From Poseidonia sp. (GTDB lineage Archaea > Thermoplasmatota > Poseidoniia > Poseidoniales > Poseidoniaceae): a stretch of DNA of 64,000 nt. The stretch lies in NCBI RefSeq assembly GCF_029250625.1, contig NZ_JAQXEX010000080.1. The stretch is one strand, 5' to 3'. This document shows positions 1 through 64,000 of this stretch, in pieces. A program made the translations under genes and the position numbers. The notes beneath the pieces are model-generated. The model was not told the DNA's origin, did not search any database, and saw nothing but the letters and a program-made list of their open reading frames with translations. Numbering within the stretch: the first letter of the stretch is position 1; each line of letters starts with the position of its first letter.

Positions 1-1
1 T

Positions 2-334
2 GGGTCTTCGTGGGACGAGAGTACTATCTCAGTTAATGGCAACCTTGCCACGTGGACTCCTCAAGGCCCGGGTACAGGTAGTGCTTCAACAGATGGATGG
101 TTCGGTTTGAGCGGGTCGGGGACAGATAACGCAGGTGTGCCCTATCTGGACAAATCAGAATTTTATGATGGAGAAGGCTGCTATACGTTTACTGCAGAAA
201 TTGTGAATGTCTTGGGAGACCAAGCGACATTTACTTCTGAGTACAGTTGGCAAATCAACTTAGATTCTGGGGAACGGGATAGCAATAACAACCCAACAAC
301 TCCAAAAGGATACGGCATTGGGGAAACCTGCTGA
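2..334 (+). CDS. 3' end of a secreted/surface protein gene (5' part lies upstream of the window)
   Basis: Frame 2 is open from the window edge (GSSWDESTISVNGNLATWTPQGPGTGSAS...) to the TGA at 332-334. The TTG at 107 in the ORF track is probably internal. Gly/Thr/Asn/Asp-rich like the other surface proteins here; no family recognised. Confidence 0.4.
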   Translation, partial: GSSWDESTISVNGNLATWTPQGPGTGSASTDGWFGLSGSGTDNAGVPYLDKSEFYDGEGCYTFTAEIVNVLGDQATFTSEYSWQINLDSGERDSNNNPTTPKGYGIGETC

Positions 335-390
335 ACCTGTATCAGTCTCAAATTGTGTTGTTTATACAGACTCATCACTCATGGTCCAAC

Positions 391-780
391 ATGACGGGCT
401 TTTGGGGCATTCTTGAACACGATGTTGATCAGATGGTACACCTTTACGGTGAACTTATTGACGACCTGGTAGAGAATCAAGGTTGGACCTTTGATAAAGA
501 AATTGAATGGGTCACCAATGACCCAAAAACTCAGGCACTACTCAAAGAAGCATGGGCCATTCTTGCAGACGAGATTGAGGGTGAGTATACCGATGAGCAT
601 CAAGAGGTTATCGAAGAAACACAAGTCGAGAAATGGACCCTCTCAAATGACACTCACGTCATGACCCTCTCTTACAGTAACGGCCACATTCTTAGCACCA
701 GCGTAGGTTTCCCAGAATACATTATTCAACGAATCAAGCTAGAATCCCCTTGCTACAGGGCTGATGGACCTAAAGATTAG
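391..780 (+). CDS. hypothetical small acidic cytoplasmic protein
   Basis: ORF 355..780 starts at GTG. The first ATG is at 391 (MTGFWGILEHDV...). No TM segment or recognisable motif; coding-like composition. Confidence 0.45.
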   Translation: MTGFWGILEHDVDQMVHLYGELIDDLVENQGWTFDKEIEWVTNDPKTQALLKEAWAILADEIEGEYTDEHQEVIEETQVEKWTLSNDTHVMTLSYSNGHILSTSVGFPEYIIQRIKLESPCYRADGPKD

Positions 781-800
781 GATTTGAACACCCTTTGGGC

Positions 801-2648
801 TCAAGACTCGGATTCTTCAGTCTCACTTTCATCAACCAAGTCATAAATTGAATCTTCTGACTTAGATGCCTCATCCTTAGATTCGTTCTCTGGTTCAGGT
901 TCAGAAATTCCCTCGGCCTCTTCTTCAAGTTCTTCTTCCTCTTCCACTTCCTCAGCAAGTTCAGGGATTTCCTCGTACGATTTTTCCGATGTTTGTTTAC
1001 GGACTGCGAGTGCGACCAGCATGAATGCGATGACAACTACAATGTAGATGATGTACGGAGTTTCTGAGACTTCGTCTGCATATACCCAGTTCACTTCATC
1101 CGATGATGTTCCGTTCATATCCGCAACCATGTCTCCAATTTCAGTGAACGTTACAGGGAGGAATGCTTTGCAGTTGAGTGCTTGCATTCCTTCATCATAC
1201 ATGTACCAAACAATCGGGATGTCCTTTGATTCCCCTGCTGCGACAGTTGCAATGAGTGTGGAAGGTTGAGTCTCTGCATCGTTCCCGTTCACATAGCACC
1301 GGAAGTTTGCAGTGGTGCCAACATCACCCGTGTTGCTGATGGTGACCATTGCCCCAATGCTTCGATTGACGGTTGCTGTGTTGGATTCGGGTTCAATGGA
1401 TGACACTTCGAGATAAGGCAACGGGAGTTCAATGGTACCGTATGCGGTTGTTGGAGCATCTACTGTTGTGGAGTAAGAGCCCCATGAACTGGAGGAGCCG
1501 ATGGACAATGTGATGGTCGCGCTTTCTTGTTGTACGATTCCGTTTCCATCCATCCATTCCACAATTCTCCTGTGTTCGGTAGTGGGGCCTTCTGCTACGA
1601 GAACAACTCTCCCCGTCGAATCGGTGAGGTCGTTCCAATTTGATTCCCCGTAGCCCAAATCGGTGATGTCCAGACTACCGTTGGGAATGTTGGTTTGAAT
1701 CACACGCTCCGAAAGCAGTCGTATCCAGCCGTCGGTTGAGCCCCCTGTTCCCTGTGAATTGACGTAGGTAATGGATGCACTGTCGTGGAGAATGATATCT
1801 TCGTCAGTACGTGATCCGGTGATGGCCGTGTCGGAAACCGTCACTGCAGCAGTTGTTGATGCTGAAATTGGTGCACTTCCTAACAGTGTTGAACCTTCAA
1901 TGTTGCAGAGCCCATCACAGGTGATGTTTGCTCCGTTGACTTGGCTTGCGATGATTGAGAGGCTTCCGTGGGCAACGATGTCGTATCCCGATTGGAACCA
2001 ATACATCGGAGCGTTGCTGGTGTTTGTGATCTCAGAAGCGGTTTGCGTGATGATGGTTCCACCACCGTAAATGGCCTTGGCCCACAACAAGTAAGTCGGC
2101 GTGAAATAGTATGTGTCGAATGAAATCACGAAGTTGTCACCCGAAAAGTTAGCATCAAACTCAATGATGGTGGTGCCGCTTGCTTGCATGGATGTGGATG
2201 CATTGACCGTTGTTTCTCCAAGGGTGATGTTAAAGAGCGTATTTGCTGGTATTGAATGGTCAAATTTCAACTGTATTACGCCTTCTTGGCCAATGTTTCC
2301 GAAGTTGAGGGATACGGTAGCAAGAAAGTCATTGACCCGAATTCCTGAATTGAGGTCGTCGCTTAGCAATGCTCCGTTGGTGACGATCAAATTACCGCCT
2401 TCTTCTACCGTGATGGACGAGTCAGTCCCCATGGTGATGTTGGCGCTCACCGTAAGGGTGGATCCGTTGGGAACGGTTACGTGACCGTTCATGCTCCCGT
2501 CTTCGGTCCAATTTTCATTGGTTGAACTCGTAACATCCTCGCCAGACGTCGGTGGTGCCGCAGACGTCAAGGGTACTCCCAAAAGGAGCAGCACGAGAAG
2601 GATTGCAGTGGGGCGGAATGGAGTTCGCATAATGCGTTCACGGGACAT
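801..2648 (-). CDS. type I membrane-anchored surface protein with a poly-acidic cytoplasmic tail
   Basis: ATG at 2648. N-terminal signal peptide (RPTAILLVLLLLGVPLTSAAPP), an Asn/Thr/Ser-rich ectodomain with many N-X-S/T sequons, a C-proximal TM (PYIIYIVVVIAFMLVALAV) and a 66-aa Glu/Asp/Ser tail. Confidence 0.75.
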   Translation of the reverse strand: MSRERIMRTPFRPTAILLVLLLLGVPLTSAAPPTSGEDVTSSTNENWTEDGSMNGHVTVPNGSTLTVSANITMGTDSSITVEEGGNLIVTNGALLSDDLNSGIRVNDFLATVSLNFGNIGQEGVIQLKFDHSIPANTLFNITLGETTVNASTSMQASGTTIIEFDANFSGDNFVISFDTYYFTPTYLLWAKAIYGGGTIITQTASEITNTSNAPMYWFQSGYDIVAHGSLSIIASQVNGANITCDGLCNIEGSTLLGSAPISASTTAAVTVSDTAITGSRTDEDIILHDSASITYVNSQGTGGSTDGWIRLLSERVIQTNIPNGSLDITDLGYGESNWNDLTDSTGRVVLVAEGPTTEHRRIVEWMDGNGIVQQESATITLSIGSSSSWGSYSTTVDAPTTAYGTIELPLPYLEVSSIEPESNTATVNRSIGAMVTISNTGDVGTTANFRCYVNGNDAETQPSTLIATVAAGESKDIPIVWYMYDEGMQALNCKAFLPVTFTEIGDMVADMNGTSSDEVNWVYADEVSETPYIIYIVVVIAFMLVALAVRKQTSEKSYEEIPELAEEVEEEEELEEEAEGISEPEPENESKDEASKSEDSIYDLVDESETEESES

Positions 2649-2738
2649 GAGTGAATAATACTTCGGCTTTGTTGGAGATTCTCCAAGGATATGTCTGCCG
2701 CGAAGAACTTATGCGTCGGCTTCCAACCAGTAAGAACA

Positions 2739-4022
2739 ATGGATGGAGCAACTGTTGTCGTTATTGGCAGTGGCGGGCGTGAGCATGCTCTGTGCTTGGC
2801 GTTGAGTCAATCGGCTCATGTTGCGTCAATCCATTGTCTTCCAGGGAACGCAGGGACCTCGCTTGTGGCTACAAACCATCAATTGGAAGACACTTCAACT
2901 TCAGGAGTGGTGTCGTACTGCTCATCGATTGGTGCATCATTGGTCGTCGTAGGTCCTGAAGCACCGTTGTGCGATGGCCTAGCAGACTTGTGCGCTGATG
3001 CAGGACTTGCCTGTTTTGGCCCAGTGGCGGCGTTGGCTCACCTTGAAGGGTCAAAGCTGCATGCAAAATTGGCCATGAAAGAAGCTGGAGTGCCAACGGC
3101 GGACTACGTTGAATTGAATGCTGAATCCGATGTAGAGGCTGCACTGGACCGGTACGGTTCCGACCCTTGGGTCATCAAAAGAGACGTTTTGGCCGGAGGG
3201 AAAGGTGTGGTTGTAACGTCCGACAGAGACGAAGCCCGTCAGTTCATTTCAGCCTCGATTGAAACGGATGGTCTGGTTCTTCTCGAAGCCTTCCTCCCCG
3301 GGGAAGAGGCGAGTATGTTGGTGGTCATGGATGGCGTTTCTTTTGTCACATTACCTGCAAGTCAAGATCACAAAAGAGCATTTGATGGTGATTTGGGGCC
3401 CAATACGGGCGGTATGGGCGCTTACTGTCCCGCTCCCGTCGTAACCTCGGGTGTTTACGATAAGGTCCTTGACCGAATTGTCAAGCCAATGCATGAGCAC
3501 CTCTCCAACAAATCAACGCCATATCGTGGAGTGTTGTTCATCGGACTTATGATTGACGAGCACAATGACCCTTATGTTGTTGAGTTCAATGTTCGTTTTG
3601 GAGACCCAGAATGCCAGGTAACTCTGCCGCTTGTTTCCAGCGATGTCTTCGATTTGTTGTACGGGGCGGCTACTGACACCCTGGACCCATCACTGGTGAC
3701 TTTTGATTCATCATCTGCTCTCACCGTAGTTTTGGCTTCAGAAGGTTACCCTGCCCGTCCGATCAAAGGAAGAATCATCCAAGGTCTTGAGGATGCATTG
3801 AATCAACAATCGTACCGGAAAAGTTGGGTGAATGTTGCCGGTGTTGTTGAAGGGGACATGGGGACATTAATTTCAAGCGGGGGTCGTGTGGTTTCTTGTA
3901 CCGCAATGGCGGCCTCTCTCGAGGATGCTCAAGCGTCGGCGTACAAATTACTCAACAGCCTTGAACTGAAAGGCAGTCACTTCCGAACGGACATTGGTTT
4001 CCGAGCCATCTCCGGCGAATAA
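2739..4022 (+). CDS. purD: phosphoribosylamine--glycine ligase (GAR synthetase)
   Basis: MDGATVVVIGSGGREHAL start typical of PurD. ATP-grasp body (VIKRDVLAGGKGVVV, PNTGGMGAYCPAP, EFNVRFGDPE). The ATG at 2739 is preferred over the 2691 start in the track. Confidence 0.93.
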   Translation: MDGATVVVIGSGGREHALCLALSQSAHVASIHCLPGNAGTSLVATNHQLEDTSTSGVVSYCSSIGASLVVVGPEAPLCDGLADLCADAGLACFGPVAALAHLEGSKLHAKLAMKEAGVPTADYVELNAESDVEAALDRYGSDPWVIKRDVLAGGKGVVVTSDRDEARQFISASIETDGLVLLEAFLPGEEASMLVVMDGVSFVTLPASQDHKRAFDGDLGPNTGGMGAYCPAPVVTSGVYDKVLDRIVKPMHEHLSNKSTPYRGVLFIGLMIDEHNDPYVVEFNVRFGDPECQVTLPLVSSDVFDLLYGAATDTLDPSLVTFDSSSALTVVLASEGYPARPIKGRIIQGLEDALNQQSYRKSWVNVAGVVEGDMGTLISSGGRVVSCTAMAASLEDAQASAYKLLNSLELKGSHFRTDIGFRAISGE

Positions 4023-4135
4023 TTTCATCACTGCATCAAAGCCATGAAATACGGGTAAAAAGGGTACTGATACGCATAAGGGACTGTATCTAAACCCGTC
4101 ACCTTCAAGAGGGGTTCACAAGTGGGCAAAATGCA

Positions 4136-4151
4136 TCAGCCTCGAGGCTGA
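4136..4151. promoter_or_regulatory. 16-nt perfect palindrome TCAGCCTCGAGGCTGA 23 nt upstream of the aglB-fusion ATG
   Basis: Read directly and self-complementary over all 16 nt. Could be an operator or a 5'-UTR hairpin; function unknown. Confidence 0.2.
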
Positions 4152-4173
4152 GCCTTGAATAGAGGGATACAAG

Positions 4174-7100
4174 ATGAATGATGAAAAAGATATGAAGGCA
4201 GCACAGCCTAATATTGCCTTGGGTTGGCTCTTTGCCCCATTGGCTGTATTGCTGGCTCTTGCTGCTATGAAAATCGTGGGAATTTCCTACGAAATGGACG
4301 TAAATAACCTGATGCCGATGATTGTCGTCGCCATCGCAGGCATGTTGGCCATTGTGCCTCGTGCAATTCTCGTTCCACGTGGAATTTCATCTTCGCTTCT
4401 CTCCCTCGGAGTGTTGGTGGTATCCTTCGTCGGCGCAGAAGTGCTTTACATGTTCACTGAAGTTGGCGCATTAGCCGCTTTCATGTTCGCATTCGTTCTA
4501 TTGTTTGGGGCCAACCTCGACATGCGTGGACGCCATGAATGGAACACCATGCTCATGTTTTCTTCGATCGGTGTTTGGCTTGCTCTGGCAGCCGCTGGTG
4601 ACTATCTTTCCGGACTTGAGACCACATTCACCAATGCAGAAGGACAGGTGCAGTCAACGCTTAGCGTCGGCCGTCAAGCAACAGCCTACGTTTTCTTCGC
4701 ATACTGGACCATGTTCACTGCTCTTGGATTGCTTGTTGGTTTGATTGCACGAGGTATTGCAAACCCAGCAGGACAGGAAGGATGGTTTTCCTTTGTCAGC
4801 GAAAAAGGCGGATGGAACGCATCCTCTGCTCCGCTGATTTCCGCTCTTGCCGTTTGGGTCCTTGCTTTCGCAGGTTCTCTTTGGCACTTCAACTCGGTTG
4901 ACCTTATTGACCAGTTCCGCCTTACAACCGAAGAAGGCTACCATGGCTATGTTGGCTATTGGGCAGCATTCCTTACCGGTATTGTCGCTTTGATGGTGGC
5001 TGGAATGGTCGCTGAGCGATGGTTTACACGAGCAATGCTCACCGGGTCAATGTGGACTCTTTACCAGGTTTCCTCATGGTACGAAGACAAGATTTGGTAC
5101 ACCGAGAACCTCGCAGGCACTTGGGGTGCGCTGCTTTGGCTTGGAATCACGTTCTTTATCTGTGTCGCAATTTACTACATCTCGATTCACGAAAAATTCG
5201 GAGGATGGGCCAACCGTGGGGAACACGAACCGTCCAATGCTCGTCTTTTCATGAGCGAACACGGTACTGGATTGATGATTGCTCTTGCCTTTATCATCGG
5301 GCTCACCATTCGTATCCAATGGTATGTTGTCCCCTCCATGAACGCCTTTGGAACCGGTAACTGGGACATGACCGGAGGTTCTGACCCTTGGTACATGAAG
5401 CGTGTTGTGGATTACATCCTAGCCAACAACGCTCACCTCGTTTTCGATGCCGACCGTTTCTACCCCGCCGGTGGAATCAATCCTCGTCCACCGCTCTTCT
5501 CGTGGTCAATGGCTGTTGGAGCAATGCTCCTCGAGCCCTTCCTTGAGAACCCTGAAGATGCAATCTGGTGGAGCATGCTCGGACTTCCTGCAGTTTACGG
5601 AGCCCTGACCATTCTACCCATTGCAGCAACAGCACGGGACCACTTCGGTAAAGGGGCCGCAGTCATCGCAGCGTGGCTCATCGCCTTCATGCCGGCTCAC
5701 GTCACACACTCAACTTGGGCTCTTGCGGACCACGACTCATTCGTTATGCTCTTCATCAGCGTCGGTTTCATGTATTGGCTACGAGCGGTCAAATACGCCG
5801 GAACAGCTCGAATTACAAAAGAAACCTCGGCACACCCGTTGTCCTTTATTCGTGCGTTCCGAGATGTTTTTACTCACCGCCAAGGTGCAATGTCAAATGC
5901 TATTCTCGCAGGTGTTGCCTTTGGTATTGCATCTCTTGGATGGAAAGGGTTCGTCGTTGGACCAGCGATTCTCTTCCTTGCTTATGCGTTGCAAGTTGCA
6001 TTGAACATGTTCCGTCGCCGAGATTCGACTGCATTGAGCGTCATGTTCCTGACCATGCTTTCTGTTATTGCCCTGATGGCTCTACCGTTCTACGGACACC
6101 CACAATTCTCGCTTGTGTTTGATCCAACTGGATTGCAACCCTTCTTGTTCATCTTCGGGTTCACCCTCGCCATTGCGTTTGTCACTACAGGTTACCGTGA
6201 CAAGCCTTGGTTGCTCGTTCTGGGAACCCTCGCAGGCATGGCCACGGCCTTCTTCGTAGTGCTGTTCATCCTCAAGACCTTTGGAATTTCAGACGCATGG
6301 GACGTTCTCTTTACAGGAAGCGGATACTTCACAAAGACCAAGATTTTCGGAACCATTGCCGAAGCAAACGCCCCGAATCGAGCGCAACTCTTTGCCTCCT
6401 TTGGACCGATTACCTTCCTGCTTGCCCTCGTTATGGGCGGCACGTTCCTTTGGAGGGGCCTCCGCCACCGACGCTCAACTGACCTTGTCTTCGGAGTTTG
6501 GCTCTTTGCGGCCACTTTCATGGCTTGGAACGCTGCTCGTTTCATGTTCAACGCTACACCCATTATGGCCATTCTCGGAGCCTGCGGTATCGCATCACTC
6601 TGGAAGTGGGCTAACTGGAGTGGACTCGTCCGCTCTTGGAAGAAATTCGGAATTCGAACACCTGCTGATCGTATTGCAGGAGCTCGCAAAGCAGTTTGGA
6701 GAACGCCCCAATTCTCAGCCATCTTCCTCGTGATGTTGATGCTCTTCAGTCAGCAGATAACATACGGACTTGACTCTGCAATCCCTGGTTCCTCTTCAAG
6801 TGCAGAAGGCGACCTCGACGAACGAATTTATGATATCGTGCCCGACATTCTTCGTTTCGACGGGCTCGGGTTCTCCATCCTTGACAGCACAAGCCACGAT
6901 GGACGCTGGTACTTGGGTAACTTTGGTTCCAGTTTCAATGACGACGGCTGGAACAGAGCATATGAGTGGCTCGCCGGACAGGATACAAACGTTACCTATT
7001 CAGAGCGCCCAGCATTTGTATCATGGTGGGACTACGGTTTCCAAGCACTCACTGCAGGCGAACATCCCTCTGTTTCTGACAACTTCCAATCCGGTATCAC

Positions 7101-10100
7101 TGCAACGGGTAACATGTTGCTTGCCCGTAATCAAGATGACCTAACGGCAATGTTCGTCTGGCATCTTTCAGAAGCAGACCGAACCTATGCTTCAGCCTCC
7201 ACGACCGAATCCGGTCCGTTCACAGTTGGATTCCAAAATGTGTTGGATGATTACCTCACAGAAGAACAAATCGAGGATTTTACAACCATGCAAACAAGTA
7301 CTGAGAGTATGATTGACTTCATTCAAGACCGCTCCTTTAGCGTGATCAAGACCAACCGAGGCATTGTGATGGCCGAAGGTTACCACCATGATGGTGGGAT
7401 CTTTGACACCTCTACCCCGGTCATTCGTTTGTACAGTGATGGCGTCCAGATTCCATGCGAATCAACCATTGCCGATGTTTGCATCGGCGACGATTGGGAT
7501 AAAGAGAACCACATGAGTGCTGCGGAAAGTGAATTCCAAAACAGTATTCGAAGCGGTGAAGACACCGTTGTGGATTCAACTCACACAATCTTTGGCGATT
7601 ACTGGTACACAGAGGATTTGATCGATGAACATGAAAGTGTTTCAACCGCCATGCACCGGCAGAATGCCCGTCTCGCAATGGTAACTCAACTTCTCACAGC
7701 GGCTTTCGCAGCAAACGATGACGCAACCGTACATGACATGTACGCTGACATCATTGACCTTGGTGGAGATGAAGGTTACTACACTGTACAGGATTACAAC
7801 GGTGCCCCCGGCGAAACAATCACCCGTGACCACGAGATTCGTTACTTTGCAGTGGACAACCGCCTCTACCCCCGAGCAGGTCGCTATACCGCTGACTACA
7901 ACTACAACGGCGGTCAACCAATGGGTATTTTCGGAGCACCAACGATCCTCTCAGGACAAGATACTGGCACCTACATGAATGAAGTGTACGAGACCATCCG
8001 TGGAGATTTCAGCGATGAAATGACACGAGAGGAAGTTGACCTCGCCATGCAAAAGGATTTCTTGAACCAACAATCTGGTGCAGACATTGAACCGCTGCAG
8101 ATTGAGGATGTCCGAGTTGACCACATGCCTGCTTTCTTTGACACCATGGTCGCACGAACCTACGTTGGTTACGGCGCCTCAACCTTGGGACTTGATACCG
8201 CTTCGTCAAATCCACAACCGTCTCAACACTTTATGGTTTCAGGAACTCCAGGTAGCGTTCTATCTTCGGCTCTACCGCTCCCCGGTGCAATGATGAATCA
8301 TTATGTTATTGCGAACTGGTACGATGATGAAAGCGAAGCTGGAATCACCGATTCCAACACCAAGGTTAAGATTCTCAAATACTACCCTGGAAGCGAAATC
8401 ACTGGTCAAGTGACCATGAGCGATACAGGTGAAGGAATCCCTGGAATCCGCCTCCTTGTTGAGCGTGACGCTTTCTCCGGTGAAGGCTCTGAAGATTTGG
8501 ACACCGATACCTATTGGGTGCCTATTGGATTTGTTGATGCAGATGAAAACGGTAACTACGAGTATACCGTTCCAGCCGGTCGAATCCGTGTCTCCGCATT
8601 TGCAGGAGAATACGACCCAGTGGCAGCACGTGACTCAATCCGAGACGGTTCTTACGCACAAGTTAACAACAACAATTTGGACATCACCAGCGAAACCAAC
8701 GGTGAACGAGACGTTTACGCCATCACTGCGCTTCTTGGTCAAGTTGCTAACATGACCTGGCTTGGCGATTCAGTCATGAACGTCACAGCTGCAATGGCCA
8801 ACCGACAAGTTCCTGCTGATGCACCCCTTGATGTTGCGATCAAGAGCAGCGGTGTTTCTGGAACAGTGAGTTGGACGGGAGACGAAGCTTTCAGCGGAGA
8901 CCCAGTGTCCGAAACAACCTTTGTCCTGCGAAACATTTGGTCAATGACTGACGATTACACTGTCACGACTACAAGCGGTTCAATCACAAGCGAAGAAAGC
9001 CGTATACTCCAAGGAACTGGTGAAGCCACCTTTACCGAAAACGGAACATTCCAAAGTACGGGTATGGCTGTTGCTAAGAACTTCATTGGTACCTTTACTC
9101 GAGAACTGGGTGACAGCCGTATGTTCTTTGCCAACGGTACATGGGACGGTGCTGGTACAATCAAGGCTACATGGATTGAATCTGTGAACTCGACTGATTG
9201 TGAATTTGACAACGATTCAATGCCGATTATGCCTGACAATTACACGGTTTGTGCCATCGGCATTGAAGACGGACTTACGAACTATCGTATTGAGGGTGTA
9301 GTCAATGCATCTGGAACCTTTACTTCGGATGGAGTCACAACCCTGACTCGAACCTATGGTGATTACGACTCCGGCAGCGGTGATACCTTCGAAGGTGCTG
9401 GATTCTACGAAGGAATCGGTACACTAAACGGTACTGGATTGTTCATCGGAGCAGGTTCCTTCTCAGGGCCAATGGTGGAACCAGGTTCGTTCTACAGAAC
9501 CGGTCTCTTGCCCGGCACATACAACATGGTAGCCATGCTTGAAAACAACAAATCCGTTCTTTTGCCTGACCCGGTTGTCATTGGAGTCGCTCCGACCTAC
9601 GACCTTCAGATGACCATGCCTGGAGCCATCTTTGACGGTGTGCTTCAAGACATGACCGGAGAACTCCTACCCAACCTCACCATTGAATTTGTTGATGTTG
9701 ACCTTGGAGAAGATTACATCACTGAAATCAGCACCGATGAGAACGCAAGTTTCAGTCATGGCCCCATTCCTAAGGGTGATTACTACTACCGCGTCGACGT
9801 TGACAACGACGGATGGTATGATTTGAACGAAACAGCAACCGTCGGTGATGATACAACCAACATCACGATTGCATTCGGTGTCCCAGAGACCGTTGACGTT
9901 ACGCTTCACCTCGTATCTCCAATCGACCCAACTACCCAGGAGCCTCTCTTCAACGTCTCAAACCGTTTGATTACCTTTGACAACATTGCAGGAATTCTTG
10001 ACCCTGTTAACGTCACTTCTGACGAAGACGGTCGTGTTTATGCCGAATTGTTGTTTGGAACTTACGATATTCGAGACGATGTGAACAGCGACTATGTCCT

Positions 10101-13100
10101 CTTTGACCAGGTTGAAATTGAACCCGGTTCCGATGACATTGATCGAAACATTACCTACGCTGAATCCGTTTACATCAACGGTAGCCTGCGCGCTTACCCC
10201 GGATCCGCTGAAGACTACAACCTGTGGCTTGAATCCCCTGATGAAGACAAGGTCGAAACGAGTGATGCTGCCTCTGCAGTAACAGTTCTCTTCCAAAGCG
10301 GTGTACTTTCGTTCACATCAGTGACCAACACGACTGGACACTATTCAGTTCGAGTACCTGCTGGATTTGAGTACCACATGACGACGACTTCATCGTTCAC
10401 CAACCTTGGTGGAGGACAACTCATCGATGTCGCTACTGCCGATGACTTGGACATGGGTATCATGTATCTTGAACCTACGACTCAAGTGAGCGGAATCATC
10501 TATCTCTACGATAATGAGACCCGATGGAGTAGCACAATTCCTCGCTGGGTTGCTCCAGAAATCACGGCAACAAATCAAGATGGACTCCAATGGACAACCA
10601 CTACCAACGAAGTTGGCGAGTTTGACATCGGTCTATTGGACGGTACATGGACTCTGAGCGTAGATGATGATCTTCTCAACATTGAGGCCATCACCGACCT
10701 CGTGATTAACGGAAGTCGCGACGGTTCACAAGTTGCTGAAGAAATGTCAATCATGGAACTGTTTGCACATCCTGCTGCGGTAGATGTCTCGTTTGAACTC
10801 TTCCTCAACTCTGCTGAGGACGGCACATTCGAAAACGGAACAAAGGTCTCACCCGAGTTCCGCTTGGTGCCTCTTGATGAATCAAGGGATGATCTTTACA
10901 TCACAGCGGACAACTACACCAGCAACGGTGTGGCAAATGTTTCGCTAACACCTGGAACCTACACGCTGACGTTCAACCGAACGACAGCAGATTCAGAAAA
11001 CGCAACAGATTACGACTTGATTGGTGAAATTATCTTTGACGAGATTTACATTGGTCTTGACGGTCCTGAAGAGGCCCTTCCGGTGCCGCTGAAGGAAACC
11101 TACCGTGTCACAGGTACCCTGTTGAATTCTACTGATGATGGTTTGATGAATGCCTTCTTGCTTTACAACGAGGCAGAAGACCGCTGGTTCTCAGATATTG
11201 GTTCCGATGAAAATGGAACGTTTGCAGCCTATGTCCCATCAGGAGACTGGTTGATGATTGTCGCTCCATTCATGAACGGAGAATCGACCGAGACCCTGCG
11301 TGCTACTCTAAGCGTAGGTGAGGACTCAAACACACGCCTCAACCAATCCTTCAAGACCGTTCCAGCAGTGAACGTTCTCGTCCAACTCAAGGAGTTGTTG
11401 ACGCTGAACAACCTTGCTGACATGAACCTCGTAGCAGTAAGCGGCGATGGATTGGGCAACGTGACCTTTGAAAAGACTGATGTTGACGGTAATGCCTCTG
11501 AAATGCTCATGCCGGGCAGTTGGAGTTTCTATCTGAACAAATCTTCTGGTCAACAAACCTGGTACCTGAACACATCAGCGACTCCATTTGACATGACCGA
11601 AGCAGTCAACAATTCGTTAACACTTGATCCAGTCTTTGCTGAACTCGAAGTAGAGATTGGCGGTAAGGTGTACTGGGACCTTGACAACAGCAGCTCTCCA
11701 TCCTTTGGAGAAGGCCTTGGCGGATTCAACGTCACGGTAGTTGGTACCAACAACACCGATGTCAACACCAACGTTACAACCGATGAAGACGGTGTTTGGA
11801 GGCTCTTTGTACCAATTCAGGATGTTTACAATGTTACGGTCGAAAAGGAAGGATTTGATACAGTGTATTACATGAACGGAAACGAATCCGGCTTCCCTGT
11901 TTACAACAGCACACAATCGACTGACATCGAAGTTGTTGCTGGTATGGTCGAAGTTTCTGGTTCAGTTACGGACCAAGTTGACTCCAATCGTTTGGTAGGT
12001 GCAACCATTGAACTTCATCCGAAATCTGGTGTTGAACGAGATTCAGTTGTTGTCTTGGGCACGATGGTCAATGACACACTGGAATGGTCAACCATGGTTC
12101 AACCAGGAGAATGGATTGTCGTCGTTACCGATGCCAACCCATCACCAAACGGTGGCGGTGTCACAGTTGGTCTCCTTGATGCAAGTGTTTCGAACGGCGG
12201 TAACGTCTCGTTGGAGATGGCTCTTGGAGGAAACCTCGTGCTCAACACCGAATGGTATCCGCTCGGCGCAACAACACCGTTGCATGCTGGTTCGGACAAC
12301 GCTCAAGCAGGAGTTATGGATTCAGATGCAGAACTTGAAATCACCTTTGATGGAATGTCTTGGATGGTGCCTCTACCAGAAACCGGTACGCTCAATCTGC
12401 TTATGCCGGAAGGTAGCATTGTCTTTGACAGTACCTTCATGACAACACAACATTCCAGCAACTTGGAGATGGAATACTTCGGTGGTCAAAGCATGACCGT
12501 GGCTTCTGATTCTACCATCACAGCCACTCTTGAATACAACCGACGTGTCAACTCCAACTTGGACCTTGAATTCAACAGTGTTGAAGGAGCGACTCTTGTG
12601 GACGCTACTGATGTTGAAATTGGAGCAGTTGTGTCAACGGCGAACAACAGCGCATATGATCAGTTCACCTACTCTGTTGATGTAACCTACAACGGAACCG
12701 AGACCCTTGACCTGTTCACAGTAACTGCAGAAATGGGCTTGGCTCAGGATTCTGACCTATGGACCGTTGAACTTTACAACGAAACAAGCAAGGAATGGGA
12801 AACATCAACCTTGATGACGCTTGGAATCGGAAATGCCACCGGTGCAGACGCTGTACTAAACGGTAGCATCAGTGTCCGTGTCACGCTACCATCCGTTGAT
12901 GATGCCTGGCATCTTGATGACGGACATCGAATCTCACTTCGACTTGAAACCGAGTTGGGAGAGGCCAGTCAGATCACCGTTAAGGCAGTCGTTCCTACCG
13001 ATTATTCGTATGAGATTACCGGAGCAACAGAGGTCATCGGAATTTCTCCACTGGTCTCTCGTGAATTCAGCTTTGACATTACCAATGATGGTAACGGGCG

Positions 13101-13797
13101 AGACACCTTCACCATAGAACTCCTCGAGAGTGGAATCCCTGAGGGATGGTCGGTAACGCCTATGCAATCAACGCTCACCCTTGCTAAGGGTGAGACTCGT
13201 GTTCAGCCGTTCACGGTCTTCGCACCAGCAGACTTTAGCGAAGGTGATGGCTTTGACCTCAAGGTCTACATCGATAACCTTGGCCAAGTATCTGAGGAAG
13301 TTGATGTCACCATCCAGTATGCTCAAATCAAGCTGTATACTGACCAAGGAAGTATTGCTACTGCATCAGATAACATCGCTGGTGAAGCCGGCAATGTAAA
13401 GATCCCTGTGTCCAACAGCGGTTTGCTTGATGCAACCTCTGTCATCGTCTACTTGTCGCAGACAGGGGATGCCGTAGAACGACAACAGACCATTTCAGTT
13501 CCTGCTGGCAAAACTGTGAATGCAACGTTTGATAACATCACCAATCCACAGGGTGACCACCGGTTTGATGTACGAATTGAGGTTGCTGGAGAAGAGGCAA
13601 ACAATGTTGAATCCATACTCCATGATGGAAAGGTCGCCGAAAACGGGGCCTTTGACTTCCAACTTCCTTACTATCCGGCACCTTCAGCTGACACGGGTAA
13701 TCTCTGGATAACCCTGGCAGTAGTTGCTCTCGGACTCCTCGTTGCGTACGGCGGTGTCAAGACAGCTCGCAGTGGTCGCTCCGGTTCAAAGTTCTGA
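4174..13797 (+). CDS. aglB: giant AglB/STT3-family oligosaccharyltransferase fusion (extra N-terminal TM domain + STT3 core + >2,000-aa extracellular domain array + C-terminal TM anchor)
   Basis: One uninterrupted 9,624-nt ORF. FVSWWDYGFQALTAGEHPSVSDNFQSG (WWDYG at nt 7024-7038) sits after a long multi-pass membrane region. Downstream are repeated carboxypeptidase-regulatory-like modules (e.g. ITGQVTMSDTGEGIPGIRLLVERD...GNYEYTVPAGRIRVSA) and CARDB/NPCBM-assoc-like modules (FSFDITNDGNGRDTFTIELLESGIPEGWSV). Terminal TM is LWITLAVVALGLLVAYGGV followed by a basic tail. Confidence 0.85.
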   Translation: MNDEKDMKAAQPNIALGWLFAPLAVLLALAAMKIVGISYEMDVNNLMPMIVVAIAGMLAIVPRAILVPRGISSSLLSLGVLVVSFVGAEVLYMFTEVGALAAFMFAFVLLFGANLDMRGRHEWNTMLMFSSIGVWLALAAAGDYLSGLETTFTNAEGQVQSTLSVGRQATAYVFFAYWTMFTALGLLVGLIARGIANPAGQEGWFSFVSEKGGWNASSAPLISALAVWVLAFAGSLWHFNSVDLIDQFRLTTEEGYHGYVGYWAAFLTGIVALMVAGMVAERWFTRAMLTGSMWTLYQVSSWYEDKIWYTENLAGTWGALLWLGITFFICVAIYYISIHEKFGGWANRGEHEPSNARLFMSEHGTGLMIALAFIIGLTIRIQWYVVPSMNAFGTGNWDMTGGSDPWYMKRVVDYILANNAHLVFDADRFYPAGGINPRPPLFSWSMAVGAMLLEPFLENPEDAIWWSMLGLPAVYGALTILPIAATARDHFGKGAAVIAAWLIAFMPAHVTHSTWALADHDSFVMLFISVGFMYWLRAVKYAGTARITKETSAHPLSFIRAFRDVFTHRQGAMSNAILAGVAFGIASLGWKGFVVGPAILFLAYALQVALNMFRRRDSTALSVMFLTMLSVIALMALPFYGHPQFSLVFDPTGLQPFLFIFGFTLAIAFVTTGYRDKPWLLVLGTLAGMATAFFVVLFILKTFGISDAWDVLFTGSGYFTKTKIFGTIAEANAPNRAQLFASFGPITFLLALVMGGTFLWRGLRHRRSTDLVFGVWLFAATFMAWNAARFMFNATPIMAILGACGIASLWKWANWSGLVRSWKKFGIRTPADRIAGARKAVWRTPQFSAIFLVMLMLFSQQITYGLDSAIPGSSSSAEGDLDERIYDIVPDILRFDGLGFSILDSTSHDGRWYLGNFGSSFNDDGWNRAYEWLAGQDTNVTYSERPAFVSWWDYGFQALTAGEHPSVSDNFQSGITATGNMLLARNQDDLTAMFVWHLSEADRTYASASTTESGPFTVGFQNVLDDYLTEEQIEDFTTMQTSTESMIDFIQDRSFSVIKTNRGIVMAEGYHHDGGIFDTSTPVIRLYSDGVQIPCESTIADVCIGDDWDKENHMSAAESEFQNSIRSGEDTVVDSTHTIFGDYWYTEDLIDEHESVSTAMHRQNARLAMVTQLLTAAFAANDDATVHDMYADIIDLGGDEGYYTVQDYNGAPGETITRDHEIRYFAVDNRLYPRAGRYTADYNYNGGQPMGIFGAPTILSGQDTGTYMNEVYETIRGDFSDEMTREEVDLAMQKDFLNQQSGADIEPLQIEDVRVDHMPAFFDTMVARTYVGYGASTLGLDTASSNPQPSQHFMVSGTPGSVLSSALPLPGAMMNHYVIANWYDDESEAGITDSNTKVKILKYYPGSEITGQVTMSDTGEGIPGIRLLVERDAFSGEGSEDLDTDTYWVPIGFVDADENGNYEYTVPAGRIRVSAFAGEYDPVAARDSIRDGSYAQVNNNNLDITSETNGERDVYAITALLGQVANMTWLGDSVMNVTAAMANRQVPADAPLDVAIKSSGVSGTVSWTGDEAFSGDPVSETTFVLRNIWSMTDDYTVTTTSGSITSEESRILQGTGEATFTENGTFQSTGMAVAKNFIGTFTRELGDSRMFFANGTWDGAGTIKATWIESVNSTDCEFDNDSMPIMPDNYTVCAIGIEDGLTNYRIEGVVNASGTFTSDGVTTLTRTYGDYDSGSGDTFEGAGFYEGIGTLNGTGLFIGAGSFSGPMVEPGSFYRTGLLPGTYNMVAMLENNKSVLLPDPVVIGVAPTYDLQMTMPGAIFDGVLQDMTGELLPNLTIEFVDVDLGEDYITEISTDENASFSHGPIPKGDYYYRVDVDNDGWYDLNETATVGDDTTNITIAFGVPETVDVTLHLVSPIDPTTQEPLFNVSNRLITFDNIAGILDPVNVTSDEDGRVYAELLFGTYDIRDDVNSDYVLFDQVEIEPGSDDIDRNITYAESVYINGSLRAYPGSAEDYNLWLESPDEDKVETSDAASAVTVLFQSGVLSFTSVTNTTGHYSVRVPAGFEYHMTTTSSFTNLGGGQLIDVATADDLDMGIMYLEPTTQVSGIIYLYDNETRWSSTIPRWVAPEITATNQDGLQWTTTTNEVGEFDIGLLDGTWTLSVDDDLLNIEAITDLVINGSRDGSQVAEEMSIMELFAHPAAVDVSFELFLNSAEDGTFENGTKVSPEFRLVPLDESRDDLYITADNYTSNGVANVSLTPGTYTLTFNRTTADSENATDYDLIGEIIFDEIYIGLDGPEEALPVPLKETYRVTGTLLNSTDDGLMNAFLLYNEAEDRWFSDIGSDENGTFAAYVPSGDWLMIVAPFMNGESTETLRATLSVGEDSNTRLNQSFKTVPAVNVLVQLKELLTLNNLADMNLVAVSGDGLGNVTFEKTDVDGNASEMLMPGSWSFYLNKSSGQQTWYLNTSATPFDMTEAVNNSLTLDPVFAELEVEIGGKVYWDLDNSSSPSFGEGLGGFNVTVVGTNNTDVNTNVTTDEDGVWRLFVPIQDVYNVTVEKEGFDTVYYMNGNESGFPVYNSTQSTDIEVVAGMVEVSGSVTDQVDSNRLVGATIELHPKSGVERDSVVVLGTMVNDTLEWSTMVQPGEWIVVVTDANPSPNGGGVTVGLLDASVSNGGNVSLEMALGGNLVLNTEWYPLGATTPLHAGSDNAQAGVMDSDAELEITFDGMSWMVPLPETGTLNLLMPEGSIVFDSTFMTTQHSSNLEMEYFGGQSMTVASDSTITATLEYNRRVNSNLDLEFNSVEGATLVDATDVEIGAVVSTANNSAYDQFTYSVDVTYNGTETLDLFTVTAEMGLAQDSDLWTVELYNETSKEWETSTLMTLGIGNATGADAVLNGSISVRVTLPSVDDAWHLDDGHRISLRLETELGEASQITVKAVVPTDYSYEITGATEVIGISPLVSREFSFDITNDGNGRDTFTIELLESGIPEGWSVTPMQSTLTLAKGETRVQPFTVFAPADFSEGDGFDLKVYIDNLGQVSEEVDVTIQYAQIKLYTDQGSIATASDNIAGEAGNVKIPVSNSGLLDATSVIVYLSQTGDAVERQQTISVPAGKTVNATFDNITNPQGDHRFDVRIEVAGEEANNVESILHDGKVAENGAFDFQLPYYPAPSADTGNLWITLAVVALGLLVAYGGVKTARSGRSGSKF

Positions 13798-13863
13798 TTT
13801 CAGGGCAATTTGGCCCCTTGTCAAACAAGGGTTCTTGAAGCAAACGATGTGATAGTCACCACT

Positions 13864-15078
13864 ATGGAAGGTCTTGACCATGTTGAGTATCTTCCAGAGC
13901 CCTACGACAGGAGCATTGTTTCTGCCGTGGACCCCGCTGTTGTCGGTCATCAAGATGGCTGGCGTTCCGAAGTCATGGGTTGGGCTCCAATGGTTGCACA
14001 GCCAGTGGTCCGAGCGAGAAGAAGGACATTCACAGTGACAAACATGCTCGGGTTTGCGGTCTTTGTATCCATTAGCATGCTGTTATGGCAGAATGACCTG
14101 CTTATTGTTGACATTCCTCTACCTGATTCGGAATGGGCCTTTGAGGCAACAGGTGTACGTGGGCTCAATGAGGACGGATTGAATGGAGATGGAATCCGTC
14201 TTTGTATGGTTGATACAGGAATTGACAATCAGCATGAGGCCTTTGCTGGAAAAGATATCTTGTTCCACGACCTGATTGGAGACTCATCTGCCCCACGGGA
14301 ATACGGTGCAGTTGCCCACGGCACCTTGATGGCCGGGATCTTGATTTCCGGAAGCCATCAAGTCGGCATTGCTCAAAACGTGACGTTTGCGATGGTTGCA
14401 GCACTCCAAGACGACGGCTCGGGACAAAACAGTGGATTGGAGTCCGATGTTGGAGATGCCATTCGATGGTGTCAATTCCAATTCGAAGCGGACATCATCT
14501 CTCTGTCGCTGGGAGGTACTCCGAGCATGGAAGGGCAACGGGAAGGCGATTCAGTATCGGCAACACGTCAAGCCACCGACAGCGGAATCTTTGTCGTGGC
14601 TGCAGCCGGTAATGACGGAGGGCCAGATGATGACGGCGATGTGGCTGCACCGGGGAACGTACCTAGAGCTATTTCGGTAGGTGCCACCACTCGGGCCGGG
14701 GAAGTGTGGGCCAATTCTTCAATCGGTAGCGATAGTGGGGACGAAATCGTACGTCAACACCCTCACATGAAACCCGAGATTGTAGCTCCTGGACATCGTA
14801 TTATCAGCACCGGTGAAGATAACCTTTGGTACACAAGCAGTGGTACTTCGGATTCGACCGTATTCGTTGCTGGTGCACTTGCATTGTTGTTGGAAGCCCA
14901 CCCCCATCTTCGCCCCAACGGACAAAGTGATGGTTCTTGTGTAGACCTCGTCAAAACTGCGTTGATGAATTCTGCCCAATCCATCGGTCAAGGTGAAAAT
15001 CACCATCCTTACGCCGGTTACGGGCAAGTTGATGCAAAAGCTTGGATCAACGAAATTGACCCCAATGTTGCCTGCTGA
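13864..15078 (+). CDS. membrane-anchored subtilisin-like serine protease (peptidase S8)
   Basis: Catalytic triad contexts: CMVDTGIDNQHEAF (Asp), AHGTLMAGIL (His), GTSDSTVFVAGALALL (Ser). N-proximal TM is FAVFVSISMLLW. First ATG at 13864 (the track start at 13810 is TTG). Begins 12-66 nt after the aglB-fusion stop. Confidence 0.85.
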   Translation: MEGLDHVEYLPEPYDRSIVSAVDPAVVGHQDGWRSEVMGWAPMVAQPVVRARRRTFTVTNMLGFAVFVSISMLLWQNDLLIVDIPLPDSEWAFEATGVRGLNEDGLNGDGIRLCMVDTGIDNQHEAFAGKDILFHDLIGDSSAPREYGAVAHGTLMAGILISGSHQVGIAQNVTFAMVAALQDDGSGQNSGLESDVGDAIRWCQFQFEADIISLSLGGTPSMEGQREGDSVSATRQATDSGIFVVAAAGNDGGPDDDGDVAAPGNVPRAISVGATTRAGEVWANSSIGSDSGDEIVRQHPHMKPEIVAPGHRIISTGEDNLWYTSSGTSDSTVFVAGALALLLEAHPHLRPNGQSDGSCVDLVKTALMNSAQSIGQGENHHPYAGYGQVDAKAWINEIDPNVAC

Positions 15079-15147
15079 GAACGAATATTCCTCTCAAATG
15101 GCCGATATAGGCCGTTGGAAAGGAGCGGAAATGTGCGGTATTCGGCC

Positions 15148-15152
15148 TTTTT
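15148..15152 (+). terminator. possible archaeal oligo-T terminator after the protease gene
   Basis: T5 tract in GGCCTTTTTCCGG about 70 nt after the 15078 stop, inside the only ~200-nt gap of this gene string. Weak evidence. Confidence 0.2.
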
Positions 15153-15279
15153 CCGGAAGAAACCTTCCTGTATCAGGGGGCTAAATTGATATTGTAAGTT
15201 CATATTGATACATCTGGGGCGACAACCATGGAGCAGTATTATATTCGGCCCGTTCATGGGGAGAATAGGTGCATCCTAC

Positions 15280-18200
15280 ATGTCACAAAATTTGAAAGCC
15301 AAAAGTTTCTCAATCGTAACACTGTTTTTGCTCTCGGCTTTGCTGGGCCTTGTCGCCCTGCCTGAGGCCTCTGCAGTCAATGAAACAACCAAAGGGACCG
15401 TTACCGGTGTTGAGACTTGGTCCGGCACCATGACCCTCCAGGGCGATGTTGAAGTTGCAGAGGGTGCAAAACTCATTGTCAATGCGGGTACAACGGTCAA
15501 TATTCCTTACGGCAAGTTCATTGACGTTCGGGGGGCTATCTGTATCGGTGATTCCGCATGTGGTGCAAGTGCTGGTTCTTCCTCAAGTCAAGCGCGTTTC
15601 ATATGGACGAAGCCTACAGCACAAGGATACACAGAAACTGGACGTTGCTTGAGCAATCAATCGCAATTGCTCAACAATCCAGATGCCGCCTGTGGTTCTG
15701 GTATGATCATTCGTGATACCATCGACCAATCGTTGACCTCGATCAATTATGCACACTTTGAGAACGGATACGGATACCCTACCGTAGTTGGAGTCGGATC
15801 ACAGACCCAGTCAATCAAATACGGAGTTTTGGTCTTTGATGGCTCGAGCACTACCGCTCGTGGATTGTCCTTCAAGGACACCAACACTTCCAACGTGTTA
15901 GCGGTGGATTTTGCAGCTCCAACGATTACAGAATCTGAGTTTTCTAACGGTATTGATGAACAGACGTTCAAAGCCTCTGCCGTGCGAGCCTATGGGGCAG
16001 GTGCAGGAATCCTTTCCACTTTTACCTTGGAAAGTTCGGTGTTCACTGGTGATGATGCAGATTGCGGTAACCAAGGCGGTGGCCTATCAGTCCTCGTTGT
16101 CGAGGAAAGCTATGTTGACATGGATGACCTCGAAATCAAGGACTCGTCTTACGGAGTTCTTATGGTGCGAAGTTCAGGTTCCTTGACCAATTCTGAAATC
16201 ACAGTCAAGTGCAATGCAGTTGATACGACCTCATTGAAAACTACCGGGACGATCAAGCACAGGCTCCTCGTTAACAACAACATACTCACGACCACCGAAG
16301 GCGCCGGACTTACAGCCTACGAGGGTGCAAATGTCTATGCAGAAGGAAATACCATCTCCGGGGCAAGCGAATCATCTGGCGTCGGAATTAGTTCCTCAAA
16401 AATAGAGATGCATGGGAATACCATTGGACCAATCGGCGGTTACAATGGACTGTGGATTTATGGAATGGATTCGGATGTTATCGCTGAAAACAACACCATT
16501 AAAGAAACGACCAAAGAAGCCGTTAACATTGGTGAATACCATCACGAAGACTTCGGTCAAAGCAAGGATTACGGAGCAAAGCGTCTTTACTTCGCCAACA
16601 ACAATATTCAAAACAACTCCGGTACTTGTGAGTCTGTGATTTACGGTGGAGAATTTGCTTGCCCTGCAATCCACGTCTTCATGGCTTCTGCTACCATCAT
16701 TGATAACACGATTTCTGGCAATACGGGTGACATCATTCGGGCAACTGGGAGCATTGTGAATGTCCAAGGAAATACCGGTGACTCAGCATTTGGCTTTGCG
16801 GGCAACATCTCGGTTCATGACGACCCGACAACAAACATGAAGTACGGCTCAATTGCGTACTTCTCTGATAATACTTGGACCGGTGTATCTCAAGTCTACA
16901 ACGTTACAGAATCTCGTATGACCGTTCAAAGCGAACAGATCCCATCTCCAGGCAACGGTGAACTCTACCCCATTTCCTTGAGCTGGATGAATGCAGAATG
17001 TCCGTACGTGCAAAACGAATGCCTGACGTTATCAGATGCATCCACCATGCCTCCTGCACAAATGCCTCTCGCTGTTGAGTTGGTTGATAACGCCACTGTG
17101 TTTTCCTATGCGGACCTCCAAAACTTTGATTCCTCGATGATTCACGTGCAAAACCAAAACACAGCATGGGGCTCGCAAGTTCGCGAGGGTGAACTCGTTC
17201 GATACCAAGTTAAGGCTAAGAACAGCAATGTCGCTGGTGCAACTGTCATCATCAAGGATGCAACAGGTTTGCCGTTGTATGAGTTGACCACGGACGCATT
17301 CGGATTCACTCAGCAAGTTTCCCTTCCTTCTGATTTCCTTCTTGACCGCAACTGGAATCACAAAGTCGGTGATAAGAACGCTATCATCCCTGGCTCAGGA
17401 AATCCTCCAATCACAATGGATGAAGATTCCTGTGCGGATGGAATCGATAACGATGGAGATACACTCATCGATGATGACGATGCTGACTGCATTAACGGAA
17501 GGGAAATGCCGTTTTACACGGTTGAAGCCTTCAAGTTTGGTAGTGGTACCAAAGACTTCTCTTATGTTCTCTCCGGACCCATTGATGACGTCATCAACCT
17601 TGACAATCTACGTCCAAGTGTTAGCGTAACCCAGCAAGACGGTGTTTCTTTTGCAACCTCGGTTGAAATTACCGGACAAGCGTGGGACGGGGTCAAGTGG
17701 CCTTATGCAAACGACAACACTGCCAGCCAGAAGCAGTTTGGTATGATCACCGCTGTCGAAGTCCAACCACCGGGTACCAACGATTGGTATTCTGCAGTTG
17801 ATACCTCTGGTGCAAACGGCATGATCACAATGGAGAACCATCCGTTCAAAGACTGGTCGTTTGTTTGGGATATGTCTGCACATGCTGGTGGTGAGGGAGA
17901 TGTGACGTTCCGTGTTCGCTCGTATGACGGACTCGATTATTCACCTGTTTCCGTTCGCCAGTACAAACTGAACCTCGTGCCTCCAACCATTGTTGTTGAT
18001 GTTCCAAACACGGGAAGCACTCACACGAATGGAAAGGTTTTGTTCCAAGGAACTGCAGCCGACCCCTATGCAGGGACATACGGTAGCGATGTTCAGAAGA
18101 TTTGGTTCCACATCACCAGTCCGGAAAACGATTACACTTCCCACTATTTCGAAGAGGGCTCAACAAGCTGGTCTCACGAGTGGGACTTCAGTGAACTTCC

Positions 18201-19698
18201 CTCCGGTGAATACACCTTCGAAGTTTGGGCATCAGATAGCGACTTTTGTATTGATGTAGCCATCACACCGGAAGACGGTGGAGTTTGTGTTATAGAGACT
18301 CGAGTTTTGACCATCATCAACGAAAACACTCCACCTCAGTTGCAACTCACTTGGATTGGTTCTCCCGACCAAATGACCGGTGGCGTTGACCAAGGAACAG
18401 TACGTGCATCAGATGAAACAACAATCGTTGGCGTTGCTCGGGACATCGGTGGACAAGTAACCCGTGTGGAAATCGATATTGTGGACCTCGGTACCAGTAT
18501 TACTCTCAACAATGGCCCCCTTCCAGTGACCTCCTTCAACCCCGATGGTTCTTGGGTGGCTGTTTGGGACACTTCAAAACTTGACCATGATGGTGTCTAT
18601 GAAGTCACTGTGCGAGCATACGACGGTGAGGATTACTCAGCGGACACTGTTTGGCGTATGACCATTAACAATCCAATTAACGCCGACAATTTGGACCCCG
18701 TCTTCAACGAGACCGGTTGGATTGGAAGTGTGACCATTTTCTGTGATTCGCAGTCAAATTCCTTTGACCGATGTGGTGGTGGTGCTTCGATTGACCTCAC
18801 GCAATTTTTCAGCGACCCTGATGGAGTTGGAGAGGCAAGCGATGCGCTGGCCTTCTTCGTCTACAACGATGAAAGTACTCTTGAAGATGACGACTATTCA
18901 CAATACGTCCGAATTACAGCAGATGGAAAAGCAATCTATGACCCGATGGACTCGATTGCACAGGTGACCAGCTCCATCCCAGAGTGGTCACTCAATGGAG
19001 TGATGTTTTATGCAGAGGATGACCAAGAGTCCAAGGTGTATTCACTCAAGGTAAATTTCCTCGTTCGAGCAGTTGCTTTTAGCGCTGAACGTGTTGACAG
19101 CGGACCGATTACCCCGGATGACCCAGCATCCTTCCAAGGCGAAGGACTGCCAGGTAGCACGGTCAACATCCGGTTCGCAAATGGAAATGCAAAGCTCAAC
19201 TCAACCCGGGTTCTTTCTGATGGAACATGGTCCATGGATTTGACCAACAGTCAACTCAGCACTGAAGGGAATGAAGCGATCATCTTCGAAATGGACGGTC
19301 AGGTTTTCAAATTTGCAGGTCAAACAGAGAATGGAGAGTTCAGCATTGTCGTCTCAAGCGGAAATGATGAAGATTCTTCGTTATTGACCATCATCCTAGT
19401 CATTGGTGGGATTATTGTTCTCCTCGGTGTTGGAGCGTTCTTCTTCGTTGAATTTGAAGAGATTCCGGATGTCTCTGAAGAAGACGATGAAAACCTTGCT
19501 GCTGCAGAAGACCCCTATGCTTGGGCCAAAACCAAGAAGGCGGTAGAGCTCCCCCAACAGGAAGTGACGCCTCAGGCGGTAGAACCGACGCCCCAAGCTG
19601 AAGTTGCACCTGCGGAAACATCCCAACATCCAGGCTGGATTTGGGACGAAGGAACAAACCAGTGGGCCCCTGACCCTGACTATGCTCCCGATCAGTGA
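15280..19698 (+). CDS. giant right-handed beta-helix surface protein with C-proximal TM anchor and Pro/acidic cytoplasmic tail
   Basis: ATG at 15280 gives the signal peptide MSQNLKAKSFSIVTLFLLSALLGLVALPEASA. Repeated beta-helix-like turns (NNNILTTTEGAGLTAYEGANVYAEGNTISGA, NTIGPIGGYNGLWIYG, NNTISGNTGDIIRATGS). Cys-bracketed Asp-rich metal-binding-like motif CADGIDNDGDTLIDDDDADC (17431-17490). TM is LLTIILVIGGIIVLLGVGAFFFV. Confidence 0.8.
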   Translation: MSQNLKAKSFSIVTLFLLSALLGLVALPEASAVNETTKGTVTGVETWSGTMTLQGDVEVAEGAKLIVNAGTTVNIPYGKFIDVRGAICIGDSACGASAGSSSSQARFIWTKPTAQGYTETGRCLSNQSQLLNNPDAACGSGMIIRDTIDQSLTSINYAHFENGYGYPTVVGVGSQTQSIKYGVLVFDGSSTTARGLSFKDTNTSNVLAVDFAAPTITESEFSNGIDEQTFKASAVRAYGAGAGILSTFTLESSVFTGDDADCGNQGGGLSVLVVEESYVDMDDLEIKDSSYGVLMVRSSGSLTNSEITVKCNAVDTTSLKTTGTIKHRLLVNNNILTTTEGAGLTAYEGANVYAEGNTISGASESSGVGISSSKIEMHGNTIGPIGGYNGLWIYGMDSDVIAENNTIKETTKEAVNIGEYHHEDFGQSKDYGAKRLYFANNNIQNNSGTCESVIYGGEFACPAIHVFMASATIIDNTISGNTGDIIRATGSIVNVQGNTGDSAFGFAGNISVHDDPTTNMKYGSIAYFSDNTWTGVSQVYNVTESRMTVQSEQIPSPGNGELYPISLSWMNAECPYVQNECLTLSDASTMPPAQMPLAVELVDNATVFSYADLQNFDSSMIHVQNQNTAWGSQVREGELVRYQVKAKNSNVAGATVIIKDATGLPLYELTTDAFGFTQQVSLPSDFLLDRNWNHKVGDKNAIIPGSGNPPITMDEDSCADGIDNDGDTLIDDDDADCINGREMPFYTVEAFKFGSGTKDFSYVLSGPIDDVINLDNLRPSVSVTQQDGVSFATSVEITGQAWDGVKWPYANDNTASQKQFGMITAVEVQPPGTNDWYSAVDTSGANGMITMENHPFKDWSFVWDMSAHAGGEGDVTFRVRSYDGLDYSPVSVRQYKLNLVPPTIVVDVPNTGSTHTNGKVLFQGTAADPYAGTYGSDVQKIWFHITSPENDYTSHYFEEGSTSWSHEWDFSELPSGEYTFEVWASDSDFCIDVAITPEDGGVCVIETRVLTIINENTPPQLQLTWIGSPDQMTGGVDQGTVRASDETTIVGVARDIGGQVTRVEIDIVDLGTSITLNNGPLPVTSFNPDGSWVAVWDTSKLDHDGVYEVTVRAYDGEDYSADTVWRMTINNPINADNLDPVFNETGWIGSVTIFCDSQSNSFDRCGGGASIDLTQFFSDPDGVGEASDALAFFVYNDESTLEDDDYSQYVRITADGKAIYDPMDSIAQVTSSIPEWSLNGVMFYAEDDQESKVYSLKVNFLVRAVAFSAERVDSGPITPDDPASFQGEGLPGSTVNIRFANGNAKLNSTRVLSDGTWSMDLTNSQLSTEGNEAIIFEMDGQVFKFAGQTENGEFSIVVSSGNDEDSSLLTIILVIGGIIVLLGVGAFFFVEFEEIPDVSEEDDENLAAAEDPYAWAKTKKAVELPQQEVTPQAVEPTPQAEVAPAETSQHPGWIWDEGTNQWAPDPDYAPDQ

Positions 19699-19720
19699 GT
19701 ATTGAACCGAGTTGAATCCG

Positions 19721-22246
19721 ATGCCGCCGCAACCTAAGCCAGGCGTACAAGAGAGAATTCTCTTGCACCTTCTCGACTATTCGGACTTCAAAAGCAGCAT
19801 AGAGGTCCCTTTTGCTCTGTCGCAGATGGGAATAGCCAACGCCGTTGCAATTGCGAGGTCAAATGTACCTCGTGCGATTTCTGGATTAAAAGATCAAGGG
19901 ATTTTGGTAGAACGGCAAGCCCACGTTAGGGGAGTTTCTCGGAAGAGGAAAGCATATTTCCTTACCGACAGCGGTATCATCATGGCTTCAGAAACTTGGA
20001 CGCGACTGTCGGAATTCCCACTTCGCTGTATCTTAGACGAAGGGCAACCAGTGGACACGACCCTTGGTGGAGTGAAATCGGTTTTACCCTTTGAAATGCG
20101 CCCTGTTGACGTAATTCGATACATGGACGAGAACGGTAGCCTTGATGCTCGCTCATTGTCCCAAGATTTGATTGAGCGTGACCTTTCCAAACATGTGGAA
20201 AAGCAGCTGGTGACCTCACTGGCTGATTTGCCTCGGCTTCGACACTTTTACGGAAGGACAACTGAACTGGATAACATGGGCAATTTGATTGAGGCCCGAG
20301 CCACAACTCTTCTGGTACCCGGGATTGCCGGCATCGGGAAAACAACCGTTGCCTCAAAGTTGATTGAGAGGTTCATGCATCGCCGTAACCTTCTCTATCA
20401 TCGCTGCCAGGATTGGGAAGGTTCCCGTTCCTTCTTTGAGTCAATTGCTGATTGGTTGGCCAGCATGGGCAATTCGGAATTTGCGAGTTATCTTGCAGCG
20501 ACACCAATTCCCCAACCTGCTGATGCTGCCCGTTTACTCATTGAGGCGCTTGAAGGTTCACCTTCGCTCATCGTTATCGATGATTTTCACAAGGTTTCAG
20601 ATTTGGTCCTTCATCAGACGTTCCAAGCCATGTCCCTTGCGCTACTCGGCAGTGAAGAAAAGATTGGCTTAGTCATCTTTTCGCGTTCATTTAAGCCGGT
20701 AGTTCCAACAAAAGATGCTGAAGGTAGGATTGCAAGTTTAGTTCTTCCACTTGACGGTCTTGATCCTGATTCAGGGCGAAAGTTGCTCAGCAGTTTTTCA
20801 AATCTTGAAGATGAGCAATGGCTACACATTCACGGTCTCTCACGAGGCCACCCTCTTGTGCTTGAACTCATCAACAGAGGTGCCTCCGCAGGGGCGTTTC
20901 ACGAAACCTTGGAACATTACGTCACCGTAGAGATTTTTTCCAAATTAAGTGCCGAACAAAAGCGTGTGCTTTCTGCACTATCCATTTACCGAGAACCGAT
21001 GGTGCTTGAGGCGCTGGCCATGCAGCAGTTGGACACTGATGAACTGGATAATTTGGTGGAATCAGGATTGGCTCGTCAGGCGGATTCGACCAGCTATGAC
21101 GTTCACGATTTGATTCGTGAATTTTTGTTGCGAAGTCTTTCACCCGCACTCAAAGAAGAATTCCACGCTAAATGCATGGAGTGGTATGAGAAACAACCTC
21201 AATCCAATGAAGTAGCGATCGAACTCATTTATCATTCAATCCAGTCCAATCAATTTGAAACGGCCTCTGAAATCATCATGGATAAGGGGCGTCATCTCGT
21301 TTCCCAAGGTCACATGGAGTTGCTGGGGCTTTTGGAGCGAATTGAAACAAAAGACTTGGAGCCAAGTACCGTAGTTTTGCTCGGTCAATTACAGGGCGAT
21401 ATCCTGGCGCTTTTGGGTCGTTTGGCTCAAGCGGAAGAAGTCCTCAACAAGGCGCTTGAAGGAGCGAAAGCCGCTAACAACCCTTCGATTGAAGCCGAAA
21501 TCCTCTCATCACTTGCAGACGTCAGTCGAAAGCAAGGCAACAGTGATGTTGCCCTTGCTCGCCATAAGCAAGCACTCAAGCACTACATCAGCCAAAGCAA
21601 CGCCGTATGGGCTGCTCGTACCTACAACAACATTGGATATCTTCTTCGACGGAAGAACGACCTCAACAAGGCCCTAGAAGCCTACGGAGAGGTTGAAACG
21701 ATTTTAAGTCAGTCCAAAGGCAATGAACTGCTGAGCAGTCAAATCACGCTTGCCCGGGCTCTAATTGACCTTGGGGAAGTTCAACGTGCACGTGAGCATG
21801 CAATTGATGCGCATGAAGCAACCGAAGCCATGGGTGATGCTGCCCTCCATGCACGTGCTCAAGCGGTTCTCGGACGCTACTACTCAAGGGTAGAACAATC
21901 CGAACTTGCTATGTTCCATTACTCTGCTGCTTTGGAGGCGATGAACGAAGCCGGCGACCTTCAGGCGCTGGTCGAGATTACCATTCTTCTCGGTGAAGTG
22001 CTCCATGATGCAGGACGAATCGAAGATGCTATGGAGCATTATCGTGAGGCACTCGTCATTGCTGAAGCAAATGACTTGCGCATGCAAATTGGAGAACTTC
22101 TCACCCGTCTCGGCGGAGCAGCCCCGGACCGACAAGGACGTATGGAATACCTCCAGCGGGCTCTATCAGTGTTCCGTGAATTGGGGGCACGCTCTCGTAT
22201 GAAGGAAGTGCAGATGATGGTACATCGTGCGGTTATGGGTCGATGA
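19721..22246 (+). CDS. wHTH + P-loop (STAND/archaeal-ATPase-like) + TPR regulator
   Basis: N-terminal winged-helix-like segment (LSQMGIANAVAIARSNVPRAISGLKDQGILVERQ). Walker A GIAGIGKTT (20321-20347) and Walker B-like LIVIDDFHK. The C-terminal ~350 aa are TPR-like repeats (WAARTYNNIGYLLRRKNDLNKALEAY...). ATG at 19721, 22 nt after the upstream stop. Confidence 0.8.
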   Translation: MPPQPKPGVQERILLHLLDYSDFKSSIEVPFALSQMGIANAVAIARSNVPRAISGLKDQGILVERQAHVRGVSRKRKAYFLTDSGIIMASETWTRLSEFPLRCILDEGQPVDTTLGGVKSVLPFEMRPVDVIRYMDENGSLDARSLSQDLIERDLSKHVEKQLVTSLADLPRLRHFYGRTTELDNMGNLIEARATTLLVPGIAGIGKTTVASKLIERFMHRRNLLYHRCQDWEGSRSFFESIADWLASMGNSEFASYLAATPIPQPADAARLLIEALEGSPSLIVIDDFHKVSDLVLHQTFQAMSLALLGSEEKIGLVIFSRSFKPVVPTKDAEGRIASLVLPLDGLDPDSGRKLLSSFSNLEDEQWLHIHGLSRGHPLVLELINRGASAGAFHETLEHYVTVEIFSKLSAEQKRVLSALSIYREPMVLEALAMQQLDTDELDNLVESGLARQADSTSYDVHDLIREFLLRSLSPALKEEFHAKCMEWYEKQPQSNEVAIELIYHSIQSNQFETASEIIMDKGRHLVSQGHMELLGLLERIETKDLEPSTVVLLGQLQGDILALLGRLAQAEEVLNKALEGAKAANNPSIEAEILSSLADVSRKQGNSDVALARHKQALKHYISQSNAVWAARTYNNIGYLLRRKNDLNKALEAYGEVETILSQSKGNELLSSQITLARALIDLGEVQRAREHAIDAHEATEAMGDAALHARAQAVLGRYYSRVEQSELAMFHYSAALEAMNEAGDLQALVEITILLGEVLHDAGRIEDAMEHYREALVIAEANDLRMQIGELLTRLGGAAPDRQGRMEYLQRALSVFRELGARSRMKEVQMMVHRAVMGR

Positions 22247-22723
22247 TCACTGAACTGCTTGCGGACGATCCAGTGTGACTTTAGTGGTCCCGTTTTCATG
22301 AACCACCCATACCAGTTGGGCCCCAGCAAGTGGGATTTCTCCGCTATGTTCTCCACTGCCTGTTCCCGATAACGACACGGTCATGTCAAGAGGTCCACCC
22401 TTGTCAATTAATTTCAGTGAAGTGTCGCTTAGACGTAGCCAAAACATCGATTCGTCTGCTTCTGATGGCCTCCATGCGACCGATTCTGCATAGCTAACAT
22501 TCCCAATTCGGCTCGCCTCATCTGCCCGTTCTACTGCGGCGGCGAGGTCGTTTAGATTCGCTTCTACGGCTTCTTCATTCCATCGAAGCCGGGTATTTGT
22601 TTCAATATCCCAAGCCCATACGCTGAAAATTGTCATCAACAATACACCGAGGAGGAACGTGAACACGTATCCAAGTTCGGTCGCAGCGGCATGGGTGTCT
22701 CGTGATAATCGGACTTGTCTCAT
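22247..22723 (-). CDS. small archaeal pilin-like protein (N-terminal hydrophobic class III-like signal)
   Basis: N-terminus MRQVRLSRDTHAAATELGYVFTFLLGVLLMTIFSVWAW, a charged lead plus one hydrophobic helix. Its ATG overlaps the upstream stop (ATGA at 22720-22723). It is the weakest pilin call of the trio. Confidence 0.5.
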   Translation of the reverse strand: MRQVRLSRDTHAAATELGYVFTFLLGVLLMTIFSVWAWDIETNTRLRWNEEAVEANLNDLAAAVERADEASRIGNVSYAESVAWRPSEADESMFWLRLSDTSLKLIDKGGPLDMTVSLSGTGSGEHSGEIPLAGAQLVWVVHENGTTKVTLDRPQAVQ

Positions 22724-24954
22724 GTCAGTGCCTCCCGAGTGGTAACGTCAAGTGCTGAAAGTTGGAGTGTAAATTCAATGGCTTGGCCATTGGTGTGCCA
22801 TACCGCTTCTGATGTGCCATAACTTGGGTCAGGTACCCATCCGACGTAATCAGTCAAGAGGTCCAATTGTCCAGGATATACGGTCCAATCTTCACTGGCT
22901 TCAAGTCCGATTCCAGCACTGTCTGCAATCGCTGCACCGTAGGGTTCTGACCAGCCTCGCCTCACTTCATATGCCGGTGTTGATGCGAGAGAAATACGAT
23001 GGACGAGTTCAATGTCAAGTTCCAGTATGCCTGCTCCTGAAGCACTGTCTGCAGTGGGGTGGAGGGACGGTATAGTCGCTGCAAAGCGAGGGCCTGGCCC
23101 ACCACGGTCGGATGGGGGGACCACCACGTAGGGTTGGAATTCGGGGTGATTGGTCACCACAGCACCTCCGCTGAATGCAACTTCCATTCCAGTAATTGAA
23201 GATTGGAACTGATAGGCAAGTCGTGAAAGGTGGAACGCCCAAACGGTGCCGATGGTAGCGTGGGTTGATGTTCCGTCGCTGCCCAACACCTCTATGGCTA
23301 CACTTGAGGGATGGCGGCCATCTCTCCAAGCCTGTTGAATGTCAATTTCTCCACGCCCTCCCATCCGTTCCCACGGAAGTTCAGTCGTAATCCATCCACT
23401 GGCTTGGGTTGCTATTTGGGTGCAACGCTGTTCACCGTCGTGCGGGAGATGATAGAGCCCGTTTTCACCGCTGAATCGGGTGATTCGAATCGGGTGATCT
23501 TTCTCTACGGCAACATTGGTTGTCCCCTCGTTAAGGGTCAATTCGTACCGGTTATTGTCGTTCAAAAATACCCCTGTTTGGTTTGCAGCTCCACTGGCAT
23601 TCCATGTGGATGTATATCCTGCAAGGACAATGTTTAGATGTTCACTCACCGTATTATCCGTGTTGTAATAGGAAAACGATGCGCCTGAAATTGAACCTGT
23701 GTCATCTGCTGGGACCATGGTGATTCCCGGGACAGCGTCAGTAATGCTCGCCGTTCCCGATGCCGCCCACGTGACGAAAAAATCTCCGTCAGCATCGAGT
23801 GTGGGTGCCCCAAGAATTTGTTCAGGAGGCCAAGCTACATGTTCAATGGAATTGGGTTGCACAGAAATCCCTCCTCCTCTCCAAGTAACCGTGACGATCG
23901 AATCTCCCGGATTGGTAAGTCGAAGTGTTCCTTCAAGGTTCGGTGGTGTGAATGAATGGCCGAGGTATGCTCCAGTGGTTGCTGGCCACGATGTAATGCC
24001 TGTTGTATTGGCGGGTTCGGATTGATACATCATTCTTGAAGCAGCACTTGTTGTGATTTGTACAACTTGGGCGCCACTGAGATTGAATTCATGGGTAAAT
24101 GAGACCGCTGTTCGGGACATGTCACTGGGCTGGGCGTAGAACAATTCTGTCCCGTTGGAAGTGGTGATCTGAATTTGATTGGCTTTATCGCTTAACAGTT
24201 GAATCTTCGCTAATCCCGATTCCATGGGAATTGCCCATGAGTGGCCTCGTTTGTCGGAAGGTTCGCTGTCAGTTGGCTCAAGATAGGTCGTCCCACCGGT
24301 ACCGATTTGGGCGAGAACCACAAGTTCATGACTGGATGAAACGGTGACGGTGCCGAGCGTTGACAAATCAAATGATTTCAAGTCATCAACACGAAGGTCC
24401 AATGTTGATATTTCGTCTCCAGATGAACTGAGCGTGACATCGACAGGACCCAAAGGCATGGCCAGCCCTGGAGCCACGGAGACGAGTGCCCGGTCGACTT
24501 GGGCATCAACGGTGTAGAAATAATGGCGGTCTGGCCCTTGTCGCAGGTCAGAAATGCACACTGAGGAAATGAAGGTCTCGGGATGACGTATTTCCAGTGA
24601 GTCGTCAAAGTCAAGAGCACCTCTTGCTCGAAGACTCATGTCCTCCTGCCATGTCGCAGAGTACCACATTCCACCTCGTAACGAGTCCCAAACGAGGTTT
24701 CCGTCAACAGGAACAAGGGTGGATTGCGTGGAATCTCCGGGCATACCTCGCTCGCTGAGTTCCGAGGTTTCATGAGCGAGAAGGGTCATTTGGGCAGACA
24801 TATCGTGGCGTTCAACAGAACCTTCCAATTCCTCAATAACTGGCATCAAGGACACCATCATCAAACCGATGATGGACAATACACCACCGAACAAGAGAAC
24901 CGTGGCGACTGCTGCGGAAACTGCCTCTTCATCACGCTGCAGATTGTGTTTCAT
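22720..24954 (-). CDS. large archaeal type IV pilin-like protein (744 aa)
   Basis: N-terminus MKHNLQRDEEAVSAAVATVLLFGGVLSIIGLMMVSL resembles the DUF1628/archaeal pilin signal ([DE]-x-A-V-S then a hydrophobic helix). The remainder is Thr/Ser/Gly-rich and beta-like. ATGA overlap with the upstream gene at 24951-24954. Confidence 0.65.
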   Translation of the reverse strand: MKHNLQRDEEAVSAAVATVLLFGGVLSIIGLMMVSLMPVIEELEGSVERHDMSAQMTLLAHETSELSERGMPGDSTQSTLVPVDGNLVWDSLRGGMWYSATWQEDMSLRARGALDFDDSLEIRHPETFISSVCISDLRQGPDRHYFYTVDAQVDRALVSVAPGLAMPLGPVDVTLSSSGDEISTLDLRVDDLKSFDLSTLGTVTVSSSHELVVLAQIGTGGTTYLEPTDSEPSDKRGHSWAIPMESGLAKIQLLSDKANQIQITTSNGTELFYAQPSDMSRTAVSFTHEFNLSGAQVVQITTSAASRMMYQSEPANTTGITSWPATTGAYLGHSFTPPNLEGTLRLTNPGDSIVTVTWRGGGISVQPNSIEHVAWPPEQILGAPTLDADGDFFVTWAASGTASITDAVPGITMVPADDTGSISGASFSYYNTDNTVSEHLNIVLAGYTSTWNASGAANQTGVFLNDNNRYELTLNEGTTNVAVEKDHPIRITRFSGENGLYHLPHDGEQRCTQIATQASGWITTELPWERMGGRGEIDIQQAWRDGRHPSSVAIEVLGSDGTSTHATIGTVWAFHLSRLAYQFQSSITGMEVAFSGGAVVTNHPEFQPYVVVPPSDRGGPGPRFAATIPSLHPTADSASGAGILELDIELVHRISLASTPAYEVRRGWSEPYGAAIADSAGIGLEASEDWTVYPGQLDLLTDYVGWVPDPSYGTSEAVWHTNGQAIEFTLQLSALDVTTREALT

Positions 24955-26024
24955 CTGCTCACCTCCACTCGCTGGTAGTCCACTTCAAAGAACAGGGGCG
25001 ACCCCTGGGAGGCAATGGTAAATCCATCAGAGCCACTCGCTCGTTGATAGGGTGAGAATCCAATGAACGTGTCAAGTGTTCCCGCCGAGCGCTGAATGGT
25101 ATAATCAGACAGCCAAGTCTCGTGGTATTGTGGGGTCACGACATCATGCAAGGCGTTGACGACACTGAAACGAACGTTGTATGCCTCTCCAGTGAACAAG
25201 GTTAACGGGCCAAGCGATACGAATTCCATTCCAATGTTCGTTCCGCTTCCGATTGAGCCTCTTCCCGTCACATCGGTAAGGAGGATGGACAATCGCAGTT
25301 CTTCGTTAGCCATACGGTCGAGTTCAACCAGCGGCATGGCTGTGACGTCCCATGCCCCGTTGGGGAATCGTTCAGCCCGAGCATTGTTCATCATCACAAT
25401 CTCGTGCGTCCCTTGACCAAGTGAGGTGGTGACTTGGATTCCAGATAAGGACGCATACACGGTGCGGTGTAAGGTGTCGCCTTGCTCATCGTATACGGTG
25501 ACGATCATCCAGTGGGGATGCGATGCATTGTGATCGATAAAGACTTCTTGTGAAGTCGTAGGCACTGTCCGTTCAACCGTGATTGATGGATTTTGAATGG
25601 TTATGCTCCTCGCAGATTCATTGGCTGCAGTTACAGCAATGACGGAGTCATTGACTTTGCGAATTTCGATACTTTCTTGAGACGTGAAATCAGCCGAAAT
25701 GGTCCATTCCTCGATGTTCTGAACGGTAAATATGGAGGTGGACTGCATGGCTAATGTGTTTCGGAATCCAGTTCCTTCAGGTGCATTTCCCGCTACTTCG
25801 ACTCGATCTTCGATTCTGTCGGCGATACCTGTTGCCGATTTCCAGTTGGTGTTGTCCTCAAAATCCGAGAGGTAGGGGTTGAGAAAAATCCACACTCCGC
25901 CCATAATGGTGATGACCATTGCGAGGAGCATGACAACCCCCAATACCTCGCTGACCGCTTGCTCTTCGCGACGTAGGCGAGGGGAGCGTAATGCGGCGGC
26001 TTGGCGGTTCACGAATGAGGACAC
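24951..26024 (-). CDS. archaeal type IV pilin-like protein (357 aa)
   Basis: N-terminus ...RLRREEQAVSEVLGVVMLLAMVITIMGGVWIF is a close match to the archaeal class III signal/DUF1628 pattern (..AVSPVIGVILMVAITV..). GTG start at 26024. First gene of the coupled trio. Confidence 0.7.
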   Translation of the reverse strand: MSSFVNRQAAALRSPRLRREEQAVSEVLGVVMLLAMVITIMGGVWIFLNPYLSDFEDNTNWKSATGIADRIEDRVEVAGNAPEGTGFRNTLAMQSTSIFTVQNIEEWTISADFTSQESIEIRKVNDSVIAVTAANESARSITIQNPSITVERTVPTTSQEVFIDHNASHPHWMIVTVYDEQGDTLHRTVYASLSGIQVTTSLGQGTHEIVMMNNARAERFPNGAWDVTAMPLVELDRMANEELRLSILLTDVTGRGSIGSGTNIGMEFVSLGPLTLFTGEAYNVRFSVVNALHDVVTPQYHETWLSDYTIQRSAGTLDTFIGFSPYQRASGSDGFTIASQGSPLFFEVDYQRVEVSR

Positions 26025-26069
26025 GATGAGGTATCATTTAGCCATTGACCTTCTTTTCAGGTCAAACCA

Positions 26070-26891
26070 TCAGTTGGTGGCCGGTTTTTTGACATTCGGG
26101 GTTTCCTCATTATGGCCTTCTTTTCCAACATAATGGGAGAAGTCTGGGCCTGCCTGGAGTGAAATAGTGAGGTCTCCGTTAAACACTTCATCAATGTAGT
26201 ACAGTACCGTTGATTCTGCAATATGAGGCTGGTTGTTTTTTTCACTCAAGTGGGTCAGCGTGATGCTACGGGTAGACTCGGTGCACACTTCTGCCAGAAA
26301 TTGCCCGGTTTGGTCGTTTGATAAGTGGCCGCCACGGCCTGTGATTCGGTCTTTGAGTGAGTAGGGGTAGGGCCCCGATACCAAGCGGTTGTGGTCATAA
26401 TTGGCTTCGATTGAAATGTGCTCACAGCCACGAACATGAGCAACGAGTTCATCGGTCCATGAGCCCAAGTCGGTGATGATTGCAGCACGCTCTCCTGCAT
26501 GACTGGCGACGAAGGCGACATTGTCTGAGCCATCGTGCGGGACTGGCACTGGGAGGACGGCGAGGTCGTCCCCGATGTGGACGATATCCAATGATGAAAA
26601 GAACGTGGTCAATTCGGGCTTAAGTCCGAGTTCAAGTGCGGTTCGTTCGTTCGCTAGAACGCGCAACTCCCATTTATTTTGACACACTACTGCGCCGCCG
26701 CCGTGGTCTCCATGATGATGAGAAATTAACAAACAATCGATATCGGTGGGTTCGAGGTTGAGGCGAGCAAGGCGTTTAGCTAATTGAGTCCCGCTGAAAC
26801 CTTGGTCAACAAGCACCTTCACCTTTGGAGTCTCAAGAAGCGTGGCATTGCCGCGGCTTCCGGTACCAAGGTGAGTGATGGTCATCGGCAT
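26070..26891 (-). CDS. MBL-fold metallo-hydrolase
   Basis: HxHxDH motif in LLISHHHGDHGGG, with later VPHDGSDN and LTHLS motifs. ATG at 26891 (MPMTITHLGTGSRGN...) is preferred to the GTG at 26930. Confidence 0.85.
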   Translation of the reverse strand: MPMTITHLGTGSRGNATLLETPKVKVLVDQGFSGTQLAKRLARLNLEPTDIDCLLISHHHGDHGGGAVVCQNKWELRVLANERTALELGLKPELTTFFSSLDIVHIGDDLAVLPVPVPHDGSDNVAFVASHAGERAAIITDLGSWTDELVAHVRGCEHISIEANYDHNRLVSGPYPYSLKDRITGRGGHLSNDQTGQFLAEVCTESTRSITLTHLSEKNNQPHIAESTVLYYIDEVFNGDLTISLQAGPDFSHYVGKEGHNEETPNVKKPATN

Positions 26892-27042
26892 GTGAACGCT
26901 GTCACCCCTGCGCGGAAGGAACTTGAACACACCGATAATTCATCTTGCAAAATCGCTATTTTTTGGGGATTGCGAGGGGGCGGTAATTGAAATTTGTATG
27001 AACATTGTTCCATCATCCTCATAAGCAATCTTTCCAAGGTGT

Positions 27043-27071
27043 CTTTGTAGCGAAGCGTATGCTTTGTAGCG
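27043..27071. promoter_or_regulatory. 10-nt direct repeat CTTTGTAGCG x2 (27043-27052, 27062-27071) just upstream of the 27081 ATG
   Basis: Read directly. Lies in the divergent intergenic region between the MBL hydrolase gene and the TSP3 giant gene. Function unknown. Confidence 0.2.
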
Positions 27072-27080
27072 GGTGATTCA

Positions 27081-30000
27081 ATGCGAAGAAGTCAAACAAC
27101 CCTTCTCACGACCTTGGCAGTGATATCGAGCCTTCTGTTCATGTCTCAATTCCCATCCATTTCCAGCGTTGCAAACGTTCACCCGGATGATACGACTCAG
27201 ACTCCACCGCCCAATACCGATACCGACGGGGATTTCATTCCTGATGTTCATGAAACACTGTTTGAGGAGTGGATGAATTGGACTGCAGTTGATGGGCGAA
27301 GCGTGATCATGCAAGGCATGGACAAAGACAACGCATCGGATGCGTCAATGGACTTTGACCGTGATGGATTGAACGCAACCGAAGAATTTTGTTGGCCTTA
27401 TCCCGCAAATTGTACGGAACCCGGATTTCCAAGAGGCCTTACCGGGATTCTTGATGAGAACAATGAGCGAACCTACCTCGACCCACGCATGTCGGATACA
27501 GACGGCGACGGTATGCCTGACGGTTTTGAGGCCTACATGTGCCTGAGGGTCGGTGGTTTTGATGTCGCAACGCTTCGTTATGAGTGCGGATCGTACAATC
27601 CACTCAACGGCAGTGACCTCACCCTTGACGGCGATAACGATGGATTCGATGTTGACCGAGATGGTACGCTAAGCCTTGCGGAACGATTCACGGCGCCAGA
27701 GGAATACGCCTATGGAACCACGGCAAATTTCACGACTGAACTCGATGGGTTGTGGTGCCATGCAACACTCCCTGGGGGCTCTCCGCTGAAAAATTGGCCG
27801 TTCTTACCCTCGGGGGCAAATGCAACCTTCCACAACATTTTGCCCGCATGCACAACAAATTCCACCGCCCCAATTGGGGAAGACCTTTGGTTGGGTACCG
27901 ACCCACTTCTTGACGATTCAGATCGTTATCACTGGGATGGGTTCTCCATTCGTAACCTCTACCCGTCTTTCGGCGACGGAATTCCCGACGGGTGGGAAGC
28001 ACATTTCGGTTTGAATCCACTGAACCGAACCAATGCCCTTGACGATCCGGACATGGATGGCTGGGATTTCAATCGCGACGGTGTGGTGACTCCCGACCTC
28101 GCACGGACCTTCACAGCCCTAGAACTTGGAGAAGCTCTTTCGACGTTGGAAGAATATCTCGTTCACTATGACGGCGGAAATACAGTCTATCCTGGATTGA
28201 AATCTGCGGGTGTCATGACCAGTTCCGATGAATTCACAGTGCATCCACTCGTTTACGATGCGGAAGAAGGTGCTATGTCCGTCAATCATTACGATGTGCG
28301 CTCCCTCGAGGTCAGCGGTGACAACCTCTATGTCATGACAAAATACGGCGTAAGTGTTCTCAACCTCGTTCAAGAGACGAGTTTGCATCAATGGTTGCCC
28401 GAAGGTGTAGAACTTCATGACGGGACATTGGTATTCAACGACGACGAACCGTTTGCATTGGCGCTCTCAACAAGTGTTGGGGTGGCCGTAAGTCCGTTGC
28501 TCGCAGACGGCTCACTCGGCCCACTTTCTTCATGGGACTGGAGCATGATCGGTGAGATGAGCGCTGTTACTCAACTGTCAGGGATGGATGGGAACCAACA
28601 AATCATCGCCCTCGGCCACGCCGGTGACGGTGCAGTTTTGGAAATTGGTCCAGACGCATCTATTGTTTCTACATACGACCTTGGGGCTGGTCTCCGTGAC
28701 GCCCTTGAAATCTCCAACGCATCTGTTACAGTGATTCAACACGGTGCTGCTGGAGGCTCAACTTACACCCTCTTTGTAGGAACCGACCGTGGATTGTTGA
28801 CGGTTGAGACTGCGTCAGCTCGTGATGAAAGCGTTGCTGAGTGGCAGTTTTTCTTTACGACAGAAAGCACACCGATAGCGACGTCACTCGACCAGATTCA
28901 CGGTCTCCCACTTGGCGTCGTTGACAATCCAGCAGAAGTACGAGACATGGCGCTTGACGGCCCGTCCGATGAAAACGCCCAAGCCCTCTGGTTTGGAACG
29001 CCATCGGGTGTTCATAAAATGGACCTGGTCAGCGGTTCAATTGACCATGGTGGTCTATTGGTCCACCCCGGCATTGACGGCACTTTTGCTCAAGAAACCA
29101 ATGACATTTACGCAATCCTACCGACAGGTGATGAGATTCTTGTCGGTTCGGATTGGGGTCTTTGGGCCATCGCCGGCGATTACATGGCCGTCTATGGGCA
29201 GCAAGACCAGACTCGCCTGCCCGGTCAAATTACAACACTAGCCAGCTATGATATGAACGGAAATACAACGGTCTTTGGAAGCGCTTCACCAGGGGAATTT
29301 GCTAACCTCCAATTGATTGACCCTGGAGCAAACGATTCAGATGCTGACGGCATGCCAGACGGCTGGGAAGTCGTCAATGGATTGGACCCGACTGACCCAT
29401 GGGATGCATATTACGACACCGACGGTGACGGAATTGACTTGGACCAATCTGGAGATTTTTCTTTGGACCGTTTGTGGACAAACCTTGATGAATTCCGATA
29501 CGTCAAGACAACCCCTGATGGTTACAATTCAACAACACCGTCTCTCAGCGACACCGATGGAGACGGAGTCAAAGATGGTGCTGAATATTTCGGCTTCTTC
29601 TACGAGAACAGCAATTTGTGGTGCCACTATACGGTACAACTTTCCTATGTTTGTGATGATGCTGCAGGACAAGCAGCCAATGCCACCTACCTCAACATCG
29701 CCAACGTTGATTCAGGAACTGACCCAACAAATCCAGATTCCGATGGTGATGGAATGCCCGATGGCTGGGAAATTCAACACCGTCGCTGGGTCGGTATGTC
29801 GTTCACCGGCGGTAATAATTGGAGTTTGGACCCGTTGCGAGCAGACGATGCGAACTGGGATGCAGACGGTGACGGACTGCCGAATCTTTGTGAATATCAA
29901 TGGTCAATCGTACGGAACATGGGACTCGCAGGCGAACTGCTGGAACTCTATGGCGAATCTCCAGAAAGTGTTGAGCAGTGGGCGGTTGCAGATCCTAACG

Positions 30001-32834
30001 CAATAGACTCAGATGGCGATACATTGCCCGATGGATGGGAATCAAAGGGTCTCTGCTCATGGGACCCAAGCCGACTTGGCGTCAATCCGCTGAACGGGTC
30101 TGATGCATTCGAGAATCCTGACGGTGACGGGTACGACATCAATCATGACGGTATTTTGGACCTCAATGAGTCCTTCGTTAATTATCTTGAATATCACCTT
30201 CGCAGTGACCTTTTCCTGGGCAACGAAACCTTGGATGGAGTCACCCTCCCTGATGGATTTTCAACCAACCTCTTTGACCACGTTGGTGATTATGGTATTC
30301 CAGAAGCAACCTTTGCAGAACGGGCATCGGGGGCTGTAACCTCCGGGCAATCCACTTACAGCATTGGTGCAGCCGACCCGTTGAGTTCCGACTCCGATGA
30401 TGACGGGATGCCCGATGGATGGGAAATTTGGTTCGCAAGATGGGATTTACTGGATGACGAATGGACATTGAACCCTCTGGATTCAACCGACCGCTGGGAC
30501 GATACTGATGAAGACGGAATGACAAACTGGGAAGAATACAATGTTATTGCACCTGAGTTGTCTGAAACTGACACAGAACGCACTTCGCCGCAGTGGTTTG
30601 TCACCACCATCGGTCAAGCATATGCACTCCAACAATGGCCCGGCGTGACGTCTGAGGAGTCCTTTGGAAGTTTCATGACGCAGGACCAAATCAACCTTAC
30701 CGGCCTCACATCCGACCCAAATAACGTTGACACAGACGGGGATGGAATGCTGGACGGAGTTGAACTCCTGTTCACGGCTTGGAATTCATCAGCAGAGACA
30801 TGGACCCTCAATCCTCTCGTCGCTGGTGACGGGCTCTTTGACGGCGACGAGGACGGCCTCATTGACCTGCAAGAATTTGGTCTTGCTGTAGCCCAACCGG
30901 ACAACGGTATTGCCCATCCCAGCGATGCACCGTTGATGCACATTGACGGGGATTTCCAACAACCTACCGAAAAGGCACAACGTGTGTTCAACATTCTCAT
31001 CACCAAAGAAACGCGTGGTAAGCGGCTGCTCAATGATTTCAACGCTTGGCAGCAAGGCGAACCTCCAACCGCTTTCATCGATGTGATCCTCGGCATGACC
31101 GACCCGACCATTTCGGATACCGACGGTGACGGAATGTCAGATGGATTCGAATATTGGTTCACCAATTGGGACCTGGACGAGAACAGGTGGAGCATGAACC
31201 CACTGATTGATGGCGACGTTAACCTTGACTCAGACGACGATAGTTTCGACTGTAACGGTGACGGAACCATTGACGTCAATGAATCCTTCAGCAATCTTCG
31301 TGAATGGCAGTCTCGGACGTACGGTAATTTCCTCAATAGAGGGACCGTTCCTGCGAATTTAGGCATCGTTGATTTCGGGAAAGACGCTATGCTTGCCTAT
31401 ACCGAAGAACTCGGATTCAGTGAGATTCAGGCTCAGCAAGCCCTCTACATCGATTTCGTCAAGAAAGGTACAGATTCTCAAGACCGAATGGACGAGATCA
31501 ATACCTATGATGCTGAGAATTTCAATCGAAGTCTCCGTGGAGTGGCTGACCCCACTCACTCCGACTCCGACAGCGATGGCATCCCTGACGGATGGGAATA
31601 TTGCTACGCAATTTTCGGAATGGATGACCCAACAACCATCAATCACTGGGCCGCCAACCCTCTCAATCCATGGGATGTTGATTACGATGGAGACCATGAC
31701 GGTTGGTACGACCGCAGCAGTTTTGACATCCCTGCAACCCAAGGGCTTTGGGAAGACCGTGCCCTTATTCCTTCGGGGCAAGTCATCCAAAACGGAATCG
31801 GTTCATTGCCGTTTACGAATCTAATGGAGTTTGAGAATGAAACGAGCCCAGACAGCAACGACAGCGACGGTGACAGTATTTCTTTCATCACCACGGTAGA
31901 AAACGGTGTTGTGATTTCCCACCTCCAAGATTTCAATTACTCTGATGGACGTGAGGTGTTCAAGTACGGTTCCAATCCGAGCGATAATGATTCAGACGGT
32001 GACATGATTCCAGACTGGTACGAATACAAGCGAGCTTGGAACGAATCTAATGACAATTTCAGTTCCTACCTTGACATCCGTGTTGTTTGGATTGATGTGG
32101 CTACCGGTGGCCCTTGTGATACGAGTACAAACTCGTGCTTACCTCTTTCACAAGACGGAGCAGGTGGCACATTGGGTCGACCCGACATTGAATTAACTTG
32201 GTTCACGATGGATCCAAGTGACCCTGACGACGCGAATGAAGACCCCGACCAAGATGGAAACTGGGACTGCAGTGGGGCGGGATGTACTTACGAACCGTAT
32301 ACGAACTTCCAAGAATTTTACGCGATTACGCTTTCGGAATATTCGTCACCCAATGCCGTTCGGCTGAGTGGGCTCACCTTTGAGGGGAGTCCAGTCACGG
32401 AAGGATGGCAGTTTAGAGCAGCCATTTTGGGACTAGGTCAGCCCAATGAGCTGATTCTGAATTACCTCAAATTGGACCAATATTCCGGTATTGACCGTCA
32501 ATACGGTTACATTGTCAACGATTACGATACGAATTTCCTTACCGTGGACCCCAGCGATGACGTTATTCTTATGGCGGGCAATCTGACGGACTCTTGGGAG
32601 ATCTACTACCAAGGCTCTCCGAATACCCCACCTGTTCGAAACGTAGGAGAGCACGAATACGGTTGGTATCTCCTTGACTTTGATGACGACCACCTCGCTG
32701 AAGGAAGCGACCCTACAAATTGGGATACAGATGGTGATTGGATGAACGATTGGTTCGAAGTTCGTGACGATGAAGAAGACGGTGTGAGAGGAGATTCTTC
32801 CCCGATAAGATACGATTCAAGAACAACAGAATGA
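27081..32834 (+). CDS. giant secreted protein: thrombospondin type-3 (TSP3) calcium-binding repeats flanking a beta-propeller-like region
   Basis: Signal peptide is TLLTTLAVISSLLFMSQFPSISSVANV. About 24 D-x-D-x-D-G-x-x-D units by eye (DTDGDGMPDGFE, DSDADGMPDGWE, DSDGDGMPDGWE, DTDGDGMSDGFE, DSDSDGIPDGWE...). Residues ~395-760 carry Reg_prop-like blades (LFVGTDRGLLTVE, ALWFGTPSGVHKMD, ILVGSDWGLWAIAG). No C-terminal TM. Confidence 0.85.
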   Translation: MRRSQTTLLTTLAVISSLLFMSQFPSISSVANVHPDDTTQTPPPNTDTDGDFIPDVHETLFEEWMNWTAVDGRSVIMQGMDKDNASDASMDFDRDGLNATEEFCWPYPANCTEPGFPRGLTGILDENNERTYLDPRMSDTDGDGMPDGFEAYMCLRVGGFDVATLRYECGSYNPLNGSDLTLDGDNDGFDVDRDGTLSLAERFTAPEEYAYGTTANFTTELDGLWCHATLPGGSPLKNWPFLPSGANATFHNILPACTTNSTAPIGEDLWLGTDPLLDDSDRYHWDGFSIRNLYPSFGDGIPDGWEAHFGLNPLNRTNALDDPDMDGWDFNRDGVVTPDLARTFTALELGEALSTLEEYLVHYDGGNTVYPGLKSAGVMTSSDEFTVHPLVYDAEEGAMSVNHYDVRSLEVSGDNLYVMTKYGVSVLNLVQETSLHQWLPEGVELHDGTLVFNDDEPFALALSTSVGVAVSPLLADGSLGPLSSWDWSMIGEMSAVTQLSGMDGNQQIIALGHAGDGAVLEIGPDASIVSTYDLGAGLRDALEISNASVTVIQHGAAGGSTYTLFVGTDRGLLTVETASARDESVAEWQFFFTTESTPIATSLDQIHGLPLGVVDNPAEVRDMALDGPSDENAQALWFGTPSGVHKMDLVSGSIDHGGLLVHPGIDGTFAQETNDIYAILPTGDEILVGSDWGLWAIAGDYMAVYGQQDQTRLPGQITTLASYDMNGNTTVFGSASPGEFANLQLIDPGANDSDADGMPDGWEVVNGLDPTDPWDAYYDTDGDGIDLDQSGDFSLDRLWTNLDEFRYVKTTPDGYNSTTPSLSDTDGDGVKDGAEYFGFFYENSNLWCHYTVQLSYVCDDAAGQAANATYLNIANVDSGTDPTNPDSDGDGMPDGWEIQHRRWVGMSFTGGNNWSLDPLRADDANWDADGDGLPNLCEYQWSIVRNMGLAGELLELYGESPESVEQWAVADPNAIDSDGDTLPDGWESKGLCSWDPSRLGVNPLNGSDAFENPDGDGYDINHDGILDLNESFVNYLEYHLRSDLFLGNETLDGVTLPDGFSTNLFDHVGDYGIPEATFAERASGAVTSGQSTYSIGAADPLSSDSDDDGMPDGWEIWFARWDLLDDEWTLNPLDSTDRWDDTDEDGMTNWEEYNVIAPELSETDTERTSPQWFVTTIGQAYALQQWPGVTSEESFGSFMTQDQINLTGLTSDPNNVDTDGDGMLDGVELLFTAWNSSAETWTLNPLVAGDGLFDGDEDGLIDLQEFGLAVAQPDNGIAHPSDAPLMHIDGDFQQPTEKAQRVFNILITKETRGKRLLNDFNAWQQGEPPTAFIDVILGMTDPTISDTDGDGMSDGFEYWFTNWDLDENRWSMNPLIDGDVNLDSDDDSFDCNGDGTIDVNESFSNLREWQSRTYGNFLNRGTVPANLGIVDFGKDAMLAYTEELGFSEIQAQQALYIDFVKKGTDSQDRMDEINTYDAENFNRSLRGVADPTHSDSDSDGIPDGWEYCYAIFGMDDPTTINHWAANPLNPWDVDYDGDHDGWYDRSSFDIPATQGLWEDRALIPSGQVIQNGIGSLPFTNLMEFENETSPDSNDSDGDSISFITTVENGVVISHLQDFNYSDGREVFKYGSNPSDNDSDGDMIPDWYEYKRAWNESNDNFSSYLDIRVVWIDVATGGPCDTSTNSCLPLSQDGAGGTLGRPDIELTWFTMDPSDPDDANEDPDQDGNWDCSGAGCTYEPYTNFQEFYAITLSEYSSPNAVRLSGLTFEGSPVTEGWQFRAAILGLGQPNELILNYLKLDQYSGIDRQYGYIVNDYDTNFLTVDPSDDVILMAGNLTDSWEIYYQGSPNTPPVRNVGEHEYGWYLLDFDDDHLAEGSDPTNWDTDGDWMNDWFEVRDDEEDGVRGDSSPIRYDSRTTE
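27210..32790 (+). repeat. intragenic degenerate codon-level repeats encoding the TSP3 units
   Basis: Recurrent GAYACYGAYGGNGAYGGNATGCCNGAYGGNTGGGA-like stretches at irregular spacing within one ORF. These are coding repeats, not a CRISPR array or satellite. Confidence 0.7.
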
Positions 32835-32904
32835 TCCATTTGGATGAATTTTGGTGTGACTCCAAACCGCATGGTTAAAATTCTAAGTCGTGTGTCTACG
32901 AAGT

Positions 32905-35900
32905 ATGCAGGGTAGCGATACGCATACATTTTTCTCACGCGGCGCTTTTTGGCTGCTCGTTATTTTGATGGTAACGACACCTCTCAGTCCGCTCGCATCC
33001 TTCATTTCTGAAGATTCCACTGCTGCAGCGGGTACTCGTCATGTGTACGAGTTCCATGATGGATCTACTGAATATGTTGCACTCTATCAGGGTGCTAATC
33101 CAGACACTGGTGCAAAGGTCAAACTCCCACGGGGTGCCTTGGTTACTGACGTTAGCATGACCTTGTCCGGTGCATCTGCAACCGGATGGTCACAAGTGGT
33201 TTCCGATACACGTGCTCAATGGGTTGCGGGTCAGGCTACGGACATGGACGACCGCAGTGGAGACTTGACACTTGCAATGGACAGCATCAGCGAAGCTTTC
33301 TACCCCCACGGGTTTGATGAAGCAGCTGACCCTCAATCCGATGCCTGGTTGGACAACGGTTCCTATGCCCTGCGTCAACCTCACACCTCAAACGCTACAG
33401 AGGGGCTCTTCTCTCAACAATTGACGAAAACATCCTCCAGTTTCATGGCTCAAAGTCAAGGAGCGATCCTCAAGCACCACGATTGGCTCTTCCTCTCAAC
33501 GTGGTCATCCTCTTCGTTCAGCAACGTTGTTCATCGGCTTTACGCCAACAATGCAAGCCGAGAATCCATCATCACACTTGATCAAGCACAATGCAATCTG
33601 CCTCAGAAACATTCTTCCTCATATTACGGATATTATGGATTTAGAGATTGGACGGTTACGGATGATGAACGTCTGTTCGGAATTATATCGGGATACCGAT
33701 CCGTATCCAGTTCCACGGCGCCTGTGAATTACCACCGCGTTTTGGAAATGGACATTTCTCGAGACAGTGTTTGGACCTGCATTGATTCGTACGACATATC
33801 TGCAGGTGCCGGTGACTACACGGGAATAGCCTACGACAAAGACACGGGGAAAATCTGGGTCGCTCACAATCAAGGGAACAAGATTGTATCCTACGATTTC
33901 AGTGGCGATGGGACCTCCAACTGGGACCGAGACGAGAAATACTACACGTTCACTTCGTCTTCAACAAGCACCCGTGAGTGCGGCCAATCTAACCAAATGG
34001 TTCGGGGGCTAGAAGTCAACTCAACCACGTTTTTCATGCGATGCCAGAAGGATTCATACTACAATGACAGGGACCAACTGGAAGCGTGGGACATCTCCGG
34101 CTCTGCTCAAGCACTTATTCCACAATCAAACACACGTCAAATCTCTCGCCTCGGTTACGGTTTGCAGTTTGATGGAGACCGCTTCATCACCGTTGATTCC
34201 GGATATTCCACTTGGTCAGGGGCTACCTTGTATTATCGCGAATTTGGAACGAGTTGGATCTATGAAACAACGCCTGCACCAGGAACAACCACATGGTACG
34301 GTCCAGTGACTGAATACACATCCGATGTTTTGTCTGCTAATGTTCAGACCTATTGGTCTGCAGCTTCCATTGGAGACCGTGTCGATTATTGGGTTTCTGC
34401 AGATAACGGGACACACTGGGAACAAGTGGTGTCCAACTCCACAATTCACTTTGATTATCCTGGAAAGGAGCTGGTCTGGAAGGCTCAGTTAATCGGCTCA
34501 ACTGCAGTTTCATGGTGGGTTGATATTGATACTGCAACAGCATATACTGCTTCTGGTGATTGGACGTCACCTTACTACAATACGGGCACAAAGGTGGGTA
34601 AAGTCCGGCCAGCATGGGTTGCAGACACACCTGCTGGGACGACCATCCAAGTTGTTGTTTCAAACGATAACGGAAGCACATGGTTGGACGCCGAGAACAA
34701 TGTTGAAACGAGTTTCTCAACCGATACAGCAGGAAACACCCTGCGTTATGCTATCTTCATGACCACCAACAATACAGCAATCACACCAACCATTGAGAGT
34801 TTCATTCTGTGGTACGAAGAAGGATATCCCGACCGGCCGATGATCGATATTGGCGGAGATGGAGTTTACGATTGGGAAGCGAAGATTTTCCTCAACGAAT
34901 CAGCTGTTGTAGCATCTGACGACTCCCAAGTGGGCGTGATTGTGAAGAAAGCACCAACATTGATAGATGCCTTCAACGATTACATTCCCGAAAACGGAGA
35001 AGGAATGCTTGAGGTTCCAATTGGAATCAAGGCAGCAACTTCTGGACGCATCCGTGTGTCCAATATCGACGTAACATACGCCATGCAAACGCGTGCAATT
35101 GACGCATCTTTTGAAGGTGGATTGGCTTCACCGGACGGTACTTATCGGAATTTCATCACTCGGGTAGCCCCTGGAGACGATGTTGACCGTGTCACTGAGG
35201 CTACGATTGAACTGAATCACAGCCATGGTGCGAACCCATCAGTCACTTGGATGCGAGGAGATTCTTGCAACACAAACAGTGATGCTGGTGGAATCGTTGT
35301 GTTTGATACTGGGAATTGTACCTCTACGGTAGATGCACTTGGCGTTGTTTCAATTTGGATTCCGACCATGGTCAATTGGAGTTGGGACGATGAAGCAGAC
35401 CTCGAAGCGATCATCACGGTCAAGGACGACCTCGGGGTTGCTGTTGACCGTTGGGATACCACGAGCATGGATTTGGTCGTTGAAAACGACATTCAACTGG
35501 ACGGTCTCAGAGTTTGGGAAGAAACAGGACGTCAATTGTATCCTATGGATTGGGTCCGGGGAGGATTCAATCTTAGCTTTGCAGGAGGACTCCACTTCCA
35601 AGATTCACAACTTATGCCTCCAGCAGGCAGCTTTAGTCTGCGAGTCATCGGCCAAAACGTCAGTTATGACGGAGACCCAATCGGGGCTTCAGTCTTGCTT
35701 CACGAAGAGGTTAATCCCGCATTTGGAGATTACAACCTGACCTTTGTATCACCCATTGAATCCGCCCCAGGTGGTATGATTTTCTACGTTCAAGCCGTGG
35801 ATTTGGAAAACGGTTCGACGTATTCCAATCCAGGATACAATTCTATTCGACTGATTCTTGACGGTAATTCACCCCTTGTCCTGTCTACAACACCTTCTGA

Positions 35901-38286
35901 CGGAGAAGAGCGTCATGCAGGTTCTGCCGGTGTTGGCCAAGCCGTTTCATTGATCATCCAAGATTCGGTAGACCCCCCACAACAAATCACATTGAATTAT
36001 TGGGTTGGATGCCGAGCAAGCGATGCCATTGGTTGTAACGATTACAACTTTGACGGATTGCCCAATGAAGATGAGTATGAACGCAAAACCCTCTCTTCAC
36101 CTGAAACTAGGGTCGGCGGGCTCAACATCTTTGAGGGACTTATTGATGATTCAATGTTACTTCATGAGCAGCGAGTTTCTTACTTCATTACCGGAAAAGA
36201 TCAGCAAGACAATGAAATTGCGATGGGTGGGGGTCCAGTTTGCCCTGTGACCAACGTGGTTTGCGGAGACCGGCCAGGGGAAGTACTCCCCGATTGGTCC
36301 GCCGACTTATCCACATACACCATCCGGCAAGAGTTTGAACCCACGGTCGACCTGGGCAATTCGTCCATTCTTGGCCATGATGACTACGAGCCACTTCATC
36401 CTGGTATTCCTTACACTGCACGAATTCTCATCAGTGACCAAAACGGTTGGGATGACATTCAATTCATTCAAGTAGCACTTGGTGGCGACTTGGATGATGA
36501 TGAGGCATCATTGTTCATCAGTCTTGCACCGGATGCTAATGGGGACCCCGTCGCTGTAATGGAGACTGGCTCGGATTTCATCGCTGTATCAAACCTTTAC
36601 TCAACGGTGGACCTTGATGCTGACAACAAGAGTGTTGTTGTCATCCAAGCACGCTTCCAACTGACATGGCAGTTCCCCGAGTCGTTCGATACGGATGGTG
36701 TGAGTCATTTCGTGCCGAAGGTCTTGGTCACTGACTTGCCGTGCAACGAAGGCGAAACTGAACCGTGCTTTGAAACACGTTTCGGCATGGGTGATGATTG
36801 GTGGAGTTTGGACAATGACTTCCGATTTGATACCGAAGCAGGCCACATTCGTGCGGTAGAACTTCGCAACAGCGAAAATCACTACAATCCAGAGAACATT
36901 GAGACCATTATCGGGGCCGGCCAAGCCCTTCGAGTAAACGGTCGTGTATTGTTCTCTGAAGACGAGACACCGGCGCCTGCTGGAGCCTTTGATGTGGTCT
37001 TCGGGGATTTCGACAACAACTGGCGCACTTCCACTCGTGGAGACGGAGAATTCAGTCTTGATTTGTTGGTTCCTTCTGTTCGCTCAGGTCATCTTGACCT
37101 CCGATTGAGTATGGATGACTTGCCGGGCCTTGCCTTTGATGAAACGCCCGTTCAACCCCGTGTTCGCTTTGCAGTTGACAGTGTTCGGCCCACCATTGAG
37201 AGCATTGGTCTCAACACCGTTCTTCCGGGAGCGCCTCTCTCCATTGGAGACGCATCCAATCTGAAGGTCATGCTTGAAACCAAAGACGAAAATGGATTTG
37301 ACTTCAGCGCACCAGCCCTGCTCCATTACAGAGTTAAGGCCGGCGAGGCTGAGATTTCTCGAGGCAGTGTTCTCCTTCCAGACATTGCTCCATTTGGCTC
37401 TCAGTTCTTCTGGAGTGGTGTTCTTGACTTGACTGATTCTGGTGCCACGACCTTGCTTCCATCCTATACGGTTGATGTATGGATCTCAGGTTCGGATGAA
37501 GCAGGAAATCCATTTGATACCACGGGCAACTCGATGTCAGACCCCTTTGCCTCTTGGCCGCTTGCGCTTCTTGGCCCTCGTGTTGACCTTCAACACGAAG
37601 CCACTGTATTGCAGTGGGATAATCCAAGTCCGTATGAGGGCGAATCGGCTTCGATGTTAGTCACAGCGGAGAATCTTGCAGGCGACGGTAGCGTGTCCTT
37701 TGCCCTTCAACGGCTTGTTGACCGAGGATTCTGGTCTACAACGTCTGAAGTGAGCTTAGCGGCAACAACTGGCCAAACGCTTCGGGCTAGCTTGCCGACG
37801 GTTGCAGACGTGTCTGCTGGGCAATCTGTGCAATACAGAGTTCTTGTTCTTGTTGATGGTGTTGAGATGGATCGGCATACGGTTGATTCACTCATGGTCA
37901 AGGAAGAAACAGTACGTGATGGAGATGCATTGTCTCAGCAAGTATCCGATGATATGTTCAGCATAACCCTCTTCCTCATCGCTTTGATTTCTGTATCCTT
38001 TGGCTTATGGGCCATGGTGATGCGAAGAAGAATGCTGACCCCTGAGGATGAAGATGAGGCTGACCAAACCGATGTTGTCGATGCAGAAATGAATCAGAAC
38101 AGCAAACTGGTTCCGGACTTGGTTGAAGCGCCCGCTCCAACCCCACCTCAACCCAATATGGCTGCCCTGCCCCAACTTGACCGGACCGTTCCACCTCCTG
38201 TGCCTCCAACAGGACTACCGGATGGATGGACGACTGAGCAATGGAATTCATACGGATGGCAGTACATTGACGCACTAACAAAGTGA
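32905..38286 (+). CDS. giant membrane-anchored surface protein with Asp-box (BNR)-like modules and Pro-rich cytoplasmic tail
   Basis: ATG at 32905 (the track start at 32890 is GTG). N-terminal hydrophobic signal is FWLLVILMVTTPLSPLASF. S-x-D-x-G-x-x-W motifs are present (VSADNGTHWEQV, VSNDNGSTWLDA). C-proximal TM is FSITLFLIALISVSFGLWAMVM, followed by an acidic then PxxP-rich tail ending LPDGWTTEQWNSYGWQYIDALTK. Confidence 0.75.
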   Translation: MQGSDTHTFFSRGAFWLLVILMVTTPLSPLASFISEDSTAAAGTRHVYEFHDGSTEYVALYQGANPDTGAKVKLPRGALVTDVSMTLSGASATGWSQVVSDTRAQWVAGQATDMDDRSGDLTLAMDSISEAFYPHGFDEAADPQSDAWLDNGSYALRQPHTSNATEGLFSQQLTKTSSSFMAQSQGAILKHHDWLFLSTWSSSSFSNVVHRLYANNASRESIITLDQAQCNLPQKHSSSYYGYYGFRDWTVTDDERLFGIISGYRSVSSSTAPVNYHRVLEMDISRDSVWTCIDSYDISAGAGDYTGIAYDKDTGKIWVAHNQGNKIVSYDFSGDGTSNWDRDEKYYTFTSSSTSTRECGQSNQMVRGLEVNSTTFFMRCQKDSYYNDRDQLEAWDISGSAQALIPQSNTRQISRLGYGLQFDGDRFITVDSGYSTWSGATLYYREFGTSWIYETTPAPGTTTWYGPVTEYTSDVLSANVQTYWSAASIGDRVDYWVSADNGTHWEQVVSNSTIHFDYPGKELVWKAQLIGSTAVSWWVDIDTATAYTASGDWTSPYYNTGTKVGKVRPAWVADTPAGTTIQVVVSNDNGSTWLDAENNVETSFSTDTAGNTLRYAIFMTTNNTAITPTIESFILWYEEGYPDRPMIDIGGDGVYDWEAKIFLNESAVVASDDSQVGVIVKKAPTLIDAFNDYIPENGEGMLEVPIGIKAATSGRIRVSNIDVTYAMQTRAIDASFEGGLASPDGTYRNFITRVAPGDDVDRVTEATIELNHSHGANPSVTWMRGDSCNTNSDAGGIVVFDTGNCTSTVDALGVVSIWIPTMVNWSWDDEADLEAIITVKDDLGVAVDRWDTTSMDLVVENDIQLDGLRVWEETGRQLYPMDWVRGGFNLSFAGGLHFQDSQLMPPAGSFSLRVIGQNVSYDGDPIGASVLLHEEVNPAFGDYNLTFVSPIESAPGGMIFYVQAVDLENGSTYSNPGYNSIRLILDGNSPLVLSTTPSDGEERHAGSAGVGQAVSLIIQDSVDPPQQITLNYWVGCRASDAIGCNDYNFDGLPNEDEYERKTLSSPETRVGGLNIFEGLIDDSMLLHEQRVSYFITGKDQQDNEIAMGGGPVCPVTNVVCGDRPGEVLPDWSADLSTYTIRQEFEPTVDLGNSSILGHDDYEPLHPGIPYTARILISDQNGWDDIQFIQVALGGDLDDDEASLFISLAPDANGDPVAVMETGSDFIAVSNLYSTVDLDADNKSVVVIQARFQLTWQFPESFDTDGVSHFVPKVLVTDLPCNEGETEPCFETRFGMGDDWWSLDNDFRFDTEAGHIRAVELRNSENHYNPENIETIIGAGQALRVNGRVLFSEDETPAPAGAFDVVFGDFDNNWRTSTRGDGEFSLDLLVPSVRSGHLDLRLSMDDLPGLAFDETPVQPRVRFAVDSVRPTIESIGLNTVLPGAPLSIGDASNLKVMLETKDENGFDFSAPALLHYRVKAGEAEISRGSVLLPDIAPFGSQFFWSGVLDLTDSGATTLLPSYTVDVWISGSDEAGNPFDTTGNSMSDPFASWPLALLGPRVDLQHEATVLQWDNPSPYEGESASMLVTAENLAGDGSVSFALQRLVDRGFWSTTSEVSLAATTGQTLRASLPTVADVSAGQSVQYRVLVLVDGVEMDRHTVDSLMVKEETVRDGDALSQQVSDDMFSITLFLIALISVSFGLWAMVMRRRMLTPEDEDEADQTDVVDAEMNQNSKLVPDLVEAPAPTPPQPNMAALPQLDRTVPPPVPPTGLPDGWTTEQWNSYGWQYIDALTK

Positions 38287-38295
38287 GCTGATTCA

Positions 38296-38742
38296 ATGGA
38301 ACCCTCTGCTGGCGATGTTGACGGTCTTGTGACCCTGCAAGAACGAATGGTGAACCTCATCAATCAACTGAACATGCCCCTTGTTGAAGTGTCCTTGGTT
38401 CTTCAAAAGCATATCAAGGGTCTTGGGCAATCTCTGGACGAGTACTTGGCCTCATCAGGAGGCACCGTTCCCGAACGCGTATCTCAACCTTGGCCGGTTT
38501 CTGAATCAACATCTTCCCCACCATCAAATTTCCCTTTGGAAAAGGTCCTCAGTATCGTTGACCATCAACGAATGGACATTCTTGAAACGCTCATCCGCGT
38601 GACGCTCATTGAGATTGAAGTGTCCCTCATTGATGGGATTCTAGCCTTGCGTGCATGGGAACAATTGGCCAGGACTCAACTTTCCCTTGCATCCGGACCA
38701 GGGCAGTTGTTCTCCCCGCTTGAGATTCCAGATGACTGGTAG
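38296..38742 (+). CDS. hypothetical small acidic cytoplasmic protein, probably co-transcribed with the 1,794-aa surface protein
   Basis: ATG lies 10 nt after the upstream stop. No TM; helical-looking; ends ...SPLEIPDDW. No family recognised. Confidence 0.5.
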   Translation: MEPSAGDVDGLVTLQERMVNLINQLNMPLVEVSLVLQKHIKGLGQSLDEYLASSGGTVPERVSQPWPVSESTSSPPSNFPLEKVLSIVDHQRMDILETLIRVTLIEIEVSLIDGILALRAWEQLARTQLSLASGPGQLFSPLEIPDDW

Positions 38743-38779
38743 GGATGAGATTCAAAAACAACCGTGGCGAGGAGAGGAC

Positions 38780-39565
38780 ATGGGGGCTCAGCGAACGAAG
38801 GTTGCGCTATTTGTCTTCGCCCTGCTATCGGCCAGCCTGTCGGGCTGTTTTGGAGATTCTTTGGAGATCTTACCGGAGCGAAAAGGTATTCCTGGAGGGC
38901 TCACGCTTGCTTGTCTCCAAGACGACGCATACACATCCATGGTGATTGAAATTGACTACGAGGCTGGTTACAAACCCATGACCAGCAGCACGGACATGTT
39001 GGTTGACCGTCTGGAAAGTGTCTGTGATAAACCGGGTGGGATTTCCATAGATTTCACAGAAGTGGACTTTGGTCACAGTGGGGATTGGTCAGCGAATGAT
39101 GTTCGTGAAGAGGCATGGGACAACAAGGATACATCTCCCCGTGAAGGGTCAATATTGACATGGCAGATCATCTTCCCTTCAGGGACTTACGCTGACAGTT
39201 CGGTTCTTGGAGTTGCCGTTGATGCCTCTACAGTGGCTCTTTTCGGTGATTCCATTCAGACCGCAAACGGTCCTTTCAATCGACCTTCTGTTGAAGATGT
39301 TGAAAACAGTGTCATCGTTCATGAAGTGGGTCACCTTCTCGGCTTGGTCAATCTAGTCTACCAGTCACCTGTGGACCATGAAGATGAGGACAATGAAGGG
39401 CATTCAAACAATGATGATTCTGTCATGTATTGGGCGATTGAATCAGCAGACCTTGCGAATTTTATCTTTGGAACCCTTCCCAATGATTTTGATGATGACG
39501 ACCTGGCCGACCTTGCAGGAATGGCCGATGGGTCAATCAAAGTGACGGATCAATTGTGGAGTTAG
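38780..39565 (+). CDS. lipoprotein-type zinc metalloprotease (metzincin-like)
   Basis: ATG at 38780 is preceded by GGAGAGG. Lipobox-like signal is ALFVFALLSASLSGCFGD. HEVGHLLGL zinc motif at 39320-39334 with a downstream SVMYW possible Met-turn. The track start at 38651 overlaps the previous ORF. Confidence 0.7.
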   Translation: MGAQRTKVALFVFALLSASLSGCFGDSLEILPERKGIPGGLTLACLQDDAYTSMVIEIDYEAGYKPMTSSTDMLVDRLESVCDKPGGISIDFTEVDFGHSGDWSANDVREEAWDNKDTSPREGSILTWQIIFPSGTYADSSVLGVAVDASTVALFGDSIQTANGPFNRPSVEDVENSVIVHEVGHLLGLVNLVYQSPVDHEDEDNEGHSNNDDSVMYWAIESADLANFIFGTLPNDFDDDDLADLAGMADGSIKVTDQLWS

Positions 39566-39884
39566 GGTCAAACGCAAGTGCGTCACGCCATGCATCGAAA
39601 ATTGACCATAGCCAAAGTGCGATCCACAAGACGATGGTCAGTGCAAGTGGGATTTGAAGCAGAAGCCAATCAAAACCTCGCCGGTGTTTGCGATTAAAAT
39701 GCTGACCAAGAAACAGTCCTGGGACTACGGCAAGAAGGGCAGCAAAGAGCGGGCGAAATGCACCCCATGTCCCGACGCCAAAGGTGATTTCCCGCCAAAT
39801 CTCTTTTGCGAGACGAAACGGCATGAAACCGGTTCGTTGTTCTTGGGCTTCGGGGGAAAATTGGACGACCAATTCTTCTTCCAT
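39537..39884 (-). CDS. small two-TM membrane protein
   Basis: ATG at 39884 (MEEELVVQF...). Hydrophobic helices are FRPLFAALLAVVPGLFLG and LLLQIPLALTIVLWIALWLWSIF. The 3' end overlaps the convergent protease gene by 29 nt. Confidence 0.5.
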   Translation of the reverse strand: MEEELVVQFSPEAQEQRTGFMPFRLAKEIWREITFGVGTWGAFRPLFAALLAVVPGLFLGQHFNRKHRRGFDWLLLQIPLALTIVLWIALWLWSIFDAWRDALAFDPNSTIDPSL

Positions 39885-39978
39885 ATGTCCCACTGCCTTT
39901 TGGTGGGAACCGTTCCTTGTCAATCTAACCCCTGTTTTGAGCCGGATGGATGAAAAACTGAACCCTCATGTGAAATGC

Positions 39979-40992
39979 ATGGGCACTCAACGAATTCTCG
40001 TTACAGGGTACGGACCCTTTGGGACCCATGACACCAACCCGAGTCAGGAAGTAGCGCTCCGGTTGCGAGGGATGCATCGGGTTAGCGACTCCTCAGGCTC
40101 GGTGACACAAGAATTTGAAATCACATCCAGAATCCTTTCAGTTGACCGATCTGGTGCCACAGAAACATCAAAGGCGGTTCTTTCTGGTGAGCGGTGGGAT
40201 GCAATTCTTCACATCGGCTTGTGTGGTTCATGTGAGCGTCCCCGGCTTGAACAAAGGGCACAGGACCACCTTGACATGCGCATTCAAGACAACAGTGGAA
40301 GGGCCGTGAAGTCTTCTAAAATTGGCGGTCACGGTCACCTTGGTTCATGGATGGACCTTGGCAACTGGACGCAATCATCCTTCCCGACTCCGGTTGACAT
40401 CTCCCATGACGCAGGTTCATTTGTCTGCAATGAGACGTATTATCACACGTTGCATGCTTTGCAATCAGTTCACGAAGGTAACCTTCCACCTCCATGCCTT
40501 TTTCTTCACATCCCTTCTGAAGACCGACTCGATGTTGAAACAAGCTCCCACTTGGCAATGCAATGCTTGGAGAACATGTTAGCCCTTCGGGAACGCTCAG
40601 TGATTGAGGTTGTTGCAGCTCTCATCCACAATGAAGATGGGAGGGTGCTTCTTGCTCAACGCAGTGACGACGAGACCTGGGAATTTCCGGGTGGGAAGTG
40701 TGAACCGGGTGAACCTTGGAAGGAAGCAGTAGTGCGGGAATTGCATGAAGAATTATCAGTTAGAATTGTAGCCAAACGGATTGTTGGAACATGGGAGCAT
40801 CGCCGAAACGAAGTTCTTCTTCGCATCCATTTGGTTGAATGCAGTATCATTGGAGGTTCCGTTCAAATCGATACGAAGGTACACGGGGACGTGAGATGGT
40901 ACGACCCCTCTCTACCAGAGCCGTTGAACTGGACGGGCCGTGATGGTGAGATGATGGAATATCTTGCCCTGCATGAATCAATGCCATGTTGA
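39979..40992 (+). CDS. pcp: pyroglutamyl-peptidase I (C15) fused to a NUDIX (MutT-like) hydrolase domain
   Basis: N-terminal half: MGTQRILVTGYGPFG, AILHIGL, LEQRAQD, AGSFVCNETYYH (Cys codon 40426-40428) and FLHIP match the Pcp Glu/Cys/His pattern. C-terminal half has the Nudix box GGKCEPGEPWKEAVVRELHEELSV (40690-40761). The start could also be the ATG at 39946. Confidence 0.8.
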   Translation: MGTQRILVTGYGPFGTHDTNPSQEVALRLRGMHRVSDSSGSVTQEFEITSRILSVDRSGATETSKAVLSGERWDAILHIGLCGSCERPRLEQRAQDHLDMRIQDNSGRAVKSSKIGGHGHLGSWMDLGNWTQSSFPTPVDISHDAGSFVCNETYYHTLHALQSVHEGNLPPPCLFLHIPSEDRLDVETSSHLAMQCLENMLALRERSVIEVVAALIHNEDGRVLLAQRSDDETWEFPGGKCEPGEPWKEAVVRELHEELSVRIVAKRIVGTWEHRRNEVLLRIHLVECSIIGGSVQIDTKVHGDVRWYDPSLPEPLNWTGRDGEMMEYLALHESMPC

Positions 40993-41493
40993 CGCTTCTC
41001 CATCATCAAGCATGGAGCGTTCATCGTTGATTGTTCGTGGAACTTGTGCACGGCCATTATGCCATGTTGCCGCTTCGAGCCATTCTTTCAGTCCAGAACC
41101 TTGGAGTTGGACCGTAATCACTCCACCAACCGGTTCTTTGCCCGGTATTGGAAAGGATACTTTTTCAACAACAGCAGCCTGTCTTGAAAGGGTGAATTCT
41201 GTACGGTCTTCAACGATATTCCGACTCATGAAGTCGAGAGCAGTATCAAGGATTCGTTGTTCGTGTAAGGCGGCAAGGAATGTTTGCATTGAAAGTCCAT
41301 CAAAAGACCACAACTCATCAATGGCAGACCCGAATGCGGGCTCCTCTGGCATTGCCTCAACGTTGGCCTCAGGAAAAAAAGAATGAACGGCTTGCATGAC
41401 TTTTTGCGGAGAATCTGCACCAGACAATACGGTCATCACCCTGATGCTGAGTCCTTCCCCGGTGCCTGTAAGCCGGAGTCTTGGTCCATCCAT
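40978..41493 (-). CDS. conserved archaeal protein, possibly UPF0201/DUF54 (COG1931) RNA-binding family
   Basis: ATG at 41493. From memory, segments QRILDTALDFM, RQAAVVEKVSF...GGVITVQL and LKEWL resemble DUF54 proteins. Unverified. Confidence 0.45.
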   Translation of the reverse strand: MDGPRLRLTGTGEGLSIRVMTVLSGADSPQKVMQAVHSFFPEANVEAMPEEPAFGSAIDELWSFDGLSMQTFLAALHEQRILDTALDFMSRNIVEDRTEFTLSRQAAVVEKVSFPIPGKEPVGGVITVQLQGSGLKEWLEAATWHNGRAQVPRTINDERSMLDDGEASTWH

Positions 41494-41582
41494 ATGCGGG
41501 CGAGTGGTTTGACCTTCAAGAAGATGCTGTGGGCGTCAATCCAAAGGCGAAGTGTGAAAATCTAAGCAGGATTCCACCGGTC

Positions 41583-42620
41583 ATGGACACATCCGATGGC
41601 CCCTTCATCGCCACGGTAATTCCAGTGCTCAACGAAGTGATGCATATCGAGGCGTGCTTGAACGGTCTTCTCAATCAGACGGTTTCTGAAACCTCTCATA
41701 TGATTTTGGTCATGGACGGTGGCTCAACTGACGGGACTGTTTCGCTCGTCGAACAACTCATTGAGCAAAACAAAGATTCCTCAACACCTCGGATTGAACT
41801 CCATCATAACCCCGGAAAAACCGTTGCTCACGGCCGAAACCTTGCACTTACGCACCTCCCGGAATCGGTTGAATTGATCATAGAACTCATTGGGCATGCA
41901 ACCGTAGAAGCAACTCACATTCAACAACGGCTTGATGCATGGAATGCGAGCGAGAAAAAAGAGGGTGTAACTCTGGCTGGAGTCGGTTGTAGAGTTGTTC
42001 AACGTCAGGGACACATACAGGGTGTGGAGCAGTGGATCGAGGGTTGCATCTCATCCCCCCTTGGTCACAGTGATGGCCAGTTCAGTCAATTTACAGGGAA
42101 CGGCCCAACTCGGATACCGGCCTTTGTTATGCATCGTCGCACGAGCGTTGAATCGGTCAACGGTTGGGATGAGAGGTTCATCACCAGTCAAGACAGCGAG
42201 CTCTCCATGCGCCTTCTTGATGCGGGTTATTCCCTCTACAGGGACGCCGAACCAACGGTCAGTATGGTCAAGCGAACATCACTGAAGCAATGGTGGAGAA
42301 TGGGTCATCGTTACGGTTTCTGGCGGACAAAAGTGCTGTTGAAACATCCAAAGAGAGCGAGTGCAGTTGAGTTTTTACCTCTCTTTGGGCTGGTACTTCT
42401 CGCTGGTTTGTTCTTCAGCGAACAGGTGTTGTGGTGGCTTCCAATTCCGTTGTACTCCGCCGTAATCATGTTCGAAGGTATTCGGCACGCCATTCGTACA
42501 GGGTCGTTGACTTCGGTGCTTGGCGTCCCGTTATGCTTGGTGATGCTGCATACCAGTTTCACCATCGGCCTGGCCGACGGTTTGGTCCGAAAGGGAAGGC
42601 CACCGAAGGACCGGAAATGA
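41583..42620 (+). CDS. family 2 glycosyltransferase with C-terminal TM helices (dolichyl-phosphate sugar synthase-like)
   Basis: ATVIPVLNEVMHIEACL and LVMDGGSTDGT are GT2 signatures. An internal QDSELSMRL motif is present. At least 2 hydrophobic helices lie at the C-terminus. ATG at 41583. Confidence 0.8.
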   Translation: MDTSDGPFIATVIPVLNEVMHIEACLNGLLNQTVSETSHMILVMDGGSTDGTVSLVEQLIEQNKDSSTPRIELHHNPGKTVAHGRNLALTHLPESVELIIELIGHATVEATHIQQRLDAWNASEKKEGVTLAGVGCRVVQRQGHIQGVEQWIEGCISSPLGHSDGQFSQFTGNGPTRIPAFVMHRRTSVESVNGWDERFITSQDSELSMRLLDAGYSLYRDAEPTVSMVKRTSLKQWWRMGHRYGFWRTKVLLKHPKRASAVEFLPLFGLVLLAGLFFSEQVLWWLPIPLYSAVIMFEGIRHAIRTGSLTSVLGVPLCLVMLHTSFTIGLADGLVRKGRPPKDRK

Positions 42621-42675
42621 GGCACAAGATGCCCATAGATACTTGAGTACAGTTGCTGACAGGAATTTGAATCAC

Positions 42676-43611
42676 ATGGAATCTCCACGCAGTTTCACCT
42701 CCCGAGGTTTGGCAGTCTTGCCCCTCTTGATCATGGGAGCCTGCCATCTTTCTATTCCACCGCTTCGTGCAATGTTTGAACTTGAACCTCGAATCATGTA
42801 CGCATGGTATGGATTATCTCTCATTCTCGGCTTTATCATTTTCAGGAAAACACGGGTGGTCAAGGATTTTGAATACAATCGTGTCAAGGCGATGAAGAAG
42901 ATAAAGCACGTCTATGATGCTGAAGAGCGTGGTGTTTGGAGTACTCAAGTGGAACTCGACCCCATCATGGACAATGTCACAAAAGCAGGATTGTCTCAGC
43001 CTGTTTCCAACCTTTCCAAAGAGGCCCCAGAGATGCAGGTCCCGGAAGACGACAAAATCGAAGTCAGCATGCTCAATGAAGCCAGGCACATTGTCAAGGC
43101 CAACGCCCGAGTAAGTGGACAGGGGTCTTTTGACGATGAGCAAATTACAGGGACGATTGGAGCGGTAAGAAAACCAACTCCAATGGACCGCTTCTTTGAT
43201 TTGATTTCTTCTTTATTTGGAAGAGACGCACGAGCTGAACGAGAAGAGCAAAGAAGAAATCGCCTTGCAGCAGCAGCTGCTTCATCGCCGGTAACCGCTC
43301 AACGTCCCGTCGCACCTCTTCGAATCGAAGGTCAACGGGATGATGTGGAAGTCAACATGACCAGTTACAGCGATTCTGGAGGCGTGAATACCGTCATCAC
43401 TTCGTCGGGTAAAGAACTCAAAACCGGTACTGAACCCGCAAATCAGGCTCAAACAACAAGTCCAACCGAGTCGTACGAATCCATGGCCATGCTCGGGACA
43501 GTTGGTGCTCATGCCCGTCCAGCAACCACTACAGGTCTTGTCTGCAGAGGATGCAATTCGTCCGTCACCGTAGGTGAGCGATTTTGCCCGAACTGTGGCT
43601 TGGATCTTTGA
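42676..43611 (+). CDS. membrane protein with C-terminal zinc ribbon
   Basis: ATG at 42676. N-terminal TMs are LAVLPLLIMGACHL and AWYGLSLILGFIIF. A charged linker follows. The C-terminus is CRGCNSSVTVGERFCPNCG. Confidence 0.6.
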   Translation: MESPRSFTSRGLAVLPLLIMGACHLSIPPLRAMFELEPRIMYAWYGLSLILGFIIFRKTRVVKDFEYNRVKAMKKIKHVYDAEERGVWSTQVELDPIMDNVTKAGLSQPVSNLSKEAPEMQVPEDDKIEVSMLNEARHIVKANARVSGQGSFDDEQITGTIGAVRKPTPMDRFFDLISSLFGRDARAEREEQRRNRLAAAAASSPVTAQRPVAPLRIEGQRDDVEVNMTSYSDSGGVNTVITSSGKELKTGTEPANQAQTTSPTESYESMAMLGTVGAHARPATTTGLVCRGCNSSVTVGERFCPNCGLDL

Positions 43612-43668
43612 GACCTGTTCCGTGAGATTCAAAGGTGTCCTGTTCTCGTCTTGGTTTGGGGCGAGGCT

Positions 43669-44799
43669 ATGGCTGACAAACGAGACTATTACGATGTCTT
43701 GGGCGTTGAGCGGTCAGCAAGCGAAAGTGACCTCAAAAATGCCTTCAGGCGATTGGCGAGGAAATACCATCCCGACCGCAGTACAGAAGAGGATGCTGAG
43801 GACCGTTTCAAAGAACTTCAAGAAGCATATGCGGTACTATCAGACCAGCAGAAGCGGGCCCAATACGACCGCTTTGGTCATGACAGTCCACAGGGCAACC
43901 CGTTCGGTGGATTTGGTGGCGGAGGATTCAACATCAATCTTGAAGACTTGCTCGGTGGAGACTTTTTCTCAAACATGTTTGGCGGTGGTGGCAGAGGCAG
44001 GAGTCGGGAGCGTCGTGGAAGTGACATTCTCATCCGCCATTCAATTGACCTCAAAGACGTTCTTGACCAATCGGAAAAAGAAATCGTTCTCGATTTGCCT
44101 GAAGCCTGTGGTTCTTGCGAAGGGACCGGGGCGAAGGACGGAGAAATGAGTTCGTGTCAACGCTGTGGTGGGCAAGGACAAGTCCGTGTGCGTCAACAAG
44201 TTGGCCCGTTCATTCAACAATCGGTTCAGCCATGCGGAGAATGTTCAGGACGAGGCAACATCAGCGACAATCCTTGTGGAGATTGCAGCGGTTCAGGCCA
44301 AGACATGAAAAGCAAGACTCTTCGGTTCAGTGTACCACTCGGTGCCGAAGACGGCACTCGTCTTCGTATGCGTGGGAACGGTGAGCCTGCTCCTCATGGC
44401 CAAGGTCAGCCTGGAGACCTGTTCATCGAACTTGAGATTGAACAACACCCTTGGTTTGAACGGAGCGGTTCGGATTTGATCATGTCGCTTCCTCTTGGAT
44501 ACACGGACATGGTCACAGGAACGACCATCTCAATCGAACACATGGACGGAAAAACATTGGACATCAAAATACCAGCAATGTCCAATTCGGGAGAAACCAT
44601 CACTGTAAGCAAGAGAGGATTGCCCCGTCAGCGAGGCTCAGGGCGTGGTGACGTGATCGTTCTCCTCAAACTGCACATGCCCAAAAAATTACCCAAAGCT
44701 ACGAAGAAAGCGCTCGCTGCGCTCAAAGAAAGCCTGTCGCCAAAGGACGTTACACAAAGCATTCTCGATGACGCTGTTGACCGAAGGACTCGGTCTTGA
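43669..44799 (+). CDS. dnaJ: molecular chaperone DnaJ (type I Hsp40)
   Basis: J domain DYYDVLGVERSASESDLKNAFRRLARKYHPD, G/F-rich linker, and four CxxCxGxG zinc-finger repeats (CGSCEGTG, CQRCGGQG, CGECSGRG, CGDCSGSG). ATG at 43669. Confidence 0.93.
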   Translation: MADKRDYYDVLGVERSASESDLKNAFRRLARKYHPDRSTEEDAEDRFKELQEAYAVLSDQQKRAQYDRFGHDSPQGNPFGGFGGGGFNINLEDLLGGDFFSNMFGGGGRGRSRERRGSDILIRHSIDLKDVLDQSEKEIVLDLPEACGSCEGTGAKDGEMSSCQRCGGQGQVRVRQQVGPFIQQSVQPCGECSGRGNISDNPCGDCSGSGQDMKSKTLRFSVPLGAEDGTRLRMRGNGEPAPHGQGQPGDLFIELEIEQHPWFERSGSDLIMSLPLGYTDMVTGTTISIEHMDGKTLDIKIPAMSNSGETITVSKRGLPRQRGSGRGDVIVLLKLHMPKKLPKATKKALAALKESLSPKDVTQSILDDAVDRRTRS

Positions 44800-44800
44800 T

Positions 44801-47017
44801 TCATTCCTCTTCATCTCGCGTGAAGGTCGTAGGGATTCGTGAAGCGAATGGAATCGTGTCCATTCTACCGTTGAGTTCAATATCAACGGCTGGTGCATCG
44901 CCTTCCAATTCGACCATCAGGAACATTCGATGTCCCTGTTTGAGCGTGTCAAGGAAGACCTCTTCACCCTGGAATAAGAACCGAGGTTCAACATGACGCA
45001 CCGTGTAAGCAGCGCCACCGGGGGCATCAAAACGAATCGCTGCTAGGTCCCATTCACCATCAAGGACGTGAATCCCGAGGACGAGAGGCCAAGTACCTGG
45101 GGTTTTGGCCATTCGCTTGTCAATTCTCCAAACAGCGAGGTCCAAACCTTCGGTTCGGTGATGGAGTGATGGCTTACCCCATGTCTCCAACCCGTCCTCC
45201 CACTGAAGTTGTGCAACCGCATAAAGTGCTCGTACCAAATCTTTCTGCGAAGCGGTAACATTGGCCTCGCCGGAATCCAATCGTGTTCTGTACCAGGCAA
45301 GTCGTTCCTTCTTGGAAAAAATCTCCCGGCCATAGGTGCGGCTTCGTTGCAAATGTACGAGGAGGTAAACGCCCGGGATGAGGAATGCAGTCCCTAGAAC
45401 CCATCGAGCCACTCCACCCCAAAAGACAGCATCTTCACTCGGAGGGAACCAAGGCTCCTCTCCCTCATCAATCAGTGAATAACTGGGCGTAAGCGTGTAG
45501 TCAATTGATGGAACATCGCTTCCCCATGCATGTTGGGTCAAGGCACTGGAATTATTGGCTCTAATTTGGAGGTAATGTGTCCCTCTGCCAACCTGCATGC
45601 TGATTCGAAGTGAGTCGCTTGTGACAACGGAAGGGGCCGTGTCAAGAACTTCTGAAGTCATTTGGTCAATATCCCAAAGTTGTGCTTCAATTTCAGAAAT
45701 GTTTCCTGTTATGGTGAATTGGATGAAATGAACTGAATCCTCCCATCCATCAACGACGAACCGATAGGTGTCGACGGTGTCATGGACGGCCAAGGTCAGT
45801 TCTCCTGAACTCGCATCGGTGAGGTTGATGGCTGGCCATGAGGTATTGTCAAGACCAAGCGTGGCGGGAAGATACGAAGGAGCATCAAGCCAGGCATTGT
45901 TATCGGAGTATTCATTGGTTTGGAGCTCCAGAGAAAACACTGGGACATCGCTGATGACAATGCGACCGCCAATGTTTCCCGGATAGGGATAGATGGTGCG
46001 TGATTCTCCTTCCTCAACAGTATCGGACTGGCCGGTGACCCACGTTCCATTGAGCAGTTGGTCTACACGTAGAGTGATTTGGCCCAAGCGGCTGTGGAGT
46101 TCAAGTGATTGTGTTTCATTCCAATCGAAAGCAGATATTGTGGAGCCGTGACCGAGAAGTTCTGCCCCATAAATGAGGTCCTGACCGATGAGGGGAGTTG
46201 TCGGCACATTGGTGTGGATCATGGCGTGAGCGGTCCAAAGAGCGGGGTATACCGGACTTGAAATCCGAACGATAAATCGTCCGTAATCTGGTGCTGTCCA
46301 CCATTCTACGGGAATCGGTAAGCCGTTAAGTTCCGTGTGTCCCGTTGTACTTGTTAGGGTGGTTTCAAACATGATTTCATCCGTCATGTTTTGGAAATAA
46401 ACAGTAACTGCTGTCTCTTCAGTAGTGTCCAGCCACTGCCATTCCAAAGTGTCTCCACTGCTTACATCAATTGTCATGTATTCATCAGAGGATGAATTGA
46501 CGACACCGGATTGCAACATGTCGAGGTCTGTACTGTCATCAACGACTGCAGCCAACGTACCCCGTAGAGTGTCCATGCAATCCGCTGCTTCGGTGCAGAT
46601 GCCGATTGGGTGGTGCGATGATGCATCAGAGGGTCCCGGTCTGACATGAGGGAAAGCGTCCAACACGCCGTGGTGGAGGGTGAATTGTACGGTCTCTGTT
46701 TCGGTTGTAGCAATGTTCACAGCGATTGTAGTGGTGTTCACGGAGAACAGTTCCATACGTTCGCTTCCAGATGCGTTCGTGTCATCTCCGGTCAAACTCC
46801 CCGTGCATGCTTGACAGTTGAGCGTGAGTTGAATGAAACTGTTTTCATCAACATCCACTGTGGTCTCATATGAGTTGTTTTGGTCCAAAGACACGACAAA
46901 AATACGCCCTTCAATCACCGTCGGTTCTGGATTTGATGCGTTGGCAAGTGGGAGGGTTGAGGTGGCTACAAGGATCATCAGGAAGAGAGTCAAGGATGGC
47001 GTCCATATTCTTCCCAT
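44801..47017 (-). CDS. single-pass surface protein with ~190-aa cytoplasmic domain
   Basis: Signal peptide is LTLFLMILVATSTLPLANASNPEP. It has a Thr/Asp-rich ectodomain, a TM (WVLGTAFLIPGVYLLVHL) and an uncharacterised C-terminal domain. No family recognised. Confidence 0.7.
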   Translation of the reverse strand: MGRIWTPSLTLFLMILVATSTLPLANASNPEPTVIEGRIFVVSLDQNNSYETTVDVDENSFIQLTLNCQACTGSLTGDDTNASGSERMELFSVNTTTIAVNIATTETETVQFTLHHGVLDAFPHVRPGPSDASSHHPIGICTEAADCMDTLRGTLAAVVDDSTDLDMLQSGVVNSSSDEYMTIDVSSGDTLEWQWLDTTEETAVTVYFQNMTDEIMFETTLTSTTGHTELNGLPIPVEWWTAPDYGRFIVRISSPVYPALWTAHAMIHTNVPTTPLIGQDLIYGAELLGHGSTISAFDWNETQSLELHSRLGQITLRVDQLLNGTWVTGQSDTVEEGESRTIYPYPGNIGGRIVISDVPVFSLELQTNEYSDNNAWLDAPSYLPATLGLDNTSWPAINLTDASSGELTLAVHDTVDTYRFVVDGWEDSVHFIQFTITGNISEIEAQLWDIDQMTSEVLDTAPSVVTSDSLRISMQVGRGTHYLQIRANNSSALTQHAWGSDVPSIDYTLTPSYSLIDEGEEPWFPPSEDAVFWGGVARWVLGTAFLIPGVYLLVHLQRSRTYGREIFSKKERLAWYRTRLDSGEANVTASQKDLVRALYAVAQLQWEDGLETWGKPSLHHRTEGLDLAVWRIDKRMAKTPGTWPLVLGIHVLDGEWDLAAIRFDAPGGAAYTVRHVEPRFLFQGEEVFLDTLKQGHRMFLMVELEGDAPAVDIELNGRMDTIPFASRIPTTFTRDEEE

Positions 47018-47102
47018 GCCTTTGGGGCTGCGGCGAAGTCTTTCAAATTCACTGCTAAATGTTGTTCAAACCCTTGAAGAAGCAAAGGCGGCACGGCGTA
47101 CC

Positions 47103-48875
47103 ATGACGGGCCCTCTTGCACGCACAGTCCTCCACCGGCTTCGATTTGCTCGGATATGGGGCTTAGGTGACCGAAAGGCACCAGCAAGTACTACCCCATG
47201 CCTCGTACTGATGGAAGGCGACCCTTCGCTGGACGTCGCCTATGCCTCGTTTGAAACTCAAAAGACAAACGAACTTCCCGCACGGCTTCAACTTACGGCA
47301 CGGTGCCCGTTATCCCCTCCTGATTTCAGCGTCAACTCCCCTGTGTACGATGTGAACATCGGACACGTTCTGCCTCCATCTCTCGAAGAGGCAAATGCGG
47401 GAGAAGAACAAGGGACTTCACCCTTGCTTCCGGTGTCTTGGCAGCGAATGAACCATGATTCGTCGCTTATGGATGATGACTTGAAACCAGAAATTGTTGT
47501 TCTTACTGATGCGGTTCAATTGGCGGCTCAACCTGGAAAATTGGTTGATGCACTTATGGTTCTCAAACAACAATTCCCTGGTGCATTGATTTGGACCCCG
47601 GGTTTAGGCGGCCCGGACAACGCTGCGGTACTGACATGGATGGGCGTTGACTTGTTTGACATGGGTCGAAGTCACGAGGCATCTTCATCTGGAGTCTTGT
47701 TAACCGTACAAGGGCCGCGATACCCTTTGGCGCACGAAACTGTTGACATGGAGGCCCAAAGCCGACATTGGATTCAGTCGCTTGACGAGGTTCGTTCAGC
47801 CCTCCAGACAGGAACCTTGCGTACTCTCGTTGAGCGACAGTCTCTCTCCAGTCCTCGGCTCGTGGAGCACCTCAGATACCACGATAAGGCAGCGTCAAAG
47901 GTCAAAGGGCTTCTTTCTTCACACGTGGGTCGTGATGTGCGTTTCCCGTGCTATTCAACGACCATGCTTGAGGAACCCCTCGTGACCGATTGGGAACGAT
48001 TTATGACCACACAATACGAAGCTCCTTCTGAAGTCCGCGAGGTCATGATTTTGCTTCCCTGCTCAGCACGAAAGCCGTATCGTCTTTCGCGTTCTCACAG
48101 CCGCTTCATACAGGCCATACAATCCACAGCATGTCATGAAGTGATGATGACCTCCCCGCTCGGTCTCGTTCCTCGGGACCTTGAAGATGTATGGCCTGCA
48201 TCACAATACGATGTCCCCGTCACGGGTGACTGGAATCGTGATGAATTGGCCCGTGTTGAGCGAATGCTCCGTAACCTCGTTGAACGAACCGGCTACAAGC
48301 GGGTCATCAACCACACCGATATGGACCTCTCATTCCTTGAATGTGAGGTGGTTGAAACACGACAGGGTCGTGGAGCCGGTTCCCATGATGCCTTGAACGA
48401 TTTGAAATTGGCCGTCAAAGATGCCGTCCAAACCTATGAATTGCGAAATCAAAAGAATTCGCTTCGTCTTCGAGCCAATTACATGAGTGTTGCTCGGAAA
48501 AACATGCGCAGTGATGAGTGGCTCAAGGGTGTGGCTGTGCGAGGTAAGGTCCCTCGCTGGCGTTTGGAACGGGATGGCGTACAAGTTGCGGTATGGTCCA
48601 TTGATCGCAACGGATTTTCATTCTCCAAATCCTCCATTGACCTCCTCCATGAACACGATGCCCTGCCCAACATCGAAATCAAGAGCGGGCTCACATGGAA
48701 AGGAGATGTATTCTCTCACATGGTTGCTGCATACGACCCGAGCATTCGTCAGGGAGATGACCTCTTGGTCGTTCAAGACGGTAAGGTTCTGGGACTCGCT
48801 CGAGCAGTTGCTGCAGGGTGGGAATGGAAGGGCACTCCCGGCACTCTTGCAAAGTCACACCAACGCAAAAAGTAA
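47103..48875 (+). CDS. arcS: archaeosine synthase (ArcS/TgtA2-like; TGT-like + DUF5591 + PUA)
   Basis: ILLPCSARKPYRLSRSHSRF is DUF5591-like. The TGT-like segment reads IWTPGLGGPDNAAVLTWMGVDLFD. The C-terminal PUA-like segment is GDDLLVVQDGKVLGLARAV. Start is uncertain: 47103 leaves an AT-richer divergent promoter region, whereas 47016 would overlap the opposite gene's ATG. Confidence 0.78.
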   Translation: MTGPLARTVLHRLRFARIWGLGDRKAPASTTPCLVLMEGDPSLDVAYASFETQKTNELPARLQLTARCPLSPPDFSVNSPVYDVNIGHVLPPSLEEANAGEEQGTSPLLPVSWQRMNHDSSLMDDDLKPEIVVLTDAVQLAAQPGKLVDALMVLKQQFPGALIWTPGLGGPDNAAVLTWMGVDLFDMGRSHEASSSGVLLTVQGPRYPLAHETVDMEAQSRHWIQSLDEVRSALQTGTLRTLVERQSLSSPRLVEHLRYHDKAASKVKGLLSSHVGRDVRFPCYSTTMLEEPLVTDWERFMTTQYEAPSEVREVMILLPCSARKPYRLSRSHSRFIQAIQSTACHEVMMTSPLGLVPRDLEDVWPASQYDVPVTGDWNRDELARVERMLRNLVERTGYKRVINHTDMDLSFLECEVVETRQGRGAGSHDALNDLKLAVKDAVQTYELRNQKNSLRLRANYMSVARKNMRSDEWLKGVAVRGKVPRWRLERDGVQVAVWSIDRNGFSFSKSSIDLLHEHDALPNIEIKSGLTWKGDVFSHMVAAYDPSIRQGDDLLVVQDGKVLGLARAVAAGWEWKGTPGTLAKSHQRKK

Positions 48876-48959
48876 GCCCGCATGACAAGGTTCTGCGCCA
48901 TGGTGTTGCGGAGTGATTAAGAAGGGGAGATTATTCGGAAGGCCACTTGGTGATTGTAA

Positions 48960-49418
48960 ATGGCACGAATGTTCAAGTCCCGAAAAGGTCAAAGTGGCTC
49001 CTCCCGACCCCATGTAAGCGACGCTCCAGATTGGTCCAATACGGACAAATCAGCCGTTACATCCCTCATTCTTGACCTTGCCAAGTCCGGCAAATCAACA
49101 GCAGAAATTGGTACAATTCTCCGTGATAAGCACGCCGTTCCCGACGTCCGTTTGGTCCTCGGAATGCGCATCGGCCAAGTCCTCAAAGAAAACGACATGA
49201 CCGGTAGTTACCCTGAGGATATGATGAACCTCATGCGTCAGGCTGTCGCTATCATTAACCACCTTGGTTCTGGAAACCACAAAGACATTCACAACAAGCG
49301 AGCCTTGGAAATCACAGAATCCAAGATTCGCCGCTTGGCCAATTACTACAAAGGCGAAAGTCGCCTCCCAAGTGACTGGCGATACAAGCGAGATGAACTC
49401 CGCCTAATGGTTGAGTGA
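48960..49418 (+). CDS. rps15: 30S ribosomal protein S15 (uS15, archaeal S15P/S13e type)
   Basis: 152 aa. MARMFKSRKGQSGSSRP N-terminal extension and C-terminal ...HNKRALEITESKIRRLANYYK are typical of archaeal uS15. Confidence 0.93.
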   Translation: MARMFKSRKGQSGSSRPHVSDAPDWSNTDKSAVTSLILDLAKSGKSTAEIGTILRDKHAVPDVRLVLGMRIGQVLKENDMTGSYPEDMMNLMRQAVAIINHLGSGNHKDIHNKRALEITESKIRRLANYYKGESRLPSDWRYKRDELRLMVE

Positions 49419-49436
49419 AGCAACATTGGAATCAAC

Positions 49437-49462
49437 CCCCTCAAGGTCAACTTGATGAGGGG
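49437..49462 (+). terminator. hairpin after rps15 (7-bp stem CCCCTCA/TGAGGGG, 12-nt loop)
   Basis: Read directly, 19 nt after the rps15 stop. Archaeal terminators are usually T-tracts, so a terminator role is uncertain. Confidence 0.2.
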
Positions 49463-49489
49463 TAGCAGCCTAAGAGTTACGGGACCCCC

Positions 49490-50413
49490 ATGCGAAGCCT
49501 CTTAGAAACGTCATTTTTTGATGAATCGAAAGATCGTCTCATGAAACAGGTTGCACGCATTCAAAGCGCCACCATGATTCATCTTCATGCCCCTTCAACG
49601 CTCATTGGCATTTTAGCACTCGGCCAACTTGAGGCCGCTTGTCTCGATGCAGGACTCAAATACCGCCGCCGATTTTATCCTGCAGGTCATCATCGTCCTC
49701 GCGACGAACAACTTACCATTCCCGCTCCCGCAACGGGTTTGGGGGTTGTCGTTCTTCCCGAAGAAGAGACGTGGCAGTTGGGAGACCTCAAAGAAGAGGA
49801 TTTGGTCCGAATTGTACCGTTAGCAGCTCAGGTGCAACTCGGCGCCCAAAACAGAATTCATCACGGTGCCTTGGATTGTGTCATTCAAGCATCTGCGCTT
49901 GCTTCCTGCTTGGCTCCAAACGGTAGGCGTGTTCGTCAAATGCGACCGTTTTCGTCACTGGGTCTTTGGCTGCGAGATTCACTGGATGCTACCATTGACC
50001 CCATTTACACTGCCGTCAACATGCACCTCAAGGAGGAAGGAAGCGTTCGTATGGTTGCTCTTCCTGAGGTCAAAGCACCTCAACCGAACATGATTCCAGG
50101 TCTGGCTGAACGCCGCCTCAAAAAATTGCATGGTGCATGGGCTAGAATGGATGTGGAACAGCGAACACAAGCTTTGAGCGAACTTGCACTACCTTGCTTG
50201 ACAGACATGACCCTCTCAACACCCCGGCTTGAGGAATTGTTGTGGCATCGGATGTTGGTTGGTGATGTAGAAGTAGATTTAGCCAGCCAGGTTTTTGCAG
50301 CGCAGCATACGTGGCCTGAGGGGCTCAACGAAGAGCGCTTGCACGCATCAAAACTCATCGATAAGTGGCTCCAAACGGGACATTTGGATGTGGAACTTGA
50401 AGCGACGGGTTGA
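49490..50413 (+). CDS. hypothetical protein (position after rps15 recalls archaeal RecJ/DHH-like genes, but no DHH motifs are seen)
   Basis: Intact 307-aa ORF with an ATG start. No catalytic motif recognised. Confidence 0.5.
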   Translation: MRSLLETSFFDESKDRLMKQVARIQSATMIHLHAPSTLIGILALGQLEAACLDAGLKYRRRFYPAGHHRPRDEQLTIPAPATGLGVVVLPEEETWQLGDLKEEDLVRIVPLAAQVQLGAQNRIHHGALDCVIQASALASCLAPNGRRVRQMRPFSSLGLWLRDSLDATIDPIYTAVNMHLKEEGSVRMVALPEVKAPQPNMIPGLAERRLKKLHGAWARMDVEQRTQALSELALPCLTDMTLSTPRLEELLWHRMLVGDVEVDLASQVFAAQHTWPEGLNEERLHASKLIDKWLQTGHLDVELEATG

Positions 50414-50438
50414 AACATCATCCCCCCATCCCCCTACC

Positions 50439-50789
50439 ATGGCCATTGAACGATTGTTGACTGGAAGTATCCAAAATCAAATACAGGACTTGATGTCAAC
50501 TGAAGACCTCGTCATTGAAGCCTTTCGGGATCTTGTGAAGGATGAGCTCAAAGCCCATATAAGGGCGAAGGTCGAGGAGGACCCCGATTTGAAGGCAGAA
50601 ATAAAAGAAGCCGTGGCCTATTATTTCCATTCAAAGGCCCGAAGCATTTACGCTGAACTCAAAGCAACACGTGCTGCAACACGCCTAGGACTGCGATTGC
50701 TTCCCGATGAACTCCAGGGTGAAGTTGGAGAGGCTTTGGTCACCTTGTTTGAAAAAGAACTTGGCGAACTCCTTGAGAAGGCACTTTAG
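50439..50789 (+). CDS. hypothetical small helical protein
   Basis: The ATG at 50439 (MAIERLLTGSIQ...) avoids overlap with the upstream gene. Charged, helix-prone sequence. Confidence 0.45.
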   Translation: MAIERLLTGSIQNQIQDLMSTEDLVIEAFRDLVKDELKAHIRAKVEEDPDLKAEIKEAVAYYFHSKARSIYAELKATRAATRLGLRLLPDELQGEVGEALVTLFEKELGELLEKAL

Positions 50790-50855
50790 TCAGATTTCGG
50801 CCCAAATAAGAGTTCAAGTTATGTGCCGGAGAACTTTCGGCGTTTTGTCGGTCTT

Positions 50856-52889
50856 ATGCGTACAGCATCATTCATCATCTTCATCCTAGTAGGAACAATG
50901 GTTCTGCCGTTTGTTTCACCAACGGTGCAGGCCGCTGGCGAGCAAGATGATGTCATCGTTTGCTGCGATGCCTCTACCGTTGAATTGTACCTTCTGGGAA
51001 GCGACAGCAACAAACAATTAACACCGTTTTTCGCTGAATTAAGTGCAGAATCTCAGGCGATATCAATGAAAAACTCGATTTCATCTCAAGAGACCGTTGG
51101 TAAATGGACGCTTTCCAATTCATGGGGGGGTGAAGTGCCAAGTTCCACTTGGTCGTTCTCCATGGGGTATGAAGTCTCAGGAGCCGCAGGTGCCCAAATT
51201 AACGCCACAGTTTCCATCGCCATCGGTTCCAAGAGTTACAGTGCCCAAACCGACCCCAGCGGCTCGATTCTCGGCCAAGGAAAAGGTTCTCTTGATTTCT
51301 CAATTAATGTGGACGAAACCTTCACGCTTGCTGAATCATCAACTGTCGTTCTGGAACTGAAAGTACAGACCCTCCTCTTTTCCTTCCCAGAAGGAACCGA
51401 TGCAGAGCTTATCTTCCTGTGGGGTGGAGAGAACGACCCCTCGTCAATTGTGGGGACATTACCGCTTCTTGATATCATGATGCCCGAGCCAGAAATTGAA
51501 GGTTCAGATGTTTACCTAGCCGTGAAGCTCGACTCACCTTGGGGCCTTTCAACACTGGCGCTTGCAGAATCGATAAGTCTCAGTGTCAACGGTGCTGAAG
51601 TGACCGGAGACCCGATTGAAACGGCCAGTGGCGATACCGTCCGGGTCACATGGACATGGACCAAAGCAATTGGCGGAATTGAATCCATTGATGTCGCTGT
51701 TTCATTGAAATTCCAGCCTGATCAGCCCGAACTTCAAGGTTCCACGACATTTGAAATTGAAACCTTTGACACCAATTCAGGCACTGGTACGTATTACCCT
51801 CCAGATGAACCCCTGCGCACCAACGGTGATGGAAGTTCCCTCGTCGTAGACATCCAAATGGACCTTTCAAAAGATGGAGATACGTTGCTCTTGAGGAAAG
51901 TTACTACGCTCACTATCGGTGATGAAATGGCTTTTTGGATGCGTTGGGGGATGGACCACATTGGGGATGAAAACCCAGCTCTTTCTTCTACCCTTCGTGC
52001 CTTTTCTGAAGGTTCAGTTTCTGAAGAGGACCGAGTGAGTCGTTCCATTGAGGAGACCGAAATAGGAGAGTTTGAGCGCCAAATGGTGAGCCTCGGTCCC
52101 ATGTACCTCTCTGGTGGACTTGGAATTCAAGCGGAAGATTTGCTCGGAGTATTCCGTGAATTTTCTTCATTGAAAGTGGACTTGGACCTCAACGGTGAGA
52201 CTGCAGTCGTCAACCATCCCGTCACCCTTCGTTTTTCAACGACTGAAGTCGTTGCAGAAGGGACACAAGTGGATTTGATCAATCAATTCATTATCGTTCA
52301 GCCGGCACCGCTATGGAGTTCGTTTTCATTGTCTCTTACCGCCAAAACATCATCATTTACCTCACTAAGCAACAATGTGTTGAGGGAATCGACTCAATTT
52401 CAACTGTCAATTCTCCGAATGCCTTGGGGCGATGAAATCACCTTGGAGGGTGAAGGGATCTCACAAGATGAGGCGTTCCGTTTGAACTCCGTGCCCACTT
52501 CAGCAGTATCGTTCACTCCAATGCCTCTGACGCTTCTTTCAGTGTTTGGTCTGCTCGGTGCGTTCATGGTGGGGATGCGAATCACTCGCCAACGAAAGCG
52601 AACCGTCATGTACACTGAACTTGTTCTTGTTCCAGTTGTCGGACTCGTTCTTGTTCTTGGTTACCCCGCTATTTTTGTTGGGGGTGCAGTGATTGCAAGC
52701 ACCTTGATTTGGTGGGTTACGGCAATAGCAAGTCCTCGTTTGAGTCCTCGTAACCGACGCCAGTCTCAGAACGCTTATCCAACCATTCCGTGCCCTGCTT
52801 GTCAGGTCTCCAATCCGGTTACCTCAACTGAACGTCCACATCGATTTGCCTGTGCAGGCTGCCAGCGCATCATCCGACTAGAAGCCTGA
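50856..52889 (+). CDS. surface protein with C-terminal multi-TM region and cytoplasmic zinc ribbon
   Basis: The ATG at 50856 gives the signal MRTASFIIFILVGTMVLPFVSPTVQAAGE. The ectodomain is Ser/Thr-rich. C-terminal TMs are LTLLSVFGLLGAFMVGM and LVLVPVVGLVLVLGYPAIFVGGAVIASTLIWWV. The terminus is CPACQ...(16 aa)...CAGCQ. Confidence 0.65.
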   Translation: MRTASFIIFILVGTMVLPFVSPTVQAAGEQDDVIVCCDASTVELYLLGSDSNKQLTPFFAELSAESQAISMKNSISSQETVGKWTLSNSWGGEVPSSTWSFSMGYEVSGAAGAQINATVSIAIGSKSYSAQTDPSGSILGQGKGSLDFSINVDETFTLAESSTVVLELKVQTLLFSFPEGTDAELIFLWGGENDPSSIVGTLPLLDIMMPEPEIEGSDVYLAVKLDSPWGLSTLALAESISLSVNGAEVTGDPIETASGDTVRVTWTWTKAIGGIESIDVAVSLKFQPDQPELQGSTTFEIETFDTNSGTGTYYPPDEPLRTNGDGSSLVVDIQMDLSKDGDTLLLRKVTTLTIGDEMAFWMRWGMDHIGDENPALSSTLRAFSEGSVSEEDRVSRSIEETEIGEFERQMVSLGPMYLSGGLGIQAEDLLGVFREFSSLKVDLDLNGETAVVNHPVTLRFSTTEVVAEGTQVDLINQFIIVQPAPLWSSFSLSLTAKTSSFTSLSNNVLRESTQFQLSILRMPWGDEITLEGEGISQDEAFRLNSVPTSAVSFTPMPLTLLSVFGLLGAFMVGMRITRQRKRTVMYTELVLVPVVGLVLVLGYPAIFVGGAVIASTLIWWVTAIASPRLSPRNRRQSQNAYPTIPCPACQVSNPVTSTERPHRFACAGCQRIIRLEA

Positions 52890-53300
52890 TCAGAGCTTGA
52901 GGTCTTGCAGGTTTGAAACCAAATTTACTGCGTCTTGATAATCACCGGGTGAAAAGTATCCTACAAATTCTTCATTCTCGTCAACGGCAACGACAGCCTG
53001 CGGGCTGCGTAGCTTAATGTTCTCAAGGACAGCTTTGAGTTTGTCATCAAGATGAACGACCATGAAATCCATCTCCATGTGAGCATGGCAGGCTGCGGTT
53101 GATGCATCAACTCCTTCACTCAGTGCCTTGAGCATTTGGCGTTGACCGATTACACCTTGGACATGGTTCGAATCGTCAAGGACAACCAAGATGCCTCCAG
53201 AAATACTGAGGAGACGCTTTGCTCCCTCTTGCAGGCTATCTTGACCTCCGATTGTACTGTGTTCGTCGTCAAGTTGCAAACTGGAAACTGTCTTGGCCAT
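52890..53300 (-). CDS. CBS-domain protein
   Basis: Two CBS-like units (ILVVLDDSNHVQGVIGQRQMLKAL and AVVAVDENEEFVGYFSPGDY). ATG at 53300. Confidence 0.75.
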   Translation of the reverse strand: MAKTVSSLQLDDEHSTIGGQDSLQEGAKRLLSISGGILVVLDDSNHVQGVIGQRQMLKALSEGVDASTAACHAHMEMDFMVVHLDDKLKAVLENIKLRSPQAVVAVDENEEFVGYFSPGDYQDAVNLVSNLQDLKL

Positions 53301-53338
53301 GTTTGTCCCACGGAGCAAGTCTTCTATCTAACTTGCTT

Positions 53339-55105
53339 TCACTTCTCATCAACAGATGCCTCGTGACATAAGATGAACGAACCGTCCTCTTGGAGTCGGG
53401 CATATCCAATTCGTTCCAACTGAACGATGGTTCCGGATTTGAGACTGTGCTTCTCAATCCGGCCTTTTTGTGTGTGAATCTCATTGTTCGATGTGGAGAT
53501 GAGGGTGCCTTCTGTGCTGTTCCCTTCTGTAATCCAATGAACAATTGGACGTTTGTCACTTCGTTCAAAGGAAGTGATGATGGCTCTGGAGCCAACGAGG
53601 TCAACATCAGCAAATTCCTTCAATCTGAGGTGGCCCTTTTCAACATCTTCCTGTTCAATGTAAACGGTTCCATCCGTCATGTTCCACGTGCGCAAGCCCA
53701 TTGAATCATCGTTTGGATTGACGGGGTGTGAAATTGTCTCTGGGATTTTTGACCCCTCAAGGGAACACAAGACGGCTTCCCGAATGAAGGAAAGCCTCGG
53801 TGCTTTCGCGTCCACTACCTTCGTATTGTGAGCGTAAAGAGTTGAAAGGGGGACAGATATGTCCTTTTGCGTGATTCCTAGTTCAAGCCAAAACGCTCTC
53901 AGTGCTGCATCAGAGATGCCCCGACCTTTCAATCCTTCAAGTGTGGGCAATCGTGGATCACCCCATCCGGGATATCGGCCTTCTTCAATATCCAATCTCA
54001 TTTTTGAAGTGGAAAATCCGCCCCATTCATGGACCTTGACACGACCCCAGTACATGGTTTCTGGATACTTCCAACCAAAGTGTTCGTAGAGGAGGGTTTG
54101 CTTGCGGGTTGAATCCATGAGGTCTTTTCCTCTAACGATGTGAGTGACTCCCTGAAGATGGTCTTCAACGGCACTTTGGAAATCAAGCAGTGGCCAAACG
54201 ACGTACTTTGAGCCCACTTCTTCCCTCGGGTGCGGGTGGGCTTGGGTATCTTGTAGGCGGAGTGCAGGCCAATCTCGTAGAGCTGGATTCTTTAGCGTCA
54301 TGTCCGTTTTTACCCGAACAACCACGTCGCCTGGACTGAATTCACGATTGAGCATTTGCTCCCACAGCCCAATGTTTTCTGGGGTTGTTTGGTTCCGACA
54401 AGGGCAATCAGTCTTTCCAACTCGGTGTTCCTTAAACGCTTCAGCAGAACACTGGCAGACATAGCCATAGCCCTTCTCAAGCATCATGGTTGCATGTTCA
54501 TAATATGCTTCCATTCGGTCTGATGCGATGACCACACGGTCAGGTTTCCGCCCAGTAAGCCACGCAGTTTCTTCTTGAATGCGTTCGTATGCTTCAAGCA
54601 TTGGGGGTTTGACTTTGGTATCGGTATCATCAAAGCGAAGAATAAAGACACCATCGTACATTTCTCGGTAGGTGCTGTTGATGACAAGACCTCGTGCGTG
54701 ACCAAACGAAAGGGGGCCGTTGGGATTTGGCGCAAATCGAAGAACAACGTTGCCTTTCTTAGCATCTTTGAGTTCAGGAAGTCCTGTTCTGCGTTCTTTC
54801 ACCTCTCTCTTTTCCAGCAGATGAGGAGCCTCCTCAGACAGAATATCACGGAGCGATTCAAGACCCTCACTTGCAGCAGACGCATTTGCCTTGTTGACTT
54901 CTTGTGCAACCAAGCCCGTGACAACTTTACCGTGTTGACGCAGGTCTGCACGCATGCCCATGATTCGTCCAATCACAGAACCAATTGCTCCCTTGCCCTC
55001 GTATTCGATGGCATTTTGGATGGCTACATGACGGATTAAGTCCAGTGTGTCCTCATCAGGTGTCCAGTCCATGGCGCTCAAACCGCCCTGGTCGCATCCC
55101 TTCAT
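53339..55105 (-). CDS. gltX: glutamate--tRNA ligase (archaeal type)
   Basis: Class I signature RFAPNPNGPLSFGHARG (HIGH-like) and FSTSKMR (KMSKS-like). N-terminus is LIRHVAIQNAIEYEGKG. ATGA overlap with the rnhB stop. Confidence 0.9.
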   Translation of the reverse strand: MKGCDQGGLSAMDWTPDEDTLDLIRHVAIQNAIEYEGKGAIGSVIGRIMGMRADLRQHGKVVTGLVAQEVNKANASAASEGLESLRDILSEEAPHLLEKREVKERRTGLPELKDAKKGNVVLRFAPNPNGPLSFGHARGLVINSTYREMYDGVFILRFDDTDTKVKPPMLEAYERIQEETAWLTGRKPDRVVIASDRMEAYYEHATMMLEKGYGYVCQCSAEAFKEHRVGKTDCPCRNQTTPENIGLWEQMLNREFSPGDVVVRVKTDMTLKNPALRDWPALRLQDTQAHPHPREEVGSKYVVWPLLDFQSAVEDHLQGVTHIVRGKDLMDSTRKQTLLYEHFGWKYPETMYWGRVKVHEWGGFSTSKMRLDIEEGRYPGWGDPRLPTLEGLKGRGISDAALRAFWLELGITQKDISVPLSTLYAHNTKVVDAKAPRLSFIREAVLCSLEGSKIPETISHPVNPNDDSMGLRTWNMTDGTVYIEQEDVEKGHLRLKEFADVDLVGSRAIITSFERSDKRPIVHWITEGNSTEGTLISTSNNEIHTQKGRIEKHSLKSGTIVQLERIGYARLQEDGSFILCHEASVDEK

Positions 55106-55842
55106 GAAATGCTTGCATCATCTTCGTCAAACAGGGAGTGTTGAACGGTCCGAGGTGTACCGCGAACAGGAACGTCACCTTCGCAGTTGTTGCTCCAGTA
55201 ACGGGTCGCAGTGGCCCACCCCCACCGAACATCTTCATGAATTCCTTCATTGGAAATCAGAAGGTGAAGTGCATTTTTTGTATTCGGGTCGCTGGGGTAG
55301 CCCGACCCGACGGATTGACCGATCTTCACAGCGAGTTCTGCAACGCACCGGTCTCGTTCCTCTTTGGCCAGTATGCTTGCCATGCTCACTATTGGGAAAC
55401 GCTCGTCTGCTTTGTGGAAACTTTGCATTTCTGATTCCCTCCAGGGCCAAGTTGGAAGTTGTTTGGAGATTCGTTGAGTAAACCGTTGTTCGTTAACGTC
55501 ACAAGCATCGTTGGTGATGTTCACTGCTTCTCGTAACTCGAGTCCAGTCAATGCCTCTCCAAACGCTCTGACTTCAAGCCAATTAAGACCGTCAGCCATA
55601 AGGGCCATGTCAATTCGTTTTGGAGTGCAATTGATGAGCGATTTCTTCCATCCTCGTTCTTCCGCTTGTTCATTGAACCACGTTTCAATCTCTTTTCGTC
55701 GTTTGGAACTGAGATACTTTGAATCTTTGACACCTATGGCCTTGAGCAGCGGTATATCCTCTCGTGGAATGGCACATGCAGCAACCACGAGGGGGCCAAG
55801 AACTGGCCCTCTGCCCGCCTCATCAACTCCGACTTCCCACAT
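55102..55842 (-). CDS. rnhB: ribonuclease HII
   Basis: MWEVGVDEAGRGPVLGPLVVAAC is the classic RNase HII N-terminus (DEAGRG), with a later ASILAK motif. Confidence 0.92.
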   Translation of the reverse strand: MWEVGVDEAGRGPVLGPLVVAACAIPREDIPLLKAIGVKDSKYLSSKRRKEIETWFNEQAEERGWKKSLINCTPKRIDMALMADGLNWLEVRAFGEALTGLELREAVNITNDACDVNEQRFTQRISKQLPTWPWRESEMQSFHKADERFPIVSMASILAKEERDRCVAELAVKIGQSVGSGYPSDPNTKNALHLLISNEGIHEDVRWGWATATRYWSNNCEGDVPVRGTPRTVQHSLFDEDDASIS

Positions 55843-55852
55843 CGTGTATCAC

Positions 55853-58348
55853 CTAAAAATCCAGGTCGTCATCAACCTCTTTGGTCAGATTTGGTAACGG
55901 GACATGAGCCATCTCTGCGGGCTTGGATGGCGGGGCTGGCATGACATTGTGCGGGTCTTGACGAACGGTGAGGGCGGGTGAGTGGTTTTGTGGTTCTAAT
56001 TTCTGATTCAGTGGATGCGGTTGAGCAGCTCCCTTTGCCTGAATTTCTCCAAGCAAAGAATCTGCTTTTTCCAAACTGGCTTGGGTGGTCCTGGCGTCAA
56101 GAACTAACGTGGCGGCTTCCCTGAGCCCTTCCTCAACAGGTGGTGGTGAAGGTTTCGCAGTTCCTGCTTGTTGACGGAACACTGCTTCAAACGCTTCTTT
56201 TGGTACTTGAGGGGCATTGTTGACGACAGTGGGTTCTTTCGCAGGGGGGGATGATGGCTGGAATTTATTCATCCAATCCGATGCGTCAGATTCTACCTGC
56301 TGGTAAGGCAACATTGCATCGTTCTGGATCCTACGTTGGCGGTCTGTCAGGGCTTTGTAGATGATCAAACCGGAAAAGATGATGGCGAAAATCACACCCG
56401 ACCAAGCCTTCGTGTACGCCCAAGTAGTGGCAGCAATCTGGCTCCAATCTCGCCCCTCATCATTTTCTTCTGAATCCTGCCACGGTGTGCCCAAATAATC
56501 ACCTTGTGACGTGTGAGAAAACATTTGTCCCTCGGAAGAAAAAATAGAGGCGATGGTGGTATTGATGAACACCGTTCCGTTGCTTGTTTGGTCGGTGGGT
56601 AAGTCAACCCATGCACGAATGGTGAGGTTTGATCCCAACGGAACACCGTTGAGTTGGAAGGACCGTGGGTACTCAGTATCTTCGTCATAGACTGCCCCTT
56701 CCGGTGGAATCAAACCCATGGGGACCAAATGACTGGATTGGAGTTGAACAACAAATCCATCGATTGCATTTCCGTCGTTGCGAACCTGAAGGGCGATTGA
56801 TAAGCGATTTTTTGTATTGATATCCTCAACGATATTTCCCAATGACCAGTTCACTACCGGTGCTGCTTTGACCGGAATGCTAACGCTGTCCAAAACCGTG
56901 AGTTCATCACCGAGCAATTCAACGATGACTTCACCTTGAGTGAAGGCCAAAGTGCCTTCTGTCACGTTGATGTAGACATCAGAGAATGTCTTTGTCTGGC
57001 CGACTTGGGCGAGTATGGACTCTTGGGCGAGTGTGGCCGTAAATTCATCCGATACATCATCAATGCGAAGGCTGAACGAATTGTATGAATTTCCGGTGTT
57101 TTTGACGGTTAAACTGTTCCTGCAGGGTGTGTCTGAGATCAGCATTAAACATCCATCTTGAGTGAATGAAAGCGTTGCACTGGTTGTCCGGTTGATGCTT
57201 GCTTTGACTGTTGTCGTCTTGGTTAGTTGTTGAGCGCCGTTTGCAAAGACTTGCAACTCAACGTTTAATTCTCCACTGAATAGGTTTGGCGATTGAATTC
57301 CTATTTCGACCGTTCGGGATTCGTTTGGTTGGAGAAACACTTCTTCAAGTCCACCAAATAGGGCTACAGTCCATCCGCTGTAGTTGAATCGGTCCGATGC
57401 AGGATAGCCTTCCAGAGCCCCTCCTTGTTCGTCCAACCCTTGTAGCGTGATGTTCAATCGGTTTGGGGTGTTTCCTACGTTTCGCACTGAGACGAGTAAT
57501 CGACCGTCTTCTCCTGGTGCGAGTTCAATGTCTTCCCCAACTTCATCGATACTTACGTTGCGTTTTTCATTCATATGCAGGTCAAATGACCACGAAATCA
57601 TGGCCTTGTCCAGTCCTGAAATCGCAGTCAAGGTAAACCTCGGGCCAGTGCCTGCTAGGGGCATTCCATTTTCTACGGCTGGAATGTCAATCCAAAAATA
57701 GACGTAGGCAAGACTGTCCGGATCGAGGTCAAGGAAGGCATTTCCTTCGGGATTTGATTCGATGGTCCAACCCCAATTCCAACCGGACGGGCTGTACAGG
57801 TCAAACGTAACGTTATCCGGAAGCGAAGCATTGTTGGTGATGTTTACAGCCACTCCGGTTCGAACCAGTTCATCCACTGTGAGTACGGTTGTATTGTCAG
57901 AGCCGAAATTAAGATTGGAATAAGGGGCTATGGTGACGTTCATCCACACGGATTCAAAATAGTTCACATCATAATCAGTTGTCACACTGAATTCAATTTG
58001 GTGGGTGGCAAAGACTGCGTCCATGTCGGCCGAAATTCCAAAGACCATCTGTCTCAAGTGATTTGGGACAAGCACTTCAGAGAGGGGTAGGTTTTCAGCA
58101 TTCAACATCGACGGCATGGAGACCACAGAGATCGTAAACTCTTGATTGACGGTGGCGAGATTGTGCAGCGTGATGTAGGTGTTGACGGTTTCGTCCGGGT
58201 GGACAATCACTTCACTGGGCGCCGCAATTCCTGCGATGTCTCCTTCTCTTGCAATTGGCTCCGCTTCCGCATGAGCCATGGGAGCTAAAGTATGCAACAT
58301 AACAAGAAGCGCCAGCCCCATCCATCGCATGCTTCTCCGAGAGGACAT
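55853..58348 (-). CDS. surface protein with repeated CARDB/NPCBM-assoc-like domains, TM anchor and long Pro-rich cytoplasmic tail
   Basis: Signal peptide is MGLALLVMLHTLAPMAHAEA. Repeated units resemble V..N.GN....F.L (LLVSVRNVGNTPNRLNITLQG, SLTVKNTGNSYNSFSLRI, ALQVRNDGNAIDGFVVQL). TM is WSGVIFAIIFSGLIIY. The tail ends DDDLDF. Confidence 0.75.
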   Translation of the reverse strand: MSSRRSMRWMGLALLVMLHTLAPMAHAEAEPIAREGDIAGIAAPSEVIVHPDETVNTYITLHNLATVNQEFTISVVSMPSMLNAENLPLSEVLVPNHLRQMVFGISADMDAVFATHQIEFSVTTDYDVNYFESVWMNVTIAPYSNLNFGSDNTTVLTVDELVRTGVAVNITNNASLPDNVTFDLYSPSGWNWGWTIESNPEGNAFLDLDPDSLAYVYFWIDIPAVENGMPLAGTGPRFTLTAISGLDKAMISWSFDLHMNEKRNVSIDEVGEDIELAPGEDGRLLVSVRNVGNTPNRLNITLQGLDEQGGALEGYPASDRFNYSGWTVALFGGLEEVFLQPNESRTVEIGIQSPNLFSGELNVELQVFANGAQQLTKTTTVKASINRTTSATLSFTQDGCLMLISDTPCRNSLTVKNTGNSYNSFSLRIDDVSDEFTATLAQESILAQVGQTKTFSDVYINVTEGTLAFTQGEVIVELLGDELTVLDSVSIPVKAAPVVNWSLGNIVEDINTKNRLSIALQVRNDGNAIDGFVVQLQSSHLVPMGLIPPEGAVYDEDTEYPRSFQLNGVPLGSNLTIRAWVDLPTDQTSNGTVFINTTIASIFSSEGQMFSHTSQGDYLGTPWQDSEENDEGRDWSQIAATTWAYTKAWSGVIFAIIFSGLIIYKALTDRQRRIQNDAMLPYQQVESDASDWMNKFQPSSPPAKEPTVVNNAPQVPKEAFEAVFRQQAGTAKPSPPPVEEGLREAATLVLDARTTQASLEKADSLLGEIQAKGAAQPHPLNQKLEPQNHSPALTVRQDPHNVMPAPPSKPAEMAHVPLPNLTKEVDDDLDF

Positions 58349-58423
58349 TCCCTTTCAATGACTTGCTTAATTTGTTCAATGCTCTTTCGCAGGTTTCTTC
58401 AACAGGGAAAGGCTCGGGGGACC

Positions 58424-58816
58424 ATGGCTCCTATATGGCCCTTCAAGAAAAAGCAAGAGGTTCTTGAATTGGATGAGGCCCCGCCCGCCTCAATTACCTA
58501 CAAAAAAGGCGAAGACCCGAACGCTCGGGCACCTTCGACAACGGTTGATGCATCTGCTTACAAAGATGCACTCGCATTGTTTGGTGATGGTTCTTCTGCG
58601 GTTGAGGCAGCCACTGACCAATCAGTCAATTACGACGGTATTACTAGCCAATCAAGCGAACCAGTTCAAACACAAGCCGAAGAATCCAGCACAGAGCCTT
58701 CGTTCACTTGGGTTCACCATACCGATGGCTATCATTACAAAAAGAAGGCTGATGGAAGTTTCGAACCCACTCCGCACAGCAAAGACGGTGACGGTAGATA
58801 CGTGCCTTACTCTTGA
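58424..58816 (+). CDS. hypothetical small acidic protein
   Basis: ATG at 58424 (MAPIWPFKKKQEV...). The upstream part of the track ORF overlaps the divergent gene. Ends ...FTWVHHTDGYHYKKKADGSFEPTPHSKDGDGRYVPYS. Confidence 0.4.
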   Translation: MAPIWPFKKKQEVLELDEAPPASITYKKGEDPNARAPSTTVDASAYKDALALFGDGSSAVEAATDQSVNYDGITSQSSEPVQTQAEESSTEPSFTWVHHTDGYHYKKKADGSFEPTPHSKDGDGRYVPYS

Positions 58817-59484
58817 ACAAACAACCTCGGGATGGGCGTTGACAGATCTGGACCATCGTTTGCAGTGTTGTTGACGCGTTGCGATACGGGGTAGCGGTCA
58901 ATACGACCGTCTGATGTTGGAGTCAATACCAATGAACCGTCAAGCCATGATTGCATCTGATGCGTCTCAATCAAAACCGGCATCCGTTGATGGACCTCTC
59001 TGCAATCGTGATTGGCTTCCGTCGTCAATACCGTGAAAGATTCCAGTGAAGAACCCTCATGATTCCATGATTCCCACAAGACCGCCATGTAACATGTTGA
59101 TTCGTCCATGTTGAAATGGTACCACGGCGCTTTTCCCTGAGGAGTACCCATCCATTCGTACCAACCGTCGGCGGGTACGACTCCTCGCCGCTGTTTCCAT
59201 GCATTGCGAAACATGGGCTTCTCATGAGCGGTTTCACTCCGCGCATTGATGGGTTCCCTCGGCGACACCTTGGCCCATGACGGGCGCAAACCCCAACGCA
59301 TCAAGCGCATGTGGCGGGGGACATTCTTTTCGCTGTGGACGCCGGTTTGGGTGATGACAGGTACCCATTGTTGGGGAGATACATTCCATGATGGATTAAA
59401 GGGAGTCAGTTGTGAAAGAGGTTCACTCAGTGCCTCTCTTGCGATTTCTTCAATGGGTCGTCCCAATGAAAATCGCCCGCACAC
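58807..59484 (-). CDS. SOS response-associated peptidase (SRAP/YedK family, abasic-site processing)
   Basis: MCGRFSL N-terminus with the catalytic Cys2. ARSETAHEKPMFRNAW and PADGWYEW motifs are typical of SRAP. Confidence 0.88.
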   Translation of the reverse strand: MCGRFSLGRPIEEIAREALSEPLSQLTPFNPSWNVSPQQWVPVITQTGVHSEKNVPRHMRLMRWGLRPSWAKVSPREPINARSETAHEKPMFRNAWKQRRGVVPADGWYEWMGTPQGKAPWYHFNMDESTCYMAVLWESWNHEGSSLESFTVLTTEANHDCREVHQRMPVLIETHQMQSWLDGSLVLTPTSDGRIDRYPVSQRVNNTANDGPDLSTPIPRLFVQE

Positions 59485-59493
59485 GACGATTCC

Positions 59494-61248
59494 TCAGACA
59501 GGATCCTCGAGAAGCTCAACGAGGGCAGTGACGTCGATTTCAGCACCGTTAATCGGGACCCGAAGTTCATATTTCATCGCCACTGCTGGGTCGATTTCAC
59601 CAAAACAACCGACCCACGAATCGTTGATGATAAGTTTTGATCCACGTCCAGCGAGCCACGGCCCATCTCCATCTTCCAAAGGTTCTGCACGCCAGTTCGA
59701 CACCCCCAAATCGGTACAAAGGGCTTGAATTCTCCCCCTTACCGCAGCAAAGCCTCCACTGCGCTCAGCCATCAAGAAAGCCATCCGGTCCGAATTCTCA
59801 TGGTTTCTTACGACCGTCCCAAGTTCATAGACGCCTTGTGGTAGGTCGTGATGACGATTGGTTGCGAGTAAACGAAGCAATCCAGGCAGTAAAAATTGGC
59901 GTAGCATGGTATGGTCAACCGTAATGGGGTTCGTGATGATGGTGGACGCGTGGTCCTGATTCCATCGCATGTTAGTGAATTGGTCCGTCTCGTTTGAGAG
60001 TGTGAGTGATTGAATTTGCATCAATCCAAGACCTTGCATTGATTCTCGTAGACGACGCCTCATGTTGTGGTCTGGCCGGGGCTGAGCGGTAAGTTGTGCT
60101 ACCGGTTGGTCTTCTCCAAGGTCTTCGTAACCGTGGCCGATGGCGATATCCTCAACCAAATCCACGGGATGGAGGATGTCAAAGCGCCAACGAGGCATGT
60201 TGAATTCAAGCAAACGATTCCCTTCAGTTACATCGGACATTTTTGATGCACGTTTTGGTGAGCCTTCGGGGGCATCCTTCTTGCCGACAAAACGACCACC
60301 CATGCGATTGATTGCATGATGCAGTTCATCGTCCGAAAAGTTCCGGCCGAGTAGGCCTGTTACCAACTCTTCAGGGACGAGGTGGGATTTTCCAGTACCG
60401 TTTGGAGTCGTAATGACTTCACGGTCACAGGTTGTCACTTCAACGGTTTCAATTTGCCCGCCACGCTCTTGGAGTTGAAGGCAAATCAACATGAGGGATG
60501 CTTCGCAAGCGCGTTGGTCCCATCCCGTGACGTCAATAAAGAAATCACGGGTTTGTGTTGTGACCGTCGTATGGTTGCCGTTGATGATTGGAGGGAAAGA
60601 GAGGACCTCTTCATTCGAGTCAAGGATGAGCGGATAGGCGTTCATGCCCTCCAGCAAATGAGCATAATCAACACCCTTCGGATGCTGAGAGAGGATGGTG
60701 GTCATGTCCATCGGAGTCGCTTCACCGAGCGGTATGAATGAATGGCTACCTGGGGCGGCAATGACATTGAACGGTGGTTTGAGAGCGTTGAGATCGTGAA
60801 CACCGATTGAGGCTCGCTTTCGACCACGGCCGAGTGCAAAGTGCAATTTCTCTTGGTGATCCATGAGTGCTTTGATGAACGCTTCTTGCTCATCCTCATC
60901 ATCCGGCAAGGCTACCCCTTTGACAACCGCTCCCATCACGATGGGCCGGATGGTAGCCAAATCAGGTTCAACGTGCATTGTGATGCCACTTGGTTTGGTT
61001 TGTACCTCCGGTGTTGCCTGTGCTCCGTGGAGAAACGGCCGAATGGCGTATGCCAGGGTTTCCCCGCTGAGCAGGTCGGGTCGGTCGGGAAATATTTCAA
61101 TGTCAAGCGTCTCTTCGTCGCAGTTGTCAATGTCCGTGCCCATTAACGGAAGTTGGTCTCCCATCGTTACGACATCATGGACGATTCCATGTTGGCTAAG
61201 TAGTGCTCTTAGCAAGGATTGTGGGACAGATATGGTCGGCATCATCAA
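59494..61248 (-). CDS. pheT: phenylalanine--tRNA ligase beta subunit (archaeal)
   Basis: MPTISVPQSLLRALL start and B3/4-B5 style body. Length ~580 aa is typical of archaeal PheT. Confidence 0.88.
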   Translation of the reverse strand: MMMPTISVPQSLLRALLSQHGIVHDVVTMGDQLPLMGTDIDNCDEETLDIEIFPDRPDLLSGETLAYAIRPFLHGAQATPEVQTKPSGITMHVEPDLATIRPIVMGAVVKGVALPDDEDEQEAFIKALMDHQEKLHFALGRGRKRASIGVHDLNALKPPFNVIAAPGSHSFIPLGEATPMDMTTILSQHPKGVDYAHLLEGMNAYPLILDSNEEVLSFPPIINGNHTTVTTQTRDFFIDVTGWDQRACEASLMLICLQLQERGGQIETVEVTTCDREVITTPNGTGKSHLVPEELVTGLLGRNFSDDELHHAINRMGGRFVGKKDAPEGSPKRASKMSDVTEGNRLLEFNMPRWRFDILHPVDLVEDIAIGHGYEDLGEDQPVAQLTAQPRPDHNMRRRLRESMQGLGLMQIQSLTLSNETDQFTNMRWNQDHASTIITNPITVDHTMLRQFLLPGLLRLLATNRHHDLPQGVYELGTVVRNHENSDRMAFLMAERSGGFAAVRGRIQALCTDLGVSNWRAEPLEDGDGPWLAGRGSKLIINDSWVGCFGEIDPAVAMKYELRVPINGAEIDVTALVELLEDPV

Positions 61249-61252
61249 TCAC

Positions 61253-62857
61253 CTAACGGGCAAACCAATGCGGGAGGGGTCGGTCATATCCTGAAAGTCG
61301 TAGCCCGCTTACAGAGGCCGTTTCATGGTCAAGCGCACGGAGGTGAGAACGTTCTAACAGGTCGATGCTGTCAACGCCTATGCGTCGCAGATGATGAGCG
61401 AGTTCTTCTTGGGTTCCTTGAAGCCAGTATGCAATGTCCATGCCGTCAGCCATCGGTGCTTCACAGGAAATGAGGTTAGCACCTGATGCAACCAAGACGG
61501 CCAAATCGTGACCGTTTGCAGCAAAGCCGAGCAGGAATCCCGTCTGAACAGAGGGCGTGGTGATGTGTGCCTTCTTCGACCGACCGGTCATGGGGAGCGC
61601 AGCCGCTTCGGAAAGCCCTGAGCCGTCTTCAATTCTGGCCATGGCAACATCAACCGAATGGTATTCAGCCCGTTGGTGAAGGGATTGAATCCGGCTGATG
61701 CCTTGGACAAACATCACAGGAGCATGTTCCTTTGCAAGTGAACGAAGAGCAACCAGCAATCCATCAACCTCTTCTGCGTTCATGTTGGGAAGGTTATCAA
61801 AATCAATGCCAAAGCCACCAGCGTTTGGAAGCTCTGAACAAACTCCCAAGAGGTTTGAATCGCTCACCAAGAATACATCCACTGGCCGCGGCTCGTTTGA
61901 AGTCATTACCGGATGTCGGTTCAGGACTTCCATAGCAGTTTCATCTCCAGTTGCATCACGTTCCATGCTTGATGCAGTCTCCACGTAAGGTAGCATTGGA
62001 AGAGGTAAAGCAAGAGATTGGACTTCTTCCGAAACTCCAACCAATGCAACGGTATCAACCGTAGCATATCGGGGAAGTGGTGGATTTTTGTATCCAAGCA
62101 ATCCAACTTGAGACAGGTCTCCCGCTGAGACGGTATGGCCAAAGGATTCCACTTTCAGTCCTTCCAAGGGTGTAAGGCAAACAGCGTCGCCTGGAACATG
62201 AAGGGTTTCATCGTCCAACAGAGTGTTGATTTCCTTAACTTCCTTGGCGGTTAAAGGCCTCAGCATAACACCTGGTGGTGGGGTGGGGCATCGTCCATTG
62301 ATGATGATGTGGCCGCCCTCCATCCCTGCTCCAGGGTCGGCGCCAACGTCGCCATGGACAACGATGAGGCCGTCTTTCATTCCTCCGCCAATACGTTGGC
62401 CTGAGGCGCCTCTTACGACTAAAATGCCTCCTTCCATGCACGCACCTGTGTCGTTTCCGCAGCCGTCAAGGATGGTGATAATTCCACTGCGCATCCTGTA
62501 CCCAGTATGATTTCCAGCCATGCGTTCACAAACGATGGTTGTACCGTCGTTTCCAGCCCCAAGGAAGGAACCAGCGTCACCCTGGACGGTAAATGAACCA
62601 CCGGTTCCAAAGGCCGAAACCCAAGAGCCCAAAACGCCGAGTGCACGGATTCGAGAGCCTTTTGGAAGCGCAGGACAGAGTCCGAGTTCTCCGTTTTTAG
62701 GGACTGCATCACCTGCGTTGGTCCATCCGATTCTAAGAATTGCATTTTGTTCTGCGGCAGCTTGCAAGCGAGGACCCAACTTTTCGTTGATGCTCATCGA
62801 CCGCTGAACCACATCAGACACATCCGCCATGTTCCTATGCTCATGGTTCCTGCTCAA
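61253..62857 (-). CDS. GXGXG-motif protein (glutamate synthase alpha-subunit C-terminal-domain-like) with a divergent GltS-like C-terminal half
   Basis: Beta-helix GXGXG repeats: VQGDAGSFLGAGNDGTTIV, LDGCGNDTGACMEGGILVVRGASGQRIGGGMKDGLIVVHGDVGADPGAGMEGGHIII. The C-terminal half (..LVASGANLISCEAPMA..) only loosely resembles the FMN barrel. Confidence 0.65.
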   Translation of the reverse strand: MSRNHEHRNMADVSDVVQRSMSINEKLGPRLQAAAEQNAILRIGWTNAGDAVPKNGELGLCPALPKGSRIRALGVLGSWVSAFGTGGSFTVQGDAGSFLGAGNDGTTIVCERMAGNHTGYRMRSGIITILDGCGNDTGACMEGGILVVRGASGQRIGGGMKDGLIVVHGDVGADPGAGMEGGHIIINGRCPTPPPGVMLRPLTAKEVKEINTLLDDETLHVPGDAVCLTPLEGLKVESFGHTVSAGDLSQVGLLGYKNPPLPRYATVDTVALVGVSEEVQSLALPLPMLPYVETASSMERDATGDETAMEVLNRHPVMTSNEPRPVDVFLVSDSNLLGVCSELPNAGGFGIDFDNLPNMNAEEVDGLLVALRSLAKEHAPVMFVQGISRIQSLHQRAEYHSVDVAMARIEDGSGLSEAAALPMTGRSKKAHITTPSVQTGFLLGFAANGHDLAVLVASGANLISCEAPMADGMDIAYWLQGTQEELAHHLRRIGVDSIDLLERSHLRALDHETASVSGLRLSGYDRPLPHWFAR

Positions 62858-62885
62858 ATATCCTCCCGTCTTTGGCCATCAAAAT

Positions 62886-62901
62886 GACCGTTCTAACGGT
62901 C
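62886..62901. promoter_or_regulatory. inverted repeat GACCGTT-CT-AACGGTC about 80 nt upstream of gap
   Basis: 7-nt arms, read directly. Located in the divergent region between the GXGXG-protein gene and gap. Confidence 0.2.
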
Positions 62902-62980
62902 GGTCTTTGTCAAGGATTTTGTCTCTTTATGGGAAGAAGTGTTTATTGAGGGCCTCAATGAGCAAGGCATGGAGAGGGTC

Positions 62981-64000
62981 ATGAGCATCAAGGTCGCCAT
63001 CAACGGATACGGGACAATCGGAAAACGTGTAGCGGATGCGGTTGACGCCCAAGATGACATGGAAATCATCGGCGTGACCAAAACTCGACCGTCGTTCGGG
63101 TGCGACCTCGCAGTGAGGAAAGGATACCCCTTGTATTGTACCTATGACGATGAAGCTAAAATCGCTGCATTTGCTGCCGGTGGTTATCAGTGCGATGGTG
63201 GGCTCTCAGACCTCCTTGCGATCGCTGATGTAGTTGTTGACTGCTCGCCGGGTAAGGTCGGAGCCTCCAACAAAGAAAAGTACCTTTCAGCGGGAGTCAA
63301 GTACATCTTTCAAGGCGGAGAAAAACACGCTATGACCGGGATGTCTTACACTTCATCGGCCAATCACACGCAGAACATGAATGTGCAAGGGACCCGTGTT
63401 GTATCCTGCAACACCACTGGACTTTCCAGGACATTGGTTCCGTTGTACGAGCACTGTGGTTCTCTCTCAGTTGAATGTACCATGATACGCCGTGCTGCAG
63501 ACCCAGGGGATTCAGCAAAAGGTCCGATTAATGCCATCAAGCCAGTATTGAAGGTCCCATCTCACCACGGACCTGACGTGATGACAGTCAAGCCCGAAAT
63601 TTCGATTAATTCAATGGCTGTTGCCGTGCCGACCACGCTCATGCACTGCCATTCCATCGTCGCCACCTTGCCCGAGGGGCACGGTATGACGACTCAATCG
63701 GTACTGGATTTGTGGGAAAGCAATCCTCGAATCATCATCATGAACGGTAGTGAGACCAACATCACCACCACGGCTGAAGTGATGGAGTATGCACGGGACA
63801 TTGGCCGAAAATGGGGCGACCTGCACGAGATTTTCGTTTGGGAAGACGGCGTGAAGCTCGATGGGAACACGCTTTATTACTTCCAAGCGATTCACCAAGA
63901 ATCCGATGTTATTCCTGAAAATGTTGATGCTATTCGTGCCCTAATGGGTACGGAAGAAGATTGGAGGGTTTCGGTTGCCAAAACCGATGCTGCAATCGCA
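62981..64000 (+). CDS. gap: glyceraldehyde-3-phosphate dehydrogenase, archaeal type II (3' end just beyond the window)
   Basis: Not in the ORF track because no stop falls inside the window. My translation: MSIKVAINGYGTIGKRVADAV...VVSCNTTGLSRTL...SHHGPDV...FQAIHQESDVIPENVDAIRAL, open through 64000 (340 codons). An in-frame ATG at 62969 is an alternative start. Confidence 0.92.
   Translation, partial: MSIKVAINGYGTIGKRVADAVDAQDDMEIIGVTKTRPSFGCDLAVRKGYPLYCTYDDEAKIAAFAAGGYQCDGGLSDLLAIADVVVDCSPGKVGASNKEKYLSAGVKYIFQGGEKHAMTGMSYTSSANHTQNMNVQGTRVVSCNTTGLSRTLVPLYEHCGSLSVECTMIRRAADPGDSAKGPINAIKPVLKVPSHHGPDVMTVKPEISINSMAVAVPTTLMHCHSIVATLPEGHGMTTQSVLDLWESNPRIIIMNGSETNITTTAEVMEYARDIGRKWGDLHEIFVWEDGVKLDGNTLYYFQAIHQESDVIPENVDAIRALMGTEEDWRVSVAKTDAAIA

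Follow-up and report, generated by a model that had tools for sequence, protein, structure and literature searches.

Between positions 4174 and 13797 of the 64-kb stretch of DNA that was analysed (the window) lies a single giant gene of the AglB/STT3 family of oligosaccharyltransferases (OSTs). Archaeal N-glycosylation has AglB as its signature enzyme. Other AglBs that have been studied are stand-alone proteins of roughly 600–1,050 aa, and the one described here, roughly threefold larger, has 3,207. The first-pass annotation of this DNA had read it as one uninterrupted ORF, and its translation indeed has no internal stop; all strings and motifs quoted in that annotation are found where it had placed them. 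The 3,207-aa ORF is a real, intact gene, far beyond chance expectation. The gene, its parts and two downstream neighbours are the following.

4174–13797, + strand: giant AglB/STT3 gene, complete, 3,207 aa, ATG start, stop codon at 13795–13797 (ORF list and translation)
4174–5223, + strand: N-terminal module, residues 1 to ~350, ten predicted transmembrane (TM) helices (AF2 model)
5266–6783, + strand: STT3/AglB TM domain, residues ~365–870 (PF02516, TIGR04154, alignment with A. fulgidus AglB (AfAglB), Foldseek)
5374–5403, + strand: EL1 motif GGSD404PWYMKR, the first DXD-type motif, residues 401–410 (invariant in 34 orthologues)
5728–5736, + strand: EL2, second DXD motif D519-H520-D521 (invariant in 34 orthologues and also in the class-2 relatives introduced below)
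6352–6363, + strand: EL5 TIXE motif T727-I-A-E730 (same as TIAE of AfAglB)
7024–7038, + strand: WWDYG, residues 951–955, followed by SVSDNFQSG at the position of a DGGK-type motif (invariant in 34 orthologues)
7171–7773, + strand: variable insertion within the enzyme's extracellular domain, residues ~1000–1200 (column identity)
7774–8523, + strand: second conserved extracellular block, residues ~1201–1450 (HEIRYFAxDxRLYPRAGRY...QPMGIFGAPTILSGQD)
8524–13701, + strand: ectodomain arm, residues ~1451–3176, acidic, beta-rich; carries CarboxypepD_reg domains and 50 N-X-S/T sequons
11707–11871, + strand: best CarboxypepD_reg domain (transthyretin-like beta-sandwich), residues 2512–2566 (PF13620, 46.1 bits versus 32.3)
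13357–13590, + strand: CARDB Ig-like domain, residues 3062–3139 (PF07705, E = 1.1e-8)
13702–13794, + strand: C-terminal TM helix, residues 3177–3195, and basic tail KTARSGRSGSKF, residues 3196–3207 (hydropathy peak 2.19)
13810–15078, + strand: downstream neighbour, S8 subtilase whose N-terminus bears a signal-anchor helix (PF00082, E = 1e-36)
15205–19698, + strand: downstream neighbour, secreted beta-helix protein of 1,497 aa (PF13229; 12/12 loci)

Relatives and gene neighbourhood

MAGs of Thermoplasmata and Methanomassiliicoccales also encode giant STT3 proteins, for example MFA5772382.1 (2,449 aa) and UCE75266.1 (2,380 aa). These proteins, which we call class-2, measure 2,100–2,800 aa and carry the database labels "STT3 domain-containing", "GT39 family" or "carboxypeptidase regulatory-like domain-containing". 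Their collinearity with the giant AglB begins at the STT3 core and extends as far as the C-terminal anchor (E = 2e-208), and they have the invariant motifs, the domain types and the C-terminal TM helix with its basic tail in common with it. Identity in the core is 29–37%. They differ in being 400–1,000 aa shorter and in lacking the ~350-aa N-terminal module. Because the alignment is collinear, we take the combination of STT3, a beta-sandwich ectodomain of ~1,750 aa and a C-terminal TM anchor to predate the order Poseidoniales.

The best explanation overall, and one that we consider probable, is that Poseidoniales (Marine Group II) have, in the giant AglB, their own version of an AglB type that is widespread in Thermoplasmatota. 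The Poseidoniales would have gained the N-terminal 10-TM module on top of the shared architecture. The core would transfer a glycan from its lipid carrier to the Asn of N-X-S/T sequons at the outer face of the membrane. The extracellular enzyme domain would run unbroken into the beta-sandwich arm, and the arm would close with a single TM helix and a short basic cytoplasmic tail. If this predicted topology is correct, the ectodomain is tethered at both ends, and on the cell surface it has to take the shape of a loop or an arch.

The gene neighbourhood is conserved in 12/12 related genomes examined. The hydrophobic, TM-like segment of the subtilase (MLGFAVFVSISMLLW) follows RARRR, and the 1,497-aa beta-helix protein has a hydrophobic segment near its C-terminus. 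The neighbourhood of class-2 genes is partly shared: purD is found there, and so is a giant Beta_helix/NosD protein near the giant STT3 of Methanomassiliicoccales, but the subtilase is not seen next to the two class-2 genes examined. No tRNA or Rfam match was found in the 64-kb window.

It could also be argued that the protein is a polyprotein. The giant precursor would then be cleaved once translocated, by, for instance, the membrane-anchored subtilase encoded immediately downstream, to yield an AglB of normal size and a C-terminally anchored surface-layer glycoprotein. A signal-anchored S8 subtilase does adjoin the giant gene in 12/12 Poseidoniales loci, sequence conservation falls beyond residue ~1450 and the arm has its own anchor. 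In addition, one Methanomassiliicoccales genome encodes a separate membrane-anchored CARDB protein after the giant gene, which means that such modules can exist alone. We nevertheless consider a polyprotein unlikely, for three reasons. First, no cleavage motif was identified in the protein. Second, the fusion is kept as a single ORF across ~23% profile identity, which argues for the importance of covalent linkage or, at a minimum, of co-translation. Third, the subtilase is not adjacent to either of the two class-2 genes examined.

Catalytic core and N-terminal module

Our preferred reading, a Poseidoniales version of a widespread AglB type, includes an active transferase. The first-pass annotation had placed an STT3/AglB core at residues ~365–1000, and independent searches agree on the family. 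The HMM search gives a PF02516 match at residues 395–716 (48 bits, cut-off 24.5) and a weak AglB_core-like match at residues 938–981. The NCBIfam model TIGR04154, which describes the archaeosortase A-associated AglB subfamily, scores 166 bits over residues 368–988, below its cut-off of 450 bits; by sequence, the giant AglB is related to this subfamily and not a member of it. The best PDB match by sequence is A. fulgidus AglB (3WAJ/5GMY, E = 3e-11), and matches in the WWDYG region include 3VGP and 3VU0, both AglB C-terminal domains. The segment GTGLMIALAFIIGLTIR occupies residues 364–380. A hydropathy scan finds many TM segments in residues 1–340 and 368–866, and a single one at residues 3177–3195.

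The OST fold had also been put forward for structure prediction, with a mixed result. An AF2 model of residues 250–1449, built from 34 orthologues, is poor (pLDDT 53.6, and less than 50 around WWDYG) and served for the fold search only. All of the best 15 Foldseek matches of this model are OST catalytic subunits, among them 7E9S (the best, E = 1.6e-9), 3WAK, STT3A/B, yeast Stt3 and PglB.

The catalytic roles of the EL1 Asp, EL2 DXD, TIXE and WWDYG motifs are documented (PMC8342417). GGSD404PWYMKR of EL1 aligns with GGND47PWYYYR of AfAglB, in which D47 is the metal-binding Asp (PMC8342417), and D519-H520-D521 of EL2 aligns with D161-H-H163. In EL5, T727, A729 and E730 are invariant in the 34 orthologues, and most orthologues have Val at position 728, where this protein has Ile; TIAE is invariant in class-2 relatives too. 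The stretch WWDYG...SVSDNFQSG aligns with WWDYG...ANPFQAG of AfAglB, and neither the DGGK nor the DNXTZNX[T/S] consensus is literally present. A. fulgidus AglB-L (3WAJ, 3WAK, 5GMY, 7E9S) shares with the giant AglB the EL1 G-x-D, the EL2 D-H-x, TIAE, WWDYG and the xFQxG that follows it, as well as the expected orientation with the N-terminus inside and the globular domain outside. The differences lie in what is added to the 875-residue chain known from the PDB: ten TM helices in front, a variable insertion of ~200 aa after WWDYG, the ~1,750-aa string of beta-sandwich modules and the additional anchor that holds the C-terminus in the membrane. The DK motif of AfAglB-L could not be aligned with the giant AglB.

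Conservation is highest at residues 250–1000 and 1200–1450. In the insertion between these regions, which is modelled as a helix/strand domain (pLDDT 70–89), column identity is 0.40–0.50, compared to 0.7–0.9 in the flanks. In the block that follows (~1201–1450) it reaches 0.6–0.82, and class-2 relatives carry the same block (IRYFAVDSRLFPF...GIFYAP). Hence, the proposed core was right about its start near residue 365 but not about its end near 1000, as the conserved enzyme core reaches ~1450. The block probably makes up the rest of the catalytic globular domain and would be the place for a DK/MI-type motif. The role of the DK/MI motif is to complete the Ser/Thr pocket. Alignment did not locate it, and the PDB alignments end before its position; YFAxDxRLYP...QPMGIF at ~1224–1255 is a candidate, with model confidence too low for placement. 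Given homology and motif conservation, residues ~365–1450 would form a catalytically competent STT3-type OST.

It is quite improbable that the STT3 part is a pseudo-enzyme that has lost its transferase activity and only gives a surface adhesin or an envelope protein its large membrane anchor or lipid-glycan-binding platform, while a separate, conventional AglB performs the glycosylation. The TIGR04154 score far under the cut-off and the DK/MI motif that alignment failed to locate point in this direction. Against them stand all four alignable catalytic motifs, the metal-binding and sequon-binding ones alike, which show no variation among 34 orthologues or in the distant class-2 relatives. Moreover, the core is the most conserved region of the protein and there is no other STT3 in the 64-kb window. 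We therefore reject this reading.

The core is preceded, as had been proposed, by ~360 aa of additional TM helices. Hydropathy and an AF2 model (pLDDT 78.6, pTM 0.81) confirm a multi-pass module, which the model resolves into ten long helices. Foldseek found no structural match for the module in the PDB (best E = 0.45), the Pfam scan found none either, and the PDB sequence search returned nothing beyond one chance-level match at E = 0.027. By profile–profile comparison the module is no copy of the STT3 TM domain, and comparing its own two halves with each other gave no match either. Lys and Arg number 12 on the assumed inside and 2 on the outside. The modelled N-in topology with ten TM helices fits this positive-inside count, and it would keep the canonical orientation of STT3. 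The module is found only in proteins of the Poseidoniales type (the class-2 alignment begins at residue 350), and its conserved charged residues sit in loops modelled as cytoplasmic. We speculate that it could be coupled to the supply of the lipid-linked donor.

Ectodomain arm and C-terminal anchor

Beyond the core, a beta-rich extension of more than 2,000 aa had been claimed, and domain searches support it. The arm itself is about 1,700–1,750 aa long and consists of tandem beta-sandwich modules. CarboxypepD_reg matches lie near residues 1823–1911, 2131–2165 and 2512–2566 (Pfam, including sub-scans), and the CARDB domain is preceded by a NEW3/FixG_C-like domain at ~2965–3035, for which the PF10633 and PF11614 matches are weak. 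Attempts to count the repeats, by iterated HMM and by hhalign starting at the best CarboxypepD_reg unit, recovered only the seed copy; the repeats are too divergent. A PDB search with the single arm sequence gave no matches, and one with a Poseidoniales profile gave OSTs only.

The 50 N-X-S/T sequons of the arm compare to 19.4 expected from its composition (2.6 times), and many of them recur in 88% or more of the 121 orthologues compared. This density suggests that the arm is probably heavily N-glycosylated, most simply by the protein's own catalytic site or by that of neighbouring copies. What would such an arm be for? Domain types, sequon density and double anchoring point tentatively, as the most likely answer, to a glycan-coated structural element or spacer of the envelope, or to a scaffold that holds the enzyme in the surface layer. 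A second catalytic function seems less likely.

A likeness to the arm is also found in eukaryotic NOMO, a subunit of the BOS complex (9C7V). NOMO forms a rod of tandem transthyretin-like Ig domains in the ER membrane and, like the arm, strings CarboxypepD_reg-type beta-sandwiches together and closes in one TM helix, but it carries no fused enzyme. A class-2 profile matches NOMO2 (E = 2.7e-24), whereas the profile built from Poseidoniales finds no NOMO in the PDB and the NOMO1-like Pfam match in the giant AglB stays below its cut-off (23.8 versus 27 bits). The similarity goes no further than a domain type that is widespread, and it does not speak for a common function.

A second membrane anchor at the C-terminus had been predicted as well. 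Residues 3177–3207 (nt 13702–13794) read LWITLAVVALGLLVAYGGV plus KTARSGRSGSKF, and a C-terminal TM helix is present in 127/127 full-length orthologues and in ~95% of 194 class-2 proteins. A plain stop-transfer anchor with a basic cytoplasmic tail explains this end of the protein. The first-pass annotation had likened it to a tripartite sorting signal, which would mean that an archaeosortase-type C-terminal end is removed and the arm then lipid-anchored. We consider this very improbable, even though a TM helix and basic tail do stand at the extreme C-terminus and the final [KR]F is conserved in 120/127 orthologues. There is neither a PGF-type motif nor another signature before the helix, where the sequence is ...PAPSADTGNLW, and no NCBIfam sorting-domain model matches the protein at E ≤ 0.1. 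Dedicated sortase systems normally serve many substrates. None of the other large secreted proteins of the 64-kb window has the same tail, and class-2 tails differ in sequence from that of Poseidoniales. The archaeosortase signal is therefore rejected.

Distribution and meaning

Comparison with orthologues refutes the concern that an AglB gene and a surface-protein gene were joined by mis-assembly, read-through or a missed frameshift, an explanation with next to no probability whose sole support is the unusual length: full-length ORFs of 3,125–3,227 aa (47–93% identity) recur in more than 100 orthologue clusters from independent assemblies (ENA, JGI, NCBI, Tara, Logan), in the best 80/80 GTDB loci, contigs of up to 660 kb included, and in 12/12 Poseidoniales loci inspected. 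Among the matches listed are at least 120 homologues that cover 100% of the 3,207-aa protein at near-identical length.

Neither is the giant AglB a one-off protein. This is ruled out by its near-universal presence among Poseidoniales species genomes (GTDB) and by its Thermoplasmata/Methanomassiliicoccales relatives. Relatives occur throughout Thermoplasmatota and in 433 GTDB species genomes, with the best match in Ca. Poseidonia alphae (95%). Such fusions are thus common, but they are not characterised: the literature searched holds no description of a giant, doubly anchored N-glycosylation enzyme, as the first-pass annotation had supposed, and the database labels are automatic. The giant AglB is a common but uncharacterised variant of a known OST family. 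An OST gene is among the enriched transcripts of an MGIIb genus (PMC9723583); that paper does not link the transcript to the giant AglB gene.

A more far-reaching version of our reading is that the protein is an all-in-one envelope machine. Its NOMO-like arm would be self-glycosylated and form the main glycan coat or a spacer, and the 10-TM module would feed or flip the donor to the active site. We regard this as doubtful. If it were true, one polypeptide would couple the delivery of the donor with the transfer and with the major acceptor, and the arm would be the main glycan coat of the cell surface or a spacer of fixed height.

The simpler reading, a Poseidoniales version of a widespread Thermoplasmatota AglB, already bears on how OSTs acquire accessory modules. 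In the multi-subunit OST of eukaryotes (STT3, ribophorins, OST48 and others), extra TM helices and large beta-rich domains likewise surround STT3, and STT3A/B in such complexes are among the best fold matches of the giant AglB core. The giant AglB would be a one-polypeptide parallel to this complex. Its additional parts have no detectable homology to the accessory subunits, and the parallel is a functional analogy only. The N-terminal module also stands out as a confidently predicted fold without a known structural relative.

In the surface ocean, Poseidoniales rank among the most abundant archaea. Within Thermoplasmatota, some members, such as Thermoplasma, have no S-layer, and a double membrane has been reported for Methanomassiliicoccus luminyensis. 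Some of the Methanomassiliicoccales MAGs that carry relatives are labelled as genus Methanomassiliicoccus. If cultured strains of this genus carry the gene, the shared part of the architecture would be open to experiment. The giant AglB suggests that in Thermoplasmatota the transferase may be physically part of a large glycosylated surface structure, and it bears on the likely make-up of the Marine Group II cell envelope.

The enzyme core

The giant STT3/AglB protein is encoded, as the first-pass annotation had proposed, by one uninterrupted frame: the ORF list gives 4174-13797 (+) with an ATG start and 3,207 codons, and the translation has no internal stop. The motif strings quoted there all lie where it had placed them: GTGLMIALAFIIGLTIR at residues 364-380, GGSDPWYMKR at 401-410, WWDYG at 951-955 (nt 7024-7038), and LWITLAVVALGLLVAYGGV with KTARSGRSGSKF at the C-terminus (residues 3177-3207, nt 13702-13794).

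Our results also bear out an STT3/AglB core. Pfam STT3 matches residues 395-716 above cut-off, the Pfam AglB core domain gives a weak match at 938-981, and NCBIfam TIGR04154 scores 166 bits across 368-988, below its subfamily cut-off of 450 bits. Among solved structures, A. fulgidus AglB-L (3WAJ/5GMY) is nearest in sequence (E 3e-11). The 15 best Foldseek matches of an AF2 model of residues 250-1449, itself of low confidence (pLDDT 53.6), are OST catalytic subunits only, led by 7E9S (E 1.6e-9) and followed by 3WAK, STT3A/B, yeast Stt3 and PglB. The active-site motifs described for AfAglB (PMC8342417) can be traced in EL1 (G-S-D404), EL2 (D519-H-D521), EL5 (T727-I-A-E730) and W951WDYG955, and none of the aligned residues varies among 34 orthologues. 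After WWDYG, SVSDNFQSG occupies the position held by ANPFQAG in AfAglB. Judged by sequence and fold matches, the core is an oligosaccharyltransferase.

The core had been placed at about residues 365-1000. STT3/AglB does lie there, but the conserved enzyme part reaches to about residue 1450, because conservation is highest in 250-1000 and 1200-1450, on either side of a variable insertion at 1000-1200. Alignment did not locate the DK/MI motif in the giant protein; its likely place is 1201-1450, where conservation is strong for a second time (HEIRYFAxDxRLYPRAGRY...QPMGIFGAPTILSGQD).

Membrane module, arm and anchor

In a hydropathy scan, TM-like segments cluster in residues 1-340 and 368-866, with a lone one at 3177-3195. 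The extra helices claimed in front of the core are supported: an AF2 model of reasonable confidence (pLDDT 78.6, pTM 0.81), made for residues 1-366 with 59 orthologues, resolves the first cluster into ten long helices. If these ten start from an N-terminus inside the cell, 12 K/R fall in cytoplasmic loops vs 2 in outer ones. STT3 TM1 would then begin at the cytoplasmic side, the canonical OST arrangement, and the arm (the ectodomain, residues ~1451-3176) would lie outside. The N-terminal module has no match in Pfam, no sequence match in the PDB and no structural neighbour in Foldseek (best E 0.45, TM-score <=0.27), and a direct comparison led us to reject it as a copy of the STT3 TM domain. 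This 10-TM add-on is an orphan. Its invariant charged residues E122, R193, E281 and R286 lie in or beside loops modelled as cytoplasmic.

The arm is acidic and beta-rich, and the beta-rich modules reported behind the core include these domains:

Near residues 1823-1911, 2131-2165 and 2512-2566: CarboxypepD_reg (transthyretin-like) domains
Residues ~2965-3035: NEW3/FixG_C-like domain
Residues 3062-3139: CARDB domain

The arm holds 50 N-X-S/T sequons where its composition predicts 19.4, and about 20 of the 50 are kept in 88% or more of the 121 orthologues aligned; the globular region of the enzyme (870-1450) holds 1 vs 3.7 expected. The second anchor is supported too, with a C-terminal TM helix in 127/127 full-length orthologues and a terminal [KR]F in 120 of them.

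Several other large secreted proteins of the window lack a family assignment:

27081-38286, plus strand
44801-47017, minus strand
55853-58348, minus strand

They too are rich in sequons (29 vs 15.6 expected in 1,917 aa, 18 vs 12.8 in 1,798 aa, 14 vs 4.5 in 738 aa and 17 vs 8.1 in 831 aa), in keeping with an organism in which N-glycosylation is active. The longest ORFs at 44801-47017 (-) and 46833-48875 (+) overlap head-to-head by 185 nt, and at least one of them probably starts downstream of its first listed start codon. The sole other glycosylation-related gene recognised within the window encodes a family 2 glycosyltransferase (41481-42620, +), 28 kb from the giant AglB. The N-termini encoded by three consecutive genes at 22247-26024 (-; 158, 744 and 357 aa) resemble those of archaeal type IV pilins (Pilin_N and DUF7289 weak, below cut-off); these genes adjoin a regulator-like HTH + AAA + TPR gene (19712-22246).

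A family across the Thermoplasmatota

Among 5.8 billion proteins the giant protein found 485 matches, the best 120 of which are nearly all 3,125-3,227 aa long with 100% query coverage and 47-93% identity, drawn from ENA, JGI, NCBI, Tara and Logan assemblies. A GTDB scan (one genome per species) found relatives in 433 genomes, the closest being Candidatus Poseidonia alphae UBA255 (95% identity); the 80 best loci are nearly all labelled Poseidoniales or generic euryarchaeote. This assigns the window to a genome of Poseidonia (Marine Group IIa). Two source labels are bacterial although the gene or protein is archaeal, 'Verrucomicrobiales bacterium' (locus L006, NZEQ01000036.1) and '[Eubacterium] cellulosolvens' (protein P0316, WP_455391720.1), probably through mis-binning or contamination.

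With residues 360-1449 as query, 1.84 billion cluster representatives yielded 719 matches, first the Poseidoniales type of ~3,150-3,230 aa and then a large class of 2,000-2,800-aa proteins (class 2). The latter, named as Thermoplasmata archaeon, Thermoplasmatota archaeon, Methanomassiliicoccales archaeon or Methanomassiliicoccus sp., show 29-37% identity, and their STT3 core begins near residue 20-150. They share the invariant motifs, the CarboxypepD_reg/CARDB modules and the C-terminal TM with basic tail; what sets the Poseidoniales type apart is the N-terminal module alone. Profile-profile alignment is collinear (window protein 350-3204 vs class-2 13-2448, E 2e-208), so STT3, arm and anchor are ancestral to a large part of Thermoplasmatota. 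Human NOMO2 (9C7V), a C-terminally anchored rod built of beta-sandwiches of this type, is reached by the class-2 profile (E 2.7e-24) but not by the Poseidoniales profile.

Some class-2 giants carry added hydrophobic helices after the final STT3 TM helix and ahead of the WWDYG domain, as in the long run at residues ~500-760 of P0182 (2,747 aa). Membrane add-ons have thus arisen more than once, at different positions. A Methanomassiliicoccales locus (L081, JACIVX010000001.1) has purD and a giant Beta_helix/NosD protein within 5 kb of its 2,172-aa giant STT3, directly after which (16519-17771) lie:

First gene: free-standing CARDB protein (256 aa) that has a signal peptide, a C-terminal TM and a basic tail of its own
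Second gene: 107-aa thioredoxin (WCGPC), also a weak OST3_OST6 Pfam match

At another class-2 locus the neighbouring genes are different.

Working, alternatives and significance

The giant STT3 is a conserved single polypeptide, embedded in the membrane at both ends and rich in sequons in between. On the outer side of the membrane, the enzyme would pass lipid-linked glycans on to secreted proteins. For the extra parts, arm and N-terminal module, we can only infer a function: the arm would form a surface loop or arch, itself heavily glycosylated, and may act as a structural coat or spacer, or as an envelope scaffold for the enzyme. The order conserved around the gene (window 801-19698) is:

Secreted 615-aa protein, minus strand
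purD
Giant STT3 (4174-13797, plus strand)
S8 subtilase
1,497-aa beta-helix protein

One could argue that a protease cuts the polypeptide into an enzyme and a surface glycoprotein. The conserved S8 neighbour is suggestive, and its catalytic domain should face outward, beside the arm, because it has an N-terminal signal-anchor helix; we nevertheless consider cleavage unlikely. That the protein is a pseudo-enzyme is very improbable, the OST active-site motifs that could be aligned being intact. The tripartite sorting signal suggested for the C-terminus is not supported: the end has no PGF-type signature, NCBIfam gave no sorting-domain HMM match, and no other large secreted protein of the 64-kb window has such a tail, the C-terminal TM with basic tail being absent from the 1,917-, 1,798-, 738- and 831-aa proteins. 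We take this end to be a stop-transfer anchor whose basic tail lies in the cytoplasm, and consider a sortase signal hardly tenable. An artefact, whether chimeric join or missed frameshift, can be dismissed, since homologues come from many assemblies and the full-length ORF and identical gene order recur in 12/12 Poseidoniales loci (L001, L002, L008, L013, L023, L036, L040, L044, L057, L063, L071, L078), even where the giant protein has only 46% identity.

The earlier observation is confirmed and its interpretation largely right. The fusion, put forward as a novelty, belongs to a widespread family and is not a singular oddity; full-text searches found no paper describing a giant AglB/STT3 of Poseidoniales, Thermoplasmatota or Methanomassiliicoccus, and a passing mention in the AglB survey literature is possible. 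A transcriptomics paper (PMC9723583) has 'oligosaccharyltransferase' among transcripts enriched in an MGIIb genus, without comment on size, and searches of a 2024 review of archaeal N-glycosylation for fused or multiple AglB found nothing. Automatic database labels read 'STT3 domain-containing', 'GT39 family', 'carboxypeptidase regulatory-like domain-containing' or 'hypothetical'. The window protein is an AglB of giant size, anchored at both ends and extended by an orphan 10-TM module. Such an AglB would surprise a specialist, and an experimental test is feasible if cultured Methanomassiliicoccus strains carry the gene.

Follow-up and report, generated by a model that had tools for sequence, protein, structure and literature searches.

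Several bacterial systems have gene sets for pilin-like proteins that differ in size, i.e., GspH-I-J-K of type II secretion, TadE-TadF-TadG of Tad pili and PilV-W-X. GspK and TadG are the large subunits in such sets, for which a tip or priming complex has been proposed, and GspK lacks the conserved Glu. These sets normally lie inside the operon of their machinery. In Archaea, pilins are commonly encoded apart from the ATPase/TadC module, which acts in trans, and minor pilins of 250–550 aa are known (Makarova 2016; PMC4858521). Euryarchaeal minor pilins of the arCOG02911/DUF7289 type combine a class III signal with an all-β Ig-like body, are variable in length and prone to duplication, and a minor-pilin role has been proposed for them (Makarova, Koonin & Albers 2016). 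The PilA1-6 pilins of Haloferax volcanii and PilA2 of Natrinema (8gi2) have a charged leader, G or A at –1, the motif V-S-x-V-[IL]-G-V and a hydrophobic helix of ~20 residues, and their genes lie apart from those for the ATPase and platform. In Methanococcus maripaludis, several pilin-like proteins (EpdA/B/C/D) are required besides the major pilin, some of them encoded away from the main locus; Epd pilins carry KGQ[VIL] sites with Gln at +1 and are processed by EppA (PMC4371748). The archaellum stator proteins FlaF and FlaG have a monotopic N-terminal helix and a β-sandwich, and FlaF binds the S-layer (PMC4425475).

Here we describe three genes from a window of Poseidonia sp. DNA, the window being the whole 64,000-nt stretch analyzed.

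24951..26024, minus strand: P1, pilin-like gene, 357 aa, GTG start (ORF list)
24951..24954, minus strand: P1/P2 ATGA stop/start overlap, with GGAGG at 24962–24966, 7 nt 5′ of the ATG
22720..24954, minus strand: P2, pilin-like gene, 744 aa (ORF list)
22720..22723, minus strand: P2/P3 ATGA stop/start overlap, with GGAGG at 22731–22735, 7 nt 5′ of the ATG
22247..22723, minus strand: P3 gene, 158 aa, an ordinary pilin size (ORF list)

The trio resembles the PilA pilins in all of the features listed above, including the separation from ATPase and platform genes. However, P1 and P2 are 2–5 times larger with unrelated globular parts, position +3 is Glu (in P1 and P3) rather than Pro, the window proteins score under the Pfam cut-off, and the trio has no known filament. 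DUF7289, which we take to be equivalent to arCOG02911, is the best Pfam match of P1, P2 and most relatives, and P1 and P2 share the class III signal and all-β body of that type; the match spans only profile positions 2–71 of 238 (the helix), and P2 at 744 aa exceeds the described size range. Relative to the bacterial sets, the trio has no sequence or structural similarity, never lies in a machinery operon, and its complex is only proposed; P2, like GspK, is without the Glu that P1 and P3 have at +3. The trio differs from Epd pilins in having V or A at +1, with no homology detected, and from FlaF/FlaG in having no family match, being unlinked to fla genes and being present in MGIIb-type lineages.

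Conserved overlaps joining three genes

A preliminary description of this locus had reported genes for 357, 744 and 158 aa, all on the minus strand and joined by ATGA overlaps, as is borne out by the ORFs and by the sequence at both junctions; independent gene callers called P1, P2 and P3 identically in public assemblies. Among 149 related loci, the P1/P2 overlap is 4 nt in 138 (>90%) and 1 nt in six others, and the P2/P3 overlap is 4 nt in 98 and 1 nt in 10, giving at least 108 of 149; the remaining P2/P3 values are mostly an artefact of choosing the longest ORF. Because they are kept in so many loci (138 of 149 for P1/P2), the overlaps are not due to chance. The N-terminal peptides quoted previously are present, but the nucleotide ranges given for them were slightly too long (P1 E20 is nt 25967, P2 D8 is nt 24933). 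That description noted P1 and P2 as far larger than structural pilins; P3 has an ordinary pilin size, and minor pilins as long as 550 aa are already described. A count of N-glycosylation sequons revealed no enrichment in P1–P3.

Pilin-like N-termini on β-rich proteins

The predicted prepilin cleavage site (/) of P1 follows a leader of residues 1–23, at EEQA/VSEVLG (A23/V24; nt 25956/25955), and that of P2 follows residues 1–11, at DEEA/VSAAV (A11/V12). Across the families these motifs are ..[DE]xR[AG]/VSEVLGV.. (P1) and ..D[ED]x[AG]/VSAAVATV.. (P2), which conform to the rule of G, A or S at –1 of archaeal prepilin sites, and their R-A-V-S and D-A-V-S tetrapeptides recur unchanged in Haloferax PilA1-6, at the sites where FlaFind predicts processing by PibD (PMC4371748). 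P3 has an invariant N-terminal motif, AAATELGY[VI]FTFLLGV (residues 12–27), after which comes a polar segment that is also conserved, WDIETNTRxRWN. The class III pattern claimed earlier for P1 and P2 is thus borne out by the [G/A]/VSE and [G/A]/VSAA motifs, and it holds in P3 too, with a site predicted within AAA/ATELGY. The profile searches were weak but consistent: P1 scored 20.9 bits with Pilin_N (DUF1628) and 20.6 bits with DUF7289, and P2 scored 21.9 bits with DUF7289 at N-terminal positions only, all under the curated cut-offs and confined to the N-terminal 27–70 residues of the window proteins. Among relatives, DUF7289 was matched by 62 of the 68 for P1 (Pilin_N by 25 of 68) and by 50 of the 62 for P2 (best E 7.3e-9). 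The DUF1628 assignment is hence upheld as a consistent similarity, but one that is sub-threshold and limited to the N-terminal helix. The best PDB profile matches of P1 were the cryo-EM archaeal pilins 8gi2, 8fj5 and 9myg, in an alignment running over ERAVS.V.GV with E-values that are not significant.

In the AF2 model of P1 (pLDDT 87.3), a 64-residue helix (residues 16–79) precedes an all-β part. P2 comprises N-terminal helices (residues 9–68), a β-rich core (approximately residues 85–578; nt 24702–23221), modelled confidently as all-β, and a highly conserved C-terminal module (residues 579–744; nt 23220–22723) with a pLDDT of about 27; structure prediction thus agrees with the pilin-like reading of P1 and P2. 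Foldseek found no pilin-like solved structure with either protein, and only generic β-sandwich matches with P2. No relatives of the globular parts of the trio were detectable beyond Poseidoniales. P1 and P2 have no detectable relationship past the first ~43 columns, while P3 has a weak N-terminal profile match to P1 and shares with it the invariant Glu at +3 and a post-helix D-x-E-x-N-T..W-N motif. The P3 family is narrow (56 matches in all among 1.84 billion representatives), with a mean column identity of 78%; its assignment to DUF7266 was unsubstantiated, the match being under threshold and seen in only 3 of 50 members. Some P1 relatives carry the JGI names ‘FlaG/FlaF family flagellin’ or ‘flagellin-like protein’.

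Conservation in P1 peaks at the N-terminal helix (0.84, against 0.39–0.74 in the rest of the protein), and in P2 and P3 the corresponding region ranks with the best conserved, down to 26–37% identity; in P2, the C-terminus and the N-terminus are the most conserved. This pattern bears on whether the three are ordinary signal-anchor proteins with extracellular β-rich domains, e.g., binding or degradative ones, that resemble pilins in the hydrophobic helix only. Such a reading would account for the sub-threshold pilin-family similarity at the hydrophobic N-terminus and the Foldseek result, and also for P1 of the window clade having Q, H or L at –2, a position at which archaeal prepilin peptidases reportedly cannot do without a charged residue (PMC4371748). 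We nevertheless judge it improbable: anchors normally drift, whereas here conservation across the order is highest in the helix and the residues immediately preceding it, with [G/A]-V-S-E and A-T-E-L-G-Y invariant, the reverse of the pattern in an ordinary signal anchor; one coupled operon holds three such proteins, and their motif is identical to the PibD sites predicted in Haloferax. The sequences therefore support P1, P2 and P3 as type-IV-pilin-like proteins.

A conserved block of surface-protein genes

The trio lies among the following features.

4174..19698, plus strand: left flank, conserved and collinear in related loci (Pfam)
4174–13797, plus strand: STT3/AglB-fused giant, 3207 aa (Pfam)
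13810–15078, plus strand: S8 subtilase (Pfam)
15205–19698, plus strand: β-helix surface protein, 1497 aa (Pfam)
19712..22246, plus strand: STAND NTPase/TPR/N-terminal HTH regulator, converging on the trio (Pfam AAA_16, TPR_12, TPR_MalT, HTH_Crp_2)
26030..26052, minus strand: conserved intergenic element AAGGTCAATGGCTAAATGATACC, between the MBL gene and P1 (DNA alignment)
26070..26930, minus strand: MBL-fold metallo-hydrolase, adjoining P1 upstream (Pfam Lactamase_B_2, 8.5e-13)
27081..38286, plus strand: right flank, divergent from the MBL gene, collinear in related loci
27081–32834, plus strand: TSP3-repeat giant, 1917 aa (Pfam TSP3_bac, weak)
32890–38286, plus strand: giant, 1798 aa

In 149 loci from MGIIa and a lineage labelled Thalassarchaeaceae (MGIIb), the three genes are always together, so the synteny check called for in the preliminary description came out in its favour across the whole order; since the three genes are kept as a set, that description is not refuted on this count. 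The trio and these neighbours are collinear in ~170 loci, down to about 30% identity; the ten-gene block (AglB giant, subtilase, β-helix giant, STAND regulator, trio, MBL and TSP3 giants) is kept in every locus long enough, with P1/P2 identity down to 26–38%. The stop codon of the STAND regulator abuts that of P3 with a 0-nt spacer, and its position is kept in 169 of 172 loci. The right flank is rich in sequons (29 sites, z = 3.9).

The same-strand neighbour had been called an MBL hydrolase, and Pfam agrees. Its probable true start is ATG 26891, which gives 273 aa and matches public gene calls, and it has no signal peptide, transmembrane segment or match to a specific MBL subfamily. It adjoins P1 in every locus reaching that far, mostly at 8–72 nt and with a 4-nt overlap in seven. 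Between the two, AAGGTCAATGGCTAAATGATACC may be either a Shine–Dalgarno sequence followed by what was ancestrally the start ATG, or else a promoter-like element; in the window its ATG (26037) is shifted by +1 from the P1 frame, and among the sequences counted it is in frame in 92 and out of frame in 27. This conserved element hints at a start or promoter belonging to the trio itself, which weighs against tying the trio to the MBL gene as a bindosome-like or DNA-uptake pseudopilus. There, class III signals would target substrate- or DNA-binding proteins, with the MBL protein as nuclease, like ComEC beside competence pili. The invariable MBL neighbour and a ComEA-annotated gene that is core in MGII would suit this arrangement, and non-pilin binding proteins with class III signals are known from Sulfolobus (PMC3047682). 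However, P1–P3 yielded no domain for binding substrates or DNA and none specific to nucleases, and as the MBL protein also lacks a membrane segment and a specific subfamily we consider this the least probable of the readings weighed.

Proposed dependence on machinery encoded elsewhere

As the preliminary description had stated, the 64 kb lacks assembly machinery: Pfam searches with all ORFs of at least 150 aa detected neither an ATPase of the T2SSE/FlaI type nor a T2SSF/FlaJ platform nor an A24 peptidase. The STAND regulator is the sole Walker-A protein in the window and the AglB/STT3 giant the sole polytopic one, and a crude scan of the window gave no further pilin-like N-terminus or major pilin candidate. 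Since pilins encoded in this way are already documented in Archaea, the separation of the trio from machinery is unsurprising. The archaellum operon and flaK have been reported in about 90% of MGIIa genomes, and the window belongs to the MGIIa family.

This operon, the flagellin-type JGI names and the FlaF/FlaG-like architecture would be compatible with the trio being archaellum accessory proteins, i.e., stator or S-layer-binding parts or minor subunits, with genes lying outside the fla operon. We hold this to be very improbable, as there is no Pfam archaellin, FlaF or FlaG match (the sole NCBIfam match being UpsA at E = 0.1), fla genes never adjoin the trio in ~170 loci, and the trio also occurs in MGIIb-type lineages, most genomes of that family being without an archaellum operon.

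Annotated flaK, flaB and flaH are reportedly missing in most MGIIb MAGs (26/158, 41/158 and 46/158, counted over MGIIb as a whole). Together with the trio in Thalassarchaeaceae, this fits poorly with dependence on machinery and points to a possible, though unlikely, alternative. Here, the pilin-derived proteins would remain held in the membrane by their N-terminal helices, processed or not, as a heterotrimeric anchor or short stub for the co-conserved giant glycoproteins of an S-layer-like envelope, with no extension ATPase. The collinear block is consistent with this, and so is the P2 C-terminal module, which is the most conserved part yet is unmodelled alone, as expected of a partner-dependent interface; in Haloferax, membrane-associated pilins can promote adhesion unassembled (PMC4371748). 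However, the reported absences are weak because the MAGs are incomplete and the annotation KEGG-only, collinearity alone is a weak sign of a functional link because MGII genomes are highly syntenic in general, and the strict [G/A]/VSE motif is most easily explained by a prepilin peptidase still acting.

Proposed assembly and role

We favour the reading in which P1–P3 are coupled type-IV-pilin-like proteins forming a minor-pilin or pseudopilin-type module with machinery in trans, at a probability of roughly 0.5; the trio is most likely such a complex, with P2 as its large modular subunit. Points against this reading are the sub-threshold, helix-only family matches, the uncharged –2 residue of P1 in the window clade, the lack of pilin-like Foldseek matches, the absence of sequon enrichment in the trio, the missing major pilin candidate nearby and the MGIIb counts given above. 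We infer cleavage, complex formation, filament association and function as follows. A single transcript with coupled translation would supply the three proteins in a set ratio, and Sec would insert them into the membrane, after which a FlaK/PibD-type peptidase encoded elsewhere would remove the short charged leader at A23/V24 (P1), at A11/V12 (P2) and within AAA/ATELGY (P3). The conserved helices would pack into a heteromeric module, to which the priming or tip complexes that bacterial type IV filaments have, and the Methanococcus Epd minor pilins, would be analogous. P2 would display its chain of β-sandwich domains and C-terminal module on the surface, P1 and P3 (with their common Glu and post-helix motif) may act as adaptor subunits, and an ATPase and platform in trans would assemble the module into or onto an archaellum or other type IV filament. 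A role as tip adhesin or scaffold for giant proteins, suggested in the preliminary description, is putative, its one line of evidence being the order-wide collinearity with giant surface-protein genes, which is circumstantial.

Because it is kept order-wide within a block of such genes, the trio is a genuine but uncharacterized cell-surface module of Poseidoniales, and not a new kind of system. Its likely role would be to mediate adhesion or to organize the cell envelope, acting alongside the giant glycoproteins conserved with it and the oligosaccharyltransferase of AglB type.

Gene structure and conservation of the trio

The pilin-like genes P1, P2 and P3 lie on one strand in the following arrangement:

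24951-26024, minus strand: P1, 357 aa, GTG start
22720-24954, minus strand: P2, 744 aa
22247-22723, minus strand: P3, 158 aa

In public assemblies of this organism, all three genes are called identically by independent gene callers. Both junctions read ATGA on the minus strand, with GGAGG 7 nt upstream of each downstream ATG, a combination that is the usual mark of coupled translation within an archaeal operon; the 4-nt overlap between P1 and P2 is conserved in 138 of 149 loci. In their sizes and ATGA junctions, the genes agree with the preliminary description of three overlapping minus-strand ORFs, and their same-strand neighbor is, as it had stated, an MBL-fold hydrolase (MBL).

Hundreds of relatives were found for each of P1, P2 and P3, all of them belonging to Poseidoniales or to marine euryarchaeotes without classification. 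When one genome per GTDB species was scanned, P2 relatives turned up in 162 genomes, including the closed MG-II chromosome CM001443.1, and a metagenome scan seeded with divergent P3 sequences reached further lineages in which P1 is 26-33 % and P2 31-38 % identical to the window proteins, one such cluster being labeled Candidatus Thalassarchaeaceae (MGIIb). The window, which comes from a marine MAG of the Poseidoniales (Marine Group II), is archaeal by its S13/S15 N-domain, DUF5591 ArcTGT and archaeal PheRS-beta, and its closest named relatives are Ca. Poseidonia. Loci long enough to cover the block all have one gene order: an AglB/STT3-fused giant, an S8 subtilase, a beta-helix giant, a STAND/TPR/HTH regulator, P3-P2-P1, MBL, a TSP3-repeat giant and a second giant, with the STAND regulator converging on the trio and the TSP3 giant divergent from MBL. 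The trio, which lies within a conserved block of genes for surface proteins and glycosylation, is an ancient, order-wide unit, since gene order and overlaps are kept across divergent Poseidoniales; synteny across about 170 loci bears out its treatment as a unit in the preliminary description.

Some of the related contigs have peculiarities of their own. On a contig deposited as 'Verrucomicrobiales bacterium isolate ARS100' (NZEQ01000036.1, L025), which is probably mis-binned, the block is complete and its proteins are 69-80 % identical to those of the window. Two long-read 'pilon' contigs, L008 (1.87 Mb) and L009 (0.58 Mb), show P2 and the giant genes broken up into several ORFs each; the same genes are intact in the related locus L007 and in short-read assemblies, and the splits are most likely residual long-read indel errors and not pseudogenes.

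Class III-type N-termini and helix conservation

Class III signals are processed at sites with G, A or S at position –1 and a charged residue at –2, and the PilA1-6 proteins of Haloferax volcanii are PibD substrates, for which the listed sites are FlaFind predictions (PMC4371748). These published –1/–2 rules and the Haloferax sites were used for the trio in place of a strict FlaFind-like regular expression. That expression, which matched P2 in 103/119 sequences and left P1 and P3 unmatched, was dropped because it would also miss Haloferax PilA, with its Pro at +3.

The predicted P2 site, D-E-E-A↓V-S-A-A (↓, predicted cleavage), fits both a short charged leader and the –1/–2 rules. In most lineages the P1 family has the predicted site [DE]-x-R-[AG]↓V-S-E-V, and the tetrapeptides R-A-V-S and D-A-V-S at the FlaFind-predicted PilA1-6 sites are the same as those in P1 and P2. 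The class III leader and its –1/–2 features are present in the trio, with two caveats: within the clade of the window P1 has Q, H or L in place of a charged residue at –2, and for P3 the exact position of the site is ambiguous (AAA↓ATELGY). Around the sites, motifs are invariant order-wide: [G/A]↓V-S-E-[VI]-[LMI]-G-V in P1, A↓V-S-A-[AT]-[VI]-x-T-V-L in P2 and A-[AT]-[TV]-E-[LIM]-G-Y-[VI]-F-T-F-L-L-G in P3. A hydropathy scan and the AlphaFold2 models of P1 and P2 show the expected continuation, namely about 20 uncharged hydrophobic residues leading into a long helix and a beta-rich part.

In alignments that include sequences of only 26-37 % identity, P1 is best conserved in its helix region (0.84 vs 0.39-0.74 elsewhere), and the helix regions of P2 and P3 are among the best-conserved parts of each protein. 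Pilin helices show such conservation because they are packed against one another and against the machinery; ordinary signal anchors do not. That P1-P3 might be plain signal anchors, whose hydrophobic segments simply hold them in the membrane, is contradicted by this conservation and is quite unlikely. We conclude that P1, P2 and P3 are all type-IV-pilin-like, with P3 of ordinary pilin size, and from the sites we infer cleavage by a prepilin peptidase. The class III-type N-termini proposed in the preliminary description are thus upheld by motifs and helix conservation together.

Family and structure searches

The DUF1628 pattern that the preliminary description saw in the first two N-termini was recovered for P1 only, as a sub-threshold match. 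The Pfam family Pilin_N (PF07790, formerly DUF1628) matched residues 22-48 of the window P1 with 20.9 bits (E 6.7e-4), below the gathering threshold of 25.2, and did not match the window P2 or P3; 25 of 68 P1 relatives matched at E <= 1e-3, the best at 1e-4. DUF7289 (PF23960) gave 20.6 bits for P1 and 21.9 bits for P2 in the window, short of its gathering threshold of 27 and limited to profile positions 2-55 and 2-71 of 238, respectively. Among relatives it matched 62/68 P1 proteins (best E 1.2e-6) and 50/62 P2 proteins (best E 7.3e-9), and precomputed PF23960 matches are present on many of them. The Pilin_N and DUF7289 matches of the window P1 and P2 are confined to the N-terminal 27-70 residues. 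P3 scored 16.7 bits (E 0.006) against DUF7266 (PF23928), under the cut-off of 27.6 though spanning positions 3-144 of 145. DUF7266 was found in only 3 of 50 P3 family members at E <= 0.05, with divergent members unmatched, so that membership of P3 in this family is unsubstantiated. A P3 profile search of 1.84 billion representatives returned only 56 proteins, all of one narrow Poseidoniales family. We found no papers on DUF7289 or DUF7266, and no description of the trio itself.

Archaellum accessory proteins of the FlaF/FlaG kind would be another way to account for the trio. The archaellin/FlaF/FlaG family (Arch_flagellin, PF01917) gave no match at E <= 1, NCBIfam returned only UpsA at E 0.1 for the trio, and in about 170 loci fla genes never adjoin it; this assignment is very unlikely.

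Comparison by hhalign rejected paralogy of P1 and P2 beyond the helix, about 43 N-terminal columns being common to both. P3 gave a weak N-terminal match to P1, including a shared D-x-E-x-N-T..W-N motif after the helix, and no profile match to P2. In a PDB profile search with P1, three cryo-EM archaeal pilins ranked top (8gi2, 8fj5, 9myg), with E-values that are not significant and about 25 residues aligned; the corresponding searches with P2 and P3 gave nothing meaningful. AlphaFold2 modeled P1 (pLDDT 87) as a 64-residue helix (16-79) followed by an all-beta region, and P2 as helices over 9-68, at low confidence, followed by a confident all-beta core (roughly 90-578). Searched against the PDB with Foldseek, the P1 and P2 models found generic Ig, FN3 and jelly-roll folds only, with TM <= 0.2 at full length. 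Because paralogy fails, DUF7266 is unsupported and the Foldseek matches are generic, the globular parts of the trio are, judged by sequences and predicted models, specific to Poseidoniales.

Conservation in P2 is highest in its C-terminal part of about 165 residues (579-744; window 22723-23220, minus strand), which has dozens of invariant columns, kept even at 31 % overall identity, and the motifs TNHPE, GPGPR and DYVGWV. It has no family match, and AlphaFold2 left it unmodeled (pLDDT about 27). The low value may reflect little variation in the alignment, or a segment that folds only against a partner.

Surroundings of the trio

N-glycosylation sequons are not enriched in the trio or the beta-helix giant; those at N135 of P1 and N452 of P2 are conserved in 95 % and 82 % of sequences, respectively. 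The TSP3 giant (27081-32834, plus strand, 1917 aa) is strongly enriched in such sequons, with 29 where 15.6 are expected (z = 3.9). The STT3/AglB giant (4174-13797, plus strand, 3207 aa) is kept as the leftmost gene of the block in related loci, with about 17 predicted TM segments and more than 2000 extracellular residues (CarboxypepD_reg, CARDB), unusually large for an AglB. Five large proteins in the window have no family match (801-2648, minus; 15205-19698, plus; 32890-38286, plus; 44801-47017, minus; 55853-58348, minus); each has an N-terminal signal-like segment and a single hydrophobic segment 65-186 residues from the C-terminal end, the layout of C-terminally anchored archaeal surface proteins. 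The longest-ORF calls of the divergent genes at 44801-47017 (minus) and 46833-48875 (plus) share about 185 nt at the 5' ends, so at least one true start must lie further downstream.

On the other side of P3, the stop codon of the STAND regulator (plus strand) touches that of P3 (minus strand) at 22246/22247, with a spacer of 0 nt; in other loci this junction is 0 nt or a 4-nt overlap. As the two stops abut, the convergent transcripts must overlap or end inside the neighboring gene.

MBL (26070-26930, minus strand), always upstream of the trio, falls into no recognizable MBL subfamily; apart from generic Lactamase_B/B_2 matches it hits only Apyc1, Avs1a, RNase Z and B3 lactamases, all of them weakly. 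Reading MBL and the STAND regulator as a defense island (AVAST/Avs1, Apyc1) was rejected: PADLOC gave weak generic hits only, with best E-values of 6e-5 (MBL N-terminus) and 1.8e-6 (a TPR model), and NCBIfam Avs1a reached 18 bits, short of its cut-off of 420. A ComEA-annotated gene is listed as MGII core, and any link of MBL to nucleic-acid processing is purely speculative. Of the readings, the least probable is a pseudopilus, bindosome-like or for DNA uptake, that makes use of the adjacent MBL; no supporting domains were found for it.

Between MBL and P1 lies a 23-nt element, AAGGTCAATGGCTAAATGATACC (26030-26052, minus strand), conserved across MGIIa, the family of the window. In 92 loci the ATG of this element shares the P1 reading frame; in 27 others, which come from at least five lineages and include the window, it is shifted by +1. 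The element could be a Shine-Dalgarno sequence with an ancestral start codon, P1 now starting at a downstream GTG, or it could be a promoter. Under the promoter view, the conserved CTAAATGA element could be a BRE/TATA-like promoter about 26 nt upstream of the universally conserved GTGAAC, at which a leaderless transcript could begin. A sigma-70/terminator scan uses bacterial models and is uninformative for an archaeal host.

Machinery and precedents

When all window ORFs of 150 aa or more were searched with Pfam, neither a FlaI/PilB-type ATPase nor a FlaJ/TadC platform nor an A24 peptidase was found, and in motif and hydropathy scans of the window the only Walker A motif is in the STAND regulator and the only polytopic protein is the AglB/STT3 giant. 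The two approaches agree with the preliminary description, which had seen no pilus machinery in the 64 kb. Elsewhere in MGIIa, flaK is annotated in 83/92 MAGs, and an archaellum operon is reported in about 90 % to all; the peptidase and at least one ATPase/platform pair are consequently very likely encoded elsewhere in the genome of the window.

According to Makarova, Koonin and Albers (2016, PMC4858521), pilin genes lie outside the type IV pilus operons in the majority of archaea, the ATPase/TadC modules of haloarchaea serve pilins encoded in trans, and arCOG02911 is a minor-pilin family, prone to duplication, whose members of 250-550 aa have an all-beta body. Because of these precedents, neither the lack of nearby machinery nor large size is in itself an anomaly. 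The preliminary description had stressed the size of the proteins, and P1 and P2 (357 and 744 aa) are indeed large; P3 is of ordinary size, P1 lies within the range described for minor pilins, and P2 exceeds it. Detachment from machinery is ordinary, and the trio comprises new, order-specific members of the known archaeal type IV pilin-like class.

A proposed heteromeric pilin-like module

The best explanation, to which we give about an even chance (0.5) from the sequence evidence, is that the trio forms a heteromeric module of the minor-pilin or pseudopilin type. One transcript would lead to P1, P2 and P3 being made in a fixed ratio; Sec would insert all three, and a FlaK/PibD-type peptidase would then trim the leaders. 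The conserved helices would join P1-P3 into the module, in which P2, as the large modular subunit, would display beta-sandwich domains and the invariant C-terminal module, with P1 and P3 as adaptor subunits; its function would be adhesion or envelope organization. The Glu at +3 is invariant in P1 and P3 and absent in P2. In the GspI/J/K and TadE/F/G sets, the large subunit likewise lacks the conserved Glu. Together with the conserved coupling, this pattern offers indirect support for a putative heteromeric complex at the tip or base of a filament.

The main alternative, itself somewhat doubtful, is that the module anchors the co-conserved giants in the membrane and needs no extension machinery. 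The trio is found in MGIIb-type lineages, while flaK is annotated in only 26/158 MGIIb MAGs and flaB and flaH in 41 and 46 of 158; however, absences based on MAGs are weak evidence, and these counts cover MGIIb MAGs overall. In its fullest form, which we consider improbable, the trio would be a pilin-derived module free of type IV machinery, retained across all Poseidoniales, including MGIIb lineages that had lost the archaellum, FlaI/FlaJ and even FlaK. Its helices would form a membrane-embedded heterotrimer, and its large ectodomains, especially the invariant P2 C-terminal module, would anchor or pattern the giant glycoproteins encoded by the AglB/subtilase/beta-helix/TSP3 block. If this is true, pseudopilins would have evolved in archaea into a new type of envelope-anchoring complex.

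MGII archaea are uncultured and among the most abundant archaea in surface oceans, and to our knowledge their cell envelope and attachment structures are essentially unknown. The sequence comparison defines three pilin-like families, strongly conserved and specific to the order, and the surface block of ten genes in which they are always located; both are concrete targets for metaproteomics, complex structure prediction and heterologous expression. Were the module machinery-free in archaellum-less MGIIb, it would show that pilin scaffolds have been re-used for envelope architecture. If the trio is instead a minor-pilin set, its proteins would be likely adhesins or tip components of the 'flagellar adhesion' apparatus inferred for MGII by ecological studies.
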